Assembly: GCF_000022265.1 (NCBI RefSeq)
Contig: NC_011979.1
Location: 1,230,001 to 1,262,000 of the forward strand
DNA length: 32,000 nt
DNA from: Geotalea daltonii FRC-32
Lineage (GTDB): Bacteria; Desulfobacterota; Desulfuromonadia; Geobacterales; Geobacteraceae
Direction of reading: 5' to 3'
Of the stretch, positions 1 through 32,000 are shown one piece after another. The notes below the pieces were generated by a model, which saw nothing but the letters and a program-made list of their open reading frames with translations, was not told the DNA's origin and made no database searches. Numbering within the stretch: position 1 is the stretch's first letter; each line of letters opens with the position of its first letter. Both the position numbers and the translations under genes were made by a program.

Positions 1-1
1 G

Positions 2-1264
2 ATCAGGAGCGCATTTGTCGGCTATGACGAGCAGACGGCTTATTCTCCCATAACTGTTCTGCTGCGGGAAGGCAGAGAGGTTACTGAAGCGGTTGTCGGG
101 GAGGAAGTGGAAGTCGTCGTCGGAACCACCCCCTTCTATGGCGCTTCCGGCGGCCAAGCCGGGGATATCGGTGTCATTTCAACCGGCAATGCCCATCTTA
201 AAGTCGTCGGCACCAGCAAGCCCTTTGCCGATCTCACCGTGCACCGCGTACTGGTGGAGAAAGGGACGGTCAAGGTGGGGGATGCGGCCGATCTAAAGGT
301 ACTCACCCGGGAGCGTAACGCCACGGCCCGCAACCACACGGCTACCCATCTCTTGCAGTCGGCCCTGCGTCAGGTCGTCGGCGACCATGTGAAGCAGGCC
401 GGTTCGCTGGTCACTGCCGACCGGCTCCGCTTCGACTTCACCCACTTCTCTGCCATGGCGGCCGACGAATTGCGTCGGGTGGAGAACATCGTCAATGGAT
501 ACATCATGGAGAACTCCGACGTGAGTTCGGTGGAAATGGCCGCGGCAGAAGCCATGCAGAGCGGTGCCACCGCCCTGTTCGGCGAAAAATACGGGGACCG
601 GGTCCGGGTTGTCAGGGTGGGTGAGGTGAGCAGCGAGTTGTGCGGTGGTACCCATGTCCAGGCAGCCGGCGACATCGGATTTTTCAAGATTGTCAGTGAA
701 GCGGGGATTGCCGCAGGGGTGCGCCGTATCGAGGCCGTCACCGGCAGCGGCGCCATTGAATATGTCCAGCAGCTGGAAGACGAGCAGAAGCACCTTGCGA
801 CCCTGATCAAGGCGGAGGGAGGCGGCGTCATCGACAGAGTTGAGCGCCTGCTGGCAAGACAGAAAGAACTGCAGCGGGAAGTGGAGGAACTCCAGTCCCG
901 CCTGAACGCCTCCAAGTCGGCCGATCTGCTTGCCGGGGTACGGGAAAGCAATGGAATAAAAATTCTTGCCACCAGAGTTGAGACCGGGGACCCGAAAGGG
1001 CTGCGTGATCTGTCTGACAGCCTGAAAGACCGGCTTCAGTCGGGGGTGATCGTTCTCGGCTGTGCTGCAGCCGGCAAGGCCAACCTGCTGGTGGCCGTGA
1101 CCAAAGATCTCACCGACCGCTGCAAGGCAGGGGACATCATCAAGTCACTGGCTCCCATCATCGGCGGCAGCGGCGGCGGCAAGCCCGAGCTTGCCCAGGC
1201 TGGCGGCACGAAGCCTGAAAATCTCGATGAGGCATTGGAAGCAGCCTATAAAATAATCGGTTAA
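2..1264 (+). CDS. alaS: Alanine--tRNA ligase, C-terminal ~420 codons (5' end lies upstream of the window)
   Basis: Frame 2 is open from nt 2: ..[12 protein letters not shown].. precedes the GTG at 107 used by the ORF track. It carries the editing-domain motifs TATHLLQ and CGGTHV and a C-terminal [15 protein letters not shown] (DHHA1-like) tail, all typical of AlaRS. Confidence 0.93.
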
Positions 1265-1278
1265 CCGGGAGTGACTCC

Positions 1279-1623
1279 ATGAACTGGAAAAATGTCGATT
1301 CTAATGCTCTGGCTGAAAATCTCCATCCCAAGCACGACAAATACTTTCTCAAAGACCTCGTTGTTAAGGCTGACAGCGGTCTTCTCAGTGTCCATCGCGG
1401 CAGAATCGAGCCTGGCGGAGAGATCTTTGTCCACACCCATGAGGTAGAGTCGGAGACTTTCTATATCCTCTCCGGCCGGCTTGAGTGCACCATGGGTGAT
1501 GAGAAAATAGCTTATGCCGCCGGCAACTGCGGCTTCGCACCACCGGGCATTCCCCACGGCCTGCGCAATACGGGGGATGTCCCAGCGGAGCTTATCGCCA
1601 TCTTTACCCCACCTCTGAAGTAA
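1279..1623 (+). CDS. Cupin-domain protein (114 aa)
   Basis: Cupin motif 1, G-x5-H-x-H-x4-E-x6-G, reads GGEIFVHTHEVESETFYILSG. Motif 2 is the region GFAPPGIPHGLRN. The gene starts 14 nt after the alaS stop. Confidence 0.75.
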   Translation: MNWKNVDSNALAENLHPKHDKYFLKDLVVKADSGLLSVHRGRIEPGGEIFVHTHEVESETFYILSGRLECTMGDEKIAYAAGNCGFAPPGIPHGLRNTGDVPAELIAIFTPPLK

Positions 1624-1648
1624 TCTGCAGCCGATTTTGTGAGGCGCC

Positions 1649-2776
1649 ATGCTTGATGTCGTTCAGACTCAGAACATAGAGCTCCGCCAGAAGCAGGAGG
1701 GGAAATGCATTCTCATCGTCGATGATGAGGCCATCATCCGCGATCTCTGCAGCAGGGCACTCAAAGGCTACCGGGTGCTGGAGGCTGCCGATGGCGAAGA
1801 GGCCCTCAAGGTCTTCGAGAATGGCGGGGTCGATGTCATCCTCACCGATGTGATGATGCCCAACATGGATGGGATCGAGCTCCTGAAGAAGCTGAAGGAG
1901 CTGGAACCGACGCTGGTGGTCATTGTCATGACCGGCTATGCGGACAAGGACATCATCCTCAATGCACTGAAGGCCGATGCCGACGATTTCATCACCAAAC
2001 CACTCAACCTGCTGCAACTGAAGACGGCGATCGAAAAGGCGCTGGTGAAAAAGGCGCTCAAGGAGGAGATTGCCAATCTCAAGAACGTCGACCGCCTCAA
2101 ATCGAATTTCCTCTCACTGGTTTCCCACAAATTTCGCACTCCCATCACGTCGATTTCCCTGTTTCTGCAGAACCTTGCCTCAGGAGTATATGACCCGGAA
2201 GACCCGGACCTGAGCATGATCTACAAGGAGTCGTGCTATCTTGGCGGATTGGTCACCGATCTCCTCAATTTCAGCCAGATGATGGACAAAGGTGACAAGC
2301 TGAAACTTGAGCCATGCAACCTGAACAGCATAATTCTCGACATCCTTCCTGCTTCACGGGAGGTGGCCGGCAAATCGGGGGTAGAGATCGCCTTCAACCT
2401 GGATCCTATCCCCAGCCTGTTCCTCGACCGGGAAAAAGTCAGCTTTGCCATCAAGCAGGTGATCGATAACGCCTTCAAGTTCTCGAAAGAGAGAGGCCGC
2501 GTTTCGATCCAAATCGAGAAGCAGGAAGATCTTTCCAGGATAATCGTTGAAGACGAAGGCATCGGCATAAGTAAAGAAGATCTGCCTAAGATCTTCGAGA
2601 AATTCTACCAGGTGGACAGGGAAAATACTGGCCAGATCCGTGGTTTTGGCCTGGGTCTTTTTTATGCTCGTGAATTCATTCGGCTGCACCACGGAAAGCT
2701 CGTCATCGAAAGCGAGCCGGGAAAAGGAACTAAGGTCACCATCACGCTGCCGGCTGCAGAAGGCTGCCCCATCTAG
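1649..2776 (+). CDS. Hybrid response-regulator receiver / histidine kinase (REC-HisKA-HATPase_c) with no recognisable sensor or TM domain
   Basis: N-terminal REC: ILIVDDE..., phospho-acceptor context ILTDVMMPNMDG, and KP in ITKPL. The H-box is SLVSHKFRTPITSI. The ATPase N/G boxes are IDNAFKFS, EDEGIGI and GFGLGL. Confidence 0.88.
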   Translation: MLDVVQTQNIELRQKQEGKCILIVDDEAIIRDLCSRALKGYRVLEAADGEEALKVFENGGVDVILTDVMMPNMDGIELLKKLKELEPTLVVIVMTGYADKDIILNALKADADDFITKPLNLLQLKTAIEKALVKKALKEEIANLKNVDRLKSNFLSLVSHKFRTPITSISLFLQNLASGVYDPEDPDLSMIYKESCYLGGLVTDLLNFSQMMDKGDKLKLEPCNLNSIILDILPASREVAGKSGVEIAFNLDPIPSLFLDREKVSFAIKQVIDNAFKFSKERGRVSIQIEKQEDLSRIIVEDEGIGISKEDLPKIFEKFYQVDRENTGQIRGFGLGLFYAREFIRLHHGKLVIESEPGKGTKVTITLPAAEGCPI

Positions 2777-2808
2777 ATTTCCTCCGCACCAGAAAACCCC
2801 CTTTGATG

Positions 2809-2836
2809 TTGATTATTTCGCCTTATCTGCTATATT
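2809..2836 (+). promoter_or_regulatory. Putative sigma70-type promoter upstream of argB
   Basis: TTGATT (2809-2814), a 16-nt spacer, then TATATT (2831-2836), about 25 nt upstream of the argB ATG in an AT-rich spacer. Identified from sequence pattern only. Confidence 0.3.
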
Positions 2837-2839
2837 TAA

Positions 2840-3763
<924 letters not shown>

Positions 3764-3787
3764 TTCCTATAAGAACGGGGAACAAGT

Positions 3788-4978
3788 ATGAACTCACAAC
3801 AATGGATCGCCAAGGGCGACAAATACATCATGAAGACCTATGGCCGCTATCCGCTGGTGCCGGTCAGGGGCGAAGGGTGCTACCTGTGGGATGCGGACGG
3901 CAAACGCTATCTGGATTTCCTCGCCGGGGTGGCCGTCAACAACCTGGGGCATTGTCATCCGAAAGTGGTGGCGGCGCTGCAGAAACAGGCGGCCGAGCTG
4001 ATCCATTGCTCCAACTATTACCACATCCCGACCCAGATCGAACTGGCCGAGCTGCTCTGCAACAACTCCTTTGCCGACCGGGCTTTTTTCTGCAACAGCG
4101 GCGCCGAGGCCAACGAGGCCGCCATCAAGCTGGCGCGCAAGTACAGCCGGGAAAAGTTTGGGCCTGAGCGCTACCAGATCATTACCGCCATTTCGTCCTT
4201 CCACGGCCGGACCATGGCCACCGTCTCCGCCACCGGCCAGGAGAAGGTGCAGAAATTCTTCGATCCCCTGCTGCATGGCTTCGTCCATGTCCCTTTCAAT
4301 GATGCCGATGCCCTGCGCCAGGCGGTTACTCCTGCTACCTGTGCCATCATGCTGGAACCGATCCAGGGTGAAGGCGGGGTCGTGGTTCCCGATGCGGAAT
4401 ATTTCCGCCAGGTAAGGCAGATCTGCGACGACAACAACCTGCTCCTCATCTTCGACGAGGTTCAGGTGGGAATCGGCAGGACCGGCAAGCTCTTTGCTCA
4501 TGAGCATTTCGGCGTCACTCCCGATATCATGACCCTTGCCAAGGCTCTGGCCGGAGGCGCTCCCATCGGCACCATGCTGGCCAAGGAAGAGTTGGCCGAA
4601 TTCTTCGGCCCGGGTACCCATGGCTCCACCTTCGGCGGCAATCCGCTGGTGACGGCTGCCGGGGTTGCAGCCATAAGGACGATTCTGGAAGAAGGCATCC
4701 TCAACCACGCCGAAGAAATCGGTGAGTACCTGGTGGGCGAACTGGAAGGACTGAAAAGAAAGTTCCCCGTTATCACGGAGGTACGCGGCATCGGCCTGAT
4801 GATCGGTGCCGAGCTTTCCATTCCCGGCGGAGAAATCGTCAAGAAGGCCCTGGAACGGGGCGTTCTGCTCAACGTGACCCACGACAGTGTGCTCCGGTTT
4901 GTACCACCGCTGATCGTCGGCAAGAAGGAAGTGGACGAAATGATCGGCATTCTCGCCGGCATTCTTGCGGAGATTTGA
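3788..4978 (+). CDS. argD: Acetylornithine aminotransferase (class III PLP aminotransferase)
   Basis: 396 aa with FCNSGAEANEAAIKLARK, DEVQVGIGRTGKLFA and TLAKALAGG (PLP-Lys region). It lies between argB and argF. Confidence 0.93.
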   Translation: MNSQQWIAKGDKYIMKTYGRYPLVPVRGEGCYLWDADGKRYLDFLAGVAVNNLGHCHPKVVAALQKQAAELIHCSNYYHIPTQIELAELLCNNSFADRAFFCNSGAEANEAAIKLARKYSREKFGPERYQIITAISSFHGRTMATVSATGQEKVQKFFDPLLHGFVHVPFNDADALRQAVTPATCAIMLEPIQGEGGVVVPDAEYFRQVRQICDDNNLLLIFDEVQVGIGRTGKLFAHEHFGVTPDIMTLAKALAGGAPIGTMLAKEELAEFFGPGTHGSTFGGNPLVTAAGVAAIRTILEEGILNHAEEIGEYLVGELEGLKRKFPVITEVRGIGLMIGAELSIPGGEIVKKALERGVLLNVTHDSVLRFVPPLIVGKKEVDEMIGILAGILAEI

Positions 4979-4984
4979 ATCTTT

Positions 4985-5043
4985 GTAGGGGCGGTCCCGT
5001 GTGGCCGCCCGATAATAGGGCAACCACGCGGGGTTGCCCCTAC
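4985..5043. repeat. REP-like structured palindromic element (GTAGGGGC...GCCCCTAC) in the argD-argF spacer
   Basis: Outer arms GTAGGGGC (4985-4992) and GCCCCTAC (5036-5043) enclose two hairpins. These are GGGCGG/CCGCCC (4989-4994 with 5005-5010) and GGGCAACC/GGTTGCCC (5018-5025 with 5032-5039). The same terminal motif recurs at 7411-7439. Confidence 0.7.
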
Positions 5044-5055
5044 GAAAGGATAAAA

Positions 5056-5967
5056 ATGAACAAGGATTTCCTGGCACTGAGCCAGTTCAGCAAAAGCGAG
5101 CTGGACGCCATCTTTACCCTGACCAGGGAGCTGAAGCAAAAACAGAAAAGGGGGGAGGAGCATCACCTGCTCAAGGGGAAAACCCTGGCGATGATCTTCG
5201 AGAAATCCTCCACCCGAACCCGCGTCTCCTTCGAGGTGGGTATGTACCAGCTGGGGGGGCATCCGCTCTTCATCTCTACCAAGGATTCCCAGATGGGACG
5301 GGGCGAGCCGATCAAGGACACTGCGCGGGTGATGGCCCGCTATTGCGATGGTGTCATGATTCGCACCTATGGCCAGGAGATCGTGGAAGAATTTGCCCGC
5401 TACTCATCGGTACCGATCATTAACGGTCTCACTGACCTGCACCATCCCTGCCAGATCATGGCCGACCTTTTTACCGTCATCGAGCACCGCGGCAGTTATG
5501 AAGGGCTGAAGATCGCCTGGGTAGGGGATGGCAATAACATGGCCAACACCTGGATCGAGGCAGCTGCCATTTTCGGTTTCGACCTGACCCTTGCCTGTCC
5601 CAAGGGGTATGAACCGGATGCAGCGGCCATGCAATGGGCGCTTGCCAATGCCACCTCCAGTATCGTCCTCACCGACGATCCCCAGGAGGCGGTAAAGGAT
5701 GCCGATGTGGTCAACACCGACGTCTGGGCGAGCATGGGACAGGAAGCGGAGCAGAACAAGCGGGAAAAGGACTTTGCCGGTTATCAACTGAACGAAGCTC
5801 TACTCGATCTGGCTAAGGGGAACTGCATGGTACTCCACTGTCTGCCGGCTCACCGGGGCGAGGAGATTACCGATGACGTCATCGAGGGGCCACATTCGGC
5901 GGTGTGGGATGAGGCGGAAAACAGGTTGCACGTACAAAAAGCCATCATGGCAACCCTCATGGGTTGA
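5056..5967 (+). CDS. argF: Ornithine carbamoyltransferase
   Basis: The STRTR carbamoyl-phosphate motif (EKSSTRTRVSFE), HPCQ and HCLPAH motifs are present. I place the start at ATG 5056 (MNKDFLAL, AAAGGA RBS upstream) rather than the ORF-track 4975. The 4975 start would translate through the REP element. Confidence 0.94.
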   Translation: MNKDFLALSQFSKSELDAIFTLTRELKQKQKRGEEHHLLKGKTLAMIFEKSSTRTRVSFEVGMYQLGGHPLFISTKDSQMGRGEPIKDTARVMARYCDGVMIRTYGQEIVEEFARYSSVPIINGLTDLHHPCQIMADLFTVIEHRGSYEGLKIAWVGDGNNMANTWIEAAAIFGFDLTLACPKGYEPDAAAMQWALANATSSIVLTDDPQEAVKDADVVNTDVWASMGQEAEQNKREKDFAGYQLNEALLDLAKGNCMVLHCLPAHRGEEITDDVIEGPHSAVWDEAENRLHVQKAIMATLMG

Positions 5968-6160
5968 GGAGCGCCGCTTTTCCGCCATGGCGGCGTTGCC
6001 CGGCGGGAACTCCTTGTGCGACGTGGATGGGCGCTGTTTATGCCCTGTGGGTACCACGCCTCCGCGGATTCCCTTGGGCGCCTTGCCCTGACGAAAAATC
6101 GACGTTCCATAGGAAAATCTGGACAATTTACATTGAAATCGTTGAAAAGGAGATATTTTA

Positions 6161-7381
6161 ATGGCTAAGCAAGAAGTGAAGAAGATCGTCCTTGCCTACT
6201 CCGGCGGGCTGGATACCTCCATCATCCTCAAGTGGTTGAAGAACGAGTACGGTTGTGAAGTGATTACCTTTTCCGCCGATCTGGGCCAGGGGGACGAGTT
6301 GGCGCCGATCCGGGAAAAGGCTTTCGCCACCGGTGCCGACAAGGTCTATATCGATGACCTGAAGGAGGAATTCGTCCGCGACTTCGTCTATCCCATGTTC
6401 CGGGCCAATGCCATTTACGAGGGGCATTACCTGCTCGGCACTTCCATCGCCCGGCCGCTCATTGCCAAGCGGCAGATGGAGATTGCCAAGATCGAGGGTG
6501 CCGATGCCGTTTCCCACGGCGCTACCGGCAAGGGCAACGATCAGGTCCGGTTCGAGCTGGGCTACTACCATTTCAATCCGGCCATTACCGTCATCGCCCC
6601 CTGGAGGGACTGGAAGCTGAACAGCCGCCAGGCGCTGGTCAACTACGCCAAGAAGAACGACATACCCATTCCGGTCACCAAGAAGCGCCCCTGGTCCTCT
6701 GACCGAAACCTGCTGCACATCTCCTTCGAAGGTGCCATCCTTGAGGATACCTGGGCGGAAGCACCGGAAAACATGTACGTGCTGACCAAGGCGCCGGAAA
6801 AGGCCCCCAATAAGCCACAGTACGTGGAAATTGAGTTCAAGAACGGCAACGCCGTGGCCGTTGATGGTGAAAAGATGTCGCCTGCCCAGCTCCTTGCCCA
6901 CCTCAACTTCATCGGCGGCGAGCACGGCATCGGCCGGGTCGACCTTCTGGAGAACCGCTCGGTGGGCATGAAATCCCGCGGTGTCTATGAGACCCCCGGC
7001 GGCACCATTCTGCGCGAGGCGCACATGGCTGTTGAGCAGATTACCATGGACCGCGAGGTCATGCACCTGCGCGATTCCCTCGTTCCCCGCTATGCTGAGA
7101 TGGTCTACAACGGCTATTGGTTTTCGCCGGAGCGGGAAATGCTCCAGGCCCTGATCGACGAGTCACAGAAAACGGTCAACGGTGTGGCACGGGTGAAGCT
7201 GTACAAGGGCCATTGCCGGACCGTCGGCCGCAAGTCCGAGACCGATTCCCTCTTCAATCTCGATTTTGCCACCTTCGAAAAGGATCAGGTATACAACCAG
7301 AAGGATGCGGAAGGTTTCATAAAGCTGAATTCCCTCCGTCTGCGTATCCGCTCGCTTCAGGCTGCGGCAAAAAAGAAATAA
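6161..7381 (+). CDS. argG: Argininosuccinate synthase
   Basis: 406 aa with the [12 protein letters not shown]-binding motif, [15 protein letters not shown], and an AAGGAG RBS 8 nt upstream. Confidence 0.96.
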
Positions 7382-7410
7382 TGGCTGAAACACCAAAGAT
7401 GGATTAATCT

Positions 7411-7439
7411 GTAGGGGCACGGTAACACTGTGCCCCTAC
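7411..7439. repeat. REP-like hairpin GTAGGGGCAC-N9-GTGCCCCTAC just after the argG stop (possible terminator/attenuator)
   Basis: A perfect 10-bp stem (7411-7420 pairs with 7430-7439) with a 9-nt loop. It shares the GTAGGGGC/GCCCCTAC ends with the element at 4985-5043. There is no U-tract. Confidence 0.65.
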
Positions 7440-7447
7440 GGTCTTAT

Positions 7448-7897
7448 ATGCCACAGATAAAATACAAAAAAGAACATATCGTCACCTCGGTAGTTGCGGT
7501 TATCGTCGATGACGACGAACGGGTGCTGCTGACCAAGCGGAACATCCCTCCGTTCATGGACCAGTGGGTCATGCCGGGGGGGCAGATCGACCTGGGAGAG
7601 CCGATGCTGGAGGCTCTTCACCGGGAGGTGATGGAGGAAGTCGGCCTGGAGGTGGAAGTGCAGGGACTGGTGGATGTCTTCGAACACCTGACGCCGGGTC
7701 CCCACAATAGCCATTTCGTCATCCTCTACTACCGTTGCCGGCCGCTCTATTGCGATATTACCCATAACCCCCAGGAAGTGGCCGAGGCCCGGTGGGTGCC
7801 GTGCGGGGAGCTCGCCAGGTACGACATGCCCGACGGTACCAGGTTCATACTGGGCAAGATCTTCCCCGAACTCTGTAGTTGTGATATTAGGTCATGA
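7448..7897 (+). CDS. NUDIX hydrolase (about 149 aa)
   Basis: The Nudix box G-x5-E-x7-REUxEExGU is perfect: GQIDLGEPMLEALHREVMEEVGL. I prefer the ATG at 7448 because the ORF-track GTG at 7430 lies inside the hairpin stem. No clear SD sequence is present, so the start is uncertain. Confidence 0.85.
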   Translation: MPQIKYKKEHIVTSVVAVIVDDDERVLLTKRNIPPFMDQWVMPGGQIDLGEPMLEALHREVMEEVGLEVEVQGLVDVFEHLTPGPHNSHFVILYYRCRPLYCDITHNPQEVAEARWVPCGELARYDMPDGTRFILGKIFPELCSCDIRS

Positions 7898-7935
7898 AGT
7901 TGTGGGTTTTGCTCCTGAAACAAACCTAACTGACT

Positions 7936-9084
7936 ATGGTTCAAATCATCGACAAAAAGATCAATCTGGAGTTCCCCCAGGGGCATCATCTCCATTGCCT
8001 GATCGCCCAGATTCCCAATCACCTGCGGCGTGTGGAGCACGGCTTCGCCCTGACCGACCCGGAAGAGAAATGGACCCAGGTCAAGGCGATCCTCGACCTG
8101 ATCAGCATCGGTGAAGGCAACCTGAAAAAGCTCCACTTCCTGGTGCTGCCTGAGACCAGCATCCCCTTTTCCCGTTTCGACGAGATGTTGGCCATTCTGG
8201 AGCACAGTTTCCGGCCCAATACCGTCACCATGTTCGGTGTGGAGCACATACGGCTGAGGGTCTACCGGGAGTTGCTGGAGCGCTTCAGGGAAAACAACGA
8301 CGAGGCGATCGAGCTGGTGGACCGGGACATCGACTCGGGCGACATCCTGGATATGCCGGTCAACTGGTGCTGCATCGCAGTCAAGGAGGCAACGGGCAAG
8401 CTGCGGGTTTTTCTCGAGGCGAAGTCGCACCCCTTCCATGGCGAAGAGTTCCTGGACAAATACCATGACCTCTACCGCGGCCGCCATTTTTACCTGTTCA
8501 GGAGCCGCCCGTCATGCTTCAACTTCATGGCCCTGATCTGCCTGGACTACATATATCGGGATCTGTACGCATCGAACATCAAGCAGATCATCGACCATGC
8601 CGACCGCCTCTTCTTCAGTACCAAACAGGGTCTGGACGCTTTATTCGTCATCCAGTGCAACCCGAAGCCGGAGCACCGGGCCTATTTCGAGGTCATCAGC
8701 GGCTTCTACGGAGAGTTTCTCGAGGATACGCCGGGGGTAAGGGAGACGGTTTCCGTCTTTGCCAATACTTCTGATGAGACCAGTCTGGAAGGACTGCCGT
8801 CCCAGGCGCCCTACGGCAACTCCTTCGTTGTCATGAATAAGCATTACAAGCTGGGAAAGATCCAGCATCCGGAGTTCACCACCGACAATTTCAGCGGTGC
8901 GCCGGTGTGCCGGCTGCGCTTCGGCAGCGGCACGCGCCTCTACTACATCAACCTGCCCCTGTACCATGAGTTGGACCCCCGCACCAGCAGGATCCCCCTC
9001 AAGGTGCACGTGGTCCTGCGCTGGTCCGAAGGGAAGTGGGTCAAGATACAGGGCGACGAAATGGTGGCAGCTGTAACCGGCTGA
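7936..9084 (+). CDS. Uncharacterised 382-aa protein, possibly a divergent carbon-nitrogen hydrolase (nitrilase superfamily) fold with a C-terminal extension
   Basis: A long ORF with host-like composition, co-directional between the NUDIX gene and argH. Three motifs occur in CN-hydrolase order and spacing: HFLVLPE73, VFLEAK163SHPF and MALIC202LDY. No family can be assigned with certainty by eye. Confidence 0.6.
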   Translation: MVQIIDKKINLEFPQGHHLHCLIAQIPNHLRRVEHGFALTDPEEKWTQVKAILDLISIGEGNLKKLHFLVLPETSIPFSRFDEMLAILEHSFRPNTVTMFGVEHIRLRVYRELLERFRENNDEAIELVDRDIDSGDILDMPVNWCCIAVKEATGKLRVFLEAKSHPFHGEEFLDKYHDLYRGRHFYLFRSRPSCFNFMALICLDYIYRDLYASNIKQIIDHADRLFFSTKQGLDALFVIQCNPKPEHRAYFEVISGFYGEFLEDTPGVRETVSVFANTSDETSLEGLPSQAPYGNSFVVMNKHYKLGKIQHPEFTTDNFSGAPVCRLRFGSGTRLYYINLPLYHELDPRTSRIPLKVHVVLRWSEGKWVKIQGDEMVAAVTG

Positions 9085-9126
9085 CCGCCTGTTAATATTT
9101 CATGCATTAGCATCAGGAGAGACCAG

Positions 9127-10503
9127 ATGAGCAAAGACAAACTGTGGGGTGGCCGTTTCACCCAGCCCACTGACAAATTCGTCGAGGAATTCACCGCTTC
9201 CATCGACTTCGACAAGCGCCTCTACCATCAGGATATTCGCGGCTCCATCGCCCACGCCCGGATGTTGGGCAAACAGCGGATCATCCCCATGGAGGATGTG
9301 GAGAAAATAGTCCATGGACTGCAGGAGATCCTTGACCAGATCGAGGCCGGCAAATTCGATTTCTCCATCTCCCTGGAAGACATCCACATGAATATCGAGT
9401 CGCGCCTGTCGGCGAAGATCGGCGAGGCGGGCAAACGTCTGCACACCGGGCGCTCGCGCAACGACCAGGTGGCCCTGGATATCCGCCTCTACCTGCGGGA
9501 CGAGCTGGTGGAGATCAGCGCTTACCTTGATCTGCTGGTGGATTCACTGCTCACCCAGGCGGAAAAGAATATCGATGTCATCATGCCGGGCTATACCCAC
9601 CTCCAGACTGCCCAGCCGATTCTCTTCGCCCATCACATGCTTGCTTATGTGGAAATGTTCAAGCGGGACAAGGGCCGCATGGAAGACTGCCTGAAGCGGA
9701 CCAACATCCTGCCGCTGGGGGCCGGTGCCCTGGCCGGGACCACATTCCCCATCGACCGGGAGCACGTGGCCGAATTGCTGGACTTCCCCGAGGTAACCCG
9801 CAACTCCCTCGACTCGGTTTCCGATCGGGATTTTGCCCTGGAATTCCTGGCCGATGCCTCCATTCTGATGATGCACCTCTCTCGATTCTCCGAGGAGCTG
9901 ATCCTCTGGTCCACCAGTGAATTCAAATTCATCGACCTCTCCGACGGCTTCTGCACCGGCTCTTCCATCATGCCCCAGAAGAAAAACCCGGACGTGCCGG
10001 AACTGGTGCGGGGCAAGACCGGCCGTGTCTACGGTAACCTGATGGCCCTCCTCACCGTGATGAAATCACTGCCCCTGGCCTACAACAAGGACATGCAGGA
10101 GGACAAGGAGCCGCTTTTCGACACCATCGACACCGTCAAGGGAAGCCTCAAGATCTTTGCCGATATGATCCGGGAGATGCAGGTCAACACCGACACCATG
10201 CGCAACGCAGCGGCAAAAGGCTTTTCCACGGCCACCGACGTGGCCGACTACCTGGTGCGCAAGGGGATGCCGTTCCGTGACGCCCATGAGGTGGTAGGAA
10301 AATCGGTTGCATACTGCATCGCCAACAAAAAGGACCTGCCGGAGCTTGCCATCGAGGAATGGAAGGGTTTCTCCCCGATGATCGATACCGACATCTATGA
10401 GGCCATCACCCTGGAGGCTAGCGTCAATGCTCGCCGTGCAACCGGCGGCACTTCTCTGGAAGGGGTTAAAAGAGAGATTGCCAGAGTACGAGCTGGCAAG
10501 TAG
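9127..10503 (+). CDS. argH: Argininosuccinate lyase
   Basis: 458 aa with [15 protein letters not shown], and the fumarate-lyase signature [12 protein letters not shown]. An AGGAGA RBS is present. Confidence 0.96.
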
Positions 10504-10565
10504 ACGGCTGTGGCTTTTGGGCAATTTCTGCGTTCGGCTGCGGGGCAATCGATAGGTTTTCATAC

Positions 10566-11321
10566 ATGCTAAAAATCCTGATTCCCATCATCATAATCTT
10601 TTTACTCTCTGCCTGTGGCAAGAAGGGGCCGCTGGTGCCGCCGGAGGCGCTGGTCCCTGCTGCCGTGGCCGATCTCCATGTTGCGCAGAAGGGGGACTTT
10701 TTCCAGCTCTCCTGGTCCCAGCCGACCAAGGAAGCCGGGGGTGGTCGCCTGACCGGCCTTGCCGGCTTTGAGCTCTTTCGGAGGGAGGTGTTGCCCCCGG
10801 CTGAGGATTGCGAACAGTGCCAAACTGCCTATCGCCTGCTGAAAAAGGTCGATCTGGATTACCTGCGTGTTGTGGACCGCCTCGGCAACCTGTTATTGGT
10901 CAACGATAACGGGGTAGAGACCGGCAAGACCTACCAGTACAAGGTCATCTCGCGGAAAAAGGACGGCACCCCCAGTCCGGAATCCAATCGGGCCCGACGG
11001 CAGAAGGTCAATCCCCCCTTGCCGCCGGAGGTCAAGGCAACTTCCCAGACAACCAGTATCCTTATTGAGTTGAATCCTGCGCAGGTGGAGCCGGCCGCTG
11101 TCCTGTCGGGATACAATATCTACCGCTGGCGGACCGGGCAGTCCATCCCCCCGATTCCCCTCAACGACAAGCCCGTCACCGGCAATACCTTTGAAGACCA
11201 GCGGGTGGAGCGGGGTGTTACCTATTCCTATGCAGTGCGTACCCTGGTCAAGGCAGCGGGAGAAGAGGTGGAAAGCGCACCTTCCAACCAAGTGAGCGGG
11301 GCTTTGGCAGAGCCTGACTGA
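10566..11321 (+). CDS. Lipoprotein with an LptM/YifL-like N-terminus followed by two FN3-like beta-sandwich segments
   Basis: Signal peptide plus lipobox LLSAC, followed by GKKGPLVPP (compare E. coli YifL/LptM LTGCGLKGPLYFP). Later segments show FN3-like patterns: LSWSQP...GFELFRRE...GKTYQYKV and GYNIYRW...GVTYSYAV. Confidence 0.7.
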   Translation: MLKILIPIIIIFLLSACGKKGPLVPPEALVPAAVADLHVAQKGDFFQLSWSQPTKEAGGGRLTGLAGFELFRREVLPPAEDCEQCQTAYRLLKKVDLDYLRVVDRLGNLLLVNDNGVETGKTYQYKVISRKKDGTPSPESNRARRQKVNPPLPPEVKATSQTTSILIELNPAQVEPAAVLSGYNIYRWRTGQSIPPIPLNDKPVTGNTFEDQRVERGVTYSYAVRTLVKAAGEEVESAPSNQVSGALAEPD

Positions 11322-11492
11322 TCTTCTCAATCTGCCAATATAACGTCGTTTATTTTGACTTTTACCCTCCTGTATGTTAGAAGTATTCACTTTTTATCGT
11401 TTTTTCCCTCTCCCTGCTTGTGAAAATCGATTCATTGCCACTGGCACCGTACACTGGTAATTTTATCTAATTCGAGTTTGAGGAAAAGTTTA

Positions 11493-12746
11493 ATGCACCA
11501 CTTTCAGTACAAGGGGCACGATCTCTATGCCGAAGATGTGGCGATCAAGGACATCGTCGCCAAGATCGGCAGCCCCTTCTACGTCTATTCCCAGGCCACC
11601 CTAGAGCGCCATTTCCGCGCCATGGACGAGGCTTTTGCTACCGTTTCCCATACCATCTGCTATTCGATGAAGGCCAATTCCAACCTGGCGGTGGTGAAGA
11701 ACTTCGTCAATCTGGGTGGCGGCGTCGATATCGTCTCCGGCGGTGAGCTGTACCGGGCGCTGAAGGCGGGGGCGAGTCCTTCGAAAGTCGTCTACTCCGG
11801 CGTCGGCAAGAAGGACGACGAGATCGAGTACGCCCTCAACACCGGCATCCTCATGTTCAACGTGGAGTCGGAGCAGGAGCTGACCCGCATCTCCGAGATC
11901 GCCAACCGCATGGGCAGGAAGGCCGGGATCGCCATCCGCGTCAATCCTGACGTTGATCCCCAGACCCATCCCTATATCACCACAGGTCTCAAGAATGCCA
12001 AGTTCGGCATCACCATCGACCGCGCCATTGAAGAGTACAGGCGGGCCAAGGGCCTGCCGGGCATCGAAATCCTCGGCATCGACTGCCACATTGGCAGCCA
12101 GCTGACCAAAGTCAGCCCCTTCGTCGACGCAATCAAGAAGCTGAAGAATGTCATCGGCAAGCTGAAGGAGATGGGCATCAGCCTCACGTACTTCGACCTT
12201 GGCGGCGGTTTGGGCATCCAGTACAACGACGAGGCACCACCCCTGCCGGCCGATTACGGCAGCGAGATCATCAAAGAGACCAAGGACTTGGGCATGCACC
12301 TCATTTTCGAGCCGGGGCGTAATCTGGTGGGCAACGCCGGTATTCTGGTGGCCAAGACTCTCTACATCAAGCACCGCGACGAAAAGAACTTCATAGTGAT
12401 CGACGCCGGCATGAACGATCTGGCCCGCCCGGCCCTCTACGGCTCCTTCCATGGCATAAAACCGGTGGTCAAAAACCAGGACGGCACCATCACCGCCGAT
12501 ATCGTCGGCCCCATCTGCGAGTCGGGGGACTTCCTGGCCAAGGACCGTGAGGTGCCCATGTTCAAACAGGGAGACCTGATGGCCTTCATGTCCGCCGGCG
12601 CCTACGGTTTCGCCATGTCCAGCTCCTACAACAGCCGTCCCCGCGTTGCCGAGGTCATGGTCAAGGGGAACAAGTTCGAGGTTATCCGCGAGCGGGAGAC
12701 GGTGGAAGACCTGATGAAGGGTGAAAAAGTTCCTTCGTTCCTGTAG
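11493..12746 (+). CDS. lysA: Diaminopimelate decarboxylase
   Basis: PLP-Lys motif YSMKAN, GGGLGI, and CESGD. I place the start at ATG 11493 (MHHFQYKG, GAGGA RBS) rather than the TTG at 11478. Confidence 0.94.
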   Translation: MHHFQYKGHDLYAEDVAIKDIVAKIGSPFYVYSQATLERHFRAMDEAFATVSHTICYSMKANSNLAVVKNFVNLGGGVDIVSGGELYRALKAGASPSKVVYSGVGKKDDEIEYALNTGILMFNVESEQELTRISEIANRMGRKAGIAIRVNPDVDPQTHPYITTGLKNAKFGITIDRAIEEYRRAKGLPGIEILGIDCHIGSQLTKVSPFVDAIKKLKNVIGKLKEMGISLTYFDLGGGLGIQYNDEAPPLPADYGSEIIKETKDLGMHLIFEPGRNLVGNAGILVAKTLYIKHRDEKNFIVIDAGMNDLARPALYGSFHGIKPVVKNQDGTITADIVGPICESGDFLAKDREVPMFKQGDLMAFMSAGAYGFAMSSSYNSRPRVAEVMVKGNKFEVIRERETVEDLMKGEKVPSFL

Positions 12747-12828
12747 ACTAAATAATATATGGGCAAGACCCTGTCTTTGCCTGGATAAGGCAGACACACC
12801 CCGGTCTTGACCCAAACGGAGGTTGCAT

Positions 12829-13701
12829 ATGTTCAAAGGAAGCATTGTCGCCATTGTCACACCATTCAACAAAGGTGTGGTGGATGAAAAAAAACTGCGG
12901 GAACTGGTGGAATTCCAGATTGCCGGTGGCACCGATGCCATCGTGCCGTGCGGCACCACGGGAGAGTCCTCCACCCTGGACTACGAGGAGCATGACCGGG
13001 TCATCGAGATCGTTGTCCAACAGGTGAACAAGCGGGTTCCGGTCATTGCCGGCACCGGCTCCAATTCCACCCGCGAAGCAATCGAAATGACCGAGCATGC
13101 CAAGCAGCTCGGCGCCGACGGCGCGCTGCTCGTTACCCCATACTACAACAAGCCGACCCAGGAAGGGCTCTATCGCCACTACATGGCCGTTGCCGAGGCA
13201 GTGGCGCTCCCCCAGATCCTCTACAACGTTCCGGGGCGCACTGGTGTCAACCTGCTGCCGGAGACGGTGGCACGGCTGGCCGAGCACAAGAATATCGTTG
13301 CCATCAAGGAAGCGACCGGCTCCCTGCAGCAGGCCTCGGAAGTGCTGGCCCTGTGCGGCGACAAGATCGACGTCCTCTGCGGTGACGACTTCATCACCTT
13401 TCCCATGATGGCCTGCGGCGCCAAGGGGGTCATATCCGTCGTGGCCAACATCATGCCCAAAGAGGTCGCCGCCCTGGTGGACGCCTTCTTTGCCGGCAAG
13501 ATGGAAGAAGCCCGTCAGTGGCACCTGAAGCTGTTGAAGATTTCCAATGCCATGTTCATCGAGAGCAATCCGGTTCCGGTGAAGACCGCTGTCGGCCTGA
13601 TGGGCAAGGCGAGCGACGAGGTCAGGCTGCCGTTGGCGCCGATGTCAGATGCAAATAAAAATAAGCTCATCTCTGTTATGAAAGAGTACAAGCTTATCTA
13701 A
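12829..13701 (+). CDS. dapA: 4-hydroxy-tetrahydrodipicolinate synthase
   Basis: MFKGSIVAIVTPF, GTTGES, YNVPGRTG and the active-site Lys context AIKEATG. ATG 12829 sits 6 nt after GGAGG. Confidence 0.95.
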   Translation: MFKGSIVAIVTPFNKGVVDEKKLRELVEFQIAGGTDAIVPCGTTGESSTLDYEEHDRVIEIVVQQVNKRVPVIAGTGSNSTREAIEMTEHAKQLGADGALLVTPYYNKPTQEGLYRHYMAVAEAVALPQILYNVPGRTGVNLLPETVARLAEHKNIVAIKEATGSLQQASEVLALCGDKIDVLCGDDFITFPMMACGAKGVISVVANIMPKEVAALVDAFFAGKMEEARQWHLKLLKISNAMFIESNPVPVKTAVGLMGKASDEVRLPLAPMSDANKNKLISVMKEYKLI

Positions 13702-13709
13702 ATCGATTT

Positions 13710-13789
13710 ACCACTAAGACACGAAGGACACGAAGTAAACCAATAGATTATACCTTTTGTTTTCTTCGCGTTCTTCGTGCCTTCGTGGT
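13710..13789. repeat. Large imperfect palindrome built from CACGAAG units (REP-like) in the dapA-dapB spacer
   Basis: The left arm ACCACTAAGACACGAAGGACACGAAG (13710-13735) pairs with the right arm CTTCGCGTTCTTCGTGCCTTCGTGGT (13764-13789). By hand alignment 22 of 26 positions are complementary. The loop is 28 nt and AT-rich. Confidence 0.7.
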
Positions 13790-13807
13790 GAGACAAGGGG
13801 TTTTCCA

Positions 13808-14611
13808 ATGGTGAAAGTTGCCGTTTGCGGTGCCGCTGGCCGCATGGGTCAAAGAATTATCGTTGCAATAACCGAAGCCGAAGGAGCGGAGCTTTCCGGT
13901 GCCCTGGAACGGCCAGGGCATCCGTTGGTCGGCCAGGATGCAGGCATCCTGGCGGGTTGCGGCGAACTCAAGGTGAAGATCAGCGACGACATCAATGCCG
14001 TCGTCGAAGGGTGCGACGTGTTGATCGACTTCACCACTCCAAAGGTTTCCCTGAAGAACCTTGAGGCGTGCGCCCTGAAGAAGAAGTCCATCGTCATCGG
14101 CTCCACTGGCTTCACTCCGGAAGAACGGGTACTGGCCGCCGAGCTGGCCAGGGATATTCCGGCGGTGCTTGCCCCCAACATGAGCGTGGGGGTCAACGTC
14201 TGCTTCAAGGTCCTGAAGGATGTGGCCAAGACTCTGGGTGACGACTTCGACGTGGAGATCGTCGAGCTGCACCACAACAAGAAGAAGGATGCCCCTTCCG
14301 GTACAGCCGTCCGCATGGGTGAGGTGGTGGCCGAGGCTTTGGGCCGCGATTACAACAAGGTGGCCAACTATCACCGCGAGGGGATCTGCGGCGAGCGCAC
14401 CAAGGAAGAGATCGGCATGCAGACCGTGCGCGGCGGCGATATCATCGGCGAGCACACCGTCTACTTCATAGGCATGGGTGAACGGATCGAGATCTCCCAT
14501 CGAGCCATGACCAGGGACATGTTCTCACGCGGATCTGTTCGGGCGGCTAAATGGGTCGTTGGCAAAAAGCCGGGGCTGTACGATATGCAGGATGTATTGG
14601 GGCTGAAGTAG
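13808..14611 (+). CDS. dapB: 4-hydroxy-tetrahydrodipicolinate reductase
   Basis: MVKVAVCGAAGRMG (NAD(P)-binding), and the ELHHNKKKDAPSGTA signature. I use ATG 13808 because the ORF-track 13757 start runs into the palindrome. Confidence 0.94.
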   Translation: MVKVAVCGAAGRMGQRIIVAITEAEGAELSGALERPGHPLVGQDAGILAGCGELKVKISDDINAVVEGCDVLIDFTTPKVSLKNLEACALKKKSIVIGSTGFTPEERVLAAELARDIPAVLAPNMSVGVNVCFKVLKDVAKTLGDDFDVEIVELHHNKKKDAPSGTAVRMGEVVAEALGRDYNKVANYHREGICGERTKEEIGMQTVRGGDIIGEHTVYFIGMGERIEISHRAMTRDMFSRGSVRAAKWVVGKKPGLYDMQDVLGLK

Positions 14612-14631
14612 CATCTCCAAGGAGCGGGATC

Positions 14632-14943
14632 ATGCTATCTTTTTTGGACCTGGAACGGCTGAAAGAGCGGATCACTGAGGTTATGCATCCGGATAAGATC
14701 TACCTGTTCGGTTCGTATGCCAACGGAAATGCCACCGATGAAAGCGACGTGGATATTCTTGTGGTCATGGACTCCGAGCTCCCTCCGCACAAGCGGAATG
14801 TTGCCGTCAAAAGGTTGTTCCCCCAGCGGACCTTTTCCCTGGATGCTTTCGTCTACACACCCCAGGAGTTTGCGCGCTACAAGGATATTCCCGGTACACT
14901 GATCTACAACGCGGCACATTACGGCAGGTTGCTGCATGGATGA
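14632..14943 (+). CDS. mntA: Minimal nucleotidyltransferase (MNT-type antitoxin of an MNT/HEPN pair)
   Basis: The GS-x9-11-DxD motif reads LFGSYANGNATDESDVDILVV. ATG 14632 is preceded by AAGGAG. The ORF-track start 14551 would overlap dapB. Confidence 0.85.
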   Translation: MLSFLDLERLKERITEVMHPDKIYLFGSYANGNATDESDVDILVVMDSELPPHKRNVAVKRLFPQRTFSLDAFVYTPQEFARYKDIPGTLIYNAAHYGRLLHG

Positions 14944-15343
14944 GGTGACGGCGGAGATTGTCCGGCAATGGTTCCACAAGGCAGAGCACGACCTGCAAAA
15001 CATCCGCAATAACTTGGCTGCCGAAAACATTCCCACCGATACGGTCTGCTTTCATGCACAACAAGCGATAGAGAAGCTGCTGAAAGGTGTGCTGGTTGCA
15101 AATGCCCGCAATATCTCCAAAACTCACGATCTGGTTAAGTTGCTTACCGATGTGGCCGATATTCTTCCCGAACTGTTGACATACGAGGAGCAGTTAGAGG
15201 AAATCTCGGAATATGGAGTCGGTGTGCGTTATCCAGATGACTTTTTCGAGCCGACTCTGGAGGAAGCCCAATATGCCTTTCAGGTTGCAGTAGAAATAGA
15301 GACGATTATTTTGAATAAGATCACCCTTGAATACAATGCATAA
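14936..15343 (+). CDS. hepT: HEPN-domain protein (HEPN toxin of an MNT/HEPN pair)
   Basis: 135 aa, all-helical, with R-x5-H in ARNISKTHDL. Its start overlaps the MNT stop by 8 nt (ATGGATGA), implying translational coupling. Confidence 0.82.
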   Translation: MDEVTAEIVRQWFHKAEHDLQNIRNNLAAENIPTDTVCFHAQQAIEKLLKGVLVANARNISKTHDLVKLLTDVADILPELLTYEEQLEEISEYGVGVRYPDDFFEPTLEEAQYAFQVAVEIETIILNKITLEYNA

Positions 15344-15358
15344 GGAGAGCACTACGCA

Positions 15359-16591
15359 ATGGCAAAAATCAATGATAACTACCTGAAACTGAAAGCAGGC
15401 TATCTGTTCCCCGAAATCGGCCGCCGGGTGCGGGCTTTTGCCGAGGCCAACCCCTCTGCCAAGGTCATCCGTCTCGGCATTGGCGACGTGACCCGTCCCC
15501 TGGCCCCGGCTGTGCTGAAGGCTTTCCACGATGCGGTGGACGACCTGGCTACCACCGACAAGTTTGCCGGCTATGGCCCGGAACAGGGCTATGACTGGCT
15601 GATTAACGCCATCATCGACAAATCCTACAAGCCCCTCGGCGTTTCCCTCAAGACCGAGGAGATTTTCATCTCCGACGGCTCCAAGTGCGACTGCGCCAAT
15701 ATCCTCGACATCTTCGCCATGGACAACGTGGTGGCCATCGGCGACCCCGTCTACCCGGTCTACAACGACACCAACGTCATGATTGGCCGCACCGGTGAGG
15801 CCGACGAAAAGGGCTATTACAAGGGGATAGTCTACATGCCCTGTAACGAGGCCAACGGCTTCATCCCCGAGCTCCCCAAGGAGAAGGTGGACATCATCTA
15901 TCTCTGCTTCCCCAACAATCCCACCGGCACCGTGGCCAGCAAGGCCGAGCTGAAGAAATGGGTCGATTACGCCAACGCCAACGACGCCGTCATCTTCTTC
16001 GACGCCGCCTACGAGGCCTTCATCACCGATCCGTCCATTCCCCACTCTATCTACGAGATCGAAGGGGCCAAGAAGTGCGCCATCGAATTCCGCTCTTTCA
16101 GTAAGACCGCCGGCTTCACCGGCGTCCGCTGCGGCCTGGTGGTCGTGCCCGAAGAGGTGATGGGAACTACCGCTGACGGCGAGCGATACAGCTTCAACCG
16201 TCTCTGGCTGCGTCGCACCACCACCAAGTTCAACGGTGCCTCCTACCCGGTACAGCGCGCTGCTGCTGCCGTCTATAGTGACGAGGGATGGAAGCAGACC
16301 AAAGAGGTCATCGACTACTACATGGAGAACGCCCGCATCATTCGTGAAGGTTTGAAGGAAGTCGGCGTTACCGTTTTCGGCGGTGTCGATGCTCCATACA
16401 TTTGGCTCAAAACCCCAGGTGGCATGACCAGCTGGGACTTCTTCGACAAACTCCTCACCGAATGCAATGTGGTCGGGACGCCGGGCTCAGGCTTCGGGCC
16501 GAGCGGGGAGGGGTACTTCCGGTTGTCGGCCTTCGGTCATCGGGAGAATGTGATTGAAGCGGTGGAGAGGATAAAGAAGAACCTTAAGTAG
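15359..16591 (+). CDS. dapL: LL-diaminopimelate aminotransferase
   Basis: 410 aa starting [20 protein letters not shown], with NPTG and the PLP-Lys context [10 protein letters not shown], as in DapL-type aminotransferases. Confidence 0.92.
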
Positions 16592-16593
16592 AT

Positions 16594-16626
16594 AAAAAGG
16601 GCGCCCTCAACGGCGCCTTTTTTTTA
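16594..16626 (+). terminator. Rho-independent terminator after dapL
   Basis: AAAAAGGGCGCC-CTCAAC-GGCGCCTTTTTTTT: a GC stem flanked by an A-tract and a T-tract. Confidence 0.8.
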
Positions 16627-16655
16627 CACCAACGCACTAACAAATGCGATTTTTG

Positions 16656-16697
16656 TTCCCACTTTGGGAATAATTTTGCTTGCCATTTTATTGGGAA
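16656..16697. promoter_or_regulatory. Candidate operator repeats upstream of higB
   Basis: Inverted repeat TTCCCA-CTT-TGGGAA (16656-16670) plus a third TGGGAA at 16692-16697, 17-58 nt upstream of the toxin start. Identified from pattern only. Confidence 0.3.
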
Positions 16698-16713
16698 CTG
16701 TTATACAAACTAA

Positions 16714-17007
16714 ATGAGAGTTATCGCAAAGAAAACATTGCGCCAATTTTGGGAGAGATTTCCCGATGCAGAAGACGCCTTGAAATCCTGGCATGCAGAG
16801 ACGGAGGCTGCTGCGTGGCAAACCCCAGCTGAAGTAAAGGCACAGTTCCATAGTGCCAGCATTGTCAAGGATAGCAGGGTCGTCTTCAATATCTGTGGTA
16901 ACAAGTATCGGCTGGTGGTGAAGATAAGCTATAAAAATGGGATTGTTCTTATCAGGTTTGTCGGTACCCACAAGGAATACGACGCGGTAGATGTCGAGGT
17001 GGTGTGA
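16714..17007 (+). CDS. higB: HigB-family (RelE-fold) mRNA-interferase toxin
   Basis: 97 aa: MRVIAKKTLRQFWERFPDAEDALKSWH...VFNICGNKYRLVV...IRFVGTHKEYD. This matches the HigB toxin family pattern as I recall it. Confidence 0.85.
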   Translation: MRVIAKKTLRQFWERFPDAEDALKSWHAETEAAAWQTPAEVKAQFHSASIVKDSRVVFNICGNKYRLVVKISYKNGIVLIRFVGTHKEYDAVDVEVV

Positions 17008-18209
17008 TGATCCACAAAATCATAAAAAACGAAAACGATTATGCAATAGCCTTGGCCCGCATAGATGAGCTAATAGATGCCGATCTAGGCACCCCCGATG
17101 GAGATGAACTGGAACTGCTGGTTACACTGGTTGAATTGTATGAAAACAAGGCTCATCCTATCGGTTTTCCCGACCCCATCGAAGCCATTAAATTCCGCAT
17201 GGGACAGGCGGGACTGAAGCAGAAGGATCTCATACCGTTTATTGGCAGTCGTAGCAAGGTTTCCGAGGTATTATCGCGCCAGCGCCCACTGAGCATTGCC
17301 ATGATACGTAAGCTTCACGAGGGACTGGGAATCCGGGCGGAAGTTCTTTTGCGTGAGCCGGAAACCAAAGGTGTACCTGCTTCTGAAGGGATAGAGTGGG
17401 AACGGTTTCCCTTGGCTGAAATGGTCAAAAGGAAATGGCTGCCTCATTTTGAAGGCACTATTAACGAGGCAAAGAAGCAGATCGCCGAATTGATCGGTGG
17501 CTGGGCAGCCCATGTCGGTGCTGACACACTGCAGCCGGCACTTCTACGACAGCATGTGCGTTCTGGAAGTGAGGTAGATAACTATGCCCTGGCCGCATGG
17601 AGGATTCGGGTCTCGCTGCAGGCTCAGGAGCAGAAGATACCACGATATCAGCCAGGCACGGTAACAACAGACTTCATTCGTGACCTTGTCCGGCTGAGCT
17701 ACCTTGATAATGGGCCTCTTCTGGCTCGGGAATACCTTCTGAAGAGCGGTATCCACTTCGTGGTGGAAGAGCATCTTCCCCATACCCACTTGGATGGAGC
17801 TGCCGTAATGCTTCAGAACGGTTCACCGCTTGTGGCGTTGACCCTCCGCCACGACAGGCTGGACAACTTCTGGTTCACCCTGTGTCATGAGTTGGCACAT
17901 GTCGCGTTGCATTTTGATGGCGGGGAGTGTGATGCTTTCTTCGACGACCTTGACCAAGCAGAAATAGATTTATTCGAGAAGGATGCTGATCATTGGGCAA
18001 CTGAGGCGCTTATTCCGTCTGAACTGTGGCATGCAGCCGACATGGAACGAAACCCGTCGACGCGGAGGATTATCGACTTTGCAGCCAGTCTCAGGATCAG
18101 TCCGGCAATCCCTGCGGGCCGCATCCGTAAGGAAAAGCAGAATTACAGGATATTCAGCGGCCTGCTTGGCTATAAACAGGTGCGCACCTTAGTTATGCAA
18201 GGCATCTAG
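17004..18209 (+). CDS. HigA-like HTH antitoxin fused to an ImmA/IrrE (M78) zinc metallopeptidase domain
   Basis: The N-terminal ~120 aa resemble HigA antitoxins (ENDYAIALARIDELIDA..., then the HTH KQKDLIPFIGSRSKVSEVLSRQRPLSIAMIRKL). The C-terminal part has HELAH (LCHELAHVALH) and a downstream EKDADHWATEALIP, like COG2856/ImmA. The start overlaps the higB stop (GTGATG), so it may be GTG 17004 or ATG 17007. Confidence 0.82.
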   Translation: MMIHKIIKNENDYAIALARIDELIDADLGTPDGDELELLVTLVELYENKAHPIGFPDPIEAIKFRMGQAGLKQKDLIPFIGSRSKVSEVLSRQRPLSIAMIRKLHEGLGIRAEVLLREPETKGVPASEGIEWERFPLAEMVKRKWLPHFEGTINEAKKQIAELIGGWAAHVGADTLQPALLRQHVRSGSEVDNYALAAWRIRVSLQAQEQKIPRYQPGTVTTDFIRDLVRLSYLDNGPLLAREYLLKSGIHFVVEEHLPHTHLDGAAVMLQNGSPLVALTLRHDRLDNFWFTLCHELAHVALHFDGGECDAFFDDLDQAEIDLFEKDADHWATEALIPSELWHAADMERNPSTRRIIDFAASLRISPAIPAGRIRKEKQNYRIFSGLLGYKQVRTLVMQGI

Positions 18210-18298
18210 GAAAAAGCGATCCATGTTTATCTACTTTTAGTGCCATACGAATCCCTTTCGCTTTCCCTCATAAATGCTGAACACAAGGCTTTTTCTGT

Positions 18299-18385
18299 TC
18301 GGCTCCAGCGGTGAAGGCTTCTTCCAGCTGCCGGCCTTCGGGTATCGTGAGAATGTGATTGAGGTGGTGGAGACGATAAATTGAA
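18299..18385 (+). pseudogene. Remnant of a second dapL 3' end (last 28 codons plus stop)
   Basis: It translates to [28 protein letters not shown]. The true dapL C-terminus (16493-16591) is [32 protein letters not shown]. By hand alignment 67 of 84 nt are identical, and there is no upstream ORF. Confidence 0.85.
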
Positions 18386-18415
18386 ATTTGGAGTAGAAGA
18401 TGTTTAACTGAAAAG

Positions 18416-18439
18416 GCGGCGGGAAGGCCGCCTTTTTTA
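18416..18439. terminator. Rho-independent terminator, second copy of the dapL terminator context (bidirectional position)
   Basis: GGCGGC-GGGAAG-GCCGCC followed by TTTTTTACAC. The post-stem sequence is the same as at 16618-16629. It lies between the remnant and the convergent 320-aa gene. Confidence 0.75.
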
Positions 18440-18463
18440 CACTAAAAGGTTGAATGCCCGCAT

Positions 18464-19426
18464 TTATCTAACATGGAGTTCCGATGTGTCCAGCTTGAAC
18501 TCGTCATATATTCCGAGTTTCTTCATTATGACAGGTAAGATTTGATGAATCGTTCTCATACCCATGAGGAGTTCATTAATATAAATATCTGGATGAATTC
18601 GCGAGGCGTTAAATCCCAGACTTTCGGCCTCAGCTTCATGTCCGAGGTCGTCATGGGAGTCAAAGACTAGCCCCAGAAGCTCTGCTCTCAACGGAACACC
18701 GGTGCGGAAGGCTCGATCTTTTACGATATTGATCCATTCTTCATAGTCCTTCAAAACTTTATGTCTGTGCTCTCTGAATTTAGGCGCAAATGCTTCGTCC
18801 ACATCAATCTTACAAGCAGCGAGATCTATCAGGCATGGCTCAATATTGTCAGCAGCTGTTCCTACTAACTCAAGATCATCGTCGTCTATCAGTTCAGCAA
18901 TATACGCGGCATAGAACCCGTAAACATCATTCAGTGATATGTAGATCTTGTAGATCAGAGCTGAATACGGGTTCTTCTCAAGAAAAACCGTAACTTCATC
19001 ACCAAGGCCATCGGTAAAAACATTATTGAAGTCGGTTTCTAATTCATCAGGGAATTTTTTAGGTATATCTACACCAATCTCCCTGAGAACATGGAATGTT
19101 TCCCAGCACAAAAGCCTCAGTTCGTCATTTAGGGAGTAAGTGTTGTATCCAGTTTCGGCATTTTCTATAGCAATCTCGGCCAGAAAATGAATGAGTTTTT
19201 CCCACTTATTCGCCTCTTGAAGAGAGCCTGCCCACAGCACGAACGAAGGGTCTTTGTCACCGATAGCCAAAATTTTTCGAAATTTTTCTTCCATTTCATG
19301 TGACATATGCTCTTTATTCTTCCATTTGCTGATTTGAGTGGGTGACACCCCGAGGCGAACAGCGAGTTCTTTCTGACTGCACGACAAAGTCTTCAACGCG
19401 AGTTGTACCAGGTCTTCAGTATGCAT
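18464..19426 (-). CDS. XRE-family HTH protein with a ~250-aa unassigned alpha-helical C-terminal domain
   Basis: N-terminus: LSCSQKELAVRLGVSPTQISKWKN (Cro/C1-type HTH). A GAAGGGAG RBS is present. The gene is markedly AT-rich: a hand count of one 60-nt line gives about 32% G+C, against about 65% for a line of argD. Confidence 0.8.
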   Translation of the reverse strand: MHTEDLVQLALKTLSCSQKELAVRLGVSPTQISKWKNKEHMSHEMEEKFRKILAIGDKDPSFVLWAGSLQEANKWEKLIHFLAEIAIENAETGYNTYSLNDELRLLCWETFHVLREIGVDIPKKFPDELETDFNNVFTDGLGDEVTVFLEKNPYSALIYKIYISLNDVYGFYAAYIAELIDDDDLELVGTAADNIEPCLIDLAACKIDVDEAFAPKFREHRHKVLKDYEEWINIVKDRAFRTGVPLRAELLGLVFDSHDDLGHEAEAESLGFNASRIHPDIYINELLMGMRTIHQILPVIMKKLGIYDEFKLDTSELHVR

Positions 19427-19448
19427 TTCGATACTCCCTTCATAGTAG

Positions 19449-19525
19449 TTTAGTAAAATCGCCTAATTTCTAGGTAATTTTACTTTTAACAATTATTTAG
19501 TAATTACGCAACTTAATTTAGTAAA
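19449..19525. promoter_or_regulatory. Three TTTAGTAA(A/T) repeats in the promoter region of the XRE gene (candidate operators)
   Basis: TTTAGTAAA at 19449-19457, TTTAGTAAT at 19496-19504 and TTTAGTAAA at 19517-19525. The last two are 21 bp apart. A further TAGTAAA lies at 19748-19754. One 60-nt line of the region hand-counts at about 23% G+C. Confidence 0.4.
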
Positions 19526-19631
19526 TTAGAATGTAAAAAGAATTTACATATTCCATCTGCATTGCGGCCCGCACCAAAGAACGAGGGTATAAGGGGATGG
19601 AGTCCGGTCTGGGCTTCCCGCCACATAGCGA

Positions 19632-19716
19632 AGGAAATGGGGTCAAGGAAATGGGGTCAAAAGGAAATGGGGTCAGGCTTTGCATTTAAAAGGAAATGGG
19701 GTCAGGCTTTGCATTT
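19632..19716. repeat. Left repeat array: 4x AGGAAATGGGGTCA, the last two extended to GGGGTCAGGCTTTGCAT
   Basis: Units start at 19632, 19646, 19662 and 19691. The 17-mer GGGGTCAGGCTTTGCAT is the exact reverse complement of ATGCAAAGCCTGACCCC, which is repeated at 21074-21258. Confidence 0.9.
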
Positions 19717-19781
19717 GGTGATTTGCCTGGTATAGTTGCCATAATTCTAGTAAATCTGCATGTATGTGTATGGGGGGAGAA

Positions 19782-20126
19782 ATGGCATTACCACAATTGG
19801 TAAAGCAGTTAGTCGAAAAGAAACTTTCCGACTACTGCAAAAGTAAAGTTTCGCCGGAGCTATCCGAGAAAATCCGCATGGGCTTTCGCATCAGACGTGA
19901 CAACGTGACCCTCTTTGAATCGCGCCCGTCTTTTCCAGAACCGAGTCATTGGGTTGAAATTCCTGTTGCCCAATTCCGCTTCGATCCTGGCACCGGACTG
20001 TGGACCCTGTACTGCGCAGACCGGAACTCCCGCTGGCATTACTATGTGGATGTAGATCCCAGCAAAAATCTTCAAAACTTGCTGAAGGAAGTTGACCAGG
20101 ATCCAACCGGCATATTCTGGGGGTAG
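19782..20126 (+). CDS. DUF3024-like small protein
   Basis: The C-terminal pattern LWTLYCADRNSRWHYY...LLKEVDQDPTGIFWG matches my recollection of the DUF3024 family. ATG 19782 follows GGGGGAGA; alternative ATGs are at 19764 and 19770. The stop lies 3 nt before the next gene. Confidence 0.65.
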   Translation: MALPQLVKQLVEKKLSDYCKSKVSPELSEKIRMGFRIRRDNVTLFESRPSFPEPSHWVEIPVAQFRFDPGTGLWTLYCADRNSRWHYYVDVDPSKNLQNLLKEVDQDPTGIFWG

Positions 20127-20129
20127 AAC

Positions 20130-21086
20130 ATGGCACGCAAGCCGCGTATCCATCATCCAGGCGCCTTTTACCACGTGATCCTCCGGGGCAACGGAAAGCA
20201 GGACATTTTCTTCGACGACCAGGACCGGTACCGCCTTTATTTGCTGCTGCAAGAAAGTGTTGAGCGCTTCCGATGCCGCATTCACGCATTCTGTCTGATG
20301 TCCAATCATATCCATCTGGTGGTGCAGGTGTCAGATATTCCCCTGTCACGCATCATGCAGAATGTTTCCTTCCGGTACACCCGCTGGATCAACTGGCGGC
20401 ATGATCGCTCGGGCCATCTTTTTCAGGGACGATATAAGGCCATTCTAGTCGATGAAGATGCGTACCTTCTGGAGTTAGTGCGCTATATCCACCTTAACCC
20501 CCTACGGGCGAACATGGTCAAAATTATCGGTGAATATCCCTGGATTGGCCATAATGCCTACCTGGGAAAGGAAAAGTTGCCTTGGCTGCATGCCGATACG
20601 GTTCTGGAAATGCTTTCTCCAAGAAAAAAGACGGCTATTGCAGCCTATGCTGGATTTGTCGAGGAAGGCTGTGCGGGACAGCGGAGATGTGACTTCCATG
20701 GAGAGGGCATATCCGACAGCCGGATATTGGGCGAAGAAGATTTTGTTCAAACTGTGATCGGGGATGCGGAGATGTTGCATGTCAGGATCACCGTTGAGGA
20801 TGTCATATCTACCGTCTGCAAATATTACGAGACGGTGGAGGAAAAGCTTGCCAGTCCGGGCAAGAGCCGTGCGCTGTCCCATGCTCGCGGTATGGCGGCG
20901 TGGATTGTTCAGGACGTGTCGAGCTGTTCGCTGACGGATTTGGGCTGTCGTGTCAGCAGGGATATATCTTCACTAAGTGCAGCGGCTAACCGGCTACAGT
21001 TGCGGTCAACATCAGAAAAGGCTCTCATGCGGGAGAAAGAGGAACTCTGGGCGAAGATGCAGCAAATAACCACATGCAAAGCCTGA
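20130..21086 (+). CDS. HUH/Y1 (IS200-like, REP-associated tyrosine transposase-like) protein with a C-terminal DnaA-domain-IV-like HTH
   Basis: The HUH motif is in CLMSNHIHLVVQ. The Tyr motif is RYIHLNPLRAN (compare E. coli RayT DYIYINPVKHG). The C-terminus ISTVCKYYETVEEKLASPGKSRALSHARGMAAWIV...SLTDLGCRVSRDISSLSAAANRL resembles DnaA domain IV. Confidence 0.8.
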   Translation: MARKPRIHHPGAFYHVILRGNGKQDIFFDDQDRYRLYLLLQESVERFRCRIHAFCLMSNHIHLVVQVSDIPLSRIMQNVSFRYTRWINWRHDRSGHLFQGRYKAILVDEDAYLLELVRYIHLNPLRANMVKIIGEYPWIGHNAYLGKEKLPWLHADTVLEMLSPRKKTAIAAYAGFVEEGCAGQRRCDFHGEGISDSRILGEEDFVQTVIGDAEMLHVRITVEDVISTVCKYYETVEEKLASPGKSRALSHARGMAAWIVQDVSSCSLTDLGCRVSRDISSLSAAANRLQLRSTSEKALMREKEELWAKMQQITTCKA

Positions 21087-21310
21087 CCCCAACTCAGACC
21101 CAACTCAGACCTGGGCGAAGATGCAGCAAATAACCACATGCAAAGCCTGACCCCAACTCAGACCCAGACCCAACTCAGACCTGGGCGAAGATGCAGCAAA
21201 TAACCACATGCAAAGCCTGACCCCAACTCAGACCATAACCACATGCAAAGCCTGACCCCAACTCAGACCTGACCCCAACTCAGACCCAACTCAGACCCAA
21301 CTCAGACCTA
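21047..21310. repeat. Right repeat array: 3.6 tandem copies of a 54-bp unit that begins inside the transposase-like ORF, plus 9 copies of AACTCAGACC
   Basis: CTGGGCGAAGATGCAGCAAATAACCACATGCAAAGCCTGACCCCAACTCAGACC occurs at 21047-21100, 21111-21164 and 21181-21234, with a partial copy at 21235-21269. The 10-mer AACTCAGACC starts at 21091, 21102, 21155, 21172, 21225, 21260, 21277, 21288 and 21299. Confidence 0.92.
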
Positions 21311-21673
21311 GTTATCCTTTTTATTTAGACATTCAACTAAATGTATAAAAATTTAATTCTGGTAAGCTCGATATATTGTTTGCAGTTCTGGGACATCTAC
21401 GATTGGCCTCCACCTGCCCGTCTAAGCTCGTCTGCCCCGCCTCCCCTCCCTGCTACCTCTTCTTTATTTCCACATCCCTTGCACGCTCTGCGTGCAATCC
21501 AGCCTCAATAATGCACGCAATGCATTGTAGTAATTTAATAAATATTTGCTATTGTGCCCCCGGCAGTCAATTTGTTCACGGCAAAAGCGGTAAATCTATC
21601 GGAAGGGAGGATCTGTCTGCGTCAGTAACACCAGTCTTTGCAGTGAACTCAACCCAAATTAAAGGAGGAAAAA

Positions 21674-22018
21674 ATGAAAAAGCTTATCTCATCGTTCGCT
21701 GTACTTACTCTGTTGGTTGCTGCCAATGCCTATGCCGGTGTCTGGAACCCATCGGTGCACATCTCGGAAATAGAAGTTAACAGTGACGTTGCAGGGGCGG
21801 GGTCGCGGGCTTTCCTCATTTTACAAGAAGGGGCGGCCAGCAAACCGGCTTGTGGTGCTGCAACGCCCTATGTTCAATTGCAGGGAACCACGGAAAATAT
21901 CCGCAATCTCATCGGTATCGCTACGACGGCATTTATCAATAGCCGGCCCGTTGGCGTCTTCTTTGACGGAACCTGCACCGGGCCTTATGCCAACGTCGCC
22001 GGTCTGGCCCTTCGCTGA
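21674..22018 (+). CDS. Small secreted protein (114 aa, 4 Cys), unknown function
   Basis: AAAGGAGG RBS. The signal peptide is MKKLISSFAVLTLLVAANAYA|GV. The mature part has no recognisable family. Confidence 0.7.
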   Translation: MKKLISSFAVLTLLVAANAYAGVWNPSVHISEIEVNSDVAGAGSRAFLILQEGAASKPACGAATPYVQLQGTTENIRNLIGIATTAFINSRPVGVFFDGTCTGPYANVAGLALR

Positions 22019-22278
22019 GGGGGTCAAGTCCTCTGGCTCGATGAGGTTTTCACTTGGCACTTAAATTAGTTTCCGTCCGGAAATGGTGCTTTTCCGCCCT
22101 AGCGGTGTCAATCTGCAGGATCGCTTGTGCGGCGTACCGATGTACGCCTCCGCGCATCCCTTGATTTTCTTGCCAGAACGAAAAATCCCTCCTTGCCGAT
22201 CCGGAAACCAAAAGTTTCACATCCGGAGTTTCCGGATGGAAACAAATTAAGAGACTAAGTCAACGTTTAGGAGGGAGC

Positions 22279-23019
22279 ATGCGGCGAACATCTTGGGCAA
22301 AGTTTTCATTATTATTGACTGGGGCGATACTGTTGCTGCCACTGCAAGGCTTTGCAGCAACTCAGATTTCCGTTTTACCGTTTACCATTTCGCAACCGGG
22401 TTCCTATGTCGTGTCACAAAATCTGACCAGCAGTGGTGATGGCATCAGTGTCCAGGCCAGCAATGTAGCCATAGACCTGAATGGGTTCACCCTTTCCGGC
22501 TCAGGTTCAGGAAATGGTGTAGTGGTAACTTCCGGGAGCAACATTCAAATCTCGAATGGAACGATAACAGGGTTCACATCAGGTGTAGAGGTGTCGGAAT
22601 GGAATAACAATGTCAGGGTCGCCAGTGTGAATGCTATAGGAAATAGCCTCTGGGGCATTCATCTGTTCGGCACGAACAACCAGGTTAAGGGATGCACGGT
22701 TACGGGCAGCTCATACATTGGCATCCGCGTGGGCAGTGGGTCCAGAGTTGAAGATAACAATCTCTTCAATAATGGCCATGGAATTATTGCTACCGATGGC
22801 AATACGACTATCGCAGGAAACACCGTGACCAGCAGCCTGTATAATGGCATTACCAATGGTGTGGCATGCCTGGTAAAAAACAATACCGTTACTTATAGTG
22901 CAAGTTATGGGATTGCGACCAATGCAGGGTCTTTGTACGACGGAAATGTAACATATGGAAACCTTGTGAACATTACTGGGTGTAGTAACTGTAGCTTCGG
23001 GCTTAATGCCCAGAATTAG
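22279..23019 (+). CDS. Secreted right-handed parallel beta-helix repeat protein
   Basis: TAGGAGGG RBS and signal peptide ...LLLPLQGFAATQ. Repetitive ~22-aa turns are rich in G/N/T/V: NGFTLSGSGSGNGVVV, NGTITGF, GIHLFGTNN, GIRVGSGS, GIIATDGN, NGITNG. Confidence 0.75.
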   Translation: MRRTSWAKFSLLLTGAILLLPLQGFAATQISVLPFTISQPGSYVVSQNLTSSGDGISVQASNVAIDLNGFTLSGSGSGNGVVVTSGSNIQISNGTITGFTSGVEVSEWNNNVRVASVNAIGNSLWGIHLFGTNNQVKGCTVTGSSYIGIRVGSGSRVEDNNLFNNGHGIIATDGNTTIAGNTVTSSLYNGITNGVACLVKNNTVTYSASYGIATNAGSLYDGNVTYGNLVNITGCSNCSFGLNAQN

Positions 23020-23120
23020 TAGTTTAGTGTCCATCCGGATGTGACACGAACAGTTTCCAGATTGGAAAGCGGGGATTTTTTTACCTGGCAAGGACACTCC
23101 CCATATTTCGTATTATGCAC

Positions 23121-23150
23121 GGCGGCCAATCGGCCGCCTTTGCTATTTTT
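23121..23150 (+). terminator. Rho-independent terminator after the beta-helix gene
   Basis: GGCGGCC-AATC-GGCCGCC followed by TTTGCTATTTTT. Confidence 0.65.
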
Positions 23151-23305
23151 CACTAAGAAAGGAAAGCATGATTCCGTTTCATAAATTTCTTAACTAATAA
23201 ACAATAAGGCTTTAAAGCTTATTAGCGGATTGCATAATGAAACTATCGTTAAATAGCAACAGGTGTCAGAAAAGTAAAACCCTCTAAGGTTTACCAGGAG
23301 CCTCT

Positions 23306-24427
23306 ATGTTTACCGAGGTATCGCCACGCGGCGGCAGGCTGGTGCTGCAGCAGAAAGGGCCGGACGGTTACAGCGCCTTTTTGCCCAACCCTCTGCCGCC
23401 AAATCCGCCGCTTCTGATCGACGACGAAATGAGCCGGCTGATGGAACTGGCGAACCGGGCGCTGGGGCGTCTGGACGGATGCACATATACGCTCCCCAAC
23501 CCGGACCTGTTCCTCTATATGTACGTCCGCAAAGAGGCGGTCCTCAGCTCCCAGATCGAGGGAACGCAGGCATCGCTGGACGATCTGCTGGCGTTTGAAG
23601 GCGAAATCGACGGGAAGAGTTCGTCTGACGACATCAACGAGGTATCCAATTACGTGGATGCCATGAATTACGGCCTTGAGTGGCTGCGGGAACTCCCCTT
23701 GAGCCTGCGGCTGATAAAGGAAATCCATGCTCGGCTGATGTCAGGCATCAGAGGGGGGCATAAGAGTCCCGGCGAGTTCCGGACGACCCAGAACTGGATC
23801 GGTGGCACCAGGCCGGGCAACGCCGCCTTCGTGCCGCCGCTGGCCAATGAACTGCTCTCCTGTCTGGGCGAGTTGGAGAAATTCCTGCACGATGAGACGG
23901 TACCGCCGCTGCTCAAGGCCGGCCTCGCCCATGCCCAGTTCGAGACTATCCACCCCTTCCTGGATGGTAACGGCAGAATGGGACGGTTGTTGATCGCTTT
24001 CATTCTCTGTCACGACCAGGTACTGGAAAAGCCGCTGCTGTACTTGAGCCTCTTTTTCAAGAAGCATCGCCAGGAGTATTACGAACGGCTCAATGCCGTA
24101 AGAAAGGATGGCGACTGGGAAGGGTGGATCAAGTATTATCTGCAGGGGGTCTATGAAATATCAAAACAGGCGACAGATGCCGCCAAGGCGATCATGGATC
24201 TGATGGCCGTCGACCGGCAGAAGCTGACAGGACTGGGGAAGGCGGCGCCCACTGCCATGGCTCTGCTCAATCTGCTCTATCGCCGTCCCTACGTGAGCAT
24301 CGCCATTGTCGCACGGGAGCTCGGCATCAGCTCACCGGCAGCGGGCAAGGCGGTCAACAACCTGGCAGCGCTCAGCATTCTGAAGGAAGTGAGCGGCAAA
24401 AAAAAGAGACCGGATTTTTCTCCATGA
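23306..24427 (+). CDS. Fic-family protein (class II, intramolecular inhibitory helix) with a C-terminal wHTH-like tail
   Basis: The Fic motif HPFLDGNGRMGR (HxFx[DE]GNGRxxR) is present. An N-terminal SSQIEG matches the [ST]xxxE[GN] inhibitory motif. AGGAG RBS. Confidence 0.9.
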   Translation: MFTEVSPRGGRLVLQQKGPDGYSAFLPNPLPPNPPLLIDDEMSRLMELANRALGRLDGCTYTLPNPDLFLYMYVRKEAVLSSQIEGTQASLDDLLAFEGEIDGKSSSDDINEVSNYVDAMNYGLEWLRELPLSLRLIKEIHARLMSGIRGGHKSPGEFRTTQNWIGGTRPGNAAFVPPLANELLSCLGELEKFLHDETVPPLLKAGLAHAQFETIHPFLDGNGRMGRLLIAFILCHDQVLEKPLLYLSLFFKKHRQEYYERLNAVRKDGDWEGWIKYYLQGVYEISKQATDAAKAIMDLMAVDRQKLTGLGKAAPTAMALLNLLYRRPYVSIAIVARELGISSPAAGKAVNNLAALSILKEVSGKKKRPDFSP

Positions 24428-24516
24428 GGCCTATCTGGCCATCATCAGGGAAGGGACCGAACTCTTTTCGTAATAATTTGGAGAACTTTCTTCTCAGCCT
24501 ATCCCATACAAAAAGA

Positions 24517-24548
24517 GGCCAAGGGACGCGCGCCCCTTGGCCTTTTAG
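24517..24548. terminator. Bidirectional terminator between the convergent Fic and decarboxylase genes
   Basis: AAAAAGA-GGCCAAGGG-ACGCGCGC-CCCTTGGCC-TTTTAG: a 9-bp GC-rich stem with an A-tract on one side and a T-tract on the other. Confidence 0.8.
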
Positions 24549-24572
24549 TTTCTGTGACTGTTTGATCGCCTA

Positions 24573-25892
24573 TTACAGTTTCACATCCAGTTCATTCTGG
24601 AAAATTTGCTCACGCACCTGCTTTTTCCTGATCAGCACCAGTTCACCGCTGCAGGTTTTCATGACTGCCCCCGGCTTGCGGTGGGAGTTGTAATTTTCCG
24701 GTGACATGCTCTCGGAATAGGCCCCAGTGCCGCCAATGACCACATAGTCGCCGATTTCCGGTTCGATGATCATGACCGGCACGATATTGCCCTCCTTGTC
24801 CAGGCGCACCGAGTCGCCGCTTTCGCAGCAGCGGCCGACGATGCCGAAGGATTTAAGCCCCGCCGTGGGGGTCTGATCATACTCGCTGGAGAGTAAGGTG
24901 CTGTCCTGGCTTACGATGGCAATGGGATGCTCTGAGCCGTACAGGAGCGGGCGGGTCAAGAGTTCCATGCCGCCGTCGACGATGAGGAAATTCATGCCGT
25001 TGGTCAGTTTCTTATCGATGATGCGGGTGACGATATGGCCAGAGTTGGCTACCACATAGGTGCCCGGCTCGATCTCCATCTTCAGTTCCCGGCCGGTGGC
25101 CGCCTTGAATTCCTCAATCCGCTGCTTGGCATAGGCACCCAGGGAGGCGATGTCGGCCTGTTTTTCCCCCGGCATTCTGGCCACCTTCAGCCCGCCGCCA
25201 AAACTTACCGTGGTGGCATCGGGGAAGTAGGTCTTGACGAAGCCCAACTCTCGATCGATGTTCTCCCGCCATTTTTCCGGATCGCCACCGGAACCGATGT
25301 GCACGTGTACCTGGGTAAAGCGCAGCCCCTGCTCGGCGGCCAGGGCCTTGACCTTGGGAACATCGTTCAGATGGACACCGAAGCAGGAATATTCGCTGCC
25401 GGTGTCGCGGGTGGCGCTTTCTCCGCCGCCTGCTGCGCCCGGATGGACCCGGATCGACAGGTCGATAGTGTTGGCTTTGGCAAAGTCGGCAATCAGTTGA
25501 AACTGGGTCATGGAGCAGACGTTGTACTTGAGGCCTGCTTTGATCATCGACTCCAGTTCGGCGCGTTCCTCATCGGCCGGCACCTCCTGGGTGGTCAGCA
25601 TCATCCGGCTATAGGGAATGCCGGCGGCATGGGCACGGGCCGCTTCATCGACCGACGAGCAGTCCAGATCCAGTCCTTTGTTGGTGACGACCCGCAGGAC
25701 GGTGCGATCCGAATTGGCCTTCATGGCGTAGCGCACGTGCAGGCCGTAGGCGTTGGGCATGTTCAGCAGCTGTTCACAGCTGTTTTCGATGTATGCCTGA
25801 TCGTGCAGATATATCGGCGTTCCCCACTGCTGGGCAATTTGGGGGATGAGTGTTGCATCGAGTTTAGTCGGACCAAAGTGTTTCATCGTCAT
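24573..25892 (-). CDS. PLP-dependent Orn/DAP/Arg-decarboxylase-family (alanine-racemase fold) protein, LysA paralogue of uncertain substrate
   Basis: 439 aa with the PLP-Lys motif RYAMKAN, HIGSGG, SFGGGL and CCESGD. GAGGGTG RBS. It is clearly distinct in sequence from the lysA at 11493. Confidence 0.85.
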   Translation of the reverse strand: MTMKHFGPTKLDATLIPQIAQQWGTPIYLHDQAYIENSCEQLLNMPNAYGLHVRYAMKANSDRTVLRVVTNKGLDLDCSSVDEAARAHAAGIPYSRMMLTTQEVPADEERAELESMIKAGLKYNVCSMTQFQLIADFAKANTIDLSIRVHPGAAGGGESATRDTGSEYSCFGVHLNDVPKVKALAAEQGLRFTQVHVHIGSGGDPEKWRENIDRELGFVKTYFPDATTVSFGGGLKVARMPGEKQADIASLGAYAKQRIEEFKAATGRELKMEIEPGTYVVANSGHIVTRIIDKKLTNGMNFLIVDGGMELLTRPLLYGSEHPIAIVSQDSTLLSSEYDQTPTAGLKSFGIVGRCCESGDSVRLDKEGNIVPVMIIEPEIGDYVVIGGTGAYSESMSPENYNSHRKPGAVMKTCSGELVLIRKKQVREQIFQNELDVKL

Positions 25893-26172
25893 TCTTACAC
25901 CCTCATAATTTGATATGACACTGCATTTTAGTCTTTAGACAAAATGAAGAGATGGACATCTCTTTTAACATTTTCGACTGCTATGGTGCAAGATATCTGT
26001 GGAATTTTGTTGCGTAACGGTGGCGTTATGGGGACAGCACATTTATTCCAAAGTGGGCCAGTGCCCCCTTTGCCATTTTAATGCTTGAAATTTTGCGGTT
26101 TAATGAGCGAAAATGCGCAGCAATGAATATCAGTTTCTTCCTTAATGAAACAACCACAGTTCCAATGCCTTT

Positions 26173-26694
26173 ATGATGACCCACGATTCCCCTTTCATCT
26201 ATCGCCCCATCGGCATCCTCCAATCCCCCTATGCACGCCGCATCGACGCACCCCATCAGAGCACAGTGGTGGCAGGCACGAAAACCGGGGATTTCGCCAT
26301 GGCTACCCTGGAACTGCAGCAGTGGCTGGACGAGAAGGTCATTCAGGATCTGAGCGGCTTCGACCGGCTCTGGCTCATCTTCGCCTTTCATCTGAGTGAA
26401 GGCTGGAGAAGCAGTGTCAAACCCCCTCGCGGCGGACCGAAGCGGGGCGTCCTGGCCACCCGCTCCCCCCATCGCCCCAATTCCATCGGCCTGTCGGCTG
26501 TGGAACTGGTAACGATCGAAGGGAGGACACTCCATCTGCGCGGTGTGGATCTCTTGGATGGAACACCCGTTCTGGATATCAAACCCTATGTCCCCTATGC
26601 GGATGCCTTTCCAGACGCCAAAGCCGGTTGGATCGATGAACTGGATGCAACGCTCGGGCGTCATTCTGCGCCGGGGCCCCGAAAGCCCAGGTGA
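26173..26694 (+). CDS. trmO: TsaA/TrmO-family tRNA (m6t6A37) methyltransferase-like protein
   Basis: YRPIGILQSPY..., RSPHRPNSIGLSAVELV and LDGTPVLDIKPYVPY are hallmark TsaA/YaeB (UPF0066) motifs. Confidence 0.82.
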   Translation: MMTHDSPFIYRPIGILQSPYARRIDAPHQSTVVAGTKTGDFAMATLELQQWLDEKVIQDLSGFDRLWLIFAFHLSEGWRSSVKPPRGGPKRGVLATRSPHRPNSIGLSAVELVTIEGRTLHLRGVDLLDGTPVLDIKPYVPYADAFPDAKAGWIDELDATLGRHSAPGPRKPR

Positions 26695-26752
26695 CCGTTT
26701 GATCTGTCGGAAAATAAGGTGGATGTCGCTTCAATGCTGTGGTACATTTTAA

Positions 26753-26773
26753 CTAGCTAGGCTGTCTAGCTAG
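26753..26773. promoter_or_regulatory. Two copies of the 8-bp palindrome CTAGCTAG, a candidate Phd/VapC operator
   Basis: CTAGCTAG at 26753-26760 and at 26766-26773, 13 bp centre-to-centre, ending 15 nt before the antitoxin ATG. Confidence 0.5.
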
Positions 26774-26787
26774 CTAAGGGAGCTCCT

Positions 26788-27069
26788 ATGAAATCTAAAA
26801 AAACGGATCGCTTGCCCCATGACCGTGAATGGCAGCTTCAGGAAGCCAAGAACCGCTTGAGCCAGGTAATTAAACTGGCTCAGCATGATGGTCCGCAGAC
26901 GATTACCCTACGCGGCAAACCTTCTGCTGTCGTCGTATCGTTTGATGAGTATCGCAAGCTGACCGTGCCGCGTACCGGCCTGGCCAAGTTTTTCAAGGAA
27001 TCTCCCCTGCGTGATGTGGAGCTCGATCTCAGCCGCAGTGCCGATATATCCCGCGAGGTGGAGCTGTGA
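26788..27069 (+). CDS. Phd/YefM-type antitoxin
   Basis: WQLQEAKNRLSQVIKLAQHDGPQTITLRGKPSAVVVSFDEYRKL is typical of the Phd/YefM N-terminal fold. GGGAG RBS. There is a 4-nt overlap (GTGA) with the downstream PIN gene. Confidence 0.85.
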   Translation: MKSKKTDRLPHDREWQLQEAKNRLSQVIKLAQHDGPQTITLRGKPSAVVVSFDEYRKLTVPRTGLAKFFKESPLRDVELDLSRSADISREVEL

Positions 27070-27485
27070 AATACCTGCTTGATACTTGTCTGATTTCCGA
27101 GCTGGTGAAAAAAGAGCCGAACCCTGCAGTGGTCAATTGGTTGGACGAGCAGGAAGAGCAATCCCTTTTTCTCAGTGTTCTGAATTTGGGAGAGTTGCAG
27201 AAAGGGATCAGCAAACTCCCCGATGGCTCCAAAAAAGATGAGCTTCAGGCCTGGGTCGCCCTTGACCTGGTGGAAAGGTTCACCGGACGCATCCTGGACA
27301 TTGATCTGGAAACCGCTCTCTGCTGGGGGGAACTCCAGGGAATGGCGGAGCAGAAGGGAGAGAAGTTACCGGTAATGGATTCTCTCATTGCCGCCACCGC
27401 TACGGCCCATGGCTTGGTTGTGGTTACCCGCAATGTGAAGGATATGGAGCGATGTGGCGGAAGGGTTTGCAATCCGTGGGGGTGA
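27066..27485 (+). CDS. vapC: PIN-domain VapC-type toxin
   Basis: MKYLLDTCLISE (first acidic residue), with later D/E residues in the DSLIAATA and VVTRNVKD contexts. 139 aa, coupled to the antitoxin. Confidence 0.88.
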   Translation: MKYLLDTCLISELVKKEPNPAVVNWLDEQEEQSLFLSVLNLGELQKGISKLPDGSKKDELQAWVALDLVERFTGRILDIDLETALCWGELQGMAEQKGEKLPVMDSLIAATATAHGLVVVTRNVKDMERCGGRVCNPWG

Positions 27486-27530
27486 GGTAGGCAGTTTCTA
27501 CTTCACCCCTTGAAAGTAAAGGAGGAAAAG

Positions 27531-27809
27531 ATGTTTGAAGACTTGAAGCCTGAAGAGACGGAACTGGTCGGCATGTGGCTTGACCTTGGTCTAAAGATAA
27601 CCGGCGATGCCATTGCCGACCGGGTGGAATGGCTGGCCGCCAACCGGCTGCAGAAGCTGGCGGAGAAACCGGATGAAGGTGCGGAACTCTACCGCGACCC
27701 TAGGGACAACCGCCTGTGGGAGAAGGTGCTCGCCTTTGCCGGCGGACCGCCGACCTTGCGGGTCATCACCCAGGCCGATGCGGCGACACGATTCGGCTAT
27801 ACTGGATAA
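27531..27809 (+). CDS. Small cytoplasmic protein resembling polymorphic-toxin immunity proteins (Imm27-like?)
   Basis: AAGGAGG RBS before ATG 27531 (the ORF-track TTG 27510 is less likely). The pattern KPEETELVGMW...ELYRDPRDNRLWEKV...GGPPTL matches small immunity proteins as I recall them. The family name is uncertain. Confidence 0.5.
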   Translation: MFEDLKPEETELVGMWLDLGLKITGDAIADRVEWLAANRLQKLAEKPDEGAELYRDPRDNRLWEKVLAFAGGPPTLRVITQADAATRFGYTG

Positions 27810-27836
27810 CCCATGCGGCAAAGAGAGGCTGTGGAC

Positions 27837-28439
27837 ATGGAAAAGAGACACCTCGTGGGATGGATGATTTCCATCGTTTTTGTCCTCATAGCCGGATGTG
27901 CAACGGACCCGGCGCAGCGGCAGGCCGTTTTGCTTCAAGCAGAGCACAAGGCCCAGTACACCAAAGCTCTGCGCAGTATTGAGGGGCATGACGGAGAGTA
28001 TCCGGCCCGGGTCCTGCGCGGCATGGAGCAGCTGAAATCCATGGCAGAGCAAGGCTATGCCCCGGCCCAGTTCAAGCTGGCCTACTATTACTATACCGGC
28101 CCTGCCTCCTACGACTGCTTGAAGCAGGATACAAAGGAGGCCTATTACTGGTTCGGAAAGGCGGCAGAGCAGAACCACCGCGAAGCCCAGTATGAATTCG
28201 CCATGCTCTTCAACCCGAAAAGCGGCCTGAAGCAGTATGCCGATGCTGAAAAGTACGTATACTGGATGCAGAAAGCTGCCGATGCCGGATATGCCAAGGC
28301 CCAGTATGCCCTGGGGAGGATGAACGAAAAGGGAGAGTATGTGCCCCAGGATGTGGCCCTGGCCAAGGAACTGTTTGAGAAGGCAGCGGCACAGGGGGAT
28401 GGGCAGGCGCAGAGGGCGTTGAAGAGGCTTGGGAAGTAA
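27837..28439 (+). CDS. Sel1-like repeat (SLR) lipoprotein
   Basis: Lipobox VLIAGC after MEKRHLVGWMISIVF. There are at least three SLR units: AEQGYAPAQFKLAYYYY, AAEQNHREAQYEFAMLF and AADAGYAKAQYALGRMNEKG...AAAQGDGQAQRAL. An alternative ATG at 27813 lacks an RBS. Confidence 0.85.
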   Translation: MEKRHLVGWMISIVFVLIAGCATDPAQRQAVLLQAEHKAQYTKALRSIEGHDGEYPARVLRGMEQLKSMAEQGYAPAQFKLAYYYYTGPASYDCLKQDTKEAYYWFGKAAEQNHREAQYEFAMLFNPKSGLKQYADAEKYVYWMQKAADAGYAKAQYALGRMNEKGEYVPQDVALAKELFEKAAAQGDGQAQRALKRLGK

Positions 28440-28498
28440 TAGTGGGCGGGCCAGATGGCCGCACTTTCTGCTTTTAATCCTGCAATAAGGTCACTCCA

Positions 28499-28526
28499 GA
28501 AGAGGATCCCCGTGGGGATCCTCTTC
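28499..28526. terminator. Perfect 13-bp-arm palindrome between convergent genes (terminator-like, no U-tract)
   Basis: GAAGAGGATCCCC-GT-GGGGATCCTCTTC (28499-28511 and 28514-28526). Confidence 0.5.
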
Positions 28527-28560
28527 CAGTACCTGATACTGTTGCTATTCCTGCCAGTGA

Positions 28561-30279
28561 TCAGGGCAGAAGCGAATCATACAGTTGCCCATCGTCAATG
28601 CTTATGCCATGTCTATCATGCGGTACTGTCACCGTAACAGCTCCGGTGCAACTCTCGCCAAAGCTATCCGTGGCCTTGAACGTAATGCCGTAGGTCCTGC
28701 CGTTCCCGTTGCCAGCCCGCTCGGCACGAAGCAGTAGTCCGTTCTCTTGTTTATAGGCGTCAAGACTTGTGTCGCCATCTCCGAGTCCGTTGGTCGGTTC
28801 ATCTTGGGTTATATTCAGCAGCTCTATATTTACTTCGTTGTTTTCGGGGTCTTGCAAGCCCGTAATGCCGACCGGCGCCAATTTGTGATTGGGAGGCCAC
28901 AGCACTGAAGGGTCAGCTTTGGCAGTATCGCATGAGGGTGGAGCATTTACATCAAGCACCTTCACCAACACATGGGCGGGGTTACTCTCAACCAGGCCAT
29001 CGTTGACCACCAATTCAAACTTGAGCAATGCTCCGTCGAGACCCACAAAAGGAGCGGTAAAAGACGGGCTCTGTGCATAGGAGTTCGATATTTGAACCGG
29101 TATTCCTTCCAATTGCCTCCAGCTATAGGTAATCAGGTCTCCATCCTGGTCGCTGCTTTTTGATCCATTGAGTACAACAGTGTTGCCCTCGTTGCGCATC
29201 AGAAGGTCGCCTGCATCGGCTAGCGGGGCATGGTTTATATTTTCCACGACTACATCCACCGTATCACTTACTGCTTCAATCCCATCCGAGGCCGACAGCT
29301 GAAAGGTAAGTATAGCACCCTCGACACCCACTGCCGGAGCAACAAACACCGGCTTAGTGGTAGTTGCTCCTGATAGCTCAACCGGGGAACCCGCTATCTG
29401 GGTCCATTGATACGTCAAGACATCTCCATCGGGATCGAAAGTGGCAGAGCCATCCAGCGTCACCTGGCTCCGCTCACCTACGGTCATGATCGGCCCAGCC
29501 TCTGTTTCCGGCAGATGGTTTAAGTTCTTTACATTTATGTTGACGAAATCCGGTTTACTCACCAGGTTTCCGTCATTGACTACAAGCCGAAAGGTCAGGG
29601 TTTCTCCTCCACGTGTAACGAGTGGAGCAGTAAACGTCGGACGAACCGAATCACTAGTATTCAGCGCAACAGGAGTACCACTCACCTGCATCCATTGGAA
29701 GGTCAGGGCATCGCCGTCCGGATCTATAGCCGCCGAGCCATCCAAAGTGACGAGAGAACCTTCAGTGACGGTCTGATCAGCCCCGGCCTCTGCTACCGGC
29801 GGATTATTGACTGGTGGCCTGACGACCGTGATCTGTGAATAAAAAGCACCACTATTGTCATCACACCTGCTGTCATTGAAACCAAGATAGAGCGTTCCTG
29901 CTTGCGTTACAAACACATCCAATGATTCACCGACGAAAAATGGTGCGTTGGTGCCTATTTTGCCGACAAGAGCAGTGGCGCTGAGATAAGGAGCCAAAAA
30001 CGAAGAAGCCATCGACGGTGGCGGTGGAGCGCCATTGCCGTTCGGGCCGTTGCAACCGCCAGGGACCGCACATGATAGCCCAGTGGAAACGATAATCAGG
30101 TGATCCCCCGGCAAGAGCTGCACCCCGCTCGACTGAAAACCGGTGTGCGGGTATCCCGCCAGATACCTATCCGAATATTTCGGATCAACAGTAAATGTTG
30201 TCGTTTCCGCGTTGGCGACAATGCATGCACCAATAAGTACCATCCCTCCTGTTATTGCAAGAACAATCTTTCTAAACAT
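28561..30279 (-). CDS. Secreted 572-aa protein: signal peptide, PA-IL/LecA-like lectin-type N-domain (tentative), three PKD/Ig-like repeats, and a conserved C-terminal WPPNHK...VPHD domain
   Basis: AGGAGGGGG RBS and signal peptide MFRKIVLAITGGMVLIGACIVANA|E. Three ~93-aa repeats share A(E/D)AG...V.LDGS...DPDGD.LTYQW.Q..G.PV...P.F.AP...L.F.L...DG. The C-terminus has WPPNHKL...ITQDEP...RAERAGNGNGRTYGITF...VTVPHD. Confidence 0.85.
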   Translation of the reverse strand: MFRKIVLAITGGMVLIGACIVANAETTTFTVDPKYSDRYLAGYPHTGFQSSGVQLLPGDHLIIVSTGLSCAVPGGCNGPNGNGAPPPPSMASSFLAPYLSATALVGKIGTNAPFFVGESLDVFVTQAGTLYLGFNDSRCDDNSGAFYSQITVVRPPVNNPPVAEAGADQTVTEGSLVTLDGSAAIDPDGDALTFQWMQVSGTPVALNTSDSVRPTFTAPLVTRGGETLTFRLVVNDGNLVSKPDFVNINVKNLNHLPETEAGPIMTVGERSQVTLDGSATFDPDGDVLTYQWTQIAGSPVELSGATTTKPVFVAPAVGVEGAILTFQLSASDGIEAVSDTVDVVVENINHAPLADAGDLLMRNEGNTVVLNGSKSSDQDGDLITYSWRQLEGIPVQISNSYAQSPSFTAPFVGLDGALLKFELVVNDGLVESNPAHVLVKVLDVNAPPSCDTAKADPSVLWPPNHKLAPVGITGLQDPENNEVNIELLNITQDEPTNGLGDGDTSLDAYKQENGLLLRAERAGNGNGRTYGITFKATDSFGESCTGAVTVTVPHDRHGISIDDGQLYDSLLP

Positions 30280-30600
30280 GCCCCCTCCTAAAAATAAAAG
30301 TTGATAATTTTTTAATTTAAAATTAGATTTGTCAAGTAAATAAATTCTTTGACATCACGATTTTAAATGCATACCTTCGCAAGAATCTATGCAGGAATTC
30401 CATGAATTCAAAGGACACCAAACTTAATTCCAAAGGCGATCAAAGGGCCGCCTTTGCAGCTTCTGCACAAAAATTTGCGGGAGGCAGGTCTGCCTTTCTG
30501 CCCCCACCTTTAGATTTTCGGGGGACACGATTTCGGGGGGACACAATACATAATTCAGAAATCTAGGCCAAGACGTTGCACTTAAGTCTCCTTACCTCTT

Positions 30601-31998
30601 TCAATGCCCGCCAAACTTCCCCGAATTCCTTCTTCTTCTCCGCAAAAACTCCGGCAGCTCCAGGGCGTTCAGCACATCCTCCTTTTCCAGCCAGCCCCTG
30701 CGGGCAATGGCTATTCCATAGGGAAGGAAGTCGAAGTTGCTGGTGACATGGGCATCGGTGTTGATGGCCACCGGTACCCCCAGCTCCTTGGCTCGCCGCG
30801 CTTGGCGGTCGTTGATGTCCAGGCGGAGCGGATAGGCGTTGATTTCCAGTGCGGTGCCGGTTTCCGCCGCCACCCGGAGCACCTCGTCCATGTCGATCTC
30901 GTACGCCTCACGTTCCCCCAGTATTCTGCCGGTTGGGTGAGCGATCATGGTCACCCACGGGTTGCGCATGGCGGCCGCCATCCGGGCGGTGATCTGCTCC
31001 CGGGGCTGCTTGAAGGCCGAGTGGATGGAGGCGATGACGAAATCAAGCTCTTTCAGCACCTCATCGGGAAAATCAAGGGAGCCATCGGGCAGGATGTCCA
31101 TCTCCGTGCCGTGCAGCACCCGGAAGTCGCCACTGTTACGGTTGAAGGCGGCGATCTCCTCCCGCTGCTCTATGAGCCGCTCGATGGTCAGACCACGGGT
31201 GACCCCCAGGGACCGGGAGTGATCGGTGAGGGCGATATAGGCAAGCCCCCGCTTTCTGGCTGCTGCGGCCATCTTGTCCAGGGAGTGCATGCCGTCGCTC
31301 CACCGGGAATGGACGTGCAGGTCCCCCCTGATGTCTCCGGCGGTGACCAGCCGGGGCAAGGCATCGGCCAGGGCCGCCTCCACCTCGCCGCCGTCTTCGC
31401 GCAGTTCCGGCGGGATGAAGGGTAGGCCAACCACCCGATAGACGTCCTCCTCTTCTGCCCCGCCGATCCGCGAATCATCTTCGGTCCGAAAGATACCGTA
31501 CTCGTTGATCTTCAGCCCCTGGCGTACCGCCATGTCCCTGAGCCGCACGTTGTGATTCTTCGAACCGGTGAGATAGGCCAGGGCGGCGCCAAAGGAACCC
31601 CGCTCCACCACCCGGAGGTCCACCTGGATTCCGTCCGTGACAAGCACCGATGACCTGGTCGGCCCTTTCAGCAGCAGCCTGGTTACCTGGGGGAGCGTGG
31701 TAAAGGCGATCATCAGTGCCGCCGGGTCAGAGGCGGTGGCGACGATATCGATGTCCTTCACCGTCTCTTTCCAGCGCCTGATGCTGCCGGCCAGCTCGAT
31801 CCGCTCCACGCATCCCTGCTTGCGCAGGCTATCCACCAGGGAGTCAGCCAGCGGCAGCACCCGCCCGAGGGGAAACCGTTCCCGGCCCCTCTTTACCATC
31901 TCGATTCCCTTAAGGATGTTTTCCTCGGTCTTGCTCTGGATCTTGGGGATTGCCCCCGCCAGCCGGTGCTCGGCCGCGGCCCGTTCCAGATCGTCCAT
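30601..31998 (-). CDS. polX: PolX-family DNA polymerase/3'-5' exonuclease, C-terminal ~465 codons (N-terminus beyond the window end)
   Basis: Pol-beta-like palm/thumb region: GSIRRWKETVKDIDIV, GSKNHNVRLR. The PHP domain has DLHVHSRWSDG, ALTDHS and NTDAH. The ORF is open to the window edge. Confidence 0.88.
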   Translation of the reverse strand: MDDLERAAAEHRLAGAIPKIQSKTEENILKGIEMVKRGRERFPLGRVLPLADSLVDSLRKQGCVERIELAGSIRRWKETVKDIDIVATASDPAALMIAFTTLPQVTRLLLKGPTRSSVLVTDGIQVDLRVVERGSFGAALAYLTGSKNHNVRLRDMAVRQGLKINEYGIFRTEDDSRIGGAEEEDVYRVVGLPFIPPELREDGGEVEAALADALPRLVTAGDIRGDLHVHSRWSDGMHSLDKMAAAARKRGLAYIALTDHSRSLGVTRGLTIERLIEQREEIAAFNRNSGDFRVLHGTEMDILPDGSLDFPDEVLKELDFVIASIHSAFKQPREQITARMAAAMRNPWVTMIAHPTGRILGEREAYEIDMDEVLRVAAETGTALEINAYPLRLDINDRQARRAKELGVPVAINTDAHVTSNFDFLPYGIAIARRGWLEKEDVLNALELPEFLRRRRRNSGKFGGH

Positions 31999-32000
31999 TC

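Follow-up and report, generated by a model that had tools for sequence, protein, structure and literature searches.

What do two genes do between argG and argH? The question is raised by a 32,000-nucleotide stretch of the Geotalea daltonii FRC-32 genome (contig NC_011979.1, positions 1,230,001 to 1,262,000; hereafter the window). A preliminary description of this DNA had reported that its arginine array is split at this point by two co-directional genes, and this is confirmed by the gene calls, with all genes on the + strand. The array runs on into lysA, dapA, and dapB. The features from argB to argH are, in window coordinates:

2861–3763, + strand: argB (gene call)
3788–4978, + strand: argD (gene call)
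about 5057–5967, + strand: argF (gene call)
6161–7381, + strand: argG, argininosuccinate synthase, the upstream neighbor (PF00764 and PF20979, E 1e-64 to 1e-80)
7409–7441, + strand: REP-like hairpin with a 15-bp stem and a GTAG head, in the gap between argG and the Nudix gene (terminator-like scan)
7448–7897, + strand: MutT-type Nudix hydrolase, 149 aa (PF00293 at 6.3e-22)
7580–7648, + strand: Nudix box, G45x5E51x7R59E60VxE63E64xG66L67 (seen in both the translation and the DNA)
7936–9084, + strand: Geob_1126, 382 aa, predicted nitrilase-superfamily fold (AlphaFold2, Foldseek, PADLOC)
9127–10503, + strand: argH, argininosuccinate lyase, the downstream neighbor (PF00206 and PF14698)

The Nudix gene starts at the ATG at 7448; an alternative GTG at 7430 falls within the hairpin. 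This hairpin has an RNA folding energy of −28.5 kcal/mol (z −4.3) and is also kept in related genomes. No further copies were found in the window with up to three mismatches, and an Rfam scan of positions 6000–10600 gave no match.

The first of the two genes had been said to carry a perfect Nudix box, and it does: residues 45–67 follow the superfamily pattern GX5EX7REUXEEXGU within a PF00293 match. The best NCBIfam and PDB matches of the protein are MutT/NudI/NudG-like and all lie under the equivalog cut-offs. Assignment as a MutT 8-oxo-dGTPase was thus rejected (49.6 bits against the cut-off of 97.9 for NCBIfam/TIGR00586). Inspection by eye revealed no motif for NudC, ADP-ribose or CoA specificity. 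The idea of a CoA pyrophosphatase came from an ‘LLTKR’ stretch that was compared by eye with the NuCoA motif, and was dropped as the spacing does not fit.

The second gene, Geob_1126, is annotated as ‘hypothetical’. Its product gave no match in Pfam at E ≤ 0.1, PF00795 included, no meaningful match in NCBIfam or PHROGs, and no match among PDB sequences with phmmer. Since the Pfam, NCBIfam and PDB sequence searches were empty, the earlier remark that no family accommodates the protein holds as far as general libraries go; the PADLOC model for LmuA does match, as described below. The AlphaFold2 model (pLDDT 90.8, pTM 0.92) places the protein more firmly. All 47 top Foldseek matches in the PDB (E ≤ 4e-3, best 5.9e-9) belong to the nitrilase superfamily with a probability of 1.00, and they include aliphatic amidase, the formamidase AmiF, N-carbamoylputrescine amidohydrolase, D-carbamoylase, nitrilases, vanin and Lnt. 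The TM-scores were 0.47–0.59 when normalized to the target and a modest 0.40–0.47 when normalized to the query. Model and matches agree on a four-layer α-β-β-α sandwich, so the proposed carbon-nitrogen hydrolase fold is borne out by structure prediction, while the PF00795 profile suggested as a check missed the protein. Because neither PF00795 nor any PDB sequence matches, and a profile of the family reached aliphatic amidase only at E 0.23, membership holds at the fold and superfamily level only. The separate C-terminal extension of about 130 aa that had been described could not be upheld: distant homology reaches approximately residue 370 and the Foldseek alignments span 300–350 columns. The extra length consists mostly of a helical insert at about residues 107–133 and roughly 50–80 residues at the C-terminus.

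The three motifs that had suggested a Glu-Lys-Cys triad were found at the codons proposed, with spacings of 90 and 39 residues, and their conservation was assessed in a reference alignment of 36 sequences at 19–60% identity. The predicted active-site codons are:

8152–8154, + strand: E73, predicted catalytic general base in HFLVLPE73 (invariant in the 36 sequences; follows strand 66–70)
8422–8424, + strand: K163, predicted catalytic lysine in VFLEAK163SHPF (invariant in the 36 sequences; end of strand 156–162)
8443–8445, + strand: E170, candidate second catalytic glutamate (at least 90% conserved)
8539–8541, + strand: C202, predicted nucleophile in MALIC202LDY (invariant; strand 196–201, then helix 202–205)

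The triad is thus invariant down to 19% identity. E170 is at least 90% conserved, and C202 invariant, also in two further family alignments, and D204 is invariant in the 36 sequences as well. In the predicted model the catalytic residues sit at strand ends, and strand 196–201, C202 and helix 202–205 form a nucleophile elbow. The HMMER family profile weakly aligns E73 with Glu59 in the FPEYS motif of the Geobacillus pallidus amidase. Geob_1126 also resembles the canonical nitrilase motifs reportedly set out by Pace and Brenner in 2001 (xPE, K-x-H-x-[FP]...E and I-C-x-D). The motifs are not due to chance, as 1157 homologs were recovered (with 297 species genomes), E73, K163 and C202 are invariant, and dN/dS is 0.06. 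We conclude that Geob_1126 forms a new branch within the nitrilase superfamily, in a putative accessory two-enzyme module.

Its nearest relatives by sequence were found among proteins of bacterial immunity. Residues 6–302 of Geob_1126 align with positions 9–305 of the 604-position PADLOC model for LmuA (PDLC03850) at 8.8e-28, and all 36 sequences of the reference alignment match this model. The PADLOC model RT_UG5-nitrilase is matched weakly by Geob_1126 (1.4e-3) and down to 1.8e-9 by relatives. Relatives of 600 aa sit directly upstream of SMC_N proteins of 1200 aa, and others carry NB-ARC, NACHT or TPR domains. Judged from these alignments, the closest distant relatives of Geob_1126 are the N-terminal effector domains of Lamassu LmuA and of STAND/TPR NTPases. 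Geob_1126 itself was rejected as a Lamassu component since it lacks both the C-terminal domain of LmuA, ending at residue 382 after half of the model, and an adjoining LmuB. The kinship bears on the ureido or carbamoyl chemistry suggested earlier from comparison with known carbamoylases and ureidases: such enzymes are not the nearest sequence relatives. We found no paper in the literature searched that places the Lamassu/STAND effector domain in the nitrilase superfamily, and nothing in the literature on Geob_1126, its G. sulfurreducens orthologs GSU0154 and GSU0155 (for the Nudix gene and Geob_1126, respectively), or a Lamassu amidase.

Gene neighborhoods were examined in 80 species genomes. 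A Nudix gene lies directly upstream of the Geob_1126 homolog in 72 of them, with a median gap of about 8 nt, and the order argG-nudix-X-argH (X being the Geob_1126 homolog) is found in 51. The same order recurs in six of seven deep ortholog contexts at 44–53% identity, some of them with different surrounding genes, and it persists where ArgH is only 53% identical. Synteny with argG and argH, which had been proposed as a check, therefore holds across the Geobacterales and in these deep ortholog contexts. About ten Geobacterales species, and Anaeromyxobacter as well, carry the pair at sites with no arg genes nearby. Homologs without the Nudix gene were found in Holophagae, in one unassigned lineage, and in the G. 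argillaceus group, where the gene lies beside argH; the family can therefore work alone. The proposed branch of arginine metabolism is supported as far as synteny of the pair with arg genes goes, but the conserved unit is the Nudix gene with Geob_1126 rather than Geob_1126 with the arg genes. One metagenomic ORF of 545 aa (P0444) even joins a Nudix domain to a following amidase domain with both active sites intact; misassembly could account for this ORF. Neither adjacency nor one fusion from a metagenome is proof that the two proteins share a metabolite, and the literature gave nothing on Nudix genes with argG/argH or on nitrilase-Nudix fusions.

These neighborhoods speak to one alternative, that a MutT-like house-cleaning Nudix enzyme and an amidase without shared function were inserted once and kept by inertia. 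Geobacter operons do mix functions, as the continuation of this array into lysA, dapA, and dapB illustrates; the Geob_1126 homolog can occur without the Nudix gene, and both genes are dispensable (see below). Against such hitch-hiking, the pair relocates together, is tightly spaced and has been fused at least once, and its order survives where ArgH has diverged to 53% identity. We consider two unrelated passengers very improbable.

The second alternative follows from the immune relatives. Geob_1126 might be a toxic effector that the Nudix protein controls or counteracts, for instance through breakdown of an activating or toxic nucleotide. The pair would then be an active or domesticated conflict module for phage defense or for growth arrest under stress, unconnected with arginine. 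All distant relatives are Lamassu/STAND-type effector domains in defense-island contexts, and at two non-arg loci (L060 and L073) the pair is flanked by ORFs whose N-terminal sequences look toxin-antitoxin-like by eye. The Nudix protein also matches the PADLOC candidate PDC-S07, but this is probably a generic Nudix match. The inheritance of the gene is not what a mobile defense or toxin-antitoxin system would show: the gene is near-universal and syntenic in 51 of the 80 species, dN/dS is about 0.06 and equal to that of argH and argF, and divergence of the family tracks that of ArgH (rho 0.73). A tblastn search against 72,556 plasmids and 50,697 phages returned nothing, which likewise led us to reject an origin from mobile elements. 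No sensor domain is present, and the tolerance of G. sulfurreducens for insertions in the Nudix gene speaks against an antidote that the cell cannot do without, with the proviso that the insertions may have polar effects. The conflict module is accordingly, in our judgment, most unlikely, and Geob_1126 is a vertically inherited housekeeping gene in the Geobacterales without a sensor or regulatory tail.

Is this housekeeping gene a step of arginine synthesis? Published Tn-seq data for G. sulfurreducens show 1685 reads at 6 sites for GSU0154 and 1627 reads at 9 sites for GSU0155, and insertions in both genes carry no cost, with a log2 fitness of about 0 (PMC5585712 supplement). Under the same conditions argB, argD, argF, argG and argH are essential, argG being represented by 6 reads and argH by 2 (PMC5585712 supplement). 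Since insertions are tolerated where the arg genes are essential, the pair is not a required step, and a role as an essential step of arginine synthesis was rejected.

A more specific version of that role is an arginine-specific proof-reading or salvage module, in which Geob_1126 would cut the ureido or amide bond, and the Nudix enzyme the nucleotide part, of a by-product of ArgF, ArgG or ArgH. Carbamoyl phosphate or cyanate might give rise to such a by-product in the form of an N-carbamoylated compound, and ArgG, which forms adenylates, might release a mis-adenylated ureido compound or a dinucleoside polyphosphate; cyclic anhydrides of argininosuccinate are a further candidate. This would suit the 51 of 80 species with the arg order and the six ortholog contexts, in part among other genes, as well as the ureido-cleaving N-carbamoylputrescine amidohydrolase and D-carbamoylase among the structural neighbors, and dispensability under rich laboratory conditions is what repair enzymes typically show. 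Geob_1126 may act on a ureido or guanidino by-product. Yet the pair lives away from arg genes in the species named above, the homolog stands alone in Holophagae, no fitness defect appears in a medium where arginine synthesis is essential, and by sequence the family is closest to immune effectors, not to carbamoylases. All in all we regard an arginine-specific module as a somewhat unlikely reading.

The reading that we prefer, and to which we give about an even chance, is broader: the divergent amidase and the MutT-type Nudix enzyme would form an accessory module that acts on a nucleotide-linked substrate in non-essential clean-up or salvage. Geob_1126 would be a catalytically competent, very divergent thiol amidase of the nitrilase superfamily, in one sequence family with the N-terminal effector domain of one LmuA type and of some STAND/TPR NTPases. 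In the predicted reaction, E73 would serve as the general base while C202 attacks a non-peptide amide or a carbamoyl group at its carbonyl carbon. K163 and E170 would stabilize the resulting tetrahedral intermediate, and loss of ammonia or an amine would be followed by hydrolysis of the thioester. The substrate would most likely be an amide or carbamoyl compound that is linked to a nucleotide or derived from one; the upstream Nudix pyrophosphohydrolase would cut its diphosphate and Geob_1126 its C-N bond, whichever comes first. The two-enzyme module lies together with argG and argH and is probably expressed along with them, and its reaction would be accessory rather than a step of arginine synthesis. 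A generic clean-up role leaves the deep conservation of the position between argG and argH without explanation.

A further possibility, which we think unlikely, is that the pair is the housekeeping ancestor or the domesticated descendant of the nitrilase-type effectors of Lamassu and STAND systems. Given the obligate Nudix partner, the whole effector family would then have a nucleotide-linked amide as its target, such as the carboxamide of NAD+ or NMN or that of nucleotides of the AICAR/ZTP type. If this were true, the substrate of the small, soluble and non-toxic Geob_1126 would explain how nitrilase-type effectors kill or arrest infected cells, an insight that might extend to DRT1-like effectors, and an unrecognized route of nucleotide-amide salvage or repair would be wired to the argG-argH steps.

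The analysis gives a fold, an active site and testable chemistry to a family of ‘hypothetical proteins’ without annotation in general libraries, conserved across the Geobacterales, a key group for metal reduction and electroactivity. It also puts the Lamassu/STAND effector domain into the nitrilase superfamily, with a constitutively encoded housekeeping relative; a free-standing homolog with a Nudix partner offers an easier biochemical entry to nitrilase-type immune effectors. The deep conservation of argG-nudix-X-argH despite dispensability makes the pair a candidate for metabolite repair attached to arginine synthesis.

Compared with known systems, the Nudix protein is close to the small NTP pyrophosphohydrolases of the MutT/NudG/NudI type in its perfect box, its single domain of about 150 aa and its MutT-like best matches; unlike them, it is paired with Geob_1126 and lies under every equivalog cut-off. 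Geob_1126 shares with the nitrilase-superfamily amidases a predicted α-β-β-α core, as well as the order of the Glu, Lys, second Glu and Cys and the structural elements that bear them. Its best matches by structure are the aliphatic amidase of G. pallidus (4kzf, 2plq), AmiF formamidase (5g3o, 2e2k), a carbon-nitrogen hydrolase of S. aureus (3p8k), N-carbamoylputrescine amidohydrolase (5h8j) and D-carbamoylase (1erz). It differs from them in being only 9–14% identical to the structures, in the helical insert and extra C-terminal strands, and in the family-wide invariant residues Q25, N143, N242-P-x-P-x-H247 and N277.

The class 3 defense reverse transcriptases (DRT1/UG1 and UG5) have a weak but recurrent sequence link to Geob_1126, which lacks their RT domain and filament-forming C-terminus. 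The nitrilase domain of DRT1 is an immune effector whose substrate is acknowledged as unknown, and a close superposition with nitrilases of bacteria, plants and yeast is reported for it (PMC13275509); Geob_1126 is far more divergent. With Lamassu LmuA and the STAND/TPR NTPases the homology covers their N-terminal 300–370 residues or so, at 20–30% identity and with the same invariant residues. Geob_1126 is without the C-terminal domain of LmuA (roughly 300 aa) and without an adjoining SMC-type LmuB; its neighbors are argG, the Nudix gene and argH, and it is inherited vertically in a biosynthetic operon.

Finally, NitFhit of invertebrates is a ‘Rosetta stone’ protein in which the nitrilase-superfamily amidase Nit is fused to the Ap3A hydrolase Fhit. 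This system similarly couples such an amidase, sometimes by fusion, to a hydrolase of nucleotide pyrophosphates. The partner of Geob_1126 has a Nudix fold instead of a HIT fold, the order in the fusion is Nudix and then amidase, and Geob_1126 is not of the Nit branch. The coupling of a Nudix enzyme to a nitrilase fold, fusion included, thus appears to repeat the logic of NitFhit independently.

A homologue search returned the 382-aa ORF at 100% identity to 'hypothetical protein Geob_1126', the name used here. It follows a Nudix gene between argG and argH in this array of Geotalea daltonii FRC-32:

2861–3763, +, argB
3788–4978, +, argD
5057 (likely start)–5967, +, argF
6161–7381, +, argG
7448–7897, +, Nudix gene (149 aa), with its Nudix box at residues 45–67 (nt 7580–7648)
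7936–9084, +, Geob_1126
9127–10503, +, argH
10566–11321, +, lipoprotein gene, 3′ of argH
3′ of the lipoprotein gene, +, lysA, dapA, dapB and a class I/II aminotransferase gene (probably dapL)

The argG–Nudix, Nudix–Geob_1126 and Geob_1126–argH gaps measure 66, 38 and 42 nt, and the GC content of the pair is unremarkable. The sequence details in the preliminary description (the Nudix box, and E73, K163 and C202 at codons 8152, 8422 and 8539) were all correct. For argF, the mechanical start TTG 4975 is probably too early, since it lies over argD and a REP-like element; ATG 5057, preceded by AAGGA, is likely. The Nudix gene likely starts at ATG 7448, the mechanical GTG 7430 falling within a hairpin. 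The small lipoprotein gene between argH and lysA is kept in most loci across Geobacterales, at only 30–55% identity, and its product has an LptM-like N-terminus at a sub-threshold E-value of 2.3e-4.

REP-like palindromes with the heads GTAGGGGC...GCCCCTAC lie at 4985–5043 (argD–argF gap) and 7409–7441 (argG–Nudix gap). There are 4 occurrences of the first head, GTAGGGGC, where 0.77 are expected. RNA folding gave −28.5 kcal/mol (z −4.3) for the 7409–7441 hairpin. It is conserved in related genomes, though not unchanged, and some of these have extra copies. The palindromes could be transcript stabilisers, attenuators or REP elements. The 318-aa protein encoded at 20130–21086 (+), which has both a Y1_Tnp (IS200-like) domain and a DnaA_C helix-turn-helix, is a possible REP-associated tyrosine transposase, perhaps connected with these GTAG-headed palindromes. 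The stretch 17004–30279, 3′ of the arg/lys/dap array, is heterogeneous, and possibly a mobile or variable region. It includes:

17004–18209, IrrE/Peptidase_M78-like protein
20130–21086, +, the Y1 transposase-like gene described above
22279–23019, beta-helix protein
23306–24427, Fic-domain protein
24573–25892, −, second Orn/DAP/Arg decarboxylase-like gene
28561–30279, PKD-repeat protein

Geob_1126 matched no Pfam or NCBIfam family and no PDB sequence, and PHROGs returned nothing meaningful. HMMER, run exhaustively against 1.84 billion cluster representatives, matched 211 clusters. These include a tight clade of 377–393-aa proteins (41–61% identity) and, beyond it, proteins of 590–1300 aa (20–32% identity) with the Geob_1126-like domain at the N-terminus. 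The sole invariant columns in a 36-sequence alignment are Q25, P72, E73, N143, K163, C202, D204 and N277, with E170, N242, G294 and S296 at least 90% conserved. E73, K163 and C202, proposed earlier as a catalytic triad, are thus all invariant across the aligned relatives. The conserved set, with its motifs xPE, K-x-H-P-F...E and I-C-x-D, is the Glu-Lys-(Glu)-Cys signature that marks nitrilase-superfamily proteins.

Structure prediction settled the fold. The AlphaFold2 model, built on 100 homologues (pLDDT 90.8, pTM 0.92), has a predicted nitrilase fold, as the preliminary description had suspected: all 47 Foldseek matches in the PDB at E ≤ 4e-3 were nitrilase-superfamily proteins. They comprise aliphatic amidases, AmiF formamidases, CN hydrolases, N-carbamoylputrescine amidohydrolase, D-carbamoylases, nitrilases, cyanide dihydratase, vanin-1 and Lnt (best E 5.9e-9, probability 1.00, target-normalised TM 0.47–0.59), and the following match was noise (probability 0.11). 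In the model E73 comes just after strand 66–70, K163 at the end of strand 156–162, and C202 between strand 196–201 and helix 202–205, a nucleophile elbow. Weak sequence links are consistent with this fold. In a weak alignment of the family profile to the Geobacillus amidase, 'FPE' falls on the FPEYS glutamate and the N277...G294-x-S296 region on the N..G...fG.S motif; the PADLOC RT_UG5-nitrilase model matches Geob_1126 at E 1.4e-3 and its relatives down to 1.8e-9 over ~150 residues. The C-terminal extension of ~130 aa described earlier did not hold up as a separate domain, as homology and structural alignments reach about residue 370; the extra length consists of a helical insert at ~107–133 and roughly 50–80 C-terminal residues.

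Screening one genome for each GTDB species turned up relatives in 297 of them, and gene arrangements were taken from the best 80 of these. The Nudix gene lies directly upstream in 72 of the 80 loci, with a median gap of ~8 nt. The synteny with argG and argH stood in part: the full argG–nudix–Geob_1126–argH order was found in 51 of the 80, and 8 further loci are on truncated contigs compatible with it, but ~10 nudix–Geob_1126 loci have no arg gene visible within ~6 kb (the full 6 kb in view on both sides in 7) and variable flanking genes. Six loci of the G. argillaceus group have Geob_1126–argH and no adjacent Nudix gene, and in two (Geothrix and a Holophagaceae MAG, 72–73% identity) the gene stands alone. 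Among deep orthologues (44–53% identity) the full order is kept in 6 of the 7 contexts examined, in some with different outer genes; one is in a complete 2.78-Mb genome whose ArgH and ArgG share only 53% and 65% identity with the window proteins, another in a MAG binned as NC10. Anaeromyxobacter oryzae carries the pair without arg genes (L085; 63% identity for Geob_1126, 69% for Nudix). A soil metagenome contig encodes both domains in a single 545-aa ORF (L087, 1290–2927), joined by a short Pro/Arg-rich linker and with the Nudix box and E, K and C intact; this is one sequence on a 3.3-kb contig, possibly an assembly or frameshift artefact. Elsewhere, a 44%-identity relative (P0123; L086, 5598–7600) has neither Nudix nor arg neighbours and lies between genes for an RRM_1 RNA-binding protein and an overlapping mini-RNase III.

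Geob_1126 evolves like its neighbours, with a dN/dS against Geotalea sp. SG265 of 0.063 (argH 0.054, argF 0.047, Nudix 0.054). Its divergence across species follows ArgH (rho 0.73; ArgG versus ArgH 0.78), and no copy was found in plasmid or phage collections. The copies in Geothrix, Holophagaceae and A. oryzae (in the last, of the whole pair) are 63–73% identical to the Geotalea protein, a within-Geobacterales level, in hosts of other phyla, which points to horizontal transfer between anaerobes that share soils and sediments; the stand-alone Holophagae copies (L001/L018, Geothrix MAG; L025, Holophagaceae MAG) look like recent horizontal transfers. Geothrix, Holophagaceae and Anaeromyxobacter are taxa known for Fe(III) reduction.

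In G. sulfurreducens Tn-seq (Chan et al., 2017, supplementary Table S2; PMC5585712), the orthologues GSU0154 ('NUDIX hydrolase, type 15'; 1685 reads, 6 sites) and GSU0155 (Geob_1126; 1627 reads, 9 sites) are non-essential, with log2 fitness of about 0 on fumarate and +0.5 and +0.7, respectively, on electrodes. In the same experiment argG (6 reads, 3 sites), argH (2 reads, 2 sites), argB, argD and argF are coded essential (PMC5585712). The pair is therefore no required step in arginine synthesis. As argH begins 21 nt downstream of GSU0155, the tolerated insertions imply an internal argH promoter or outward read-out from the transposon. The argG/argH position is too conserved to dismiss, and the reading of the preliminary description, in which a ureido or adenylated by-product is proof-read, is a live rival; a dedicated pathway step is opposed by the dispensability of the pair and its independence of arg genes in several lineages.

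The PADLOC model 'LmuA', a Lamassu defence protein, matched Geob_1126 (E 8.8e-28) at profile positions 9–305 of 604 only, and also all 36 aligned relatives. Relatives of 600 aa, retrieved by profile, are encoded directly upstream of, and overlapping, ~1200-aa SMC_N/AAA_23 genes, and these loci are two-gene Lamassu-type operons:

L082/L083, 7001–15815, nitrilase-like LmuA–LmuB, Bradyrhizobium; IS110 transposase and HTH-Peptidase_M78 genes adjoining
L084, 189–12401, nitrilase-like LmuA–LmuB, 4.1-Mb contig; DUF1156 and DUF499 genes adjoining

The surroundings of both resemble defence islands. Other relatives carry NB-ARC, NACHT, AAA_16, TPR or HEAT regions; these fusions and the operons mark the domain as an effector module, of nitrilase type, that conflict systems use. 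A 2026 DRT1 structure paper states that the substrate of defence nitrilase effectors is unknown and suggests ATP, GTP or NAD+ (PMC13275509). A defence or toxin role for the pair agrees with the nature of these relatives, but is at odds with a vertical, syntenic and slowly evolving gene.

The analysis shows Geob_1126 to be a real protein under strong constraint, with a predicted nitrilase fold and conserved catalytic residues. It shares homology with an immune effector domain and is dispensable in the laboratory. Its gene is tied genetically to that of a MutT-type Nudix hydrolase and lies between argG and argH even in deeply diverged genomes; within Geobacterales it is a housekeeping gene with the Nudix gene as its partner. 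The protein would be an active thiol amidase that cooperates with Nudix on an amide or carbamoyl compound linked to, or derived from, a nucleotide; its role would be one of accessory clean-up or salvage. Its coupling to a nucleotide pyrophosphatase has a parallel in the NitFhit fusion, and is in keeping with the proposal that nucleotide cofactors are what nitrilase-type effectors attack.

The finding is moderately surprising and provides a concrete experimental handle. It adds a new branch, so far unannotated, to a known superfamily, in an arrangement that is also new (stand-alone, Nudix-paired, within an arg operon), and gives what is, as far as we could find, the first fold assignment for a Lamassu/STAND effector type. 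We rejected Geob_1126 as a Lamassu system because, without the C-terminal domain of LmuA and without an LmuB neighbour, what it has in common with Lamassu is the N-terminal domain.

Follow-up and report, generated by a model that had tools for sequence, protein, structure and literature searches.

A probable TIRtron carrying a DUF3024 gene between its left terminal repeat and its transposase gene

The segment at positions 19631-21310 of the window (the whole stretch of DNA that was analysed, 32,000 nt) is probably a TIRtron, a TIRYT-class element resembling an IS, with DUF3024 as one extra gene. In TIRYTs, also called TIRtrons, a gene encoding a Y1 domain and a Bac_DnaA_C domain lies between terminal inverted repeats (TIRs) that carry, in the majority type, the motif GGGGWSAS (Di Nocera 2013; PMC3733652). 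The class equals TnpA_REP subclass 2.1.2 of Quentin et al. (2018; PMC6006769), in which the C-terminal HTH extension is Bac_DnaA_C, HTH_23 or HTH_28. Judged by its domain architecture and TIR motif, the element fits this subclass. The initial annotation had presented the function of the module as undescribed; the element matches a class that is already published (PMC3733652; PMC6006769, subclass 2.1.2), and current understanding is left standing. DUF3024 follows the left terminal repeat and precedes the transposase gene, and the only oddities of this DUF3024-bearing TIRtron are the small extra gene and the fast-changing mini-repeat arrays at its ends. The features are as follows:

19631-19716, plus strand: left array, unit AAGGAAAT followed by GGGGTCA (flank plus TIR tip), at 19631, 19645, 19661 and 19690
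19697-19726, plus strand: left TIR, innermost full copy, TGGGGTCAGGCTTTGCATTTGGTGATTTGC
19708-19736, plus strand: promoter-like site TTTGCA-17-TATAGT, a consensus match with TG before the -10 box
19782-20126, plus strand: DUF3024 gene, 114 aa, inside the TIRs, read as a passenger or accessory gene
20130-21086, plus strand: TIRYT gene, 318 aa, Y1/HUH N-terminal and DnaA-domain-IV-like C-terminal part
21047-21310, plus strand: right array, 64/70-nt unit (last 13 codons, TIR and flank units), 2.8 copies
21062-21091, minus strand: right TIR, first copy, overlapping the final codons and stop of TIRYT

The two genes are separated by 3 nt, from the DUF3024 stop codon to the ATG of TIRYT, and Pfam and the coordinates agree with the earlier description of a DUF3024-like gene followed by a 318-aa HUH/Y protein. 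Profile searches with Y1_Tnp, Bac_DnaA_C and DUF3024, which had been proposed as a check, all gave matches. In the transposase, Y1_Tnp (PF01797) covered residues 14-121 with an E-value of 7.8e-17, and Bac_DnaA_C (PF08299) covered residues 222-286 with an E-value of 3.2e-8 (33.9 bits against a cut-off of 31.5). These matches bear out the claim that a HUH/Y1 enzyme of the RAYT branch is fused to an HTH like that of DnaA domain IV. H60 and H62 of the HUH motif and Y119 were invariant in 28 homologues. An AlphaFold2 model of the protein showed a low-confidence linker at residues about 190-217 and a C-terminal domain at residues about 220-310 that resembles DnaA domain IV. The model matched E. coli TnpA_REP (4er8_A), the closest solved catalytic domain, with a TMt of 0.77 and a probability of 1.00, and also matched the TnpA proteins of IS608 and ISDra2; against DnaA domain IV (3pvp), the TMt was 0.86-0.88 and the rmsd was 1.6-1.8. 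An alignment profile of the protein likewise found DnaA domain IV (3pvp, E of 2e-9) and TnpA_REP (4er8, E of 0.008).

The likeness to DnaA (3PVP, 1J1V) is confined to the fold that the last ~95 residues adopt (rmsd 1.6-1.8 Å). TIRYT differs from DnaA in having no AAA+ domain and in carrying DISSL where DnaA has the base-contacting DHTTV, and the repeats of the element are unlike the DnaA box TTATNCACA. An identity as DnaA was ruled out, as the AAA+ domain III is missing and the DnaA model TIGR00362 scored 38 bits, far under its cut-off of 343.9, on the C-terminal part only.

The 17-mer GGGGTCAGGCTTTGCAT occurs on the plus strand at 19669-19685 and 19698-19714 and on the minus strand at 21074-21090, 21138-21154, 21208-21224 and 21243-21259, with no chance matches expected (none in 100 shuffles). 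The initial annotation had counted two copies on the left and four inverted copies on the right; the counts are confirmed, but three of the starting coordinates were off by one. Repeat searches at the locus also upheld the view that inverted repeats and short tandem units bracket the gene pair, with AAGGAAATGGGGTCA present four times on the left and CCCAACTCAGA units on the right. The arms reach 30 nt at 93% complementarity (19697-19726 against 21062-21091, 21126-21155 and 21196-21225). The left TIR, TGGGGTCAGGCTTTGCATTTGGTGATTTGC, consists of the conserved tip TGGGGTCAGGC (GGGGWSAS) and then two imperfect 8-nt direct repeats, GCATTTGG and TGATTTGC; a shorter copy of 18 nt lies at 19668-19685. 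When tested against GGGGWSAS, the repeat tip GGGGTCAG agreed with the published consensus (PMC3733652). The last two unit copies of the left array are lengthened to a 29-nt unit, present twice (19659-19716), that bears the 17-mer. On the right side, where family members have the TIR at -8 to -27 from the stop codon, a 70-nt unit repeated 2.8 times duplicates the last 13 codons of the transposase gene. The right array further contains TIR copies at 21126-21155, 21196-21225 and 21235-21260, one tip-only copy (TGACCCC) and nine copies of the 11-nt unit CCCAACTCAGA.

These repeats are private to the locus. The 17-mer was found nowhere else in the complete 4.3-Mb genome (4,304,501 bases; one mismatch allowed), and the same search placed the short tandem units, those of the left array included, only here, barring one chance 13-mer. 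No hairpins were found at the element ends on either strand (folding z-scores of 0.0 to 0.5 against shuffles), and there was no Rfam match at E ≤ 0.1 in 19000-23000.

In a comparison with the TIRtron class (PMC3733652, PMC6006769), the element shares the Y1/HUH enzyme of the RAYT branch with its C-terminal Bac_DnaA_C-type HTH, terminal inverted repeats in place of hairpins, GGGGWSAS at the repeat tip, a right repeat that overlaps the 3' end of the gene, and repeats that are rarely or never dispersed through the genome. It differs from the class in the second gene (DUF3024) inside the repeats, for which we found no published description, in its unusually elaborate arrays with four tip copies on the left and four to five on the right, and in the re-duplication of the last 13 codons in the right array. 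The surveys report TIR dimers and clusters; tip-plus-flank arrays, the two inner 8-nt repeats and a promoter in the left repeat are absent from them (PMC3733652, PMC6006769). The G. metallireducens genome paper gives many multicopy sequences, and arrays of the present type are not among them.

The promoter-like site TTTGCA-17-TATAGT has its -35 box inside the left TIR, and its position is conserved in two related elements (L132 and L135). A promoter consensus search of the region returned 4 sites against 3.1 expected. Position and conservation suggest that this site may function as a promoter.

TIRYT genes are widespread. The genome contains about 8 paralogous copies or fragments, homologues were found in 56 of 61 genomes from the bacterial family, with as many as 17 matches in one genome, and the databases hold at least 7796 homologues, with the same two-domain architecture in most of the 120 listed. 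Source databases label these homologues "REP element-mobilizing transposase RayT". The earlier picture of a single-copy domesticated gene does not survive the paralogue and family counts.

Two sister elements in the same genome are each present in two copies, with 97.4% identity over 1095 nt for one and 99.6% over 1116 nt for the other. Their homology ends at the repeats, and identity in the Rhs DNA around them is down to 70-77%. No target duplication was seen at the borders of the sister elements, and no target-site motif was found at element borders beyond a T/A that extends the inverted repeat. The only recurring border bases, T before GGGG and A after CCCC, just lengthen the inverted repeat by one base. 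The copy at 19631-21310 is single in its genome, no empty site for it was found in 40 relatives, and the XRE gene together with the element had no nucleotide match in these 40 relatives; we therefore infer its own mobility from the sister elements.

Identity with the IS200/IS605 family was rejected: subterminal hairpins are absent, the IS200 model NF033573 (NCBIfam) scored 20.4 bits against a cut-off of 55. The fold itself is common to both. The element resembles IS608 and ISDra2 in the Y1 HUH fold of TnpA, in small size with one transposase, in having a second separable gene as some members do (tnpB is optional there), and in the lack of target-site duplication at the sister-element borders. 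It differs from them in its inverted-repeat ends, in having DUF3024 and not TnpB as second gene, and in a transposase that is twice as long and carries an HTH.

The arrays change quickly. Sister copies share the tip and differ in their right-hand units (CCATTCCGC versus CCAGAACTTA) or have 13 versus 3 copies of TCCCAAGGACCC. The short tandem units vary between near-identical sister elements and are therefore made in place; they are copies of the repeat tip and the local flank. On reading 40 TIRYT loci, without a separate count, we saw that in many of them tip-containing tandem arrays lie immediately outside the repeats. TRF reported some repeat in 32 of the 40. The inner 8-nt repeats of the sister elements are GACATTCGGACATTT and TTGCAAAGTTGCAAAG, and inner repeats and HTH helix sequence change together between element groups, a match that is confounded by common ancestry.

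The DUF3024 gene starts at the ATG at 19782 and encodes 114 aa, as in all homologues. It matched PF11225 with an E-value of 5.9e-35 (120.3 bits against a cut-off of 24.9; ORF residues 10-120), phrog_3467 with an E-value of 3e-8, and the PADLOC candidate PDC-S43 (PDLC05018) with an E-value of 3.7e-23 over positions 1-114 of 115. PDC systems are candidates picked for their location within BREX, DISARM or type I RM loci, and by the PDC-S43 match DUF3024 is a candidate anti-phage gene. A structure search with its AlphaFold2 model (pLDDT 89.3) gave no PDB or viral match at E ≤ 0.001, and a sequence-profile search of the PDB found nothing; the best structural match, XisI-like 2nlv (TM 0.40, E of 0.27), was too weak for use.

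DUF3024 had been described as an obligate-looking partner of the transposase, and co-occurrence across genomes showed that the pairing is rare. TIRYT adjoins DUF3024 in 4 of 80 DUF3024 loci; within the bacterial family, 18 genomes have DUF3024 and 3 of these show the two side by side. Most of the TIRtrons sampled, and all 8 paralogous copies or fragments in this genome, lack DUF3024. Either gene survives alone. Locus L135 retains only a remnant of DUF3024 (start and last ~20 codons) beside an intact transposase, DUF3024 is frameshifted in L133/L134, and L140/L141 keep DUF3024 and a right-repeat remnant after loss of the transposase. When the neighbours of the 80 loci were clustered, no neighbour cluster occurred in more than 6 loci. 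Where the two genes are paired, DUF3024 lies inside the repeats, and the distance from the left repeat to the transposase ATG changes from -44 to -55 in ordinary members to -415 to -434 in DUF3024 carriers. The same arrangement occurs in L028/L105, L103, L132, L022 and L031; in L022 and L031, DUF3024 occupies the same place (3-14 nt gap or small overlap) beside transposases that are 41-42% identical. Its recurrence at one place in diverged TIRtrons could reflect a functional tie and not chance cargo, and the spacing suggests that the two genes are probably translationally coupled. Other DUF3024 cassettes (PDC-S43; the phage 933W gene beside cI, ST933Wp24) belong to the same 113-115-aa family and likewise stand alone as one gene with changing neighbours, but they lie behind a phage repressor or in a type I restriction locus, and this one lies inside a Y1 transposon. 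DUF3024 is thus separable cargo, a promiscuous one-gene cassette, and the role of a required subunit is rejected.

We considered a RAYT proper, that is, a single-copy domesticated enzyme that makes and spreads its flanking repeats as REP/BIME-like elements. The best NCBIfam match of the transposase is REP_Tyr_transpos (E of 5e-20), E. coli TnpA_REP (4er8) is the best structural match, the databases use the RayT name, and inverted repeats surround the gene as in REPtrons; the E. coli enzyme (4ER8) shares the HUH motif, a YxxxNP-type tyrosine motif and a position between inverted cognate repeats. However, the NCBIfam score of 71.9 bits is under the curated equivalog cut-off of 80, the ends have no palindrome, REP hairpin or GTAG tag, and the 17-mer (one mismatch) and short units form no genome-wide repeat family, being confined to one locus of a complete genome. 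In addition, TIRYT has the extra HTH and about 8 paralogues, and its sister elements move as whole gene-containing units. We rejected RAYT/REPtron identity on the missed cut-off, the absent hairpin and GTAG tag and the undispersed repeat. REP dissemination, as first suggested, is contradicted by the absence of the 17-mer elsewhere in the genome, even though the Y1 match stands, and we regard this reading as very improbable.

It is unlikely that DUF3024 and TIRYT form a dedicated two-gene module, for example for defence or ssDNA processing, with a nuclease effector, DUF3024 as sensor or regulator, and the repeats as regulatory binding arrays and not transposon ends. The tight 3-nt spacing, with GGGGG of the last DUF3024 codons as a putative ribosome-binding site, the recurrence of the arrangement, the PDC-S43 match and the flanking PD-Lambda-2_B-like and SoFic genes (PADLOC) would accord with such a module, but close relatives keep either gene without the other, no TIRYT lies near DUF3024 in 76 of 80 and 15 of 18 loci, most TIRYT genes lack DUF3024, and TIRYT itself had no PADLOC match. 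It appears quite improbable that the element is a relic, decaying or domesticated, with a gene that the host retains at a fixed site as a DNA-binding regulator and with arrays due to ordinary microsatellite slippage. In favour of a relic, the element is single-copy, recent movement of this copy has left no direct sign, its tip is rich in G/C and there is microhomology among the units. Against this, HUH and Tyr are intact and invariant, both ORFs are intact, both TIRs are 93-100% matched, the island is variable, the searched genomes of the same genus showed no synteny for the locus, and tip-containing arrays sit at the TIR tips and just outside them among the 40 loci surveyed.

For the TIRtron reading, we propose the following mode of action. 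The ends are TIRs with a family-wide tip, TGGGGTCAGGC, and two element-specific 8-nt direct repeats; the conserved catalytic domain would act at the tip and the variable HTH would read the 8-nt repeats, so that every element would have ends of its own. The promoter with its -35 box in the left repeat would drive DUF3024 and the transposase, so that a transposase bound there would also act as repressor of its own operon. Y1 elements move without target duplication. A block of about 1.1-1.7 kb moves whole and without target duplication in the sister elements, and would do so here. DUF3024 rides as separable cargo in a cassette that is known also behind phage repressors and in restriction loci. 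The arrays combine the tip with the DNA just outside, arise on the spot and evolve fast; they likely result from rounds of nicking and rejoining at the tip, or from repair synthesis there, and plain replication slippage, with no need for an enzyme, is an alternative.

A bolder reading, which we hold only tentatively and consider doubtful, is that the tip-plus-flank arrays are footprints of TIRYT and that DUF3024 is a true accessory of a TIRtron sub-lineage. Each array unit would then correspond to one nick-and-rejoin or repair-synthesis event of TIRYT at its own end, and array growth would therefore be a readable record of Y1 activity. DUF3024 would be the anti-phage cargo of a single-strand transposon or a factor controlling the transposase, and the element would be the first TIRtron with cargo, its left repeat supplying a promoter and operator of its own.

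TIRYT elements are very common, as the database and family counts above indicate, and this locus and its relatives supply concrete parts: a conserved tip that is the likely cleavage site, two 8-nt repeats that are the likely HTH target, a predicted promoter inside the left repeat, and hypervariable arrays that may be indicators of activity. As the locus also demonstrates, a passenger gene is possible in a TIRtron. With a defence candidate as passenger and a defence island as the element's location, the locus bears on the movement of small defence genes. The divergent XRE regulator, first listed among the module's unusual points, is an unrelated neighbour; XRE, M78, a secreted protein, a beta-helix protein and Fic were all rejected as parts, none being conserved beside other TIRtrons. 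The island is variable, spans 8 kb between two conserved genes, shows a dip in GC and ranges from 570 bp to 13 kb in relatives.

The element at 19631-21310 carries two genes between inverted repeat arrays. Pfam searches confirmed the initial reading of the pair as a DUF3024 gene and, 3 nt further on, the gene of a HUH/Y1 protein with a DnaA-like C-terminus, hereafter TIRYT.

Features of the element
19669-19685 and 19698-19714, + strand: 17-mer GGGGTCAGGCTTTGCAT, left side
Left array: unit AAGGAAATGGGGTCA, four copies
19782 (start), + strand: DUF3024 gene, 114 aa (PF11225, E 5.9e-35)
20130-21086, + strand: TIRYT gene, 318 aa (Y1_Tnp and Bac_DnaA_C)
21074-21090, 21138-21154, 21208-21224 and 21243-21259: complement of the 17-mer GGGGTCAGGCTTTGCAT, right side
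Right array: 11-nt unit CCCAACTCAGA, nine copies

The start at 19782 gives DUF3024 the length found in all its homologues. In the 318-aa protein, Pfam detected Y1_Tnp (E 7.8e-17) and Bac_DnaA_C (33.9 bits, cut-off 31.5), and H60 and H62 of the HUH motif and Y119 within RYIHLNP were invariant across 28 aligned homologues. The profile of this alignment matched solved structures of DnaA domain IV (3pvp, E 2e-9) and of E. coli TnpA_REP (4er8, E 0.008). An AlphaFold2 model (pLDDT 84.6) showed two domains of high confidence with a disordered linker between them; its best structural match was 4er8_A (TMt 0.77), followed by the IS608/ISDra2 transposases, and its C-terminal domain best matched DnaA domain IV (TMt 0.86-0.88, rmsd 1.6-1.8 A). 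The segment DHTTV with which DnaA reads its box is replaced by DISSL in TIRYT; thus, the DNA target of the TIRYT helix-turn-helix (HTH) is expected to differ from the DnaA box. The inverted arrays of the 17-mer stood as first described, with two copies on the left and four on the right, after three coordinates had been corrected by one; no copies are expected by chance in shuffled sequence. The inverted arms are 30 nt long and match at 93% (19697-19726 versus 21062-21091), and the right side continues with two further full copies of this terminal inverted repeat (TIR) and then one of 26 nt. Rather than independent motifs, the short units are the outer end (tip) of the TIR, complete (GGGGTCA) or partial, joined to the 8-11 nt immediately outside.

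Together, these features identify a real, intact TIRtron, an element with TIRs. Quentin et al. (2018; PMC6006769) treat TnpA_REP subclass 2.1.2, which has a Bac_DnaA_C-like C-terminal domain and lacks a nearby REP, as equivalent to the TIRYT/TIRtron elements that Di Nocera et al. (2013; PMC3733652) described. TIRtrons carry terminal inverted repeats at both sides, with GGGGWSAS common to many (Di Nocera et al., 2013; PMC3733652), and the counterpart of this motif here is the tip GGGGTCAG. The element therefore belongs to a published class and is not the undescribed module proposed earlier. At least 7796 homologues were found at E <= 1e-10, named "transposase" or "RayT" in the source databases; most of the best 120 listed have both domains. 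TIRYT matches occur in 56 of 61 Geobacteraceae genomes, with a maximum of 17 per genome, and the closest relatives are Geobacter and Geobacteraceae records. The possibly new features are modest, namely a passenger gene carried within a TIRtron, arrays formed in place, two inner repeats of 8 nt that vary with the HTH, and a putative promoter in the left repeat.

A REP/RAYT system was ruled out on four grounds. Neither the 17-mer, with one mismatch allowed, nor any of the short units was found outside this locus in the complete genome (4,304,501 bases), so the REP-like spread suggested for the 17-mer does not occur. On both strands the element ends folded no better than shuffled sequence, and the score against the NCBIfam RAYT model (71.9) fell below the cut-off of 80. 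Finally, the genome holds about eight paralogous TIRYT copies or fragments, at odds with a single-copy domesticated enzyme.

The window element is itself single-copy in the genome. Two sister TIRtrons each have a near-identical second copy, and partial copies are also present.

Sister element pairs (genome coordinates)
1144033-1145123 and 4070051-4068961: 97.4% identical over 1095 nt
1146749-1147864 and 4080827-4079712: 99.6% identical over 1116 nt

The homology ends at the repeats or arrays, and the surrounding Rhs/YD-repeat DNA is just 70-77% identical; the sister elements are therefore discrete units that recently moved or were copied. No target duplication was visible at their borders; none is expected for Y1 elements. 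These two different TIRtrons, with two copies each plus fragments, lie among Rhs/YD-repeat genes at two distant sites (C1:1142229-1147864 and C1:4068961-4080827; loci L008-L011, L014 and L015).

The sister copies are 97-99.6% identical, yet their arrays differ. In one sister element the right array consists of CCTGACACC+CCATTCCGC units in one copy and of CCTGACACC+CCAGAACTTA units in its counterpart, with a copy-specific flanking portion, and the left unit is common to both copies but differs in copy number; in the other sister element, TCCCAAGGACCC occurs 13 times in one copy versus three in the other. The closest relatives again have different array units. These differences indicate that arrays arise where the element sits and evolve far faster than point substitutions. 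Among 40 oriented TIRYT loci (the paralogues of this genome, 29 Geobacteraceae loci and four from the DUF3024 search), TRF reported some repeat in 32, and by an uncounted reading of the TRF table many have tip-plus-flank arrays, each with its own unit. Larger duplications combine the repeat with inside sequence: in the window element, the 64/70-nt unit of the right array repeats the last 13 TIRYT codons plus the TIR. At L022 (3918-4233), a 164-nt tandem duplication that takes in the left TIR plus the initial ~24 DUF3024 codons mirrors this right-end duplication. The arrays sit at the repeat tips, which makes recurrent nicking and rejoining, or tip-primed repair synthesis, a more likely cause than the alternative, slippage on the G/C-rich tip.

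Across the 40 loci, the left repeat usually begins 44-55 nt upstream of the ATG and the right one overlaps the stop codon; most members share the tip TGGGGTCAGGC. The tip is followed directly, on its inner side, by two 8-nt direct repeats whose sequence varies by element group: GACATTCG/GACATTTG, TTGCAAAG twice, CAAGTTGA twice or TGCAATTA twice, and GCATTTGG/TGATTTGC in the window element. Group by group, identical inner repeats go with an identical HTH helix: RD(I/A/V)(T/S)ALGK(A/L)AQR pairs with GACATT(C/Y)GGACATTT, and RDVT(T/S)LSSSITRL with TTGCAAAG. This agreement fits an HTH that would act as the element-specific reader and a catalytic domain that would read the common tip; because shared ancestry could give an equal pattern, we infer these roles conditionally. 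By consensus match, the left repeat contains the -35 box of a promoter-like site (TTTGCA-17-TGgTATAGT), in a position kept in the relatives L132 and L135, and autoregulation through this putative promoter would be reasonable.

The initial annotation saw DUF3024 as an apparently obligate partner of the transposase, which its wider distribution contradicts. Among the best 80 DUF3024 loci in a species-representative genome collection, TIRYT lay directly downstream only at L022, L028 and L031; at L052 DUF3024 directly follows a TIRtron and lies beyond the repeat of that element. No neighbour was conserved in these 80 loci: type I HsdR, HTH proteins and the rest occurred at six loci or fewer each. 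DUF3024 was found in 18 of 87 Geobacteraceae genomes, three of these copies adjoining TIRYT, and this genome has one DUF3024 versus about eight TIRYT copies or fragments. Many DUF3024 genes (loci L017-L096) are close to a contig end, at a distance of a few hundred bases or less, which suggests that neighbouring repeats or mobile DNA break the assemblies.

Where paired, DUF3024 sits inside the repeats, and the left repeat is shifted to positions -415 to -434 relative to the ATG of the transposase gene. In the nearest TIRYT homologues, at 60-69% identity, pairing is common, not fixed: DUF3024 is present beside P0126 (L132), frameshifted beside P0129 and absent at P0142 (L136) and L104. At P0131 (L135; about 750-900) the transposase is intact and only a start and the last ~20 codons of DUF3024 are left; L140 and L141 (about 1501-1900) keep DUF3024 and, within 30 nt, the right-repeat remnant ATATGCAGAGCCTGACCCC, and have lost the transposase gene. 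These decay states show that each gene survives without the other. L140 and L141 share a common host site in two genomes, in a state reciprocal to that of L135. We read DUF3024 as cargo of the TIRtron. A functional tie to TIRYT is possible, as the arrangement recurs in TIRtrons just 41-42% identical (L022, L031) and translational coupling is likely. DUF3024 itself is 56-58% identical to the window copy in L022 and L031, and 59-67% identical where the transposases are 63-66% identical (L103, L105). Such values hint that the cassette may have been exchanged between TIRtron lineages or captured independently. DUF3024 matches phrog_3467 and PADLOC PDC-S43 (E 3.7e-23), PDC systems being candidates only, found within BREX, DISARM or type I RM loci; in phage 933W a DUF3024 gene adjoins cI. 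Its predicted fold (pLDDT 89.3) is a helix, a five-stranded sheet and a helix, and the model had no significant structural neighbour.

Two conserved genes (ORFs 15359-16591 and 24573-25892) enclose the ~8-kb stretch that contains the element. In relatives the length of this stretch ranges from 570 bp to about 13 kb; here it has lower G+C. No empty site was found among 40 relatives compared.

Features beside the element
16714-18209: HigB-like 97-aa ORF overlapping a 401-aa HTH and M78 peptidase protein, a defence-type module
18464-19426, divergent: XRE-type gene
23306-24427: Fic protein with Fic_N, Fic and a C-terminal winged HTH (PADLOC SoFic, E 3.2e-121)

The 401-aa protein is a full-length match to PADLOC PD-Lambda-2_B (E 2.2e-146). 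The HigB-like gene and the PD-Lambda-2_B-like and SoFic matches thus mark 16.6-24.5 kb as a small defence island with the element inside. Neither the XRE-type gene nor the other neighbours occur beside the other TIRtrons compared, which removes the XRE regulator from the module. Between a small secreted-protein gene and a beta-helix gene, 22064-22250 holds a dispersed ~185-nt repeat with ~40 near-full copies (83-87% identical) and ~20 partial ones in the genome; most genomes of the family and of the order likewise carry many copies. Rfam gave no match to this repeat, which could represent either a MITE or a structured leader; its RNA fold is strong (-66.3 kcal/mol, z -4.3) and pairs the two ends.
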